Source of the DNA: Selaginella moellendorffii
Lineage: Eukaryota; Plantae; Lycopodiophyta
Length of the DNA: 64,000 nt
Assembly (NCBI RefSeq): GCF_000143415.4
Contig: NW_003314280.1
Coordinates: 1,364,894 to 1,428,893, forward strand
Direction: 5' to 3'
Position numbers and translations under genes: made by a program. The notes beneath the pieces are model-generated. The model did no database searches, was not told where the DNA came from, and saw only the letters and a list, made by a program, of their open reading frames with translations. This document shows, piece by piece, positions 1 through 64,000 of the stretch (position 1 is the stretch's first letter; each line of letters starts with the position of its first letter).

Positions 1-960
1 TGAATCGCCAAACGAGCCCAAGAGAGCAAGGGACCCGGAGGATGCATCCTCAAAGTCTCCTTCTACGCCTGTTGAGGTCAGACTTGGCAACTCCAGCGTT
101 TCCAACCACGCTAGTGATCTCATTCCGCAACTTCTTTTGGATTTCAGGATGGATGACGAGCTCTGCGAGAATCCATTTGGTGAGGAGAGCGACTCTCGGA
201 AAATCATCTCCTGTGAAAATTTACCCAAAGAACTGCGATCATGTCAGCATCGTCGAGTTTGTCCTCGCCATCCAAGGAGAGCTAACGAAGTCTGGCTGCA
301 CAGCTTTGCTACCCTGCTACCGATGGACAAAGCTCGTCACACCCGAAGGTTGGAAGATGTCCTGGGGATCGACTGCCTTGACAGCAGGCATGATCGGCCC
401 AGTTGAACGCACCAAGCAGCTCGAAACCTTCCTTCACCATCTTAGAGCGCTCAGCAGCATCCTTGGAGCCATCCTCGAATCTCCTACCGAACACCGTCTG
501 CATGATATTGTTGAGAGAAGCTCGCTGGAGGAAGTTCCGAACTCGGACAAGGCTGTGGTTGTCTGTTGCAAAGGTACGCATCATCCTGCTTGTCTCCTGA
601 CACGATGGTTCGTGAGCAGAGAAGAGAGAGCTGGACGCAATCCTTCGCAAGTTACGCCGTAATCTCCATAGGGAGCGAAGCCGATTGCTCGTCCAAACGG
701 AAGCTGCTGAGCCGACTGCTTGAGAGGTCAGTCCGCAAACTCGGAGCTGTTGAGCAGCTCTCGTGCCACTTCGATGATCATCCTCGTGTTACCCAGGCTG
801 AAGGCCTCTCGGCGAGCTTACTCCAAGCACTGGCCATCCTCGGGTCCCCGGATCGTCTGCTTCTCAGCGTTCTCCCCCATGCATTCCCGCCGGGAACTAG
901 CCAAGGAGCGAGGACCGCCTAGACTGCTGCGCACGGCCACAGCAGCAGCAACGAATCTCC
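1..960 (-). pseudogene. Cytochrome P450 CYP78A-like pseudogene (runs off left edge)
   Basis: Minus-strand fragments FLQRASLNNIMQTVFGRRF, MVKEGFELLGAFNWADH and ETLRMHPPGPLLSWARLAI are CYP78A hallmarks but lie in different frames with small deletions. Confidence 0.8.
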
Positions 961-1241
961 ATGCATGATCGGTGAAATGCCGGGCGAAGAAAGGCAGAGT
1001 GAACCTTTGGATCTAATCCACAAAACGACTCCATGATCGAGGCAAGCAAGGGAAGCTTGAGACACTTTTTGGTTTTGGAGTCGAGCTTGGGTTTTATATA
1101 TCCTGAGCTGCATGCCTGGAAAAACTATTGGGGAAGTACACTGTTTACAAGTTTGCTTGTTGGTTACATTGCGCCCTCGAACGACTTTTTCGACAAAGCC
1201 GTGTTCTTATTTTCTCTTTTTTTCTTGTTTCCAGATCGTTT

Positions 1242-2230
1242 TCAGTGCAGGCACCGTCCTTGCATCAGCAGCTGAATTGCATTGTTGACATTTTTCAAAG
1301 AGTACGTCACGAACTCAACCTTGATCTCCTGTACCTAGAACAAGGAAACAGCATTTTTATACCAGTACCTTGCGAATGTACTTCTCTACGAGTTCATGGA
1401 GCTGCGATGGTTTGTATCCTCCAAGTATGGTTCCTTTCAAGGCGTGGCTGAAGAGCAACTTTACCGGATCCGTGTCGATAGTTCCTGGTCCGCTTGGAAC
1501 TCCGGCAACGATGGTTACTCCTCAAGCCTGGTAATATTCACATCAGAAACTCGGAGGATTCACAGACGTGTGAGTGCTCTGGAATGCCACTTGCATCAAT
1601 GCAACGCTTCCAATGCACTCGAAGCTGTAGTTTACTCCACCTTGGCTGAGTTCCACTATCACCTGCGAGCCAGCACACAATGACGAAGAACTCATGAATT
1701 TTGTCGTGATCACGCGGATTGAGGAAGTCTGTGATACCAAACAGCTTGCCTTTGAGTCCAAACACAAGTAAGCTTTCTTCTTTGATTCTATTATCTGAAA
1801 CAAGCACTCACCCTAGCTCGAAATTTTTCAGAGTTGATATTTACTCTAATAAGCCTGGAAGCACCGGACAATTTGGCCGCTTGCGCTATCTCCATTGACA
1901 CTCTGACTCGAGTTGCTAGAACACGAGAACTCACAGCCACTCCCACTGTGCCGAGCTCAAAGATCGGAATTGGAGGAGCCGTGATTTAGGAGACAGTTAC
2001 AATTGATGTGGCACATGTGGAAATGCAATTAAGTAGGCCACTCTAATATATAAGTTAAAGCTCCACAAAGTTTTTGGATGGATCATGACTTGAATCGAGA
2101 AAAGTACCCGGCAATTTAAAAGACAAACTTTGTGAAGGGGAACTTGTTTGGGGAGCAGCTTTTGTTGACAAAGTACCGAAGTTCCCAGACGCTCCCTTGC
2201 TTGAACCGGGTGTCATCTCCAGCTGGTAAG
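1242..2230 (-). pseudogene. Alcohol dehydrogenase pseudogene (3' part; duplicate of 38646-40384)
   Basis: Exon-by-exon similarity to the intact ADH (ELSQGGVNYSFECIGSVALMQVAFQSTH, GKLFGITDFLNPRDHD); internal deletions; 5' exons missing. Confidence 0.85.
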
Positions 2231-3099
2231 GGATACTCCCGCCCGCCTGGAAGTCACCGTGATACTGAAGGACACGAAGTCCTGCATGGATTTCACGAAC
2301 TTTCCCGATGATGAACCTCAAGAGCTTGGAGACACTGTAAAGTATGGCACATTGTAAAGTTTGGTTTTTAGCTGTACTATGGAACTGACACTCAACATGG
2401 ACCTGTGGAGGAGAACCTCCAGCTATGCTCAAGAAGTGCGTCGAAGTCATGGATTCTTTCCTTGTTCTTAATTTTTTCCCATGGGCAAGGAGGTGATCAG
2501 ATGGAACGTCGAGGTATGAAGCTTGTGGTATGGAGGTGATCAGTTTTGTCGCCTACTTCCATGATAACTTATAGGCGGGAGTAGAGGAGGTACGTGAAGC
2601 GAAGGACGTGCTTGAGGTGAAAGTCTTCATGTCCTCTTTGCATTGCTTCCTAGGTGAAGATTATCTTACATGCTCATATCCGGAGAAGAGCTGCGTGGTT
2701 ATGTTTGCTAGCATGTTGGTGAAGTGAGATCCTTGTGAGAGAAGCATGAGTGTGCGACTAGTGTTTGTGATCGATGCCATGGAGCATGAATGCTACTATA
2801 TATCTAGGTCAATTCAACACTAAACAGTCTCAAACAAAAACATACCAACTCACAAAGTCTGCCACGGTGAAAATGTCTGTATCCCAAGGTGAAAGCCTTA
2901 AGAGAAAATATCTGGTCTTTGCTCAATCACCTCTGTCATCACCTTGTCATATTCACGCTTGAGAAATTCCTTGAAACCATTGATGACAGAGGTGATTGCA
3001 TGGGAAGAAAGAAATAAAGAAGATCGTTAGTAACAACACAATAAGGTTAACGACAATCACACCACACCTTTAAACTTAGAAAGTTCCTCCTCTGACCTG

Positions 3100-3873
3100 G
3101 AAATCAGAGGACCTGGGGCAAAGAGGATGGGGAATCCATCCCCACAGGGGCTGAGCTCGGGACAATGGCATGGGACGAGTGTTGGGCTATATGGCGTGCT
3201 AGGGAGGCACGGAACCAAAACCACTTCGATGGGAGACCAGCATGCATTTCAGCAGTGATCTCCTGTTGGAAGATGTCGCTAGTGGCAATTCGTCTTCAGC
3301 ACGCTCTGCTCAAGGAACGGGGCAAACCTGAAAGGATAAAGATGGCAGCACAAGTGCTACGGGACAGACGGCAGTGGTATCCACCAGATTGAGTTCCAGG
3401 CAGCCAGGAGGGGAGATGTGGAACTGGACAAGGCCCAGAGAAGATGGCCACTCCTGGGAACTTGCATCAAACAGTTTAAACTAACGGTCATTGCCTGGAG
3501 GGGGGAGTACACATTTGGGTACTGCTTCCGAGCAGGAATCTGGGAAGCAATAAACGAACGGCATTCTTGTGCTTGCGAAATCCTTCTTCTGCGCGATCGA
3601 GGATCCCAAACACCATACTTGCGCTCGGTCCAGCATTCGTTTTCCAGCCATGCCCTGGCTCCACCGGATTGTTCCTTGGCCTTTCTCAAGAGTTTCTGCT
3701 TCTCTTGGGAAGGGTCTTAAGACTAACTTGATAGCCCCGCTGGTACATGAGACGCTCTTTTTTCCTTCGTTCCGCTTCTACATTCCTCAGGTTGCCCAGC
3801 TTCTTAAGAATGTCGATTTCATCCTGTTCAGGTTGGTAAGCACTGGCTCAGCTCAGCTCATGCATCGGGGATG
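3100..3873. mobile_element. Possible decayed non-LTR (L1-like) fragments
   Basis: WAIWRAR..NQNHFDG...QWYPP resembles the C-terminus of plant L1 ORF2; fragmentary. Confidence 0.3.
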
Positions 3874-3973
3874 NNNNNNNNNNNNNNNNNNNNNNNNNNN
3901 NNNNNNNNNNNNNNNNNNNNNNNNNNNNNNNNNNNNNNNNNNNNNNNNNNNNNNNNNNNNNNNNNNNNNNNNN
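3874..3973. other. Assembly gap (100 N)
   Basis: Run of N. Confidence 1.
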
Positions 3974-3984
3974 AAAAAAATCGG

Positions 3985-5190
3985 CTATGATAAAGATAGA
4001 GGCAAGACGGCAGTGCGCCAAGAGCACGTGTCAAACTCTGTGCGCTTTGTCGGGGCTGAGCAGATGAACACACAGTGCACCACGCAGTGTCCAGTATACC
4101 AGCGTTGAATCTCTTCTTGCGTCACACACTTGTACTCTGTCTTCCAGTGTGTTTCTGGACTAACAGTCACCTCGTTTACCCACGCTAGCACGCCGTCTGC
4201 ATACTTGAACGAGTACTTCCCAGGCAACAAACCCGATAGCCTGGATAGCCTCTCCGACAAAACCCTCGCAAGCCCACCCCACTTCCGGTCAAATCACGTT
4301 GCTTTCTTGAGTTTGTGCAGAAGGTTGTTCTTGAACTCTGGTGAGCGATAGACTGTGCCCTTCAAGCACTCTAAAGCCGCTTCTACATGTACCGCATAGA
4401 GATAGCTGGTGCAAAAAGATCCATTGCGAACAAAGCCCTTGAGCACAGATGCGGGATCTCTAAGCTTCTCTACCTCCCCTGCGTACCTGTTCTCGGATGC
4501 ATTCAAAGACCTGAAGTTAAGCAGACATTTCCCAGTCTCTCTTTTCGTCCAGGTACTTCTCCAGGCTTAGTTCTTGTTCATTATCCGGATCCATTGTACA
4601 CAGGCTGGGAAAACGTCTCTTCCTGTTGATGAATGCCTCTGTGATGTCTTCGACATACTCTTTACAAGCTTTGTTTAGGAAGAACAGGGACATTGGGTGC
4701 TTGTCAGCATAAAGAGTAACATCCGTTTCACGTTCAGGATGCTGTTGAAGCATCTTGCCGAGGAGGGTCTCTTGCAGGAATGCAGTATACTCGTTCTGCA
4801 CATAAATTTAACCTCTCAGGCAGAATAACTATTATGGGACTATTACCTGGCCAAAGACGACATGCCTCAGCACATACCGCCTTGGGATGTTCTATGCATC
4901 AACAGCTTCAGGAGGCAAGGCCTTAACTACGAAGTCAGGACCCCTCGAAGGTAGTCATCAAATTTCTGGCCTTCGCCTGTTCTTCAAGTATGCCATCTCG
5001 GTGCAATGCATCAAACTTGGCCATCGCAAAGCAGAGTAATGTGATCCCAGCCTCTCTCCTCTGAGACAAGAATTTGGCAAGGTCCTCGGGAGAAGAGACA
5101 CTCAACCATATCCTCCACCTTACCATTCCACACTCCCAATGTCTTTAGTGGCTCTAGCCTCACGCTGCTGTACAGCAGCAAGTGCCTGTT
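3985..5190 (-). pseudogene. Disrupted coding sequence of unknown family
   Basis: Chain of protein-like minus-strand ORFs (4935-5126, 4517-4801, 4294-4506, 3985-4260) separated by stops and frameshifts; no motif recognised. Confidence 0.4.
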
Positions 5191-5199
5191 ACCTATAGC

Positions 5200-7819
5200 T
5201 TCATTTGTGGGATATAGACCGATAAAAGGACCTATGCAACTTCTTGGTTATACAACAATGTTTTATATATTTGCCTAGAATAGGAGAATTTCTCTAGGTA
5301 GGTGTAGAGAAAGCATGGAATAAAGATTGAAAGCATCACTAACCATAAATGATTATTATGATTTGTCCCCACAAAATAAAGAAATATCATCTTTAAGGCG
5401 ATATTGAGAATATAAATGCTAAAATGGTAATTCATTAGGAAGTGATGCAAGCATATCATAAAACTTTCAAATCCATAGCTCAGCCTTTTAAGCTTTACAA
5501 ACCTCATCAAGAAAAGTTAAGTTTTTCTCAGCACATTATGAACAATGAAAATCAAATACAATAACTGCCGATGGCATGGAATCCTCGTCCAAAAAATGTA
5601 TAGATGCTAGAACAATAAGCTCATAAAAAATATAAGAAAAGAACAAAGAAGGAAAAAAAGCTCAAGGAAAAACTACTGATATTATCCCAAGACCCTTAAC
5701 CGATTGGAAAATAGGGTGCACTTTTATTCATGGGCTCTTTTTTTTTATATTTGAACTCGATAGATCGTCTCTCAAGTCATTTTTTTTTGTTGCTTACAAA
5801 AGGGTGTCAACATTAGCCATAGATCTCCCCAGGCAATAAACAATATCAAAATCATATTTTTAAAGCTTTAAAAGCCCATCAAGCAGTATGACTAGCCAAG
5901 TTCTTCCACTTCAATAATGAAATAATTGTAGCATAATCACCTTCTAATAATGTTCAAGAACCATATAGATAGGTATGGAGTTTCTTGAAACCCCAAACTA
6001 TTATTAAACACTTCTTATTTGCTGTAGAGTAGTTCACTTCCACTAGTTGTAATGTATAAGTGATATATGCAATGGGATGCACTAATCAAACACACTTGGG
6101 CTCTTTGGCATCAACACACTTCTAAGATTAATATTAGAAACATCCATATATAAAATGAAAGGTTGAGTGTAGTTGTTAATAACTCTTTAAGATCTGTAAA
6201 CGCTTGCTCAAAGTCCATAAACCAGATGAAAGACAATGTTGACAACTTCAATAATGCTCATAAGGGTGCAGTGCAATCAAAAAGATTAAAAAAAAGATCA
6301 AGATAATGCACTTTGCCTAAGAAGCATTACATATTGTTCACACACTTTGGAGTAAGGAACTTGAAAATAACCACAAGTTTGTTAGGATCAACTTGTAAAC
6401 CTTTACGAGAAATACAATATCCAAAATAAGTGTGTTTTTGGACATAAATACGCATTTTGAGTGTTTTAGTTTTAAACCAATTTTCTGTAGCCGATCCAAC
6501 ACCTTACAAACATCACGGATGTATTTTTCCATATCTCTTTTGAGTGGATCAAGACATTATCAATAAAGTTAATAGTCACCTCCAACATATCACAAAAAAC
6601 TCATTAATCATTCATTGGAAAGTTGTTTAAGCATTGTTCAAACCAAATAATACCACTAAAAACTCGTACAAATCAAATGATATACAAAAAACAATCTTGG
6701 GAATATCTTCCTCGGCCATCAACATTTACTAGTATCCAAAAACAAAATCTAACTTGGTGAACCAATAACTTCTCCCTAGACAATCCAAAAGATTAGTAGT
6801 GTGAAGAAGAGAAGACACATAAGGGATCGTCACTTCATTTAGTCGATGTAGAAATAAAAACTCTTATCAAACTTCGTCACAAAATGAAATTCATATGCCC
6901 AAGGTCTCTGTGACTTTCGAATAACACCCTTTCCAACATCTCTTTAATGTTTACATATAAAACCTTGATATTTTTTAGTGACCAATGACAAATAAGAACC
7001 TTGATTAGACAAGCATCCCTAGTTAGAATAAGATAGTATGTTGCAATTTTGGCTCTAGACAATAAGTCAAATTCAAAGAGATCGACATACTCCTTCATAA
7101 GTCAATCAACTACTGCAACACAAAGATTGTTGGAAGGATCAAAAGAAGGAATAGAGGAATAAAACCGAAACATAGTGTAAGCAACTTAAGAGAATGACTC
7201 GAAAGACAATTCATAAGGGTTTAAATATAAAAGGAAAGAACCTATAAATAAAAGTGCATTTTTTTTTTCAATGGATTTTGAGATATTTGGGGGTTAAATA
7301 TCCTTGGGTTTAAATAATGGGTGACCTTTTGAGAAGTTCAAACTCAAGAGTACAAAAAAAACATCATCAAAGTTGGCTAAAGCAAATGCATGCATAAATC
7401 CTACTAGATTTTGACAAAATGTTAGCCACAACATTCCTAATTTGATTCGATCTTGACAAAGTGTTAGCCACAACATTCCCAACTTGATTCGTTTTGACAT
7501 ATTTGGCTCCACACGAAACAATAGGCTTAGGAAGCAAATACCAAATTCCATCATAGATTCTTCATCCATCACAATCATCAATATATCCAAATGCATATTT
7601 GAAGATATCCAAAAGAATGCTCCAATCCTCAAAAGTGGTTGCCTTAAGAGTGGCTGCACTTAAACCATTGTACCATTACAATGCTATGTCTTAGATATAC
7701 ATAGAAAACTCATGCAAACACCTAACATCATCCCAAGAATGATATATGGCAATCATCATAAAATGATAGAATCAATGGTACACATCATCCCCAAAATTCC
7801 CAAGGAAGAACTCTAGCCT
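5200..7819 (-). mobile_element. Old, highly decayed Ty3/gypsy pol remnant (outermost layer of the nest)
   Basis: RT-like KVLDRLQKIGLKLKHSKCVF (6338-6532) and RNase H-like YSTANKKCLIIVWGFKKLHTYLYG (~5965-6035); many stops; AT-rich. Confidence 0.7.
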
Positions 7820-8650
7820 AATACTGTAAGGAACCAACTCCTCGAGGTATTGTAGGTTGAAGGATCCCCAAAAGCACGACCAAAATGATAAAGAGTTTAT
7901 TGGATAAGACTAAGTCTGAGATTGAGTCCGAGATTGACTCTGAGATTGAGTTCGAGATTGAGTCCAAGATCGAGTGTGAGACCGATTCTGAGATCGAGTG
8001 TGAGATCGAATCTGAGACTGAGTTTGAGATCGAATCTGAGACTCCCTGAGGCCCAATCTCCAGTGGTGTTTCTAAACTGACTTGAGGTTGAGACTGGGCC
8101 TTAACGGCTTTGGGTGGGAGTGAACATGATGCTGGAGGGGCCACCCAAGGAAGTGCTCAAGAGCAACTCCCACTCCCGGAAGGGAAATCAACTACGATGC
8201 TTTTGACTCATGTGGAGTGGTGCCATACTTGAGTACCTTGCGGCTCATTGGTCCTCACCCTTCCTAGGGGCTTGGGCCTTCTCTTCGAGATAGAAGTGGG
8301 GGAGTAGGGGTACTTATACCAAATCATTAGGCTATAGTGTTTTCCCCTGATGTCCTGAAGCAAGTGTTGCATTCAAGGTTTAGGATTTAAAGGGTCCCAT
8401 AATTAAGTCTTATTGTACCAGGGATGTTAGGATTCTGGAAGCTTAGTGTGTTTGGTTACTTGTGCTTGCAGGGAGTGTAGCCGAACCTTAAATCTAGTCT
8501 AACTCAATGAGGGCGATTGAAAGAGAATTTGGGAATCTGTGGATGGATAGTTAACACTTTATTGCTTGTGCAGTGAGTTGCTGAAATCAATGAGGACTAA
8601 GTAGGAGTTGGTACAATAAGCAGGAACCTTGCCGAGGGAACTTAACTAAG

Positions 8651-9784
8651 TGTAAGGAACCAACTCACCGAGGTGTCGTAGGCTAAAGGAACCCCAAAAG
8701 CATGACCAAAATGACAAAGAGTTCATTGAATGGGACCAAGTCGAAGATCGAGTCCAAGACCGACTCTAGGACCGAGTTCGAGATAGAGTCCGGAATCGAG
8801 TCCGAGACCGACTCGGGGACCGAGTTCGAGTCCGAGTTTGAGACCGAGTTCGAGACGAAGTCCGAGATCTGAAATCGGGTCCGAGAGGTCGAGTCCGAGG
8901 TCGGGTCCGAGATCGGGTCCGAGATCGAGTCTGAGATCAAGTTCGAGACCGAATCCGAAGTCGGATCCGAAATCGGGTCCGAGATCGAGCCAGAGACTAA
9001 GTCCAAATACTAATACGGGTCAAGGGGTGAAAGCCCAAAGCGTGCGTCTCCCAGGGGGTTCCAAAAGTATAGTAGGGATAGTGAGGTCCAGGAACTAGTC
9101 TTGAAGGAACTCTCCAGTGGTGCTTCCAAACTGACTTGAGGTTGAGACTGGGGCCGAGGGGCCTTGGGTGGGAGTGAGCATGGGCTTGAGTGGTGCCGAA
9201 GGGGCCACCCAGGGAAGTGCTCAAGAGCAGCTCCCACTCCCGAAAGGGAAACTGACTGCGGTGCTCCCGACTCATGTGGAGTGGTGCCCCACTTGAGTAC
9301 CTTGTGGCTCATTGGTCCTCGCCCTTCCTAGGGGCTTGGGCCTTCCCTTTGGGATGGAAGTGGGGGGGGTAGAGGTACCCAGACCGGGCTGTTAGGCCAT
9401 GGTGTTTCGCCCCGACGTCCCGAAGCAAGTGCTGCACCCAAGACTTGGGATTTAGAGGGTCCCATGATCAAGTCTTGTGGTACCAAGGGGTGTTAGGAAT
9501 CTGGAGGCTTGGTGTGCTTGGCTGCTTGTGCCTGCGGGGAGTGTAGCCGAACCTTAAGTCCAGTCTAACCCGGGGAGGGGGATTGGGAGAGATTTGGGAA
9601 TCCGTAGATGGATGGCTAACACTCCGTTGCTCGTGCAGTGAGTAGCTGAGGCCAAGTAGGACCAAGTAGGAGCTGGTACCATAGGCGGAGACCTTGGCGA
9701 GGGAACTTAGCACAAGCCAAGGCAGAGTTGGTCGGATAGACGAGGTAAGTTGGCAAATTGGAAAGGAAAAATTTGTGGCTTACA
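8651..9784 (+). repeat. 5' LTR of the chromovirus, containing GAGTCC/GAGATC/GAGACC hexamer tandem arrays
   Basis: TGTAAG...CTTACA; near-identical to 34921-36094. Confidence 0.97.
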
Positions 9785-9787
9785 ATT

Positions 9788-9800
9788 TGGTATCGGAGCC
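9788..9800 (+). promoter_or_regulatory. Primer binding site, tRNA-iMet type
   Basis: TGGTATCGGAGCC, 3 nt after the LTR; one mismatch to the canonical TGGTATCAGAGCC. Confidence 0.9.
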
Positions 9801-9843
9801 TCTTCCTCAGTTTTAGCGAAGGATAGAAGCGGATTGCTGGGAG

Positions 9844-10855
9844 ATGGCAAGGGCAGGACGTAAGCGAACCCAGGCAGAGATAGAACCCCCTCCAGAGCTG
9901 GAGCCTCCGGTCGAACAGGAGGCTATGGATGAGGAATCCTTACATGAGGAGGACTCCAGTGAGGCAACTTCCAAACAGGAGTCTGGTGGTGAAGTTCGGT
10001 TGTCCAAAGCTCGATTGGACGTTCTAGAAGGACAATTGGCACAGACCAATGCCCTGCTAGAGACTCTCGTATGCAAGCTGAAGCGTGATGAGAAGCGGAA
10101 GAAAAAGCGAAAGACTGCGGATGCTGGCAGTGTAGAAGGTGCGGACCCTTCGGCAAGGACTGAGGCAAAACCAGACAAGGTCGAATAGACCGAAGTGGAA
10201 TCAGTCCCTCAGGCAGTTCCCAAGTACAAACCAAAGCCCCCACTGGTCTTCAAGGGAGTGAACGACTATAAGGTGGTGGAGGATTGGTTTTACGATATGG
10301 AGGACTACTTCCGAGCGTTGCGATTACCGAGCTCAGAAAAGGTCCCATGTGCAAAACCATACTTGGCAGATAATGCCAAGTCTTGGTGGAGAACGACAGA
10401 GGCCAACGAAGGACCAGTGGCCACTTGGGAAATGATGAAGGCAAGGATCCGCGCAACTTACGTTCCTCCGAATGCTACTCTGCATCTAAGGGACGAGCTG
10501 AGTAGGCTGAAGCAGACCAGAACCATTCAGGAGTATGTGAATAGGTTTATGGCAAAGAGAATACTTGTCACGGACATGGGGGATATGGATGCGTTCTATG
10601 CCTTCATATCAAGTTTGCAAACCTGGGCTCGCGGCGAAGTAATGCGGTGGAACCCGACCAACTATAAGGAAGCATTGGATGCGGCCATCAAGGTGCATTT
10701 CAACGATAATCTGCGAAAGGGGAACACGACGGGGTCGGGATCCACATTTAGCAAAGGGGCCAAACCAAGGGGAACGTTTAGCAGAGGGAAATTCAAGAAG
10801 AGTTTCTCTAAGAATGAGTCCTCGGGGTTCCGAAAAGGCAGATCCGGTGGCCAGC
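9844..10855 (+). pseudogene. gag: gag, N-terminal part (in-frame TAG at 10186-10188; interrupted at 10856)
   Basis: Retrotransposon gag motifs YLADNAKSWW and LKQTRTIQEYVNRF; ORFs 9844 and 10195 share a frame, which resumes at 18221 once the nested element is removed. Confidence 0.9.
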
Positions 10856-11945
10856 TGTAGGCGACTAAATTTTCCATTCTACTTTAGTCACTTAACCACA
10901 CCTCCGACCACTTGGAGGAGTCTCATTCACAACCTCCATAAGTCCAATCCAGGACTTGGGACTTGCTAGCCCCGAGAATGGCATCCATGCCACTCAACAT
11001 TTGCACTTGGTCCAAGTGCTCCACGTGTCCGATCCCATGACCGACACTCAAAGGTACCACCAACATGCCAGCCCGTTACGCTAAGGCCATGCCCAATCAC
11101 CTTTGCCACACTGGTAGTCCATTACCACTTGCATCACAGTCTTGGCTCTCCAAGACTAGGCAAACCATCTGTGAGTGGTCATCTGAGATCCACTCCTTAG
11201 CACCCTTAGGATGCCCACCGACAAGGGGAATAGCCTTCCCCAATATCCCTTTGTCAGTCCCCACTAAGTCCCTTTCTGCCCCTGGCTGTGTTTGCCAACA
11301 CTGCCACTGGATCGAGACCCACAGGCCCGACCACTAAGTCCCATGGTCCTCTGGGACTTCCTCACCACATGACTGTGTCCTTGGTCACTACCCCAGAGGA
11401 CTGCTCCTCTTCCTTTCCACAGTCTGGGCCTTTGGGACAACATTTTGGAACACCGTGGCCTTACGCGAGCCACCTGGGTACTCTTCTCGCCTTCTGCCCT
11501 TAGGTGCTCTAGCCATGGGCTTAGAGCGAGGTTCCGTTGAGCCACGCCTGGTATCCAAGTAGGTAGTGCCACCCACACTTGGACTGGGAGCATCGGCCAG
11601 TCGATCTCCCGGGGGAACTAGAGCCGGCTCTTGAACACTTCACCAAGTTACCCCACTTGTCGGTCCGTGTTCACTCTAGTCTTGGACTTCCCAGTGGACA
11701 GCTCATCACCCAACACTGGGTCCGGCCTTCCTGGGCCAAACTGGCCTTTCCTGGCCAAACTAGCTCCACTACAGTCCTCCCCCTACTATACTTTTGGAGC
11801 TCACCAAACCCCCCAGGGTCTGGGAGACGAACGCTTTGGGCTTTCACCCTCTCAGACTCGAACTCAGACTCGGACTCGGACTCGGACTCGGACTTGGGCT
11901 CGGGCTCGGTCTCGGCCTCGGCCTCGGTCTCGTTCTCGGTCCCGA

Positions 11946-11983
<38 letters not shown>

Positions 11984-12458
11984 CCGGTCTCGGTCTCGAC
12001 TTCGGACTCCATCTCAGACTCCATCTCGGGTCCATCTCGGACTCCATCTCGAGTCCATCTCGGACTCCATTTCGGGTCCATCTCGAACTCCATCTCGGGT
12101 CCATCTCGGACTCCATTTCGGGTCCGTCTCGGGTCCACCTCGGACTCCATCTCGGACTCCATTTCGGGTCCATCTCGGGTCCATCTCGGACTCCATCTCG
12201 GGTCCATCTCGGGTCCATCTCGGACACTTCCACGTGTCCTGTGTTGGTCCTTTTTGGGTCCCTTTTTGGAGCCTCGCTTATTGCTCGCTTCATGCTTGTT
12301 CCTCGAGCACTTTGTTGGGAGTTCCACTCCCGCTCTTGACTTTTCAAGTCGGAGCTTTTGGTCCAAACGTGTTACGCTCGTTTGGGCTCTCGCTTTGGCC
12401 ACTACCACGTGGCGCCCTTCCAGCTCCACTTTGGGGCCTAGGGATTTTGTGTCTCACA
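10856..12458 (-). repeat. 3' LTR of the nested element
   Basis: Near-identical to 16577-18216; (TCTCGG)n, (ACTCGG)n and CCATCTCGG arrays. Confidence 0.95.
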
Positions 12459-15400
12459 ACTCCACCACCCATAGACGAAGTTCGATGTCCTCATCGAACG
12501 GTAAACCATTTTGTAAAGTAACACTCGCATGTGTTACCATTTCCATCCTTGGCACCTAGCCAATATTTGTTAATGGTTTGACATTGAAGGCTCACCATGC
12601 CTTTTGCATATGCCTCAATGGTTTGACACCAAAGGCTCACCATGCCTTGCCTATCCTCTAAGGAGGGTAGTCTCTCCAACTTAGAGACTGATTGGACCAC
12701 ATATAGTGGTTCTCTCCTTTTATTGGTTTAGTTCTCGCTAAACCTCTTAGAGACCCTTCTCTAAGACTACTCCTTCTTGAGTAGTCTCAATTTCCATCTA
12801 TTGAATGTTTGCACCTTGGAACTTTTACTCTTTTGACTTTTGGAAGTCAATTTCCTAGGTGTCTCCAACACCTTGCATTGCACAGATTGTGCAACTCCAC
12901 TTCCCTATCCTAGGAAGTTCATTACTTGAGGGCACCATCATCCTCTCTTCTATTTCGTGCCACCTTGGGCACTAAGTTCCATTTATCACACTTTGTGCTA
13001 GAGTTGTCCATCGCCCTATCATTTGGCTACCTTACCGCTCCCTCACTTGGAGCTTTTACTTCGCCAAATTGGAGCACTTAGGAATCCATCCTTGGAAGTC
13101 CACTTCCTTTCCCACAAGCTGTTAGCATCGAACACATTAGTGTTCCTTGGCTAACTTTGCCATTTGGATCCCTTCCATTAAATTCCATGGCCCAAACTTG
13201 GCCACTAGTCCTTTGCTCCTATCCTTGATTGTTGCACCCAGCAACATCGGATCGCTACCTCCATTTTTGAGGTATCCTTTCGGTTCCATAGCAAAGACTC
13301 TTCTTTGCCAAGTCTGGAGGATGTTCACCCCTAGTACGTCTCTTTAGCATCTTCTGCTATGGGCTCTATCCATGGCCCAACTTCGTGACCCTCCCATAGG
13401 TCTTTTATAGAGACTACTTTCCTCGGACTCACTATGCCATCGGACGGACATAGTTTATTTCCCTTAGGTGCTCTTCTCACTTGGTCATCACGACCAAACC
13501 ACACCATCTTAAACAGTTCAATTTCAACATTTTGAACCAGGAACTTCATTCCTTAGCCAACCAAGGACCTTGTCCTTATCTGGCCATAAAATCACCTAGT
13601 GATCTCACCTTGGCACCTTAACAGAGTTGCCAAGAGGTACTTGGTCTTCTAGACCTCCAAGTTCTTGACTATAACCCCGGGGGCATCCCCCACACTTGGC
13701 GGTGCACCCAAGCTAGACCTTACGGCTAAGGGTTCATAGCAACTGAGATTAGGTGTCCCCATCTCACTCACCACGACCTTGGTGCCACTTGCACCAAAGC
13801 GTTCAAGTTAGATATGCCGAGCTTTCACACTAAGCAATCTAACCGTGCATCACGACTCCGAGGCATCCCTCACTTGGCGGTGTGCCCAAACCAGTCTCCC
13901 CACTGAGAGTCCATGACCACCGAAATATGAGTGTCCTCATATTCCAAACCATCACCACGCCCTAGTGATTTGGGACTCGAACCCAAGCACTAGAGGGTCG
14001 GGACTCGAACCCAACCTCCGTATATGCATCTACGGACGGCATCACACAAGATGCCTGGCGTGACTCCCCACGCCGGTGCACCAACTTATTTTTAAAGCGC
14101 GCTACAGATCACAGCTTGGGAACCTAGTTCCTCCACACTGCCAAGTCCTCTCACTTGACATGTCTATGATCATGCATGGACTCCTCCATGCTCGGCCCCA
14201 TGGCCCACCCTTTTTGAAGTTATCACCTTCAACTAGGGTATTTGTTCCCCCGACGTGCCAATCTCGCTTGGCAAATCCTTCGACCACTGTAACATGGTTC
14301 CTGCATAAGCGTGAAAGTCCTTGACCATCGACTTTCGTTCAAAGCCCTCTCTTTGAACACTCGGGAACTACTTCCCTAACCTTGATAGCCTTGCCTCATG
14401 GCAAGCTTCAAGACCACGCTTCTGCTGCGCTACTCTGATTTTGCGCGTTCCATGAACCATTTACACTTGGCCTTTCTAGGTACTAAGCTACCTAGAATTG
14501 TCTTTGGGAACCTTGAAGGAACTCTGTCCCTCAGCTTGCTAAGGCCTCCCTTTTTGCAAGCCTTCAAAATGCCACATAGTCTAACATGGACAATTCCATA
14601 TTTTAGACTCTCCATGGCATCACGGTTGCTAGCGGCAACACCCTCGAGCCCCCACTTGATTCTCCACTCCCAGCTGGCATAACCAACCTTGGTTATGCCC
14701 TTTGATTCCTATGGTTCGGTTCTATCCCCTTACTTCTTGCTTTTTAGCTTCACACCTTTCCTTTGGTCATTCTCCTCCAGACCAGGAGGATAGCTTTGCA
14801 CTTTCTATTACGCTTTAGCAAGTATTCTTAGGGATGAACCTACCCAATAGTCTAGGGAGTGGTTCCTCAATCCGGGTATGCTCACCTTATAATCCCACAC
14901 ACTGGGATTACATTGTTGCTTATGAGCCTTTACATGCCCATCACTAGCCTTGCCAAAATTCCATTTTTGGCTTTGTCCAACTCGGGTAGACAGTCCTCTC
15001 ATGTCTCCGCAACCTTGGACATTTGGATAGCACCTTCTATCCATCATTCGCTAGGGACTTAGTCCCTTGGGCTTTATCCATTGCCCTCGCACCATTTTCT
15101 TCGCAACATCAAACACCACCTTCTGGTGTTCTAGAGTGTCCGGGTGTCCCAATGATGGCTTTCTTGACAATGAGTATTTCCTTTTATGACATTGACTTAC
15201 TATATCGTAACACAAGCAACTTATCCCCCGTAAAGGTATATCCAACTTCCTTATGCTATTAAGAAGTCTTGGGTAGCTACCTTCTACCCGTTTAACCAGT
15301 TATTTTGCTCCTCTTGCTTAGTTGCCTCATAGTTGTCAAGTCCTACAACTCATTGCTTGGTGCTTTCACACCTCCATCATTATCTGGGTCACCACACTCC

Positions 15401-16576
15401 AACTACATGCTCTGCAACTTAGGCTATGCCATTCCCATTTCCATTGGGATTCCTTTGGCAAAGGGTTCTCATGAACCCACCAACATAGCCTCAAGGTATC
15501 ACACCTTGCAACATTTGGTGTCTCCACACCATCGGCTCCACGAGCCTACCTCTATGACATTTCCCCTTCGTGTCTAAGTCTTTGCCAAGACCAACACCGC
15601 TCTTTCTCATGCCAACCATCCGTTAGCACTGCCCCATAGAGGTCACACACAACTTTATGTCAAAGTTGTTTTCTTCTGGGAACACCTTTCCCATAACTTT
15701 AGCATGGCATATTTTGCCATCGATGAGATACCCTTTGTTCTCATCCTTGGATCCTATGATCCCCCCCCATCCTTTGTGGGGTACAACACACCTCAGTCCA
15801 AATGCTTCCATCAGTCCTTTTAGGACCGTCCCTTGACTCTACTTGAGTCGTCTAGTAGTTTTGGACTTAGTTAATCCACCGACCCGTAAGGTCCTACTTA
15901 TGAGGCACTAGCTCACTGGAATGCACTTCTTGCATTCCTGTCCTACTCAAAAGGACTATTTTCACAAGTGTTACTCCGACACTTGATTTTGTTCTCTGGG
16001 GGCAACCTTTGCCCCTTAGGACTACTTGTCCATGTGATGAGAATACCAACTCATCCACTTAATACACCCCCAACTCCTTGGGTTGTTCCAGCATTTATTA
16101 GAGGTAGCCCCGGCTACCATTTTGAGGACTTGTGTCCTCATCCATACTTGACCTCTCACGGTTATCCATTCCGGTCTCACCTTCATGAGCACCAGCCTCA
16201 ACCATGTGAGGATAAACTTGTGACTCCTTTATTGTTTTTGGAGTCTCTATCTTCCCCGTGATCCCAATTATAGTTGTTTACCCCAACTACATTAGCCCGT
16301 TTGCTGAGTCAAACGCTCATCTGGATCACCTCCTCAACTCAATGAGGAAAACCTTGCACTGTTCCCAAGATCCCAAAGTCGTTCCATTATTGGCCCCTTT
16401 TCTATCCACCACCTTGTCTACAAGTTCACACATGAACTGTAATGGAGAGCCATGTCTTCCCGACCTGCTACTCCTTAAGGATAGGCCCACTTCTCGGACC
16501 TTCCGTTGCAAACACCAGTGGTGATATACTTGAGCACCAATAAAAGTCGGACTAAGGAACAGCTCCGATACCAAAT

Positions 16577-18216
16577 TGTAGGCGACTAAATTTTCCATTC
16601 TACTTTAGTCACTTAACCACACCTCCGACCACTTGGAGGAGTCTCATTCACAACCTCCATAAGTCCAATCCAGGACTTGGGACTTGCTAGCCCCGAGAAT
16701 GGCATCCATGCCACTCAACATTTGCACTTGGTCCAAGTGCTCCACGTGTCCGATCCCATGACCGACACTCAAAGGTACCACCAACATGCCAGCCCGTTAC
16801 GCTAAGGCCATGCCCAATCACCTTTGCCACACTGGTAGTCCATTACCACTTGCATCACAGTCTTGGCTCTCCAAGACTAGGCAAACCATCTGTGAGTGGT
16901 CATCTGAGATCCACTCCTTAGCACCCTTAGGATGCCCACCGACAAGGGGAATAGCCTTCCCCAATATCCCTTTGTCAGTCCCCCACTAAGTCCCTTTCTG
17001 CCCCTGGCCGTGTTTGCCAACACTGCCACTGGATCGAGACCCACAGGCCCGACCACTAAGTCCCACGGTCCTCTGGGACTTCCTCACCACACGACTGTGT
17101 CCTTGGTCACTACCCCAGAGGACTGCTCCTCTTCCTTTCCACAGTCTGGGCCTTTGGGACAACATTTCGGAACACTGTGGCCTTACGCGAGCCACCTGGG
17201 TACTCTTCTCGCCTTCTGCCCTTAGGTGCTCTAGCCATGGGCTTAGAGCGAGGTTCCGTTGAGCCACGCCTGGTATCCAAGTAGGTAGTGCCACCCACAC
17301 TTGGATTGGGAGCATCGGCCAGTCGATCTCCCGGGGGAACTAGAGCCGGCTCTTGAACACTTCACCAAGCTACCCCACTTGTCGGTCCATGTTCACTCTA
17401 GTCTTGGACTTCCCAGTGGACAGCTCATCACCCAACACTGGGTCCGGCCTTCCTGGGCCAAACTGGCCTTTCCTAGCCAAACTGGCTCCACTACAGTCCT
17501 CCCCCTACTATACTTTTGGAGCTCACCAAACCCCCCAGGGTCTGGGAGACGAACGCTTTGGGCTTTCACCCTCTTAGACTTGAACTCGGACTCGGACTCA
17601 GACTCGGACTCGGACTCGGGCTCGGGCTCGGTCTCGGCCTCGGCCTCGGTCTCGTTCTCGGTCCCGATCTCGGTCTCGGTCTCGGTCTCGGTCTCAGTCT
17701 CGGTCCCGGTCTCAGTCTCGACTTCGGACTCCATCTCGGACTCCATCTCGGACTCCATCTCGGGTCCATCTCGGACTCCATCTCGGGTCCATCTCGGACT
17801 CCATTTCGGGTCCATCTCGGACTCCATCTCGGGTCCATCTCGGACTCCATCTCGGACTCCATTTCGGGTCCGTCTCGGGTCCACCTTGGACTCCATCTCG
17901 GACTCCATTTCGGGTCTATCTCGAGTCCATCTCGGACTCCACTTTGGACTCCAACTCGGGTCCATCTCGGGTCCATCTCGGACACTTCCACGTGTCCTGT
18001 GTTGGTCCTTTTTGGGTCCCTTTTTGGAGCCTCGCTTATTGCTCGCTTCATGCTTGTTCCTCGAGCAATTTGTTGGGAGTTCCACTCCCGCTCTTGACTT
18101 TTCAAGTCGGAGCTTTTGGTCCAAATGTGTTACGCTCGTTTGGGCTCTCGCTTCGGCCACTACCACGTGGCGCCCTTCCAGCTCCACTTTGGGGCCTAGG
18201 GATTTTGTGTCTCACA
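16577..18216 (-). repeat. 5' LTR of the nested element
   Basis: Adjacent to the PBS on the minus strand; near-identical to 10856-12458. Confidence 0.95.
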
Positions 18217-21071
18217 CCAGCGAGCGAGTACGTGGGGGAGTCAAGCGAAAAGAGACAAACCCACGGATAAGAAGGTCAAGTCATATAGCAGCATGGGAAA
18301 CAACGTATGCTACAACTGCGGTGAAGCGGGACACTTCTCGAGGGAATGTCCCTACCCAAAGAAGGCCAGAGCCAATATGGCCATCAAGTCGGGTGAAGTC
18401 CAAACTGAGGTATGTGATCCAGTCCCTAACTCAAAGTTACTCATTACACAAGCAACTTTGATAGAGAGTCGTTCGCGACATCTACTAGCCCTCCGAGGTA
18501 GCTTTGTTAAGATCCTTATTGACATGGGTGCTTCGGATAATTTTGTGGCTGCAGACATAGTCCGGCAAGCCGGACTAACGGTGCAGCAGCTAGGCAAACC
18601 AAGGACTATAGAGTTTGTTCAAGGTAGCCAAAGCACCGATGAGGTACTTCGACGAGCGAGAGTCGAAGTGGGGACTTGGAAGGTGGACATGGATTTCACC
18701 GTGTTGGACATGGCGGGATTTGACGTGATCTTTGGAATGGACTGGTTCAATCGATTCGTGGTAGCCCTGCATGGACAAGGTAGAAACCTTGTGGTACTGG
18801 CGAATGCCCAAGGAAGAAGATCTAGGGTGGAGGCCCAAGATCTAAAGGTAGGGCAAAGCAAGGCCAAAGATTCATGCTTAAACCTGGTGTCCACGAGAGG
18901 ACAACTCACTAAAGGAACTAAGGTGGCCTTTTTGTGCTTACTCTCGGTGAAGAGTGACAAAAAAACAGGAATGAAAGAAGTACCTTTAGTGATCCAGTGG
19001 GTGTTGGACCAATTCCAGGATACCATGCCGGAGGAGCTACCGGCGGGGCTACCCCCAGCACGACCGATAGAACATAAGATTGAGCTGGTCGAGGGTGCTG
19101 AGGCGGTGGTTCGTCCCCCTTATCGTTTGAACGAAAAAGAACTCAAGGAGCTCAAGTGCCAACTAGAGGAGTTGGTGGACAAAGGGTATGTTAGGTTGAG
19201 CAAGTCGCCATATGGGGCGCCGGTGTTATTTGTGAAAAAGAAAGATGGATCTATGCGCATGTGCATAGACTACCGGTTGCTCAACAAGTATACAAAGAAG
19301 AACAAGTACCCTTTGCCAAGGATTGAGGATCTGTTCGATAGGTTGGGAAAGGCAAAATACTTCTCGAGGATTGACCTAAGGTCAGGATATTACCAGATCA
19401 GGGTAGCCAAGGAAGATGTCGAGAAGACAACTTGTCGAACGAGGTATGAAAGCTTTGAGTTTCTGGTGATGCCCTTCGGGCTATGTAATGCACCGGCAAC
19501 GTTTTCGGCGCTAATGAACCACATCTTTGTACCCTATCTGGATCACTTCGTGGTCGTCTATATAGACGACATCCTGATCTATAGCGAGACGCTAGAGGAG
19601 CATGCCGAACACTTGGCGAAGGTGTTTGAGAAACTAAGGGAACACAAACTATATGCTAAAGAGAGCAAATGTGACTTTGCTCAACAAGAGGTAAAGTTTC
19701 TCGGGCATGTGGTGGGCCAGGACGGGCTCAAGGTGGACTCGGAGAAGGTCCAAGCGATCCAGGAATGGGAGCGACCATCGAATGTACACGAGTTGAGGGC
19801 ATTCCTGGGGCTATGCAACTACTATCGAATGTTTATCAGACACTATTCGAGAGTAGCCCTGCCCTTAACGGACCAAACAGGAAAAGGGAAGATGGTGTGG
19901 ACAGCGGAATGCGAGGCGGCATTCGTCCACCTCAAAGGGAAGTTGAGGAAGGCTCCCGTATTGGCATTACCAGACTTTGGTAAGGACTTTGAGGTAGAAA
20001 CGGATGCTTCGGACTTTGCGTTGGGCGCAGTTTTGAAGCAAGACAACCATCTGGTAGCGTTCTTCTCGAAGAAGTTGGACAAGGCTCAATGGAAGTGGCC
20101 TGCCCACAAGAAGGAATTGTTTGTGGTGGTCAAGGCGCTCAAGGAGTGGCGACACTACCTTGGGAGACACTTCAAGGTTTACACGGACAATGTGGCAATG
20201 AAACACTTCTTGTCACAGCCCGACCTGAGAGGGAAACAAGGTCGGTGGGCTAATGCCTTGGCTGAGTTTGATTGCGAGATTCTGTACAAGCCTGGGAAGA
20301 GCAACATCGTGGCGGATGCGCTAAGTCGAAAAGCGAGCTTGAGGTTGGCAATATCCAGCGCAACAGCAACCTTCTGGGACGATGTGCGGACAGCATATGA
20401 GAACGATGGTCTAGCACAAGAAGTGTTGCTGAGGAATCTAGAGGCGCGGGAAGCTCACCAGAGAGGTGAGCTGCCAACGGAAGAGAAAACGGGCTATGCG
20501 GAACGCAACAGACTCATTTATTACAAGCAAACGAGGGTGTATGTTCCAGAAGGGGAACTAAGGAAGGTGGCATTAGAAGAGTGTCATGACGGACCTCTTG
20601 CGGGACACGGTGGAGTGCCCAAGACGATGGGCTTACTCAAGAGGAAGTATCATTGGCCAGATATGGCTAAGGACGTCCAAGACTATGTAAAGACATGTCC
20701 AACATGTCAGCAGGTAAAAGCCGTGACTAAGGCTAGTGGGGGCTTGTTGCAAAGCATCCCAATTCCAGATCATCCGTGGAAATGTCTTATGATGGACTTC
20801 ATCACGGGACTCCCCCCAAGCGAGGGGTTTGATGCGATATTCGTGGTGGTGGACCGATTTTCGAAAATGGCACATTTCATACCCACCACAACGGAGGTGG
20901 ATGCGGAAGGTGTGGCAAAGCTATTCTTCAAACAAGTGGTTCGAGTGCGGGGAAGACCGGAAGAGATCATCTCAGATCGAGATAAGATCTTCACCAGTAG
21001 GTTCTGGAGGACTCTCCTGGAACAATATCGCACCAAGTTGAAATTTAGCACAGCCTATCACCCACAGACAG
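18217..21071 (+). CDS. pol: gag-pol continuation: zinc knuckle, protease, RT, RNase H, integrase N-terminus and core
   Basis: [14 protein letters not shown]; LIDMGAS (the DTG motif reads DMG); VYIDDILI; [10 protein letters not shown]; HHCC zinc finger; MDFITGLP and ISDRD; ends TAYHPQT. Confidence 0.97.
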
Positions 21072-21117
21072 GTATGGGGTATTAAGTCAAGTTGTTGGCA
21101 CTAACACTTCTTGACAG
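21072..21117 (+). other. 46-nt spliceosomal-type intron in the integrase core
   Basis: GTATGG donor, CTAAC branch point, TTCTTGACAG acceptor; removal yields the canonical HPQTDGQTERVN. Confidence 0.9.
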
Positions 21118-21533
21118 ATGGACAAACGGAAAGGGTGAATAGGCAGCTGGAGGATTATTTGCGATGCTATGTCTCGGGAGAAGAGCGATTGGGTAAGTCA
21201 TTTGGGACTTGCGGAAATGTGTTATAACAACTCACCACATTCGAGTATCGGGGTGAGTCCATGGGAAGTCATCAATGGGCAAGCTATTGAAGGTCCTGTG
21301 GAACTCAGCGTGGCCGAGTATCATGGAGAGTTGCCTGCAGTGGAGGCATTCACAGCGGAAAGACTCAGCATTTGGAATCTAGTGAGGGATTCCTTGGAAC
21401 GGGCTCAACAAAGGCAAACCAAATACGTGAACCAGAAGCATCGGGATGTAGAGTTCCAAGCTGGGGAGAAGGTGTGGCTGAACACCAAGAACCTCAGACT
21501 ACCAAGTGGGATCAACCGAAAGTTGACCCAAAG
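21118..21533 (+). CDS. pol: Integrase exon 2 (frameshift near 21170-21180)
   Basis: DGQTERVNRQLEDYLRCYV, then a frame change to KSDWVSHLGLAEMCYNNSPHSSIGVSP...KLTQR. Confidence 0.85.
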
Positions 21534-22236
21534 GTAAAGATGCATATATTCTTGTAAAAAGCTCTATTTCGTTAAAGTGGGATTTATTCAGTAAAATGGG
21601 ACTAGGTACAAATTTTCAAGTATTTGAAAATGACGTGAAATTATATGTTTTTTGTCCAGGGGCTAGACATATCTGGGGCATGGTGACTAGCGCGGTGACT
21701 TTGTGTCTAGACTGAGTCCATCTGGTTGTATAATAAATCTCATTGTCAAGGTGAACAAGCCGAATCTGAAGCTAAAGAAGAGCGATGGCATGCGCGCACA
21801 CACTATTTGTTTGTTCATTGAGCGTGTGGTGAGCTTTCCAAGATGAACGTCATAGACATATAACTTAATGGTGAGAACATTTAGATATTATTCAATGTTA
21901 TCTTTTTCTAACGAATCTAATTGTGAAGGTGTAGCAAGAGGCATTGCTAGTCTGGAGAAGTCATTTAACTCATTTGACCCTTAGTGTATTTTCATGAAAC
22001 TAAATAACATTCATATTATTAAGGAATTTCTCTAGTACCTTTTTTTTACGACATAGAGGCTTGCATTTCTTTCAAAGGTGATTTAGTAAAAGGCCTGGGG
22101 GCACATGCCATTCTATTTCTCAGACCGGTATTAAGATATACTAGTGCAAAGGGCCACATGCCATCATGCCTCCTCTGATTCAGATTCGGATTGTTCACCT
22201 TGAAATAAAATACATTAGAAACTTAGTAAAGGAATA

Positions 22237-25200
22237 TTAATGAATCTCACCTTGAACCCGGGTTATGAATGCTCTTGCTGCATCTCTTGCATGGTTTGGC
22301 AAGGTGATGGTGGCACTCTGCTTCCGCATCCAACCATGCACAACATTATCCACCGATATGCTCATGCTGGGATCCCTTGGATTCAGCACCCATCTTTTTT
22401 CTAGGCAATCCTTCGTATATCCGGAACTTGGCTTGAACCACTCCACAGTTACATTGAAGGAGTTAGTTTCTGCGTCCTCCTCTGCATCAGTGATGCAGCG
22501 CCCCACCCATATCATTTGTTTTTTATTACTGGGTCTGACAAGCACGACCATTCCTTTGCAGACCTGTACTGGATTGAATGCTGAATCCGGCTTCTTGTTC
22601 CTCGGCCCACAATAGTGATCCTCAACATCGTTATCTGTCACTGCATTTCCAGAGGACATTGTTCCGCTACTATCTGGTGCTCTGGGTTCTGGCCAAAAGG
22701 ACTCTTCCAATTCTTCATATACAACCAGCCCATTTTGGATAGCAGATATAATCTTCTCCCAGTATTCGAGCAAAGGCTTGCACCTCTTAAAATAGGATTC
22801 TCCACCAAACACCAACCCCCTCTTCCAGAAGGCAATATGCTGTCTAATCCCGGCCACTATACTTTCCTGGTCTTTGAGTCCATCCGGGTGCATCGGCCGT
22901 GGGGAACCCTGAGGAATCATAGGTTCCCCAGTTATGGGATCTCTCTTGAAGAGTTCAATGCCATCCACTGGCAGCCACACTGTGTCCCATTCTCTCATCT
23001 TGTACCTCATCACTGGAGCACCGTCACGCATGCTGAAATGAAACTGAAGAGGCTTGGAGTGGCCAATCAGCGTTTCGGATCCGTCCCTGATGTAGCCTCT
23101 TACAAACCCCTTAAAGTCTGGAACCTCTGTCACAAGTGCAGCTTCAACAGTGCCTTTGATGCAATTTTGGAATTCATCGTAGAGTTGTGGGAGGGTGAGG
23201 ACATTGGATCGCCGGAGGGACTCTGCCAGGTGACTGAACATGGCATCGACGTCTTCATGAGTGTGCCCAACCATGAGAAAGCCAAGTGTAACCGTTTCAA
23301 ATATGCCTTTGGCAACAAGCATCGCCAAGTACGCGAAGACGTACATGTTTTTGTTCTCACTGCCAGCATTGTCTGTTTGGAGCAGAAGATGGGGTGGAAG
23401 GCCACATCGGCCGCAAGAACTTCCTTGAGATTCTGCTTCGTTTGGATGAGGCTGTGCATTCACCGGGCGACCAGCCTCGTCGGAATGGCATGAGGCCTCA
23501 CGTGATAACCCTACAATCTGACGGCCAACATATTCACTGGGATGGCATGGGGCCCCACGCGATACTGCAAGCCTTTGCTCCTCCTCCAGCTGAACCCTGT
23601 ATGGGGTTCGATCGACAAGGGCCTTATGCAAGGGTTGGCTGTTCAGCTCAGTCTGCGCACTTTGCAGAGACCTTAAGTGTTTTGCTAGGGACGCAATCAT
23701 CATGTTTGCACCCCCGCCACCCCATAGAGGTACAAAGAAGTTCCCATAGTTCTGGGCACCATGCCCATGAGCGATTATGCCAAACAGAGACACAGGCAGC
23801 TGCATGGATGAAGAGATTGCCTTGGGGGCAGGATTGAGTCGAGGTAAGCACGTCTTTTTCTGGTCCATTTTGTCGTGGATGATGCAGAGGTAAGAGTCAG
23901 GTCTCTCCATGGAGAGAATCCTGTTATGATAATATGCAGTCCTGCAGCTTCTCTGCTCGATGTTGTGGTCGAGCCGCCTTCTAACTAACGTCTCTCGCTC
24001 TTGAGCGCTGCAAGAATTCTTCGACAAAGCCATTTTGATAGCAGTGCACTCGTCACACTTTGAAAAGCTGGAGTACTTTCCTATACTCACATCCCTGAAC
24101 CTGTTGCTCCACAATCTACTAAATCTAGATTGGCTCAGCTTCCTGTAGCCATTACTCTGGAGTTCCCGATTCACATCTTCCAATATGGCCCCCTTGGTAT
24201 ACATGGAAGGGAGAACTCGTTGGGTGTCTCGTGTTCCATCTTCCAAGAGGCGGGTTTTATGTGGTTGCTGCTCGCTACATGTCTCGACAAACCTCTTGAA
24301 GATTGCCTCTCCATATACAACATGACCCCTGGTTTTGTGCGTACCGTCGTTCCCATGGACTGCTTGTTGAACCCTTTGTTCCTCGAACTCAGTTTTGATT
24401 CTGTAGAATGTGCTTCGAGGGACTCCATAAATAATTCTCCATGCCTTCATGCAGACCAAACCCCTCTGGAAGACCATGCCCCCCACCTGATGTTCTGAAG
24501 CATCAACAGATGACCGTAATGCCTCATACACAAAATTGCGAGCTGCCTTCCAGGACAATGTCTTGTATCTTGCTCTCTCCTCTTCAATAGCATCCCAATC
24601 AGCATGTTGACAGCACCTCCTTTTGCAACAAGCAACTGTCGAGACCATTCGAACCTCCATCGCCATTTTCTGCCTTTTCGGTTCGTTGCTCAGATCCCTT
24701 TGGCTGCGCTGTAGGAAGGTGTACTTTCTTTTCCCATGAAGAGATGTTCTGTCATCAGTTGTAGTGGTGTTTGATTGTGAATCCTTCACATTCTCAAACA
24801 CTAAATGCCTCAATTTCCACCGCACAATGCTTCCAATAGTCAGACTGTTTTCTTCTGTGTCAACAACCTCTAAAATCGCAACTCCAATATCATCCCAGCC
24901 CAATTCTTGATTAGCAACCGCATCTCTTGGATCGACAACTGTGGCTAAGCCCTTAGCTACCACCTCCCCCTCGGGGTTGTTTAGAAACACCTTTGCCTGA
25001 ATCCATGTAGCACGGTTCTTAAGATCCACGGAGGGAACATGTGTCGCATTTGCGCTGTCCCCAACATCTGCTTTCTTCTGCAGATTTTTCAAGGCAACAA
25101 CAACATTTACCCCGACGACCATCTCTCCTCGGTCAATAGCGACCACATTCCCATCGAAGACAGTCTCTACTGATACAGCAGCATTGCCTTCCCCAAGCCT

Positions 25201-25305
25201 TTGACAGTGTATAACAAAGTTCCGATCCATAGACACAAGGGTCCCTTTTGCAACTCTCTTCCCACCATTCAAAATGTAAACCTTTTCCCCAACCCTGAAG
25301 GCCAT
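22237..25305 (-). CDS. Sola1-like (DUF7869-type) DDD transposase, 1022 aa, uninterrupted
   Basis: Motifs HDKMDQKK, LLLQTDNAGSENKN and FLMVGHTHEDVDAMFS; Cys clusters CCKRRC, VCMKAW and SKCDEC; lies inside TIRs with a 4-bp TSD. Superfamily assignment is from recalled motifs. Confidence 0.8.
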   Translation of the reverse strand: MAFRVGEKVYILNGGKRVAKGTLVSMDRNFVIHCQRLGEGNAAVSVETVFDGNVVAIDRGEMVVGVNVVVALKNLQKKADVGDSANATHVPSVDLKNRATWIQAKVFLNNPEGEVVAKGLATVVDPRDAVANQELGWDDIGVAILEVVDTEENSLTIGSIVRWKLRHLVFENVKDSQSNTTTTDDRTSLHGKRKYTFLQRSQRDLSNEPKRQKMAMEVRMVSTVACCKRRCCQHADWDAIEEERARYKTLSWKAARNFVYEALRSSVDASEHQVGGMVFQRGLVCMKAWRIIYGVPRSTFYRIKTEFEEQRVQQAVHGNDGTHKTRGHVVYGEAIFKRFVETCSEQQPHKTRLLEDGTRDTQRVLPSMYTKGAILEDVNRELQSNGYRKLSQSRFSRLWSNRFRDVSIGKYSSFSKCDECTAIKMALSKNSCSAQERETLVRRRLDHNIEQRSCRTAYYHNRILSMERPDSYLCIIHDKMDQKKTCLPRLNPAPKAISSSMQLPVSLFGIIAHGHGAQNYGNFFVPLWGGGGANMMIASLAKHLRSLQSAQTELNSQPLHKALVDRTPYRVQLEEEQRLAVSRGAPCHPSEYVGRQIVGLSREASCHSDEAGRPVNAQPHPNEAESQGSSCGRCGLPPHLLLQTDNAGSENKNMYVFAYLAMLVAKGIFETVTLGFLMVGHTHEDVDAMFSHLAESLRRSNVLTLPQLYDEFQNCIKGTVEAALVTEVPDFKGFVRGYIRDGSETLIGHSKPLQFHFSMRDGAPVMRYKMREWDTVWLPVDGIELFKRDPITGEPMIPQGSPRPMHPDGLKDQESIVAGIRQHIAFWKRGLVFGGESYFKRCKPLLEYWEKIISAIQNGLVVYEELEESFWPEPRAPDSSGTMSSGNAVTDNDVEDHYCGPRNKKPDSAFNPVQVCKGMVVLVRPSNKKQMIWVGRCITDAEEDAETNSFNVTVEWFKPSSGYTKDCLEKRWVLNPRDPSMSISVDNVVHGWMRKQSATITLPNHARDAARAFITRVQGEIH

Positions 25306-25484
25306 TCTGAAAGTGCAGAAAAGAAGTTAAGACCATACAAAAAATGATTGGAGAATGGCCTAAATCATAACATACCAAATAACATGAGGCCACATGCCAT
25401 TATTCAAACATGCTATTGACACCCACGTGAAATTTCGCATTCACAAAATTGGCATGAGCCCTCATGCCATTAGTGGTACCACTA

Positions 25485-25676
25485 ATGGCATGAGGCCTCA
25501 CGCTATCTTTGGCCCCTGCTAGCCTGTTGCTATATTCCTTTTGCCTTGTTGCAACTGTATATATTTTTGTGTGCGTGACTAGTCACCCATACAAAAATAT
25601 ATACAGCTGCAGCAAGGCAAAACGAATATGGCAATAGGCTAGTAGGGGCCAAAGATAGCATGAGGCCTCATGCCAT
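25485..25676. repeat. ~190-bp fold-back inverted repeat
   Basis: Arms pair around the centre GTGACTAGTCAC (25576-25587) with few mismatches. Confidence 0.9.
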
Positions 25677-26809
25677 CTTGATATACACACAGCTGCAGGC
25701 AAGTAAAAACATACATGACAATACGCTAGCCATGAAATTGCAAGGGCCCAAGATGGCATGTGGCCTCATGCCATTTCTAAATGTGGTCCTAAACCATTCC
25801 ATGGTGAACATACCAGGAAGCATAAGTGCCGAATATCAAGAGGAAGCGGTAGCCACACCAAAGACAGTGCCGCTCGCAACACCGCAACTACTCGTAGCAC
25901 CGCTCGCAACACCGCAACTGCTCGTAGCGCCGCTCGCACAAACTGCCACTCGCATAAACTGCCGCTCGCAATGGCGCTCGCAATGGCACTCGCAATGCCG
26001 CAACCGCTTGTAGACGCATAAACCACAGCTCACAACGCCGCTTACACAAGCATCGCTCACTGCGCTCAGCGGAACCAAGAACACGGCGCACAAAAATGAT
26101 AGACCTAGGAATGAGTTCGAGAATTCAAAAATAACACACGCTTGAACGTCACATCAAATCCTCTGACAAACCAGATCTTATGATTCCTCTGACAAATTTC
26201 AAACTGAGTAGCTTCTAGACTTTGCTGTCGGAGGTTGAACTTTGTCACATCATGTCCTTGCCTCGATCCAACTGTGCCATGTCAGTGATTCGAACTTTGC
26301 CATGCCATGTCAGCGATCCGCGCCAAGATTATTCGCCGTGTAAAGGAATAATTATGCTGTGTGTGTACGTCCATTTATGGCAATATAAGGCCACATGCCA
26401 TTCAAAGAATAATGCTAGTCGAGCATTTTTTGGTGCATTTTTGGGTTCAAAATTGCATGAGCCCACACGCTATAAAGTTTACCTGTACCAAAAATAGAAA
26501 CAGCTTTATTTACTTGGGAATTTAAGTGATTGAGGCATTTTTAAACTTACAAACAAATGCCCTACTTACATTCCTTTGGTTGCTTAAAATTCAAAAATAT
26601 TATAAACCTTTCTTTTTGCATTTTCAATGTTTTCAATTATGGTTTTTGATTTTCGCAGGACTAGCCTAGTAATCTATTTGCATCCCGTCATGTTTATAGC
26701 TAGCTTTCGTTTGTCCCCTTCGCTAGCCTGAGATACATCTGCTCGGCATCTGCCTCTTACAGCATTTGCCCAGAAAGGGCATCTTTCTTCACGCAGCATT
26801 TGCCACATG

Positions 26810-26841
26810 TTTAGGGTTAGGGTTTAGGGTTTAGGGTTTAG
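26810..26841 (+). repeat. Interstitial plant telomere repeat
   Basis: TTTAGGG TTAGGG TTTAGGG TTTAGGG TTTAG. Confidence 0.9.
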
Positions 26842-28054
26842 CAATTCAGTAGCTTGATAAACATGCAAATACAGAACTTGATGCAAAATCCTTTGATATG
26901 TCACAATGCCCCTAGGACCATAAACACATTTTAATAGAGAGGGTCCTTTCATTTCATAACTCCTTACGTAGATCTTGGTGAAACCAGAGTTAGTGAAGTT
27001 GGTTTCTTGTGATCCCGCATCTGATTGTGATGTCCCTTTCCAGTGTCGATGGAAAGGTCAATGCACACCAAACTGTAGAATCTTGGAGCAAAATAACGGT
27101 CGGATCTATGGCAAATGCCCCTGAAACATTGTAAGGCTCGTGTGGTCTCATGTGGTGTCCGATCGAGATGCTTCTTTGCAGGGTCATCAACAAGGACATT
27201 GTATACCATTCTGTAAAATCTGGTTGCGATCTAACGGTTGGATCTCCAGGAAACTCAAAACAATCTCGCGCGTGTCAGAATATTCTAGGAATATACTCCT
27301 ATGTGCTCCTGAAAATGGCATGCGGCCCCACGCCATTCAAGAGATAACGCCAGATGACGCCGAGCATTTTTTGGTGCATTTTTTGGGATCAAAATTGCAT
27401 GAGCCCACATGCTTGAACGTCACATCAAATCCTCTGACAATTTATTTAGCTGAACATCTGGCATTTTTGGAAATACAAGATGCTTTGGAATATCCAATCA
27501 TGCATGGTATAAATATAGCGAGGGTATTAAATGATATCCCAATCATGATCTTTCTTTTGGATTTCGCGTGCATGCAGTCAGAGGAATGATGACGTTGCGG
27601 ATTTCTTTTGGATTTCACGCATGCGCGCGCCGATCCAGAAATTAATGGTGGCGCCCAAGTCCGAGAAATGATGACGTGGCGGGATTACCAACCGTCGTGA
27701 CATTTCGCGCGTGTGAGGTTAGGTTTTGCATTTTGCTTCGTACTCGCGCTCGCACACTCGCGCTCGCATCGCGCTCCCACTTCTCTACAGGTTTCTCGTG
27801 TGCATCGGCGTCCACTCGCGCTTGCATCGCGCTCGTGTGCATCGGCGTCCACTTCAAGACACACCCAGTTTGTAACTTCGCCGCCAACTCCGCCGCCCAC
27901 TTCGCCACCCATACGCAGCCCACTTGGCGTCCCGGGAGATTTCAGCGCCACTCTCCAACTGTAAGTGGCAGAGTAGCCTTGCTGCTACGATCCGCTGCAC
28001 ACACAGTGCACATTCGCCAGCGAGTCCGGTTGTCACGCCTCCATTCGGCTTCAA

Positions 28055-31000
28055 ATGGTAAGTCTTTTAGGCCAAGTAGAAAATGGCATGAGGCCACATG
28101 CCATTCAGTAGCAACATTGGCATGCACCGATTAGGCTCTCGAGTGCAGTCCGGTTACAGATGGCGTGTAGCCTCACGCCATCTTAGGATGCAGCCTCAAG
28201 ACATCTGATGCAGTGGTGAATGGCGTGTGGCCTCACGTTATTTCCAGCTACTAGTTTTTCATCTGTCAGCTCTAATTGTTGTGCATTTCTGAACAGGCGA
28301 GGAATTGCGTTCTTCTTCCAGCCACTGTCAATGTGGATGCAGAGAAGGGGGAGGAGCTCACCAGTTGGACTTTTGGGATGGAAGGCGAGGATCTGAGGCT
28401 GTACAACACAGATGGTGGGAGAAAAGAATGCATGGGGATCCTCATCCAAGTGACAGACACTCCATGCAGTTCCATGCAAGAATATGGACTGGCACTTGTG
28501 GTAGAGACAGCGTCTGCCTTCAAGATCCACCTTGCACATCCTAGCGGCTTCCCGGAGGGGGGCAGCGGCTATGAGGAATTCCTAGAGGGAGCTAGGGAGA
28601 GGTTGTCCAGGAGGCCCACAATTTCAAAGATGCTGCGGGTCTATGAAGATCACATGGAATCTACGGACCTCACCTACGGCGATGTTCAAAAACTATATTC
28701 CAACATTGAGCCGTTGAGAGTGACTCCAGTTCGCGAAGCAAAGGGGAAGGGGGTCGATCTGGAAACTACCTCGAAGCAGAAAAGGGTGGTCAAGCTCAAG
28801 CCGACGTTCGACTCTCCTGCTCCAAAAAAGAAGCTACTCAGTGATGCCATTGCCTCGGGTTCGAACACTACACCCACCAAAAAGAAGAGCCGCAAAGAGC
28901 AGAAAGAGCAAGAAGAGGCAGCAAAAATCGTCGCAGATAATAGTACTTGTTACTATTCCAACAAAGTATATACAATCGACGTGAGCCGTATCGACATCCA
29001 AAGCAAATACAACCACAGGCTAGTATCTGATGAGTGGGTGGAGAAACTGAAGCAGAAGATGCTGGCAAGTCCAGTAACACCCGACATCGCAGACGTGATC
29101 CCCTACTACCGAACAATGAAGGGCGAGACGAGGTTTCCAGACTTGATCAATAGGAAGGTGTTGGACGATCAGAACATCCGGTTCTATGCCGTCTCCGGGC
29201 AGCATTCTAGCTTGGCGATGCAAGAGATAGTTGTGGATATTATGGTGGGCGAGGAGGTGAAGAAAGTCTTCAAGACAAGAGTTGTCCGCCTGATAAAAGG
29301 CAACTCGCCCCTCCGATCTATCATATACATCTCCCATGCGCAGAATGTCAAGCAAGAAACGTGCTACAAATCGGGTCTGCACGAGACATTGGCACGAACA
29401 CGGAAGCTCTGGGTTCAACTGAAGAAGCCACAAAAACCAGGACAAGGACGTGCACTAGCAACTAGCGCCTAGCAGGTAAGCCTCGTTGCATGTGGCATAG
29501 CATGTGGCCTCACGCCATTTCCATTGCAGGAATTCTCGAGTCTTCTCTCGAAAACACTGGGGGTCAATGACACACTCAGCATCCATAACATTCTACTCGC
29601 GACAAAAGTTGTTTTTGACAAATGGGTAGATGTGCTGAGGAGGTACCATGACGGGGAGTTGCCAAACTCAATGGGTGTGGAGGACGGTCGGAAGCCCAAT
29701 GATTTGAAGCTCAACGCCTTGCGTTTCTCGCGGTCTCTAGACGACGACGACCTTCTGACAGTGGCTAATGCTCTTCTACGTGGTGAGGTAGTCTTCAACA
29801 AGACCAAAATGACTCCCGGCCATATTGTGACATACGAGGACTTGTGCATGACTCTGAGAGCTCGTGCGCTATTGAAGGATTGGATCTTCGAGCAAGTGGC
29901 CGTGGAGAGGGTGAGCATCGACACCACGCAAGAGATGATGGAAGCGCTGGAGTTGTCAAATGAAGACATCGACGAGTACGTGAAGGGGGCCCCCAAGTTC
30001 ATCGATCTGCTGCGGGATGCCACGAAAAGTAAAGCTGAGAAGTTGGATCAGTATCCAAATTTCATTAAGATTGATGTCGACCGTCGGCTTCAGAAACAGC
30101 TCGACCCCGCAGCAGAGGCCTATCGAGAACCTTACCGGGTATACTTGAATTCGGATGAGGATCAAAGGTGGAGGAGCATCGTTTCCCACGGAGATGAGCA
30201 GGTCAAGAACATCTTTTGTGTGATGGACTTCACAAACGAGGAGATCACTCATGCAGACGAAGTCAGCTCCATCATTGACTTGATGGTGGGACTTGCAGAG
30301 GTGGAATCTTCAGTCCACTATATGATCTACGACTCCGAATCCTATCACAAGTTCTGAAAGGCCTTGAACGAGGTGAAGGCTCGGTTGAAAGGCAAGGAGA
30401 TGCGGGAGATCCATGGGATAATGGCTAAGAAGAAGATACCGACGAATGTCCACATCTTCACACTCGCCCTTGTTATTGGTCCTGCAACAGAGTGGGACTG
30501 GAGTGACTTCCCAGCTTCGTTCGACAAGGCCAATCGAATTGATCTGAGGGAGGTCAATTTACCCGTGCCTGAGGAACTGAAGACGGCTATGGAGCTTTCC
30601 AATCCAAAGAAAGCTCCAGGTACAGCATGGGAAATGCTCAGCTGGGTCTTCAACGCAATAGCGGGTGGGTCACCTGCTTCCGACTCCAAGGGCAAATGCG
30701 TTGTCGAGTACAACTGCGGCGGACTATTCTTTCGAGCCGCACTACTCAAGGGTGTCCCGTGTGTTGCTGTGACAAACTCCATTGAAGAGGTGACTTCAAT
30801 GGAGCATATAATTACAGTTGCCAAAGAAAAACAGTATCTTCTCTGCGAACCTGGTGAGTACACACTTTAAGTTTAAATGTTATCTCACAAGCTCTGTATG
30901 CAGGAGCGTGGCCACCCCCAGATGCTGAAACGGCGTTAACAGCTAATGTTGAAGATACCCATGTTGGGCCGAGCTCACAACCTGCACAAGGTAAGGTCAC

Positions 31001-32750
31001 GTGAGGCCTCACGCCATTTTGATTATAGATCGTTGTGAATATTCAGACACGAGGACTGAAAAGCGCACTGGTGGCGCATCGAAGAAGGACAAACAGACAA
31101 GCAATAGGAAAAAAGGAGGTACAAATTATATTTGCAATGGCGTGTGGTCTCATGCCATTCCTTGCAGGAGAAACTTCTTCAAAGGCAAAACAAGCAAGCA
31201 CCAGCCAAGCTCAAACTGACAATGGTCATAAAAAGCGAAAGCACGTTGGACAGTCGTCGAGATCAGAGGCGTTTGATTCGAAAAGGAAGAAGGGCAACGA
31301 AAAGATGATAGGTAATGCCTCGCGGTTATGGCGTGTGTGCTCATGCCATTCATTGCAGATCAAGGGCTGAGTGAAAGCAGGCAGTCACCACCTCATGACT
31401 CAGATTCCTATGGCGGACTCCCCTTCCCCAATCTCAATGGAGAGGTACAATGGATGAGGGATGCTTTTCAAGTCAGGGCCACGTTTTTCTCATCTTGTCG
31501 TCTTCGAAGGGTGCAAGAACGTGCAGAAACCATGTTAAGACAGTCGGGTGAGGATACGGTCCTAGGTCACGCACTAAAACAGGCTATGGATGTCTTGTAT
31601 TTTGAGATGGAGACTCGGCCAGATGATTTTCCCAAGATGGTCCTGGAAGAACAAGCCATCCAGCCTGAGCAGCCTATGGAAGAAATGCAGGAGGGGGATG
31701 AGGAGCCAGAGAAAGATAATGAGCAGGAAGAGCAGAAGGACGAAGAGGAGGACAAAGAAGAGGAGGACGAAGAGGACTTGAATGGTCCTCACAATGGTGA
31801 CGATCACAATAACGACGACGACGATGATGACGACGATGGCCAGCCTGAGGTGGCCAAAGAGCAGCGGAGGAAGGTCATACAAGACAAACCATCAGGTAAA
31901 TAATAGTACATCCATTCCTAACCTTTTACCATTTCTAACATTGTCCATGTAGGTCGCAGAGCAAATGGTAAGTAGAGATTATTCAGTTGAATTTACAAAC
32001 TCTAGCCTTTAGTGTCGAGGAAGGATAGTGCCAAGCAAGGGTCGAAACGTATGTCCAATCCTTCAGAATCAGCAGTGCGCCCAAGTGATATCGGTCCTAG
32101 TTCCTCAATAGCAGTTGATGGTAAATACAGTATAGTCTATTCAATGTGCTAATGAGTTTGTTTTTAGTAGCACGGGAGGATACCATCTCAATCGAAGGGA
32201 GATATTTGGACATGCATATGGATCCGCCAGTGGACTCTACTTGGCTGCAAGAGTCATCAGAGCTGGTGGAGGCTACTATCCATATCAACGCCAAGCAAGC
32301 TGACCACGCTCCACTTGATGCTGCCCATACCACTGAGTCAATCTTGTCCACGTATCCAACTGACGGTGACCAGGCGCCATTGGACCCACATGAGGCCGCC
32401 CCAGCCGCCGAGCCGGTCGTATCCTCATTTCCAACGGACTCAACGTGTGCCCAATCGTCTGACTACGCGCCGTTGGAACCTCCCTACACCGCCCCTGCTG
32501 CCTGTTCGGTCATGTCCACTTTGCCAACGGAGGCACCAGCTGAAATGGCGTGTGATCACACGCCATCGGAACCACCCCATGCCACTGTTGAGCCAGTTGT
32601 ACCAGAGTCTACAGCTGAAATGGCATGTGCCCACACGCCATCGGATGCGATTGACCCCACATTGCAGAGGAGAGTATTTCCGCCCTTCACGTTTCCTCGA
32701 CCAAAACCTTCTCAACGACCATCGGGAGCAACATTCGCTAATATTGTAGA
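28055..32750 (+). pseudogene. Multi-exon transposon cargo gene (ParB/Srx-like, methyltransferase-like, acidic and Pro-rich regions); two in-frame stops in this copy
   Basis: ORFs 28276, 29524, 30364, 31328 and 32146 join via GT-AG introns (e.g. 29476-29529, 30854-30903, 30991-31028), mostly phase 1; stops at 29470-29472 and 30355-30357. The start codon is inferred. Confidence 0.7.
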
Positions 32751-32777
32751 TGCTAAAATTGACTTGTACCATTTTTT

Positions 32778-33662
32778 ATGCTGACGCATTTCATTTCAGA
32801 GTCACGGCGAAGGTACTGTATCGTTTTTGATCTGAACGGTGTCCTTTTCTCCCATGAGCGTGGCTCATCCTCGAATGTCATTGCACCCTCCAAAGCCTGC
32901 GGTCGCAAGTTGGTCAAAAGAGACAGATTCACATTAATCACACGGGAGAAACTGTGGGATCTAATAATGACCATGCGACACTTAAAACAGAGGGCCGGGT
33001 TCAATTTGCAATTGGGAGTTTGGACATCCATGATGCGCCACAATGCATTAACGTTGCTACAGATGATGCACGATCAGACGCGAGTAATATTACCATTTGA
33101 CTTTCTCCTAACGCAGGAGGATTGCTTGACTATGGTCCATGTGAGGGGTAGCAAGCCCATCTTCGTCAAGCCAGAGGCTGTAGTGATGAACCGGACTGCT
33201 AGCTCAAGTGAAATCCTCATCATCGATGACTCGCCTATTAAAACTGCAGCGAACACGCACACATATGCAGTGCACCCCATCTCTTGCAATATGGAAACTA
33301 GGGAGAAGAAACCGTATGTTCTGGGGGACCTTGCAAAACGGCTTGGAGCGATGGTGATAGAGAACCGGCCAGTCCAGGAGGTGGCTGCAGAAATCAACCA
33401 AATGGCAGATGGAACGGTATATCAGAAGCCATTTGATCGGACAGACACCAGTCATCATTTATGGCATGTATATTGTCTAGCCAAGCACTATCCGCATCTC
33501 CATAATCTGCTCAACCGGATGGGTTCTTCGACCACTGAACATGAGCGTGGACGTATTAGAGAAGAGATGGCATTACTATTGGGTTTAAATCCTGATAGTG
33601 TGGAGAGTGATGAAATTCCAAGATTATTGTATAGGCGTTGGAGGCAAAAAATAACAGTCTGA
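32778..33662 (+). CDS. NIF/FCP1-like HAD phosphatase domain (possibly the last exon of the cargo gene)
   Basis: IVFDLNGVL, LGVWTSMMRHN, LLTQEDC, KPIFVK and ILIIDDSPIKTAAN motifs. Confidence 0.8.
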   Translation: MLTHFISESRRRYCIVFDLNGVLFSHERGSSSNVIAPSKACGRKLVKRDRFTLITREKLWDLIMTMRHLKQRAGFNLQLGVWTSMMRHNALTLLQMMHDQTRVILPFDFLLTQEDCLTMVHVRGSKPIFVKPEAVVMNRTASSSEILIIDDSPIKTAANTHTYAVHPISCNMETREKKPYVLGDLAKRLGAMVIENRPVQEVAAEINQMADGTVYQKPFDRTDTSHHLWHVYCLAKHYPHLHNLLNRMGSSTTEHERGRIREEMALLLGLNPDSVESDEIPRLLYRRWRQKITV

Positions 33663-34135
33663 GATGGCATGTATTTATTTAAAAATGTAACTTATTATGG
33701 CATGGGGTTCCATGCCATTGTATTAATATTAAAAGACAATTCTTTGAGAGGATTTGCATTATACTAGAAGTGTTACAGTATGTTATTGGAAGTCTACGAA
33801 GTTGTTTTATTAATAAGGGGAAAGTAAAGATTGAATGGGGACTTGGGCTCCACCTAGACCCGGAGCAACTGAGCCAATATTAAAAGGATGGAAAGAAATT
33901 GGACGACGATGACAAGGAGAAGAGAGAGGTGAAGCAGTGGCAGGGGGAGGAGAAGTGATTGAGTAGACATTTCCTTGTTTAAAATAAAATGGCATGTGCC
34001 TCAATGCAATTGAATTTTGTTATATTTATATACTATATAAAGGTTTGGAAACCTTATTTTACAAGTGGGATAATGACAATTCCCACTTTAACGAAATAGA
34101 GCTTTAAATGAATTGATCTTGAGTTCCTTAAGCAG

Positions 34136-34517
34136 GTTCGCGGGGCCATACGAGATTGAGGCACGAATTGGTAAAGTGGCTTACCAACTCCGACTTCCTC
34201 GAGAGATGGGGAAGATGCACCCAGTGTTCCACGTGAACTTACTCAAGCCGTACTTTGAGGATCCGCTTCGCAAGGACCAAGTGAGACCTTTACCTGAGGT
34301 TATCCAAAGGGAAGAGGAATACGAAGTCGAGGCCATCCTCAATGCGCGCAAGAGCAAGCGACAAGGACGCGAGGTGAGAGAGTTCCATGTGAAGTGGAAA
34401 GGATTTCCACACTGCGAAGCAACATGGGAACCGGAGGAGAACCTAGCGAATGCGCGAGATCTAGTGGAGGAATTTCTGCAAGGCAGAACTCTATGTACTT
34501 ATGCAAAGTTCAATTAA
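34136..34517 (+). CDS. pol: Integrase C-terminus (GPY/F) and chromodomain
   Basis: FAGPYEI, VAYQLRLP, HPVFHVNLLKPY, EYEVEAIL...FHVKWKGFPHCEATWEPEENL. Confidence 0.95.
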
Positions 34518-34906
34518 AAATATCAATTTGCAAAGTATAGCAAGTGGCATATGTCGGGACCCGAAGGCGCGCCAAAGGTAAGCTAATTAGCATGGGTTGG
34601 ATAGGTCGACCAGGCGTAGGGCACTACGCCCGACTCCCCACGGGGATGTCGAATCCGTAGACGTATTCTACGGAGGTTGGGTTCGAGTCCCAACCCCCTA
34701 GTAAAACAAGGCTGGGTTCAAGTCCCGACCCCATACTAGGGCGTGGTGAGGTGAGGGGTATAGGGACACCTATATTCCGTTGTCATGGGCTCTTGGCCGG
34801 GGAGGCTAACTTAGGCACACCGCTAAGTGGGGGGATGCCCCCGGAGACATGGTCAACAAGTCGTAGGATAAAACGAGACGTTCGATGTGGGCATCGAACT
34901 TCTTCT

Positions 34907-34920
34907 ATGGGTGGTGGAGT
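34907..34920 (+). promoter_or_regulatory. Polypurine tract
   Basis: ATGGGTGGTGGAGT immediately before the 3' LTR; identical in the nested element. Confidence 0.8.
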
Positions 34921-36094
34921 TGTAAAGAACCAACTCGCCGAGGTGTCGTAGACTAAAGGAACCCCAAAAGCATGACCAAAATGACAAAGAGTTCATCGGA
35001 TGGGACCAAGTCGAAGATCGAGTCCAAGACCGACTCTAGGACCGAGTTTGAGATAGAGTCCGAAATCGAGTCCAAGACCGACTTGGGGACCGAGTTCGAG
35101 TCCGAGTTCAAGACCGAGTTCGAGACGAAGTCCGAGATCCGAAATCGGGTCCGAGACCGAGTCCGAGGTCGAGTCCGAGGTTGGGTCCGAGATCGGGTCC
35201 GAGATCGAGTCCGAGATCGAGTCCGAGACCGAATCCGAAGTTGGATCCGAAATCGGGTCCGAGATCGAGCCAGAGACTAAGTCCAAATACTAATACGGGT
35301 CAAGGGGTGAAAGCCCAAAGCGTGCGTCTCTCCGAGGGGGGGGGGGGGGGGGGGCTGCAGGGGGTTCCAAAAGTATAGTAGGGATAGTGAGGTCTAGGAT
35401 AGGAACCAGTCTTGAAGGAACTCTCCAGTGGTGCTTCCAAACTGACTTGAGGTTGAGACTGGGGTCGAGGGGCCTTGAGTGGGAGTGAGCATGGGCTTGA
35501 GTGGTGCCGGAGGGGCCACCCAGGGAAGTGCTCAAGAGCAGCTCCCACTCCCGAAAGGGAAACCGACTGCGGTGCTCCCGGCTCATGTGGAGTGGTGCCC
35601 CACTTGAGTACCTTGTGGCTCATTGGTCCTCGCCCTTCCTAGGGGCTTGGGCCTTCCCTTCGGGATGGAAGTGGGGGGGTAGAGGTACCCAGACCGGGCC
35701 GTTAGGTCACGGTGTTTTGCCCCGACGTCCCGAAGCAAGTGCTGCACCCAAGACTTGGGATTTAGAGGGTCCCATGATCAAGCCTTGTGGTACCAAGGGG
35801 TGTTAGGAATCTGGAGGCTTGGTGTGCTTGGCTGCTTGTGCCTACGGGGAGTGTAGCTGAACCTTAAGTCCAGTCTAACCCGGGGAGGGGGATTGGGAGA
35901 GATTTGGGAATCCATAGATGGATGGCTAACACTCCGTTACTTGTGCAGTGAGTAGCTGAGGCCAAGTAGGACCAAGTAGGAGCTGGTACCATAGGTGGAG
36001 ACCTTGGCGAGGGAACTTAGCACAAGCCAAGGCAGAGTTGGTCGGATAGACGAGGTAAATTGGCAAATTGGAAAGGAAAAATTTGTGGCTTACA
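34921..36094 (+). repeat. 3' LTR of the chromovirus
   Basis: Matches the 5' LTR; carries an extra poly-G run near 35335-35354. Confidence 0.97.
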
Positions 36095-37689
36095 CTAAGG
36101 CCAAAGTTGTGGTGGTCGGATATACGAGGTAAACTAATAAATTGGAAAGGAAAAATTTATGGCTTACAAATGCGAGGATTGATAGCAAGAGTAAAAGGAG
36201 TTATACCACGTGTTATAAATGCTACCATGAACTGAGTTTGATTGTTCAATTGCAATTACATGGCATAGAACAACTTCATCAACTGTTGCTCTAGAGTCAA
36301 AAGAGGAAGTTATTACTCTGCTATGAAAATAAATGAAAAGGAAAAAGAAAAAGAAAAGAAATTGTGAGAGGCAATTTTGATTATCCTTAGTGGAGATGAA
36401 AGGTAGTTTTAATTATCTTTAAAGAGTGTTTGGATTTAGGATTTTGGTTTAAATTTAGCTTTTGCATACTCTAGATCTCACTTTCATTATAACTTTTTTC
36501 TTCACCAATTTGAGTGTATGGAATATTAAAATGGAATAAAGAAATATGCATATCCAAAAATTTTAGTTATATATAGAAGTGAGTGGTCTAGATTGAAACC
36601 AATCTGACGGCTACTAAAATCCCATTATGCTAATATTAGTATATAGCATTGTAACACACCTCACACTTATAAATTATAATATTATTAAAATAATTTAATT
36701 TTTTAATATAATAATAAGTCTATATAGTTTTATATTTATTAATTATTCTTTTTTAATTTTTAGTCAATTAGATAAGTTTTTTTAAAATTTGATAGTTTAC
36801 ACTATTTTTTAACCATTGTAACAGACTTTCACCCCAGGCAACTATATAATTTATAATTCTCATTTTTAGGATAAATATCACAATTTAACAAGTTTAAAAA
36901 TTAACTAGAATAACTATGGTTTGCACTAGTGTTGTGAGTGAAGTATCTTCAAGAAGAATATGTTAGATACTCAAATCTTTTAGATTTAATGGTTATTATT
37001 TTTAGTATATCTTTAGTATATTCTGAATTTCGTATAAATATCTCAAATTGTTTAACAATTAACGATTGGAAAAAAAATGCATTCTTATTTATAAACATTT
37101 TCCCTTTATATTTGAATTTTTATTTTTAAGAGTACTAACTTACCAATAGAAACACAATTTAGTGTTATCTCGAAAAGTTGTGTATACATAATAGTAATGG
37201 ATAAAAGCTTTTGGATGGTCACCCGTGCTTTTTCCAGGCCACTCATCCCATGGCCATAAAGTGATTTAGTTGTGAAGAGTGAAATATTTCTCTTATAGAA
37301 AAAATTGCTTGCATTGTCATTCTTTCCTTTGTGGCAGAAGAGTTGCCAGTGATAATTGGGGACTACCTAGGTTTTTTCTTGTCAAAGAATCACACCCTCA
37401 AGTGCAGCAAAATATTCCGGGGCATGGGTGCTCTTCTGCCGGTACGCTCTTCGCAAAGGATTAGGGTTTACATTAGCTTCGTTTTCTCTAAGCAAAGTTT
37501 GGTAGCTGAGCTGAGCGGTATCATTGCAGGCTACATGTGCCAATTGCATATCCCGGCTGGCCGTTGTCGATAGTGACGCCCTGGTAAGGATAAGTTGGTT
37601 TTCGATCGATTTCATCACAGTTGAGCAACGTTAAGTGGCCAGGTAGCTCCAGCAGCTGGATCGTCCTCGTCGACATTTAAGCCTTCCGA

Positions 37690-38400
37690 TCTCGACTTTG
37701 AGCTTGAAATGGTATGACTTCTTTGATGAGAAGTTGCCGACATAGATTGCTCCTGCCGAACACAGTCTGCCTGATATTGTTGAGAGAAGCTTGCTGGAGA
37801 AGTCCCGAACTCGAACAAGGCTGTTCGAGTTCGCTTCGATCATCGTGCTTGTCTCCTCCTGACGCAATGGTTCGTGAGCAGCAATCTGGAGAAGAGATAG
37901 TTGGACGCAATCATTCACAAGTTACGCCAGTGCTCCCCGAAGGGAGGCAAGCCGACTGCTTGCCGCAAACTTGCAGCTCTCGTGCCACTTCCGGCTTGCT
38001 GGTGATGACCATCCTAATGTTGCCCAGGCTGAAGACCATGAGCTCCTTTGCATGGTACCTCTTGGCGAGCTTGGCCAACTTTCGGTTTCAAGGATTCCTG
38101 TTATCCACCAATAGTTTTTCCAGGCATGCAGCTCCGGATAATCTCCTTGTCCGTCGTTATAAAACCTGAACTCGAGACCATCTCCAAAACCTTTGCTTCT
38201 TCCTGAGCGTTTTCCTATGCACTGCCACCAGGAACAAGCCAAGGAGCCAGGACTGCCAGGACTGCCAAGACTGCTGCTTGAACGAATGACGAATGACGAA
38301 GCAGCAGTGACGAATGACGAATCTTCATGCATGATCGGTGCTTGGGCTGGCAAATGCTGGGGGAAGAAAGGCAGATTGAGGATCCACCAATCAAATCCAG
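37690..38400 (-). pseudogene. CYP78A-like pseudogene fragment (paralog of 1-960)
   Basis: QQASLNNIRQTVFGR and LMVFSLGNIRMVI fragments in broken frames; nucleotide similarity to ~480-1150. Confidence 0.7.
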
Positions 38401-38645
38401 AAACGAGAGCTCGAGTTTAGGAGTTTATCCCTTGAAAAACTATTGGCGGATAACAGGAATCCTCGAAATGGTAAGTCTCTAAGGGACTTGTATTTAACGC
38501 CCACACGTACGTTAGCTTTCCGGCTGAAGAGAAAGGTGGCAAAGTTGCAATAATCTCTTATAAAGAACAATGTGGAAGAACACTGAACGATAAGTCCAAT
38601 TTTGACAAAGCCGTGTTCTGATTTTTTCTTGCTTCCAGCTCGTTT

Positions 38646-40384
<1,739 letters not shown>

Positions 40385-40527
40385 TTCCTCGTTTGGTACA
40401 GTCTTTGTCTTCAAGAATTTACTCTTTCTGGGAAATCTTGGCATATTCTAATCGTCTAAGAATGTTTTAACCTTGTATTATTTAACATAAATCTCATATG
40501 GATAAACCCTAATGTTTCTTCCTGGCT

Positions 40528-42693
40528 ATGGCGGGAGTGGCTGTTTGGAATGTGGTGGAGAATCTCCACGCCCAGGATTTGGTCGGCGGCGTATTCCTGG
40601 CAGACGAGGCGGCGCTGGCGGCGCTCCAGAGCTTCAGCCGTGCCGGCGTCGTCGCCGCGCACAAACAGCTCCGCCAAGAGTCCGCGGCCATGGAGGCGGT
40701 AAGCAAGAGCCAGGGTACGTACCGCGGCTGCGTCCCTAGCTATATGGATCCGCACGGATTGCCCTCCTTTCCGGTGCCGCTGGTCACGAGTCGATCCACT
40801 CTCTGCAAGAATGTGGGGCTTGTGGATCTGGAGCCCGGCCGAGCCAGTCCGGGCAGTGTTCTTCACGGGTTTCTCCGAGTGGAGGCCTTTCGCTGCTCCA
40901 ATGTGGCCGTGACGGCACTGGAAGACGACAGTGGAAGAATGGCAAGGGTCTTGGCTCTCAACTCGCTGTTTTGGAATTCCTCACAGGAAGAAGTGGCAAG
41001 GATTTTTCCACAGGGCGCGGAGGTTCTTGTGAAGCACCCATGCTTGGTGGAAGCGGAGTTTTGCCAGGGCCTGGCACTCTGGGTGCCAAATCCACTCTCG
41101 CTCGAGATCGTCTCTTACTTCCCTCGTATGGAAGTTGGCGAGCCGGATGTTTATCTCAGCTGGGGAAGCAAGGAACTCGACGAGAGGAAAAACTTCTTGG
41201 CTGCGGCGGATCTCTTCACTCGCTGTCTCGAGTGTCTCCGAGCTTGTGGAGACGAGACCAAGATGGTGGTGGCTCTCGTGAGGCGAGCCGAGGCACGTCT
41301 CAAGCTCGAGCGCTACGAGGAGGCACTGGCCGACGTCGAAAAGGCACTGGCACTGGATCGTCACGACTTCAAGAGCCTCGCAGTGAAAGGAGCGGCGCTG
41401 CTCGGGCTCAAGCAGTATGGATCTTCCACCTCGTGCTTCAAGCAGGTGGCCGAAGTGGAAGCCTCTCCAACTTACAGGAGCTTGTACGATGCTTCGCTGC
41501 GTTTCAACGAGCAAAGCGAACGTGGAGTTTACGATCTCTCGGAGCATTACCTCGCAGCTGGAGGAAATGTGGAAGAGGATCGAGCCCCGGAACTTGCAGA
41601 CTTCGTTGGTCCCGTCAAGGTGGCGATGACTCGAGATGCCCGAGGGAGGGGCCTCTTTCTCACCGAAAGCGTCTCCGTGGGACAACTTCTTCTCGTCAGC
41701 AACGCGGTAGCTATGGTTTTTCCAGACGAGGACTGCCCGGTTTTGGAGGTGGATAAGTTTGGCACTCTTCTCACGGCGGTGCTGAGAGCCTGCATAGCTT
41801 CTCCCAGGACTCTGGCACAAGTGTACAGCTTGGCCGAGAGCGATCCTGTCACAGGATTAACTATCGACAAGAACGAGGTCCCAGAGATGGAACTCTTCCA
41901 GCCAAACACAGGTTCTCTCGAGCTCCACGAGGAGCTCCTTCTCGACGTTACGCGCATCGCAAACATCCTCCACTGCATCAACGAGAATGGAAAGGCAGCT
42001 GACACTCTTGTCACCAGAGACTTTGATGGCTTGTGGACGCTTCCAAGCTTCCTGAACCATTCGTGCCTTCCAAACGTTGGTGTCCACTACGTTGGAAAGG
42101 CTCTCTTGGTGGTGGCCGCAAGAGATATGGAGGCCGAGACGGAGCTCGTTCGATCGTATGGCAGTGCTCTCGCTCCCTGGAACCCGATGAGGCGGGAGTC
42201 CATCAGAGTGGAATGCCGGTGCGAGAGGTGTGCTCTGGAAAAACGACTGGAAGAAGAGCTCCGGGATGTAAGCCAGAGGTTTGATGCGCTGCTCAATGCT
42301 ACCTCAATGGTGGAGTCGGAGTTTCACGAGCAGCTGGGAGAGCTAGCAGTGGAGCTGGAACGCAAAGTTTGGGATGTGGATTTGAGAGAAACCGAGAAGC
42401 AGTGGCTCCGGACGTCGTACTGCCTGGCTTACTTGTCTTTTTATTTGAGAAACGAGACTTGTCAAAGAGAGAAAACGATGCCTTTGAAGGAAGACATTGC
42501 TCGAGCTCTTCACTCGACTTCTCCTGGTTTTAGCAAGACCCTGATGGCAATGTGCTGCTTGCTCGAGGATGGAAATGGCAGCAGAGGGCTCCTGGAAGAC
42601 GAATGCTTTGCGCTTTGTGGACGTCAAAACCATGAGGTTGCCGCAGCCATTGTCAAGCAAGCCAGATACAAAGGTAAGGAATTCTTCTGGTGA
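40528..42693 (+). CDS. Intronless TPR + SET domain protein (SMYD-like), 721 aa
   Basis: TPR helices (RRAEARLKLERYEEALAD); SET motifs RGRGLF, FLNHSCLPN and ELVRSY; post-SET CRCERC. Confidence 0.88.
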   Translation: MAGVAVWNVVENLHAQDLVGGVFLADEAALAALQSFSRAGVVAAHKQLRQESAAMEAVSKSQGTYRGCVPSYMDPHGLPSFPVPLVTSRSTLCKNVGLVDLEPGRASPGSVLHGFLRVEAFRCSNVAVTALEDDSGRMARVLALNSLFWNSSQEEVARIFPQGAEVLVKHPCLVEAEFCQGLALWVPNPLSLEIVSYFPRMEVGEPDVYLSWGSKELDERKNFLAAADLFTRCLECLRACGDETKMVVALVRRAEARLKLERYEEALADVEKALALDRHDFKSLAVKGAALLGLKQYGSSTSCFKQVAEVEASPTYRSLYDASLRFNEQSERGVYDLSEHYLAAGGNVEEDRAPELADFVGPVKVAMTRDARGRGLFLTESVSVGQLLLVSNAVAMVFPDEDCPVLEVDKFGTLLTAVLRACIASPRTLAQVYSLAESDPVTGLTIDKNEVPEMELFQPNTGSLELHEELLLDVTRIANILHCINENGKAADTLVTRDFDGLWTLPSFLNHSCLPNVGVHYVGKALLVVAARDMEAETELVRSYGSALAPWNPMRRESIRVECRCERCALEKRLEEELRDVSQRFDALLNATSMVESEFHEQLGELAVELERKVWDVDLRETEKQWLRTSYCLAYLSFYLRNETCQREKTMPLKEDIARALHSTSPGFSKTLMAMCCLLEDGNGSRGLLEDECFALCGRQNHEVAAAIVKQARYKGKEFFW

Positions 42694-45015
42694 GGATAAT
42701 TTTTTAAACAAAGCTCTTCACTTCCATAATTTTTATACTTTTTTGAGGATTTTAAATACACACTAAATTCTGTTACATAAACTTTTGCTTTTTACCATTT
42801 ACTCTAAATAATATTAATTATTTATAGATAATAATAAATGTTTAAAACATATTTACTATCACATTTTACTATGATAAATACTAAAAGAGTTAGTGAGTTT
42901 ATAAGCTTTATATGTTTTATTTATTCCGAGATATTCATGAAGACATATTTTCATATGATAACTCTTAACATTTATATTTTTTATTAATTTTTTGAATTTT
43001 TTTTTTTTTTTGCAATATCTACTATATCATGATGTCTACAATGAACTCTATATTGCATTATATATTTAATTCTTGATAATAATAAAACAGTTTGTGAAGA
43101 ATTAAAAAATTAATTTATTTAAAAAATGAAAAGCTTTATGAATGCATGAAATATAGCAAGTGGTCTAGATCCAATAGCTACTAAACTCCTATTACACTAA
43201 TATTAGTATATAGCATTTTAGTTATATACTTGGACCTCACCTTATACCTCCTTTCAGAATAATGAAAAACAATTAACATTTTTAAATGGATGAGTTGAGA
43301 TTTGGAAAAACATTAAAATGAGACATTAGTGGATTTGTAGGTGGTGACAATTGTTTCTAATCCCTTTGTACAAAATGTTTTAAATGTTATATATGCATAA
43401 TTTTTAGAGGATTAGTTTATTGGATGTCATATCAAATTTCATAAACTTGCAATCCAATTTGTCACAAATCTCCTTTTCACTTGGCAAGGAGCCTCTTAGA
43501 TAAATCACGTACTATAAGATTGGGACAATAAATTAACATTAAGTCATTCACGTTTTATTTCATAAGTGGATGATAATAGGAGTTGTAATATAGTTATTGT
43601 TCCAATTGTATGTGGTTAAACTCTATTTGGACTAATGGAATAATGCTTGTCAAATATTAATCCCAAGACCTAATATTAGTAATTTGTGGCAATTGCAAAA
43701 GTAAACTCAACTTCGTTAGTAGTATCGGATGATTATATAGAAGTTTATATAGTGAAGCACCAACAGAACTTTACACCTTTATGACATACGTATAGTGAAG
43801 AGATGGCAGATAACTATCTTAATCCGAATGTTGAAAATTTATATACTTCACAATCATCCCTTTAAAGGTTTGAATAAACCCTTTCACCAAACCATTTGAT
43901 TATGGATGATAGACATTTGTGAAAGTGTAGCATATCTTTAATCAAGACATTAAGACAAGAAATGCCTTAGCTATAAATATGGGACCATTATCCTAAAGAA
44001 TTCACTCTACTTAGAAATGTTAGAACACCTATTTGATTGAAAAGGAAGTATTTAATAACAATTGCAAACACATTAGCAAAAGCTCTGACTTCCATGCAAC
44101 AAGTCAAATAGTTAAAAGTAATAGAAAAAGCCTCATCAAATCAAATGCCACTAACTCAAATAAATAGAAAATTACAATTGACTCTAATCCTCCTTCCACA
44201 ACACAAGACAAAGTATTATAAACTTGGCACTAAATGAAACTACACACATACTAAATAACATCATTTCACATGCTAAAATCCAGATGATCTCAAATAACTT
44301 GATCATAACTCATTTTTATTCTCTTCCACTGACATAAACTTTAGCTTTTGTTAACCTTAGACAAACATCTACTTTTGATATTGTCTAAAACTGATTGTAG
44401 TACAAACTCCAGGTAACCATTGGTACAAGTTTCTCACATGAAGAATTTAAGATACGTGGTAAGACATTTAGCATCTCTATGCATGTCAAAGCCATAAACC
44501 TCCATAGCATAAAATTAAACACGGGTGAAATGTTGAGAATCTCATTCTCGCAGTCTCCTCGTGCTGATTCTAGAAATTGGCTTGGTGCAATACTAAACTC
44601 TTTTCACTTGGTTGCATGCTTGCCCACAGGCATTCTAACTCCTCAACTTCTCATTGCAATTTGAAGGGCAATATCATCATAAACTAGTCTGTGATTGGAG
44701 CTTCCATGGCCTGAACAAGGAGCTGCCATTCTCTCAAAAGCCGAGGATCAAGGATATCTTAATTGGACCCAAAGAGCTCAATGGAGATAATCTTGTTTAC
44801 CTTGGCAGGATGATCTCCATCATCTGCTTGTCTTTCAAGAGCTCAATGCTGCGGTGTTTCAGCCTCTTCGAATAACTGTTGGCTCGAGAGCCATGCATCA
44901 GGTCTTGGCATAGGATATGGATCATGAGGACCGAAGAGCGATGCTTCCCACCATAGCCCAGCTCACTGGAGTGGAGACGATGTTGTGCCCGGGCAGGATG
45001 GCCAGAATTAAATAG

Positions 45016-46818
45016 ATGCTCTCGTCATGCAGCGAGTCTTTGGAGAGGCTCATCAAGTCATGCAAGACTGCGAGCAATGCAAAGGTCATCCACAACCAAA
45101 TCCTTTGCACCCACCAAAACCTCACCACCTTTGTGTGCAATCTGCTGCTGGAGATGCACTCCAAATGCGGGAGCATCTCTCTCGCCCGCCACGTCTTCAA
45201 CAACCTCTGCCCGCCCTCTTGCAGAGATTCCTTCACCTGGGTTCTCATGCTCGCAGCATATGCCCGAGCCGGGCATCTTACCCAGGCCCGCGGCATCTTC
45301 GAATCCATGCCCTCGCGCAACCGCGTCGCCTGGAACGCAATGCTCGCCGCGTACGCTGCCGCCGGGGACCTCGATCGCGCGCTGGAGATCTTCGATTCGT
45401 CGCCGCAGCACGACGTGATCGCCTGGACGTCGCTCCTGTCGGCGTTTGCGCTGGCCGGAGATCTAGCCCGCGCGCGCCGCCTCATTGACGCCATGCCCGA
45501 GTGGAACCTTGTGTCATGGAACGCGATGCTGTGCGCGCAATCGCAATGCCACCAGGTGGAGGGCGCCTGGGATGTGTTTGAGCGGATGGAAGAGCGCAAC
45601 ATCATCTCGTGGAACGCGCTGCTATCTGTGTATGCCCTGTCGGGGCATATGGACGAAGCAGCGTATCTTTTCGAAGCGATGCCAGAGAGGGATCTGGCTT
45701 CGTGGACGACGATGATTGCTGGATCTGCGCAGGCAGGGAAGATCGAGGAGTCGAGAGAACGTTTTGATGGCATGCCGGAGAGGGACGTCGTTGCATGGAA
45801 CGCTATGCTTGCGGCATTTGCCCAAAATGGGCATCTTGTAAAGGCGCTAGAGTTCTTAGAAATAATGCCGGTGTGGAGCCTGGCTGGCTGGAATTCTCTT
45901 CTCGCCGCTTGCGCGCAAGAGAAGGAGTTTGATCGAGCACAGAAGTTACTACTGAGATTACCCGAACTGGATCTTGTGGCCTGGAATTCGATGCTTGCGG
46001 TGAATGCCCTTTCTGGGCATCTGGACGAGGCGCTGTTGGCTATGGAAGCCTTGTCTATGCCTGTTGATGTGAAGTCATGGAACGCAGTGCTGTATGGCTA
46101 TGCCCAGAGCGGGCATCTCGACAAAGCCACCAGCTTGTTCCACGCAAGAATGCCTCACAGGGACGTGGTTTCCTTCACTGCGATGCTCTCGGCCTATGCA
46201 AGGAGTGGTTACATCGACGAAGCAAAAGCTCTGTTCGATTCGATGCCGGAGAGGACTCTTGTGTCATGGAACGCGCTGCTCGGCGGATTTGTCCACAATG
46301 GTCTGTACGCTCGAGCTCACAACTTCTTCCAGACCATGCCCGAGTGTGACGTTGTATCTTGGACTGGGGCCTTGAACTCGATTGCCCCGACTATGTCGTA
46401 CAAAACTTCGCTGGATCACTTCCAAAGGATGCTGCTTCAAGGAGTTCTTCCGGATGATGTCTGCTTTGTGTCGATGCTGGTTGGATTCAACCATGGCGGT
46501 AGCGTCCGCACCGCTTTGAGCTGCTTCGCGTCCATGGCTGTCGACTTTGGCATTGATCCGACGAAGCAGCTGTATGGAAGCCTGATTGATCTGCTTGGTC
46601 GGGCGGGATATCTGAAGGAAGCCGAGGAAGTCATCGCCAGCATGCCGTTTAAGCCGGGAGACGTCGACTGGCAATCGCTCCTGAGCGCTTGTAGGAGTTA
46701 CAGTGATGGTCGAAGTGGAAGCCGAGCAGCGAAGCAAGCTCTAGAGTTGAATCCGCAGGACGACGGAACATACGTGCTGCTGGCAGCAATGTCCGAGTGT
46801 GGTGCTCACAATAGTTGA
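45016..46818 (+). CDS. PLS-class pentatricopeptide repeat protein with E-like C-terminus
   Basis: Tandem ~31-aa repeats (SWNAMLAAYAQNGH); DLLGRAGYL...MPFKP...YVLL. Confidence 0.92.
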   Translation: MLSSCSESLERLIKSCKTASNAKVIHNQILCTHQNLTTFVCNLLLEMHSKCGSISLARHVFNNLCPPSCRDSFTWVLMLAAYARAGHLTQARGIFESMPSRNRVAWNAMLAAYAAAGDLDRALEIFDSSPQHDVIAWTSLLSAFALAGDLARARRLIDAMPEWNLVSWNAMLCAQSQCHQVEGAWDVFERMEERNIISWNALLSVYALSGHMDEAAYLFEAMPERDLASWTTMIAGSAQAGKIEESRERFDGMPERDVVAWNAMLAAFAQNGHLVKALEFLEIMPVWSLAGWNSLLAACAQEKEFDRAQKLLLRLPELDLVAWNSMLAVNALSGHLDEALLAMEALSMPVDVKSWNAVLYGYAQSGHLDKATSLFHARMPHRDVVSFTAMLSAYARSGYIDEAKALFDSMPERTLVSWNALLGGFVHNGLYARAHNFFQTMPECDVVSWTGALNSIAPTMSYKTSLDHFQRMLLQGVLPDDVCFVSMLVGFNHGGSVRTALSCFASMAVDFGIDPTKQLYGSLIDLLGRAGYLKEAEEVIASMPFKPGDVDWQSLLSACRSYSDGRSGSRAAKQALELNPQDDGTYVLLAAMSECGAHNS

Positions 46819-46863
46819 GACGCTCGCGGATCGTTGAAGTTAGCTGTAGTCTCCTTTGTAGAT

Positions 46864-48699
46864 TTACAACAGGCTGTTTCGGAAGAAGCGAACTCCCTGC
46901 TTGACGAATGTAAATATCGAATGTGGTGTTTAAACAGTGCGAGACGAACCTGTAGTGCAAATACGACGTCATCATGGTCTACTTGCAACTTTGTCTTTCT
47001 GAGACGATCTTCGCGAGCTGTACTCAGGCCAAGAAGACCCTGAAATGTCGAAGATTAAACACTAATTTGTCTTGCCACATAGCTTATACCTGGTCGGCAA
47101 TTAGTTGACAAATTCCAGAGAATTCTTGAGAAGATACAGGGCGCATACCAGTTGTTTTACAAAACCCCAGGTACTGCTTATTCAGCTGCAAAGCTTCCCG
47201 TAAGTCCACTCATCAATTTTGACACTTGAAGAACGCCTACCTCGCCTAGTGGCGCGTCCCTCTTTCTCTTCCGGAAGAGACTAACGGCACTACATAAGAC
47301 CATCTGTACATCGATAACGAAATGAGCAGATAACTCATGACAAACACTGGTATTACCTGCGAATGTTTTGGCAGAGCTTGAATAGTTTCAATGACAGGAG
47401 AACGGAAAACTTTGGCCAACGCCCTTGCCATGTGATCAACTTGCACAAACTGATCCCTTTGCAAGCAAGTCGCTTCAGGCTCTGTAGATTTGCTTTTGTT
47501 CTCGGCTTCAAAAAGATCAAGAGCAGTCCTGCAACGCACCAAAGTTAAGAATCATAAGAAGTCACAGGCAATTACCAACCTGCAAGCGTACAAGGCTTTT
47601 CTCATGTCCCCGGATGCAGCAGATACCCTCTGTTCCATTGAAAGATTAGAACATCAGCTTAGGTGGTTGCCATAACTTACTCTGGCACACAGCTCCAAGG
47701 CTGCAGGATGAAACGTAGCCACCGATAGAGACTGGAAAAGGCAATGTTAATACTCAAAGACAAGATGTGTTGCCATCTTCTACCGATAATCTTTGAAGCA
47801 AGACAGCGAAAATTTGGTCTTTGGTATACGCAGGAAATGTGATGACATCCGGATTACCTGCAATACGATCGACAATAAGATACAAACAGAATAAACATCA
47901 GTGCAAGCCTTACAGCTGAAAGTTCTCAGCCTTGGTAGAAATCTTTCAGTTAAATCGATGGCGTTAGCAATTCCTTTGACAAGAAAAGAGCATCAGCACA
48001 CAAGAACGCGTAGAAAACAGCTTACCTATTAGAATGCAGCTGCTGTCTTTCAAAACGGATAATTGGAACAGCTCATACAACACAGTTTGTTCTCTGGTTA
48101 TGAGATAGTCCATTTCATCGATGATTAAAAGCCTGGCAAGAAAAGCTTAGCGACTCCAAAAAGTGGCAAAGAAAACAAAAACATACTGCATTTTCTTCGC
48201 ACCCCTGTTGAACGATAGTAACTTCTTAAGTTGTTGGTACCCGACGCTTCGATCATCGTCAGCGCCTGGTTGTAAGGAGTGATAAATCTGCGAAACAAAC
48301 GAGCATTCCATCGTCCAAGCACAAAGGAAAAAAAAGTTCATACCCTGGAGTAGATCTGTGTAGCATCTGTGAGCGTTGTGCAATTGATAGAAGCCACATC
48401 CGGTGGTAAAACCCCTGCCTGTATAGAAAACCAAAGATGAAACTCAAGTGTCTAGCTATTTGGGATTTTACCTCGACTGCCCACTGTGACAAGAGACCCT
48501 TTAGCTTCTCCATTGCCAGCGATTTCCCAGTTCCAGGACACCCACACACGTAGAGACTGCCTGGCCTTCTCTCTAGCAGGCAATCCTTGGAGAACTTGAT
48601 GATCCTATCGATCTGCTCGCTCCGGCACAGAATAGCCTCAGGAACAGCAGACAAATGCAATGCCGTCTTGGCCGCGAGGATGTGAGCCGAGAAATCCAT
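46864..48699 (-). CDS. CDC6: Cell division control protein 6 (AAA+), multi-exon
   Basis: SLYVCGCPGTGKS (Walker A), LIIDEMDYL (Walker B), GIANAIDLTERFLP, GDMRKAL; C-terminal ALQGVRFFRNSLL*. Confidence 0.9.
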
Positions 48700-48770
48700 G
48701 GAGCGATCAATCAAGAATGCCAAACCCTGCCCTAGATCCCCCGCGCAATCTACATGTTCCCTCCAAAAAT

Positions 48771-48781
48771 CCGCGCCAAAA
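48771..48781 (-). promoter_or_regulatory. E2F-type site upstream of CDC6
   Basis: TTTTGGCGCGG about 70 bp upstream of the ATG. Confidence 0.6.
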
Positions 48782-48819
48782 CATAGCCGTTTGAAAAAAT
48801 TCCATGAACTTTAGGGTTC

Positions 48820-49371
48820 ATGGAGCTCATTGGCAAGCGCGAAGGAGACCCTGCGATCGCGGCTTTCTTGGGCAATTTGGGGGCGAGCGATGGAGGAATT
48901 CCACTGCCCAGCAGGTGCGCATTCCCAGCTCTGAAATCGCGCCCGGCGTGTGAGTATCACAACTACGAAGCTCTGGGCGTGTCGCTGTGCTTCGAGGAGT
49001 CAGCCCTAGAGGCCGTTCATGTGTACAATGGGACGCACGGCTACTCCCAATTCATAGGCGATCTTCCTCACGGGCTCAGGTAAGCGTAAATTCCTCTCAG
49101 TCGATCAGTCGATCATTCGATTCGATCGAGTCGATCGAGTCGATTCCACTTCAGGATTGGAATGACGGGCCGAGAGATTGTGGAGCTGCTAGGCGAGCCC
49201 GACGGCAAGGCCGGAGGAGGACGAGGTGGCGGCCCCATCTCCATAGCTTACAAGGAAAGAGGTTTGCACATCAATTTCCTGGGATCCAGCTGGGAGAACA
49301 GCGATAGCGCGATCGACTCGGTGACAATCCACGCGCCTCAACCTCAAACCATGGCCATCGAGGATCACTGA
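48820..49371 (+). CDS. Small two-exon protein of unknown function
   Basis: GT-AG intron 49080-49154 joins ORFs 48820 and 49162 in frame (LPHGLR-IGMTGREIVELLGEP). Confidence 0.75.
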
Positions 49372-50014
49372 GGGAGGTTTTCTTTTTGTTTCTATCGGGT
49401 CTTAAAATCCTTGATATGGTCTGATTGGCAAGGAAAACCATTCCGATTCACATCGATTTGGATAGTTATTCAAGAATGGCCTCAGGCGAAAGATGGTGAT
49501 TTTGAGTTGTTCCTCACGGGAAACATCAGATCTCTTTGCTGAGAGAAGCTTGCATCATCGGCCAAGAAAAAAAAAAACTCACAAACAAGAACAATGGAGT
49601 TGTCAGCTGGTAGTGCATGTAAAATGATCCTCACTGAGAAGCTCAGAACAGGTCTATGAACTTTGATCATCCTCCAACTCCATCCAGAAGCTCCTAAGAA
49701 AATCAAAACTGGTAATCAGACTGACGTGCAAATCGATGTGAGATTTTTTCCGCAGTAGAAGTCAGAAATGGCGAAAGATCATCATCACATTCCCAAAGAA
49801 ACCCAGAGATCAGACGAAACAAAATCGTGTCAATCCTCACAGAGAGTAGGACTGGGGCGACATTCCAGTCATCATCTCTCCTCGAGCAACAAGCAAACCC
49901 TAGAGTTTCTGTGGCCGCAAAAGCCCTAAATAAGAGCCCTAACAGGAGGCCAACGGTGGGGATTGCGCTCGAATCCAACGGACAGGATTTGGATTTACAG
50001 GAGAGATACTATTA

Positions 50015-51107
50015 TTATTCCGTTTTAAACTTAAACTCGGGAATGACAATGGCGTCGAGCCAGTTGGAGAGATTGACGCTCACAACGCACTTTGCGCCCC
50101 AGAGTTTGTCCTTCCTCGTCGACTCCGGCTCTTTCACCTCCTCGCATCTCTCGAGCTGGTTTAGCTGCTCGTACAATCCAATGCACCGCTCGCGCGTCTC
50201 CAGCACCGAGATCTGTGCTGCTCGGCCGCGGAGGCAGCGCTGGAACAACACGATCGCCGTGAGCCTCTCCAGCTTGACCACCAGAGTTGGATCACATCTG
50301 GGTGTCAAAACTCTCCGGTGCTTTCCCTGGAGCGATCGAGTATGAGACTGTTTCTCTAGAACGTAAACACAAAAGAGAAAGACTTACAACTTGGACGGAG
50401 TAGTGTCTTTGGCGTGGAACCGCTCGCGCGATCGATCTTCCCTTGGTGGATCGAGTCGCGCGTCGCGCGTAGGCGTCGGTCATTGCGATGAAATCGCCCT
50501 GGAGCCACTCCTCCACGTTCACCTTGATTTTCAGCCGTGGCTCAAGCTCCGCAAGCTCTGCAAGGGAGCTGTTGTATTTCAATCACAAACAAGCCCGGCA
50601 GGGAGAGAAACCACATAAACAAAAGAGAAAACGTTGCGGCAATCGTGGAGAGCACCTTTGAGTAGCAAGTTCTTAAAGGGCTCCATGAAATCTCGCTGCT
50701 CGGTCTGCAAGAAGAGAAAGTTACTTGAGATTTTGGAGAAAGAGATGATCAAACTTACGAGCTCCTCGAGGCTTGGAATGTGCCATTCCTTCTCAACTCT
50801 GTTGGGGAAAACCATGGGATTCATCCGAACTGGAACAATTTCCTTGTCTCTCGCAAAGAGCTCTCGATCCCCGTCCGCTGCTTGTTCCCTGTGGGGTCTT
50901 CTTCGCATTCCATATCTCTCTTCGAAAGAACACACCGAGTTAAGAAAATGAGAAGAACAAAAATTCAATCGCTATACCTTCAAAGACCCACGGCTCGATG
51001 TTGACAAACATCCAAGACGGGGGCTGGATGAGATCGAAGGCTGCCGTTTGCGTCTCATTCTCCCTCAAATCGGTCTGCGCCTCGGCGTCTCGAATCTCCT
51101 CCTCCAT
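50015..51107 (-). CDS. CFAP91/MAATS1-like flagellar protein (divergent, multi-exon; exon joins not fully resolved)
   Basis: AQTDLRENETQT resembles the CFAP91 QTDYR..QT motif; AIVLFQRCLRGRAAQ resembles its IQ-like LQKLLRGRAVQ segment. Confidence 0.55.
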
Positions 51108-51356
51108 CCTCCCCAACGCAAGCTACCGATCGACTCTAAGAGAGAAATGTACCGCGAAAGCAATGGCGCCGTCCCGCCAGGCTGCCGATCGACCGCGCCG
51201 TGTTCTTCACCCCCATCGCGATTCGCGATTTAGGGCTTTCAGATCCCAGGGCTATGCAATACGGGCCTCCACTTGGCACGTCTGACGTGGCGAGGTGACG
51301 AGGCCGGCTTTTGAATTTGAATTCAAAATGGCGCTTGGAAAGGGCGGGAAAGAGCG

Positions 51357-52033
51357 ATGACGAGGAATGTGGGCATAGCGATCGATTTGTCGCCCACCAG
51401 CAGGTACGCGCTTCGCTGGGCGCTCGAGCACTTCGCGCGCGATGGCGATCACATCTTCGTCCTCGTCGTCCGCAAGAAAGAGGGCGAGGACACCGCCCTC
51501 TTCGAGAAAGCCGGCACTCGTAAGTGGCTCCGATCGATCTTAAGATGTTCTCAGACTCGGTTTTCCTGGAGGATTGATCCACAGCCTTGATCCCAATGCA
51601 CGACTACGACGAGCACGTCTTGGACAAGTATGGCATCCAGCCCGATCCTGAGGTGTTTGCAACGATTAGAGAGCACCGAGAGAAGAAAAAAGTAAACTTT
51701 CTTACGCGTTTTCCTTTTTGTTCTTGTCGATCTCAACGTCGAGCTCCTGGCTCCAGTTTGCTGTGGACGGTAAGGTCTACTACGGCGATGCTCGAGAGAA
51801 GATCATCGAGGCTGTTGGAGATCTTAAGTTGAACCTGCTTGTGCTTGGAAGTAGAGGCCTTGGGACTGTTAAAAGGTACCGCAAAGCTTCTTATTTCTCG
51901 ACTTGGAAAAAACTCGTTTCATTTGTTGCGAATCCACAGGGCGCTGCTGGGAAGCGTCAGTAACTACGTAATCAACAACGCACCTTGCCCAGTCACAGTA
52001 GTGAAGCTCCCGGAATCCCAATCAAACTCGTGA
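51357..52033 (+). CDS. Universal stress protein A-like
   Basis: GIAIDLSPTSRYALRWA, GDAREKI, GSRGLG..KR-ALLGSVSNYVINNAPCPVTVVK; GT-AG introns. Confidence 0.92.
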
Positions 52034-52051
52034 GAAGCTCGAACAGTTGCT

Positions 52052-53125
52052 TTAAGATGAAGGCGGTTTCTTCTTGTCCAGTAGATCCTCGAAGCTTTTG
52101 GGATCCAGCGTTCCGCTGAGAAGAGCGAAGAGCAAGCGTTTGTGGTAGAGATGCCCGTGAATTAAATTCAAGATGAACTGGCGATGCCCCATTACTGCGA
52201 CAATGAAATCGGCTAGATCGATCAAGATTAGAAATTTAAGAGCATACCAGGCAGAGGCACGAACACATTAGTCGCCATTCGAGAAAGGTCGGTCGGGGTG
52301 GCATTTAGAAATGGTGGATCAATCTTACTGCAACATACAACTCCCACGATCAGATTATCGAAGTTGCCACAATGGACAAGCCAGCTACCTTACTCGAACA
52401 CGTAAATTCTGTTCCAGGAAGTGTCATTAGTGTGATGAAAGACAAAACAGGGAGATTCAAGCTCATGTACCTCGCGGTGGCCCCAGAAGTTCATTGTGCT
52501 GATCTCTACATATTCTGGAAGAGGTGGAACAAGCGAGAGCTCGCCAATGTATCTGCAGTGAAAAGGTTGAAGTTAGCAAATCTGTTTGATCCAGTGTGAT
52601 CCTCACCTACGGGAATAGTACCAGAGAGCGAGCGTTGCTCCAACAGCTCCAAAAGTGACGCCAAGAGATGCTGCTACAGCCTCGGCAGACAATGTCCCCT
52701 TGGAAAACAAAGACAAAACTATAACACGAGAAGAAAGAAGAAACGAGAAAGCATCCTTACCTCTTTCACGTATTTTGCTAATGGAGCTGCTATGGCTGCA
52801 AATCCTGCCAGTTGAATTACCTTGAGCCTAGAACAAAAAAAATCCTTTTTCTGCGCCAATTTCTCCGAGAAATCTATGATCCAAACCTCACGACAAGCCG
52901 CAGCGGTCGCATCCAGCGCGCTTGGTACAACACCACTTTCGCGGGAGCCTGATCTCTAAAACCCTGGGGACTCACATTCTTGTTACGCAGCAGCTTCGCC
53001 GGATCATCTTCAGAGATCGCCGTGGACGCCGCCGCCGCTGGTGACGATGCCGACAAGCGCAGCAGCGTTCGCGATTGCGCGGTAGCAGCGGCGCATCGCC
53101 GAAGCAATGGCCGCAGTGCCGCCAT
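52052..53125 (-). CDS. TMEM186-like mitochondrial membrane protein
   Basis: R/A/S-rich presequence, two hydrophobic segments, YSRRYIGEL...ISTMNFWGHR. Confidence 0.6.
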
Positions 53126-53163
53126 GGCCGTAGAAAATACCAAAATTAGGGCTACTGGCAAGC

Positions 53164-53176
53164 TTTCCCGCCAAAA
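53164..53176 (+). promoter_or_regulatory. E2F site upstream of MCM10, followed by a telo-box-like TTTAGGG
   Basis: TTTCCCGCCAAAA about 40 bp upstream of the ATG. Confidence 0.75.
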
Positions 53177-53215
53177 GGTTTAGGGTGTTTCGAAATTCTA
53201 GGCTTTCGCAGCGCC

Positions 53216-55166
53216 ATGGCTGATCTGGAGCTGCTTCTATCGCTTCGGGACGAATGCGGCGAAGAGAAGGACAGCACAGGTATGATTTCTATGAATGGAT
53301 CGAGCCGACATTGCGGCATTGTGATAGAAATCAAGGATCGATCGAACAGCGGTGAGATTTTGCCGCGCCCTTCGACAGGCTATTGCTCCGATGAAGAGGA
53401 AAGGCCCAAGCCCGTGCTAAACATGTCCATTTTCAAGGATGTGCTGAAAAGCAGTGGAAGTTTAGTGAAATGCCCGCCGGCCTCTGTCGAGAAATCAAAG
53501 GGAGTTTCTGTGCAAAGCTTCGGATCAAACGGCAGTACACCAGATCTCGAAGTTCACTCTGGTCTTCGCATCAGGTAGAGTTTCTTTTGTTTTTCTTACA
53601 TATGTTTTTTTCATACAGATAAGATGTTCTGCTTTACTTACGAATTTTTCTCTGGATCGCAGAAACAGATGTCTTAGCCGTGAGATGCTAACTACAAAGC
53701 TCATGGAGCTGCGATTCGTGAAGCTTGAAGCTCTCAAGTAAGCATTCTTTCATTCTATTTCCTTGCCTCCCTTTACAGAGAATTTATCTTTCGTCAGGCA
53801 TGCAGTCATTGGCGATGGTGTTAGAGGTTCTTGGGCAACAATTGCCGTTCTGTCAGACAAGGGCCAACCCCGAGTGTCATCGAACTCGAAAAACTATGTC
53901 ATTTGGAAGCTGTCTTGCCTGAACGAGTCTACCGTTTCCTTGTTTTTGTTTGGGGATGCTTATAAAGAACACTGGAAAGAGGCGGTCGGTAGTGTCATTG
54001 CGATTTTCGATGCTAAAGTTCGTCACGATGACAAGGTATATCTCAATGTGTTTTTTAGCCTTCTTGTTCTGACTTTGATTTCCCAGAAAGGCGATTTTAG
54101 CGTGAGCGTTGCTGATGTGAATCAATTGACAGTTGTGGGGACGTCACTGGATTTTGCCATTTGTAACGGGAAGCGCAAAGATGGAGCTCCTTGCTCAGTA
54201 CCGGTTAACAGGTGAGCTTATATCTCTCTGAACTGTTGATCTTCTAGAACTTATGTTGCAGGAAAGAGGGTGCATACTGTAAATTTCACGCTCTCGTAAG
54301 AACACTGAAATCTTTTTGGTGGTGTACTCACTGATTTACAGGCAGCACGCAAAAACTTGAGAAGTAAACGACCAGAGTTAAATGGCGGGTAATGTGCAGC
54401 ATATGTTTTTCTCTTCTGTCTTTTCATTGTTTAAATGCTAAATTTCTCAGAAACCTTGCTACTGGATTGACCGGGTCGATGAGAAACCAGAATCGCGGAA
54501 TGCAGTCCCTCAAGCACACTATAGAGAAATCACCGGAGCAGCCATTGAAGCGAGTAAAGCATCGGTCGTCTTTAGAGCTTTCTAAGATGCTGAGGTACTC
54601 TATGTTTGCTACAGACGCCGGCATTCTCATTACCCATATTCTTGTTTACAGCAATGGCGACAAAATGACGACACGAACGTCGTCGCAAGGTTTAAGATTT
54701 CTGGCTAGAATGACAGATAACAACGGTAGCGTTCTCTTTCTAACAATGAGAGTAACTGTGCACTGTGATTTTCAGAAGACAAAGAACTCTCCAGTTCCAA
54801 CCAGAAGAAGAAACCGGCAGTATCAGATCGCAAGCCTTCCGACAAGAAGCAAGTGGAAGTTTCAAACAGGAGACCTTCTTGCAGGAAGGTCTCCTGTTTG
54901 AAACAGGAGAGAGATAGTGTATCGAGGTAATGCACTTTTCCTCCCTGGCTCCATCCATTTCTCACTGGATTGTCTACTGCAGGCCTCCCTTGAAAGAGCT
55001 ATCCAACTCGAGCAAAGATCGAGCACTCGGGAACGAGGTCGTGGAAATCGACTTGGAAGTGGAAGAGGATACGGACAATGCCATGGTAATTGTCACAAAA
55101 CTCTACCTCATGTTTGTTTGGATTGACTTTCACCAGGCCCAGGCGATGTCGATATTTAAATCATAA
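53216..55166 (+). CDS. MCM10: MCM10 replication initiation factor, multi-exon
   Basis: OB-fold segment WATIAVL...YVIWKL...SLFLFGDAY; zinc finger GTSLDFAICNGKRKDGAPC...YCKFH. Confidence 0.88.
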
Positions 55167-55547
55167 TCCGCGCAAAGCATGCATATCTCGAGAGGTAAAA
55201 ATCACTCGCTTGCGTCGTTGGATTGCTTCAGCATTTTGTCGCAGGCCACCAAGAACCAATGATCCAAAGCTTGCAAGCCACAAGAAATTCGCGTGGATAT
55301 TTTTCTTCATACGAAACATCCCCAGGAAGAAGAAATTCTAGCGGCCGGAAAGCGCCTTATCTAAGAGGGGAGGCTCTGCCACGCGTCATTCTTTTATTCG
55401 CGGCCAGGAGCCCACGTCATCGCGATTAGTGTAAACCCCCATTTTGACTTTAAGCTAATGGCGCTCCTCTAGCTAGTAGCCATTTCTCTGCGGCAGTTCT
55501 TCCCTAGCCGCCGCGCTCCTCTCTCCGCCTCGATCGATCCGTCCGCC

Positions 55548-57342
55548 ATGGCCGCCACGGCAGCCGCCGCCTCATCGCAGCTCATCTCGCCCGCGGCGTC
55601 GCTCGGATCGGCGTCGTCCTCGTCGAGCTCGTCGAGCAATCGCGCCGGATTCAGGTCTTTCAGGCTCCAGTCCTTCAGCGGCCTCGTCGCCGGGCGCAGG
55701 GATGTGCGCAAGCTGGGCGCATTGGATCAGCACCAGGATTTCGTGGCGGCCGTGGCATCCCTGGTGAGCAGAGGCCATGGGCGGGGCAGCCGCGGCGTGG
55801 TGTGCATGGCCAAGAAGAGCGTCGGCGATCTCAAGGAGGCGGATTTAAAAGGCAAGCGCGTCTTCGTGAGGGCCGATCTCAACGTCCCCTTGGATGGCGA
55901 TCTCAAGATCACCGACGATACGAGGATTCGTGCCGCCGTGCCGACGATCAAGTATCTCATCAGCAATGGAGCAAAGGTCATCCTCTCGAGCCATCTGGTA
56001 AGTTTTTTCTTCTTCTAGTTTCGATAGATGGAAAGAATTTCTCGAAGCTTTTCCCATCCTTGCTTTTCTCTCTTATAGGGACGTCCGAAAGGTGTTACTG
56101 ACAAGTATCGGCTTACTCCTCTTGTTCCAAGGCTCTCAGAGCTTCTCGGCATCAAGGCAAGCTTGTTTTCTCAAGTGTTTTTATTGAATGAGCTCTTTTT
56201 TGTTTCTTCAGGTCGAGAAAGCCGACGATTCGATTGGTCCGGAAGTCGAGAAGAAGGTTGCTGCTTTGCCCGACGGTGGGGTGCTGCTTCTCGAGAATGT
56301 AAGATTCTATCCCGAGGAGGAGAAGAATGTCCCCGAGCACGCACAGAAGCTGGCAGCAGTGGCTGATTTGTACGTGAACGATGCTTTTGGTACCGCTCAC
56401 AGAGCTCATGCTTCTACCGAGGGCGTGACCAAGTTCCTCAAGCCCTCCGTGGCTGGATTCCTCTTGCAAAAGGTAGATTTTCTTTTCCTTTTTCCCAATG
56501 CTTCCCTGAGTTGACGACGAATTTGCCAGGAGCTCGACTACCTTGATGGAGCTGTGTCGAATCCTAAACGACCATTTGCTGCCATCGTTGGAGGCTCCAA
56601 GGTGTCGTCCAAGATTGGAGTGATTGAATCCCTGTTGGAGAAATGCAACATCTTGTTACTCGGAGGAGGAATGATCTTCACCTTCTACAAAGCGCAGGGC
56701 CTCTCTGTGGGATCCTCACTCGTTGAGGAGGATAAGATCGACCTGGCAAAATCCCTGATGAGGACGGCCAAGGACAAAGGTGTCTCCTTGCTCCTTCCCA
56801 CAGACGTGGTGGTGGCTGACAAGTTCGCAGCAGACGCGAACAGCAAGGTAGAGTCTCCTGGCACCAATTTTCCAACGTCCGACTAAATTTTCTCTCTTGT
56901 TCTTCCACAGATCGTACCATCGACAGCAATCCCCGATGGCTGGATGGGTCTCGATATCGGGCCCGACTCTGTGAAGACGTTCAACGAGGCATTGGACACC
57001 ACCAAGACCGTCATCTGGAACGGGCCCATGGGAGTGTTCGAGTTTGACAAGTTCGCGGTTGGCACGGAGGTAAAAGAACGCTTTTGCGAACTTCCAACGA
57101 TCTAAGAACTTTTCCCTTGTTTTTCGCAGGCTGTTGCGAAGAAGCTGGCGGAGCTTAGCGGCAAAGGTGTGACTACAATCATCGGCGGAGGTGATTCCGT
57201 GGCGGCCGTGGAGAAAGTCGGGGTCGCGGATAAGATGAGCCACATATCAACCGGGGGTGGTGCTAGTTTGGAGCTGCTCGAAGGCAAAGTTCTTCCTGGC
57301 GTCGCTGCTCTTGACGAGGCGGTAGCGGCAGTCACGGTGTAG
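55548..57342 (+). CDS. PGK: Phosphoglycerate kinase, chloroplastic
   Basis: S/A-rich transit peptide; [60 protein letters not shown]. Confidence 0.97.
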
Positions 57343-58289
57343 GAGGTAATGCTCTACCGTTTCTACATTTTTCTCCTCTCTTTGTTTTGGCTCCAATAAG
57401 CTGGGCAACTGTAACTTATCTTAACTCGGCAGCAGCGATGATCTTGAGCTCTCAGCGCCAGCATCTAAAAATCCACAAGAAGAAAATTCTTGGAACTCGC
57501 CGATTCTTCGTGGTTCTATCCTTAAAACCCAAGCAAAACCTATAAGAGAAATCATGTGAATGGCTTTGCTTACCTTCATGGAGGGCAAACTTTTGCAAAG
57601 GAAGTCCCATTGTTTATTGTTGTCCAATATGTTAAATTATTCTATCACGATAGATTCCTGGATTAGATTAATAATTCGTACTTGAAGAAAGCCAATATTT
57701 ATATGTTGTCCAAGCTATGAAGGACAGCAATGTCATTCTTTTGTGCTTTTAAACATAATAACATCAATTCAGCCAGAGATCTTTCTATGGACCCTCTCTG
57801 GATGGGAGTGGCAATGAAGTTTCTATGGTTGTGGGAGCACACGTATGTCAATGGAGATAAACATACACATTATTGAAGCCTATAGCCTGTTCATGAAGAG
57901 CCCGAGAGTGGTCAAGTTTCACAGAGGTATGTTCTAGGTAATAAGTTCAGGCTGGTTGAGATTGATCTTCAGATCGGTGATTTTACTTGCCACCATGCCA
58001 ATGCTGTTTCAACCCAATAGTGTGTCAATTGATGAAGTGATGGTTTGGAACAAAAGGTAATTACGAAAAGAGTATTTCGGGTCTGGGAACAAAGGTTGAC
58101 ATTTATGTGCCTAATTCTAGATGAAATCCGACTAGTTCCCCAAGAAGAAATGCTTCTGGTGCAAATTCTTTGTCCTGCACTTCCGACTGAATCGGCTGTG
58201 CCAGAAGGCAGCTACTGAGAACAAAGTGCCCGGTTTTCTGTAAAGGAGGAAGCTTCAAACCTCGTTCCGAGTTGCAGGAGACATCTTCG

Positions 58290-58545
58290 AGTCAACGACC
58301 TCCATAGACGTGTCCTGCAACAACCTCAGCGGCGACATTCCAGCGGACTCGGGAAAACTGGTTGCTCTGAGGAACTTGAACATGGCTTTCAACAATTTCG
58401 ATGGTTCCATACCCAGTGAGCTCGGTCATGGAATCTCTGGATCTGCCTAATATAATCACCTTCAAGGGGGCATTCCATCGCAGCTCACACTCTTGAGCTT
58501 TCTGGCTTACTTCAACGTCTCCAGCAACCAACTAAGTGGCAACTT
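58290..58545 (+). pseudogene. Extracellular LRR (RLP/RLK) fragment
   Basis: IDVSCNNLSGDIP, LNMAFNNFDGSIPSELG and LAYFNVSSNQLSG with frameshifts. Confidence 0.75.
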
Positions 58546-59429
58546 CAGCCTTTCCAATCTATGAGCACCGTGTAGGATATCATGCCGGGAAACAGCATCT
58601 TGCTCTCATCCCAAGCCTGTCTCCAGTTGACGTAAACAGAGTCTCCAAACAAACTGCTCCATTGCTCAAATATCTGCCACGAATTTAAGATCCTTGGAAA
58701 CATCGATGCTGCTGCTGCTGGTCAACTCCTCCCGTAATGTTCTTGACAAGCTTAAAAAGAAAAAAATCTTCCTAGCGCCGTGCCACACACACTTGCTGGT
58801 TGGAGTTTGACCACTGTCTGCACACTTTCTAATTGTCTATAGGCTGCAGCTTACCAATTAATTGGGGATTGAACCTGAACATCGTATCCAGAAGACTGCT
58901 CAGGTATTCGACACTTCGGGATCCGTGGAAGCAGGATGCGTTTCCATGGCAGGAATATTTTTCCGTATTTTAGATTTCTTTAAACTTTTTAACTTCCAAT
59001 AAAACAACCTGTCTTGCATGAAGATTTTAGGACAATGATCTGCCTACGATTTATTCTGGTCCAATTTCATGTTTGACTCTTAATTAAGAGCGGCGAAATA
59101 AGATTACAAACTGTCCAAAACATAGTGGTCCTTGGCCATGACTGACCAGTGATCAAGTCTGGGACGTCCGATAAGACTGCTGACTGAATTAAGACTTGAA
59201 TGTGTTGTTTCTTGACGGACTCTGTCATTTTTTGGTGATGTTTTGCTTTCAAACTCAAAGTCATTCTACATGTGACGATCACTCAGTTTCACTATTTCTT
59301 GAAATTTCATGAAATATAATAATATTTACTTAAGAGTGGTTATCTTGAAATTTTATGAATCATTGAAATATAAGAATCTATTAATAAGACATACTTAAGA
59401 GTCTCCTAATAGGCCGAGATGAACAAAGC

Positions 59430-61277
59430 ATGCGCTCATGCTTGGATGATCTCGTTCGTCTCGCAAACAGTGCAAGTCCCTCCACTGCCGAGCATGTCGA
59501 AGCCCAGATTTTGTCTCTTGGAAACTCCACATTCCTGCGCAATGTGCTCGTCCAAATGCACGGCAACTGCGGGAATACATGCCGTGCACGTCAGCTGTTC
59601 GATTCCGCGCCCCAGAAAGACAGCTACTCGTGGAATTTCATGCTCAGGGCATATGCCCGAAACGGGCATGTGGACGAGGCAAAGTCGCTCTTTGATTCCA
59701 TGCCAGAATGGGATCTCGTCTCGTCCACAATCATGCTCAAAGTATTTGCAGATGCCGAGAATATCGAACTTGCCGAGGACATGTTTAACTCCATGCAGGT
59801 CAAAGATCCCATCTCATACAATGTCATGATATCTGCATATGCCGAAGTTGGGCAAATTGGAAGAGCAAAGACACTCTTTAATGTCATGCCTTTTCGGAAT
59901 GCTGCTTCATGGACCACAATCCTCACCGTGTACTGTCGCAACTTTAGCATTGATGATTCTAAAACACTGTTTGAATCCATGCCCAGGCCGGACCTTATTG
60001 CATGGAATGCCATGCTCTCAGCATATGCCGCAGCCGGGGATTTACTATCTACGAAAGCTCTGTTTGAGAGAATGCCAGCGTGGGATCTTGCGTCCTTTAC
60101 GCTTCACTTGTCTGTACTCATCCAAGCCAAGGATCGGGATCGGGCGGAGAAATGGTATCGATCTCTACCGGAGTACGACATTGTGTCTTGCACGGCAATG
60201 CTGGAAGCATATGCCCAGAATGGGCATCTGGAAGATTCTAAGAGTTTGTTTGACAGTATGCCACACCGGAGTATGGTGTCGTGGGCGGCAATGCTAGAGG
60301 CATATGCCGTACATGGGAAAATTGCAGAGGCTAGATGCTTGTTTGGAGACATGAGGGAATGCGATCTCTTCTCTGTGGCGACAATGATTTCTGCCTTCTC
60401 GAGGAGTGGCGATGTGGGATCGGCCAGGCGTCTGTTTGATGCAATGCCGGATCACAACCAGGTTTCCTGGAACGCAATTCTGAATGCTTACGCTCACAAT
60501 GGTCTCTGTGACCGAGCGAAGGAAGTACTTGATCGGATGCCTCGGCGCGATCTGATCTCCTGGACCGGGATGATAGGCTGTTATGCCCAAAGTGGGCATC
60601 TGGAAGCTGCTAGGGGCGTGTTTCTTGGAATGCCGTACAGGGATTTGATCTGCTGGAACATTATGCTTCTTGCATACTCTCAAATGCAAAGTCTTGTCGA
60701 GACTCATGAACTCTTTAACAGCATGCCAGATGCAAACCAGGTGTCCTGGAACATCCTCCTCTCCGCATATGCCCAGAAAGGGCATACTGCGAAATCAACT
60801 TCGCTCTTTCACCGCATTCCAGACCGAAACCTCGTCTCCTGGAACACGATGCTGTCCATGCACGCGCACGATTTCGACGTCGCGCTCGAGTTTTTCCAGA
60901 GAATGCTGGCCGAGGGCCTTGAGCCCGACGACATCTCGTTCACTGCGTTGCTCGTTGGATGCGTCCACACCGGCGACTTGAAGATGGCGAGGGGCATCTG
61001 CCAAGGCATGAGCCGAGACCACGGTTTGGTCGCGACCAAGCAGCAGTTCGGCTGCATGGTAGACCTCTTGAGCAAGTCCGGCTACCTCCAATCTGCGAGG
61101 GATCTGATGAGAAGCATGCCTTTCGAGCCAGATGGTTTCGAGTGGATCTGCTTGCTTGGAGCGCCAGGGGACGTTGGAGTTGACAGAGCTGGAGCTGCCA
61201 ACGAGGTGACTAGATTGGATCCCAGCAACGGAGCACCATATGTGCTCCTGGCAAACGCAAGACTAGCCACAGCTTGA
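59430..61277 (+). CDS. PLS-class pentatricopeptide repeat protein with E-like C-terminus
   Basis: Tandem repeats as at 45016; ends MPFEPD...YVLLAN. Confidence 0.92.
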   Translation: MRSCLDDLVRLANSASPSTAEHVEAQILSLGNSTFLRNVLVQMHGNCGNTCRARQLFDSAPQKDSYSWNFMLRAYARNGHVDEAKSLFDSMPEWDLVSSTIMLKVFADAENIELAEDMFNSMQVKDPISYNVMISAYAEVGQIGRAKTLFNVMPFRNAASWTTILTVYCRNFSIDDSKTLFESMPRPDLIAWNAMLSAYAAAGDLLSTKALFERMPAWDLASFTLHLSVLIQAKDRDRAEKWYRSLPEYDIVSCTAMLEAYAQNGHLEDSKSLFDSMPHRSMVSWAAMLEAYAVHGKIAEARCLFGDMRECDLFSVATMISAFSRSGDVGSARRLFDAMPDHNQVSWNAILNAYAHNGLCDRAKEVLDRMPRRDLISWTGMIGCYAQSGHLEAARGVFLGMPYRDLICWNIMLLAYSQMQSLVETHELFNSMPDANQVSWNILLSAYAQKGHTAKSTSLFHRIPDRNLVSWNTMLSMHAHDFDVALEFFQRMLAEGLEPDDISFTALLVGCVHTGDLKMARGICQGMSRDHGLVATKQQFGCMVDLLSKSGYLQSARDLMRSMPFEPDGFEWICLLGAPGDVGVDRAGAANEVTRLDPSNGAPYVLLANARLATA

Positions 61278-61383
61278 AAGCTTACCACGCGTGTTCCAAC
61301 CATTGTGATACAGTGCTGGACTACTGGCTTCTAGCGTGAAATCTATGTACCTTTGGAGAAGCTTACTTACGTTCATGGATGGA

Positions 61384-62079
61384 TCACGTATGCTTGGGCA
61401 GCGAGTTGATGAACGCGTTGTACGAGGAGTCGAGATCGAAGAGGAGCTGGCGCGCCTGCTGCTCCGTGAGCTCGTCCGAGGCGCCCATCTTGTTGAGCTT
61501 GGCGATCCAGTCCCGCGTCTTCACCTTGCCCTCGAAGTCGGCGGTGAGCTGCGGCACCCGGTTGAGCGCCGAGAGGAGGTCCAGCAGCAGCGGGTGGATC
61601 TGATCCACCGCCACCATGTTGAGCTTGAGCGAGTCCATGGCGGTGATGTAGTGCTGGACGCACTCGGCCACCGCCACCGCGGTGGCGCCGGCGTCGAAGG
61701 ACGAGGAGGTGGCGCTCTTGTGCTCCACCGTGGCGGGGATGCCCGAGACGAGCAGCCGGTTGTGCGCGGCGGGGCAGTCCATCTTGTAGGCGGCCATGAA
61801 GCGGTCCACGTCGGGCACCACGTCGCGCAGCGCGTTCTTGAGCGTCCGGAACTGCGCGATGAGCTTGGTGCACCACGGCTCGTAGTCCCGCGCGCTCATC
61901 GCGTCGCGCACGTACGCCTTCTCCAGCTTCTCCGTCGTCTTGATGATGGCGAAGAGATCCGCGAAGTTCTCGAACATCTCGCGCTCGCGCTTGTCGGACC
62001 ACAGCTTCACCTCTTGCTGGTGCTGGTGGTGCTGGAGCTGATGCTGCTGCTGCTGCTGCGGATGGAGCGGGTACGCCAT
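61384..62079 (-). CDS. VPS28: ESCRT-I subunit VPS28
   Basis: EREMFENFADLFAIIKTTEKLEKAY, ITAMDSLKLNMVAVDQIHP, MGASDELTEQQARQLLFDL. Confidence 0.96.
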   Translation of the reverse strand: MAYPLHPQQQQQHQLQHHQHQQEVKLWSDKREREMFENFADLFAIIKTTEKLEKAYVRDAMSARDYEPWCTKLIAQFRTLKNALRDVVPDVDRFMAAYKMDCPAAHNRLLVSGIPATVEHKSATSSSFDAGATAVAVAECVQHYITAMDSLKLNMVAVDQIHPLLLDLLSALNRVPQLTADFEGKVKTRDWIAKLNKMGASDELTEQQARQLLFDLDSSYNAFINSLPKHT

Positions 62080-62682
62080 TTCTTCCTCTTCCGCGATCCT
62101 GCCCTAACCCTAACACTCCACGAAGAGCCCTAAACTTTAGGACCGGCCATGGCCAAAACGTTTGGACCACACTGTACGGGTTATAATGGTGGTAGCTCCC
62201 CAGTTCGCGTCGCGTGGGACTCCACAGACAAGGCACAAGCGGCCACTATGCGCGTTTTCGCGCATTTGTCGTACTAACACGACGCGCAGATGCTTGGGGA
62301 AAAAAAAAGTGGCCACGCAAATAAAACTATGGACAATCCAATTAAAAGCGCGAGTAAACAGCCTCGAGTTCCCATGATCCCTGGAAGTTCAGCAATCAAT
62401 CCTTGCTTTACTTTTCTTTGCTTTGCTGATTTTCTTGCATGCTTGCTTCTTGGTTGATGGACACCCGCCGCTCAAAGTCAAGACTCTCCACGATTTCTTT
62501 TCTTTTTTGCTTGCTAGCAAGCATGCTTTGTTGACTAAAATCGCAGGAAGTCGCTGCTTTCGATCAGCCGATGCTAGTTGGATTCATTGGTAGCTGCTGC
62601 AGCAAAAGGATGGAATTAGATTCTTCTTCGATTGAGTAGATTACCGGATCCGCCAGAGGGGAGAGCTCGCTCGGAGCTGGAG

Positions 62683-64000
62683 ATGGCATCGTACGAGAAA
62701 ATCAGAAGCAATGGAGCATGGATTTCATCCAGACCTGTGAAAATTCTGCTGCTCATCTTCCTCCTGGGACCCCCTTTTCTCCTCATTTGCATTGAAACTA
62801 TCGTCGAGCAGCAAGGGAGAGAATTGACTTCCACCATCCTGGACAAGCTCAGCTTCGATAGCCTCAGCAATACCACGAGCAGCAACGAGACTAGCACCAC
62901 CAGCAGCACCAGCAGCAGCAATGTCACCACCAAGAACAATGTAAGTAGTGAAGACGATTGCCCCTGCCACAGTAGATGCGAGCAGGATTCCCTGCGGCGG
63001 CCATCTCGAATTCACAGTCTACCCCCGGCCCTGTCCACTGCATTGGCTGCGTACGAGAGGATGCATTCCAGTTGCTACCACTCGCGAGACTTGAGCAAAG
63101 CCATCCAGGCTCCAGATCCAAATGACCCCTGTAGATATCTCGTCTTCCTCCAGGACGGCAAATTCGGCCTGGGTAACCACATCCTCTCTCTCCTGTCCGC
63201 CTTCGTCTACTCCCTGCTCACCAACAGGATGCTTCTCGTCGACACGCGAAACCATATTCCCGAGCTCTTTTGCGAGCCTTTTCGAAACTCCTCCTGGCTG
63301 CTGCCTCCTGATTTTCCATACGATCGTCTGCTTCTAGCACCGATGCTTGCAGATGGCCTCAAACAGAAGTTCAGTTACGGCAGCACTGTCCACCTGATGC
63401 TGCTCAGCCAGCAAACGCCGCAAGAGCAGCTTTTCTTCTGTCCCGACACTCAGACCCGGCTCGAGAAAGTGCGCTGGATTGGCTGGAGCAGCAACCAATA
63501 CTATGTTCCCAGATTTTTCACGTTCCCACGCTTCTGGAGGCCTCTAGTTTCTCTGTTCCCGGATGTCTCCTTGATCTTCACGCACCTAAGTAGGTACCTC
63601 ATTCTTCCTCAAAACCCCGTCTGGGAGAAAATCCGTCGCTACCATTTCGCGTATTCGTCACTGGTTCCGGGAAAGGCAGTAGGAGTCCAGATTCGACGAA
63701 GGGAAAATGCGGAATTCCACGAGCCAACGTACAGACGGACCATGCAGTGCCTCGTTGAAAACGGTCTTGTGCCAAGCGTTTCAGAGTCCGGTCACGACAT
63801 CCCAGCTGACAAAGGCCAACACCAGTCAAGAAAAAACAGGACTAAAGTCTTCGTTACCTCGTTGCAAAGCAGGTACTACGAGGAGCTCCGGAATACATAT
63901 ATAAACAAGCCTACGGTTGACGGTAGCCTTGTACGGGTCCATACGATGTCACACGACGAAGTCGAGTCTCAATCTTACGAGCAAGTTCGCAACGCGTTGG
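62683..64000 (+). CDS. Xyloglucan-type fucosyltransferase (GT37), runs off right edge
   Basis: N-terminal TM and S/T-rich stem, then CRYLV...GLGNHILSLLSAFVYSLLTNRMLLVD...LFCEPF...SWLLP; absent from the ORF track because no stop is reached. Confidence 0.88.
   Translation, partial: MASYEKIRSNGAWISSRPVKILLLIFLLGPPFLLICIETIVEQQGRELTSTILDKLSFDSLSNTTSSNETSTTSSTSSSNVTTKNNVSSEDDCPCHSRCEQDSLRRPSRIHSLPPALSTALAAYERMHSSCYHSRDLSKAIQAPDPNDPCRYLVFLQDGKFGLGNHILSLLSAFVYSLLTNRMLLVDTRNHIPELFCEPFRNSSWLLPPDFPYDRLLLAPMLADGLKQKFSYGSTVHLMLLSQQTPQEQLFFCPDTQTRLEKVRWIGWSSNQYYVPRFFTFPRFWRPLVSLFPDVSLIFTHLSRYLILPQNPVWEKIRRYHFAYSSLVPGKAVGVQIRRRENAEFHEPTYRRTMQCLVENGLVPSVSESGHDIPADKGQHQSRKNRTKVFVTSLQSRYYEELRNTYINKPTVDGSLVRVHTMSHDEVESQSYEQVRNAL

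Follow-up and report, generated by a model that had tools for sequence, protein, structure and literature searches.

Boundaries and genes of the element

The window, a stretch of 64,000 nucleotides from Selaginella moellendorffii (contig NW_003314280.1), contains at 21559-34104 a cut-and-paste DNA transposon of about 12.5 kb. An earlier note on this DNA had described it as bounded by terminal inverted repeats (TIRs) and a target-site duplication (TSD), and both were found: an inverted-repeat search recovered a TIR pair of 28 nt (21558-21585 and 34078-34105, 96% complementarity), and TAAA is duplicated on both sides. Joining the flanks into the empty site restores a short GT..AG intron of a host integrase. 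An independent copy, L001, which is a deletion derivative, has a match that ends exactly at 21559 and thereby confirms the left end. The terminal features are as follows.

21555..21558, no strand: left copy of the TSD, TAAA (direct sequence reading)
21559..21585, plus strand: left TIR (inverted-repeat pair; end of the L001 match)
21587..21601, plus strand: sub-terminal motif TTCAGTAAAATGGGA, shared with L001 and with either end of the distant element L089
34078..34104, minus strand: right TIR (inverted-repeat pair)
34105..34108, no strand: right copy of the TSD, TAAA (direct sequence reading)

Exact matches to TTCAGTAAAATGGGA would be expected by chance about 0.004 times in the 1.1 Mb searched, and the sub-terminal TIR motif TTCAGTAAAATRGGA is kept between lineages whose palindromes, described below, are wholly different. 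The element displays the 4-bp TSD and the TIRs of the Sola1 superfamily of DDE transposons, and its probable assignment to this superfamily is based on architecture in common with Sola1-1_Ec32.

The coding capacity of the element consists of a transposase, a divergent accessory ("cargo") gene and a further downstream ORF.

22237..25305, minus strand: transposase ORF, 1022 aa, intact, DUF7869 (PF25273), DDE type
28276..31903, plus strand: accessory gene, six exons, from a putative start; frame open across five introns except for two stops
28846..29469, plus strand: ParB/Srx-fold domain with the conserved motif SGQHS (13 remote homologues, AF2, Foldseek)
29470..29472, plus strand: in-frame TAG, private to the window copy
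30355..30357, plus strand: in-frame TGA (frame reading of the window copy)
30358..30849, plus strand: MTase-like part, with the motif-I-like VVEYNCGG..AALLKG found by eye
32778..33662, plus strand: FCP1/NIF-like (HAD) phosphatase-like ORF (Pfam PF03031, E = 1.9e-5)

The transposase frame is open throughout, as the earlier note had stated. DUF7869 is its sole Pfam match, and a literature search found no mention of this domain. The DDE motifs of the RNase-H-like core, HDKMDQ, QTDN (QxDN) and GHTHEDVD (GHTHEDxD) are invariant among six homologues. Conservation is unevenly distributed: the N-terminal 215 aa exhibit 28% identity, compared to 55-60% in the core, and could thus carry lineage-specific recognition, while a hypervariable linker (22% identity) houses two in-frame palindromes.

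The accessory gene lies on the strand opposite to the transposase, so that its description as divergent stands, yet the window copy is broken by the TAG at 29470 and the TGA at 30355. Copies in runs X1, X3 and X19 have G at 29471, which turns the TAG into a sense codon. The predicted exons (28276-29475, 29530-30853, 30904-30990, 31029-31118, 31168-31311 and 31359-31903) join into a spliced frame of 1129 codons; no spliced transcripts were seen in two possible RNA runs, which yield unspliced contigs alone. For the ParB piece, a word-indexed homology search was blank and an exhaustive search gave 13 weak matches, three of them on contigs too short for gene context. The AF2 model of the domain (pLDDT 78.8) has Noc, ParB, sulfiredoxin, KorB and PadC as its top Foldseek matches. 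The motif SGQHS is invariant in 13/13 remote homologues, and the CTP-binding GxxR (GxxRxxA) is not present in its place. The analogy with bacterial ParB drawn in the earlier note is thus borne out by the modelled fold of the cargo but not by its CTP-binding motif. None of the accessory pieces has a ParB or MTase Pfam match at E values up to 10 (NIF alone matched); phmmer and hmmsearch against PDB sequences, as well as the ParB-domain alignment (A2) against NCBIfam, returned no match. According to the structural model, then, the accessory protein would be ParB-like at the fold level only.

The 275 aa that follow the ParB domain (29530-30354) are modelled at pLDDT 39. The protein-atlas features of the MTase-like part resemble PF01555 N6_N4_Mtase clusters, and MTase catalytic motifs (DPPY-type, FxGxG) were not recognisable in it by eye. 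The Pfam match of the NIF-like ORF is above the cut-off, but its motif I is DLNGV instead of DxDxT (HAD DxDx(T/V)), which renders its catalysis doubtful. A VANC domain was not matched by Pfam in any ORF of the element.

A palindrome private to the element and its counterparts in related lineages

The motif ATGGCRTG-N6-CAYGCCAT occurs nine times exactly in the window and 21 times with up to two mismatches, all within 21785-34010, where shuffles predict 0.00-0.06 matches. Together with a degenerate intronic copy at 30997-31018, the element contains about 22 palindromes, whereas the remaining 51.5 kb of the window contains none. The recurrence of the motif from end to end of the element and its absence elsewhere in the window, as reported earlier, are thereby upheld. 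The half-site ATGGCRTG appears 35 times inside the element and four times outside it in the window, a 36-fold ratio of densities. When spacers of 0-14 bp were permitted, 6 bp alone was recovered, in agreement with the fixed length noted before; the spacer sequence, which had been considered freely variable, instead has the consensus WGGCCW, such that the whole site is a near-perfect palindrome of 22-24 bp. At the R/Y position of the half-site, CpG alternates with TpG/CpA. The same mixed forms are found in L001, which rules out pure CpG decay as their origin and marks the mixture as a family property rather than decay of the window copy. The positions of the palindromes in L001 are likewise identical, including both copies in the transposase linker.

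The palindromes (no strand assigned) and the predicted introns of the accessory gene (plus strand) are distributed as follows.

21785..21806: palindrome, two mismatches, left sub-terminal region
22090..22111: palindrome, two mismatches, 3' of the transposase gene
23485..23563: two palindromes (23485-23506, 23542-23563), in frame, transposase hypervariable linker
25379..25774: cluster of five palindromes (25379, 25449, 25485, 25655, 25753), 74-470 bp upstream of the transposase ATG
26452..26473: palindrome, two mismatches, between the two genes
27315..27336: palindrome, exact, between the two genes
28083..28241: three palindromes (28083, 28160, 28220), leader immediately upstream of the ParB-like exon
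29476..29529: intron A, 54 nt, with palindrome 29497-29518 (mismatch search)
30854..30903: intron B, 50 nt, the sole intron without a palindrome
30991..31028: intron C, 38 nt, with the degenerate palindrome 30997-31018 (inverted-repeat search)
31119..31167: intron D, 49 nt, with palindrome 31137-31158 (exact search)
31312..31358: intron E, 47 nt, with palindrome 31328-31349 (exact search)
32545..32641: two exact palindromes (32545, 32620), in frame, Pro/Ala/Thr-rich low-complexity ORF
33697..33718: palindrome, exact, 35 bp past the NIF-like ORF
33989..34010: palindrome, two mismatches, right sub-terminal region

The sites thus occupy the element ends, the promoter, four of the five introns and the disordered coding linkers, that is, nearly every unconstrained stretch, at a spacing of roughly 550 bp. 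The largest gaps (1.1-1.8 kb) match the conserved coding blocks, and each unconstrained segment between these blocks has at least one palindrome. The proposal that sites are kept in non-coding DNA agrees with this distribution, once otherwise unconstrained stretches are included. Two members of the promoter cluster (25485 and 25655) mark the outer ends of a perfect-type palindrome of 192 bp, 25485-25676, which was recovered by the inverted-repeat search, and each of the three leader copies is followed by a 3' splice-site-like YAG. An origin of the palindromes as mini-MITEs or introners was ruled out, since they lack flanking duplications and none lies outside the element in the window.

Five further transposase lineages each have a different palindrome, confined to their own lineage (L005, 12 copies; L006, 6; L003/L004, 15 and 7; L018/L022/L027, 4-5; L029, 10). 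The transposases of the palindrome-bearing lineages are just 24-36% identical. In these relatives most palindromes are found no more than 1.5 kb upstream of the transposase ORF, and a cluster directly upstream is present in every lineage. Tandem units also occur, of 28 bp in L089 and 57 bp in L003. The chromosome-level element L089, situated elsewhere, has the same overall design, with a palindrome of its own in 27 copies, four of them in the homologous transposase linker and three in the homologous intron, and an NIF-bearing gene follows its ParB-like gene, as in the window element. The divergent pairing of a ParB-like gene with the transposase is common to the window element, L089 and L091. 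The position of intron A is conserved in L086, L087, L089 and apparently L088, and the intron just after the ParB exon carries a lineage-private palindrome in four lineages (window, L086, L088 and L089).

A ParB-like ORF was found at none of 85 related transposase loci, among them L003, L004 and L027, for which 8-10 kb of flank were covered. Most of the "transposase-only" relatives are short contigs ending within the palindrome array, where the divergent cargo would follow; tblastn of the cargo pieces against the same 85 loci likewise gave no match. The L003 transposase appears intact, while L004 and L027 are decayed copies, in which the cargo gene could have been lost; a TIR search in the AT-rich L027 returned noise only. 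Since two lineages have arrays without a detectable ParB-like gene, the cargo gene is apparently not required for the palindrome trait.

Candidate readers of the palindrome

The interpretation that we favor, with a probability of roughly 45%, is that the 22-bp palindromes serve as duplex-DNA docking sites for a dimeric protein encoded by each lineage, the transposase being the likeliest reader. Judging from sequence comparison, the transposase would stand just slightly ahead of the ParB-like protein in this role, because it is the sole protein common to all palindrome-bearing lineages and the cluster lies upstream of it in each. The element protein would bind double-stranded DNA as a dimer and in a sequence-specific manner, and the palindromes would constitute a private recognition code by which this protein finds its own element. 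The cluster upstream of the transposase may help the transposition complex to assemble and/or allow autoregulation at the divergent promoter, while the body-wide copies may add avidity across the 12.5-kb element. Different palindromes in the same places across lineages are what a cognate pair of protein and site predicts. Several considerations were counted against the transposase. To our knowledge, 20 or more internal transposase sites are unusual among cut-and-paste elements, and multi-copy palindromes are classically read by proteins of the ParB family; the ParB fold of the cargo was counted likewise. Moreover, the conserved TIR motif alongside divergent palindromes suggests that end recognition by the transposase is conserved, and that the reader of the palindromes may be a faster-evolving protein.

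Such a protein could be the ParB-fold accessory protein itself, a possible but rather doubtful reader, which would load over the body of the element in the manner of KorB at OB or Noc/ParB at NBS/parS and exert a local effect on chromatin/DNA or on RNA polymerase II by way of its MTase-like and FCP1-like parts. In this way the protein would mark its own element, control transcription or counteract silencing; marking and anti-silencing had been proposed in the earlier note. The ParB/Srx fold, the MTase-like features and the NIF-like ORF within one element speak for this reader, as do the recurrent divergent pairing with the transposase, the palindromes on both sides of the ParB exon and the private palindrome of the following intron in four lineages. 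The spacing of the sites fits a loading or spreading protein better than it fits end recognition, the TIR motif is conserved although the palindromes diverge, and comparable proposals have been published for Ectocarpus Sola1 (PMC12477816) and Bostrychia Plavaka PAG3 (10.1101/2025.02.11.637652). Against it stand the arrays beside transposases with no detectable ParB-like ORF within 8-10 kb, the replacement of the GxxR of clamp-forming, CTP-binding ParB by SGQHS, the missing ParB and MTase Pfam matches, and the 275 aa after the ParB domain, modelled too poorly to show an HTH DNA-binding domain; the catalytic motifs of both MTase (DFTN) and phosphatase (DLNGV) look degenerate. A bolder and decidedly improbable version regards the accessory protein as a pseudo-enzyme of three parts, in which the ParB fold lacks the CTP motif, the MTase-like part lacks catalytic motifs and the FCP1-like part has DxN. 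Such a protein might load onto the private palindromes in the introns and linkers, much as KorB does at OB but in a eukaryote, and serve as an element-wide regulator addressed by sequence, which would hold RNA polymerase II, or block silencing, on its own transposon only; rapid co-evolution of site and reader would insulate the families.

The remaining explanations dispense with an element-encoded reader of duplex DNA. Action as single-strand hairpins, in the branch-point/3' splice geometry of the mini-introns, in small RNAs or as DNA cruciforms in replication or repair, is improbable at about the level of an outside chance. Four of the five cargo introns do contain a single copy, located 9-11 nt before the 3' AG and over the expected branch-point zone, the homologous intron of L089 holds three, and intact palindromes have folding energies of -5 to -9 kcal/mol (z about -3). 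Many copies, however, are intergenic or near the termini of the element, some belong to translated reading frames, an 8-bp stem is below the requirement of Dicer, and spliced contigs were not seen in the RNA runs. The palindrome of intron A has kept its half-sites and lost its folding, so that sequence rather than pairing is retained, and unmatched R/Y sites on the sense strand (five G-U versus three A-C) display no pairing preference. Some copying process must have operated, as 22 copies of a 16-22-base motif are impossible by point mutation alone; the tandem units of the relatives and the common palindrome-plus-3'-splice-site ends of introns A, D and E are compatible with a functionless selfish or neutral by-product of a REP- or introner-like mobile unit, or of tandem duplication with gene conversion. 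That the palindromes are nothing else is very unlikely, given their restriction to the element, the lack of flanking duplications, the identical positions in L001 and the persistence of the trait despite full sequence turnover, which argues for selection. The least likely reader is a host factor, such as a transcription factor acting as a dimer or a protein sensitive to methyl-CpG, for which sites would have accumulated to drive the divergent promoter or to evade or recruit chromatin marks. This would accommodate the five palindromes of the promoter region between the two genes, the CpG/CATG position within the half-sites, the CpG depletion of the element (o/e 0.70) and the fact that 13 of the 27 listed transitions separating the window copy from other copies fall at CpG. 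The site of a host protein, though, would be expected elsewhere in the window and would be common to the families of one genome, whereas the half-site is strongly enriched in the element and the palindrome differs in every lineage.

If a transposon protein does read the body-wide palindrome of its own element, this would represent a simple and testable case in which a eukaryotic mobile element tells self from non-self. The replacement of the site between lineages, while its positions in the promoter, one homologous intron and one homologous linker are kept, offers a natural series for studying the co-evolution of code and reader, and the half-palindrome mini-introns bear on how genes accommodate binding sites.

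Relation to known systems

The idea of self-binding is not new, having been proposed for algal transposons in 2025, and the pairing of a transposase with a ParB-like accessory gene is already published for brown and red algae. The present work adds a land-plant case, the body-wide and intronic placement of the sites, the comparison across lineages and the conserved TIR motif. Sola1-1_Ec32 of Ectocarpus is a giant Sola1-type transposon, in which an accessory protein of 1104 aa, encoded on the strand opposite to the transposase, combines a ParB-like and a DNA-methyltransferase domain; its authors suggest binding and modification of the transposon itself and do not mention palindromes (Genome Biol 2025, PMC12477816). 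The accessory gene of the window element shares the opposite strand and the size (1129 codons). Compared by description, it differs in its weakly recognisable MTase part, the FCP1/NIF-like ORF that follows and the land-plant host. In the red alga Bostrychia, the ParB-like PAG3 of Plavaka (CACTA-type) elements adjoins inverted-repeat arrays that differ by family, and the paper puts forward explicitly that PAG3 binds to and modifies the element encoding it (bioRxiv 10.1101/2025.02.11.637652). There, the transposase superfamily is different, and a 2OG oxygenase is the fusion partner of the ParB-like domain, in place of MTase-like and phosphatase-like parts. The Plavaka repeats are tandem arrays beside the gene, in contrast to palindromes spread over introns, linkers and both ends.

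The bacterial systems ParB/parS, Noc/NBS and RK2 KorB/OB likewise combine a ParB fold with many dispersed palindromes, of 13-16 bp and on one replicon, and Noc, ParB and KorB are among the best structural matches of the modelled domain. The window element departs from them in SGQHS instead of GxxR, in its eukaryotic host and in sites inside introns and coding linkers. In Arabidopsis, a family-specific short motif in the non-coding DNA of VANDAL21, a member of the Mutator superfamily, is read by the element-encoded VANC21; this motif is about 9 bp and not palindromic, and anti-silencing has been demonstrated there. By Pfam matching, VANC is unrelated in sequence to the proteins of the window element, for which anti-silencing is putative. 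En/Spm (through TnpA), Ac and piggyBac have multiple short, family-specific transposase-binding motifs near their ends and the promoter of the transposase gene, often as inverted dimers. Those motifs do not extend beyond a few hundred bp from the ends, whereas the palindromes described here span the 12.5 kb of the element.

Structure and coding capacity of the element

The element is delimited by a TIR and a target-site duplication, as the earlier note had described it; the TIR is 28 nt long and the duplication is TAAA. It lies in an LTR retrotransposon of chromovirus type, within a short intron of the integrase gene. The DNA transposon was inserted in the second of the short integrase introns, and joining of its flanks restores KLTQ..(intron)..FAGPYEIE. 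Direct repeats at 7825-9785 and 34921-36169, 26.3 kb apart and 92-97% identical, bracket the host retrotransposon and may be its LTRs; the left repeat is internally duplicated (~1.06 kb apart). A second direct-repeat pair (1338-1966 and 38775-39485) is 90-93% identical and 37.4 kb apart. Tandem 11/12-bp (23-bp) repeats resembling TCCATCTCGGAC occur at 11997-12275 and 17708-18033, inside two segments of ~1.6 kb, which are duplicated 5.7 kb apart with 97-98% identity.

Features of the element and its host gene (window coordinates)
21072-21117: short GT..AG intron of the host integrase
21534-21558 + 34109-34135: short GT..AG integrase intron, interrupted by the element
21559-34104: DNA transposon, 12.5 kb
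22237-25305, minus strand: transposase ORF, 1022 aa, DDE type (Pfam DUF7869)
25485-25676: 192-bp near-perfect palindrome in the divergent promoter region
29476-29529, plus strand: cargo intron A, directly after the ParB exon
31312-31358, plus strand: cargo intron E
32778-33662: FCP1/NIF-like ORF, with DLNGV at motif I

The transposase is intact, as had been proposed, and is 33-37% identical to proteins of ~1000 aa from metagenomes and one NCBI assembly. The divergent cargo gene stands as a plus-strand gene with five predicted GT..AG introns of 38-54 nt each, whose removal yields a single frame of 1129 codons, yet it is broken in the window copy by TAG at 29470 and TGA at 30355, its only interruptions. 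Other copies have a sense codon at the 29470 stop position. Contigs from two possible RNA runs were all unspliced. For cargo residues ~200-392, an alignment with 13 remote homologues gave a predicted ParB/Srx domain (pLDDT 78.8), the top structural matches being Noc, ParB, sulfiredoxin, KorB and PadC; its conserved motif is SGQHS, in place of the CTP-binding GxxR. The part that follows resembles N6/N4 DNA methyltransferases by protein-language-model features only, and a Pfam search of it gave no match. The FCP1/NIF-like ORF is the third part of the cargo that can be recognised.

The public-run sequence L001, an independent deletion derivative, is 97% identical to the element, has the same terminal base and retains four copies of the palindrome, among them the same mixed R/Y forms. 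In the DNA run X1, over 25,000 short pieces of contigs map to window positions 28000-33700, which indicates a highly repeated family in that organism. The window copy is partly decayed; 13 of the 27 listed transitions that set it apart from other copies fall at CpG. One variant copy in X1 has 86 bp at 28430-28517 swapped for telomere-like GGTTTAGGGTTTAGGG letters, and TTTAGGG repeats are present in one run. Some X1 copies lack 59-63 bp at 31320-31384, including the intron-E palindrome and 3' splice site, and a fold-back joint was seen at the 32545 palindrome.

The palindrome and its placement

A pattern search of the window gave nine exact matches to ATGGCRTG-N6-CAYGCCAT and 21 when up to two mismatches were allowed, all within 21785-34010, against a shuffle expectation of 0.00-0.06; one more copy, which is degenerate, is at 30997-31018. 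Half-site density is 36-fold higher in the element than outside it. The claim that the motif is body-wide and, in the window, confined to the element was thus upheld, as was the constancy of its spacer, 6 bp being the sole length found when 0-14 were permitted. The spacer is less free to vary in sequence than had been thought: its consensus is WGGCCW, so that the site is a near-perfect palindrome of 22-24 bp. A differing palindrome, GAATGGCATCCATGCCACTC, lies at 10976 in the duplicated retrotransposon segment and recurs at ~16697 in its 5.7-kb duplicate; it has a 2-bp spacer, and its ATGGCAT core, in common with the element half-site, is probably a chance likeness.

Placement of palindrome copies in the element
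Sub-terminal regions: 2 + 2
Hypervariable linker of the transposase, in frame: 2
Upstream of the transposase ATG, at most 470 bp away: 5
Between the two genes: 2
Cargo-gene leader: 3
Cargo introns (4 of 5): 4
Pro/Ala/Thr-rich stretch, in frame: 2

The long intervals that lack a site (1.1-1.8 kb) fall on the conserved coding blocks, and nearly every tolerant stretch of the element thus holds a site. In the introns, the copies are placed 9-11 nt before the 3' AG. Both tips of the 192-bp palindrome, whose two 96-nt arms are 91% complementary and gapless, are copies of the 22-bp palindrome. Action of the sites as hairpins is less likely: in the intron-A copy the half-site sequence is retained where a hairpin is impossible, and unmatched R/Y sites give G-U or A-C on the sense strand without bias, both of which favour recognition of the duplex over single-strand structure.

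Private palindromes in related elements

The earlier note had asked whether related families carry different motifs, and this proved to be the case. A metagenome scan yielded 80 loci with related transposases, and five more transposase lineages have private palindromes, each limited to its own lineage and mostly located in the 1.5 kb that precede the transposase ORF.

Private palindromes of five transposase lineages
L005: CCTATGGCC-N4-GGCCATAGG, 12 copies
L006: TTGGCCATATGGCCAA, 6 copies
L003 / L004: GTTATCGTCG-N3-CGACGATAAC, 15 / 7 copies
L018 / L022 / L027: GAAATCTAGCA-NN-TGCTAGATTTC, 4-5 copies
L029: CCACGGGTG-NN-CACCCGTGG, 10 copies

A ParB-like domain profile detected no such ORF at any of the related-transposase loci, including three with 8-10 kb of flank (L003, L004 and L027); the transposase of L003 is apparently intact.

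In the other direction, the ParB-like homologues pointed to two loci of chromosome scale, L089 and L091, where the gene is again paired divergently with a DUF7869 transposase. L089 is a 16.8-kb element with TIRs at its ends, in which a NIF-bearing gene comes after the ParB-like gene. It carries 27 copies of ATSGGGACGCGTCCCSAT (0.02 expected), four of them in the homologous transposase linker and three in an annotated intron equivalent to intron A. A third palindrome has seven copies in L091, and the short contigs L086 and L088 bear private palindromes in the intron directly 3' of the ParB exon. Tandem units of 28 bp in L089 (7072-7518, 9751-9824, 11725-11798) and of 57 bp in L003 (8211-9098) contain the private palindromes, which suggests that the arrays grow by local duplication. 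The 15-nt sub-terminal motif TTCAGTAAAATRGGA is common to the left end of the window element, L001 and both ends of L089; recognition of the ends thus looks to be conserved even as the palindromes are replaced.

Candidate readers of the sites and known systems

The sequence patterns fit a private protein/site code kept by selection throughout the element, for which two encoded proteins are candidate readers. The transposase is the sole protein shared across every lineage that bears palindromes, the sites invariably form a cluster at its promoter, and its N-terminal 215 aa show little conservation. The ParB-like cargo protein is favoured by its fold, the body-wide spacing of the sites, their conserved intron placement beside the ParB exon, the conservation of the TIR motif and the case published for the red alga Bostrychia. 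Palindromes that are selfish, or that are read by a host factor, are less likely than a code read by either of these proteins.

The palindrome finding is real and biologically attractive; the palindrome-studded element with ParB-like and transposase genes is not a new system. Chlorophyte ParB-MTase fusions were known earlier (PMC4738411). In Ectocarpus, Sola1-1_Ec32 carries on the opposite strand an accessory gene of 1104 aa with ParB and MTase parts, and its authors suggest that accessory proteins of this kind bind their own transposon and modify it (PMC12477816). The ParB-like PAG3 of Bostrychia Plavaka elements, for which the same proposal has been made, adjoins family-specific inverted-repeat arrays (bioRxiv 10.1101/2025.02.11.637652).
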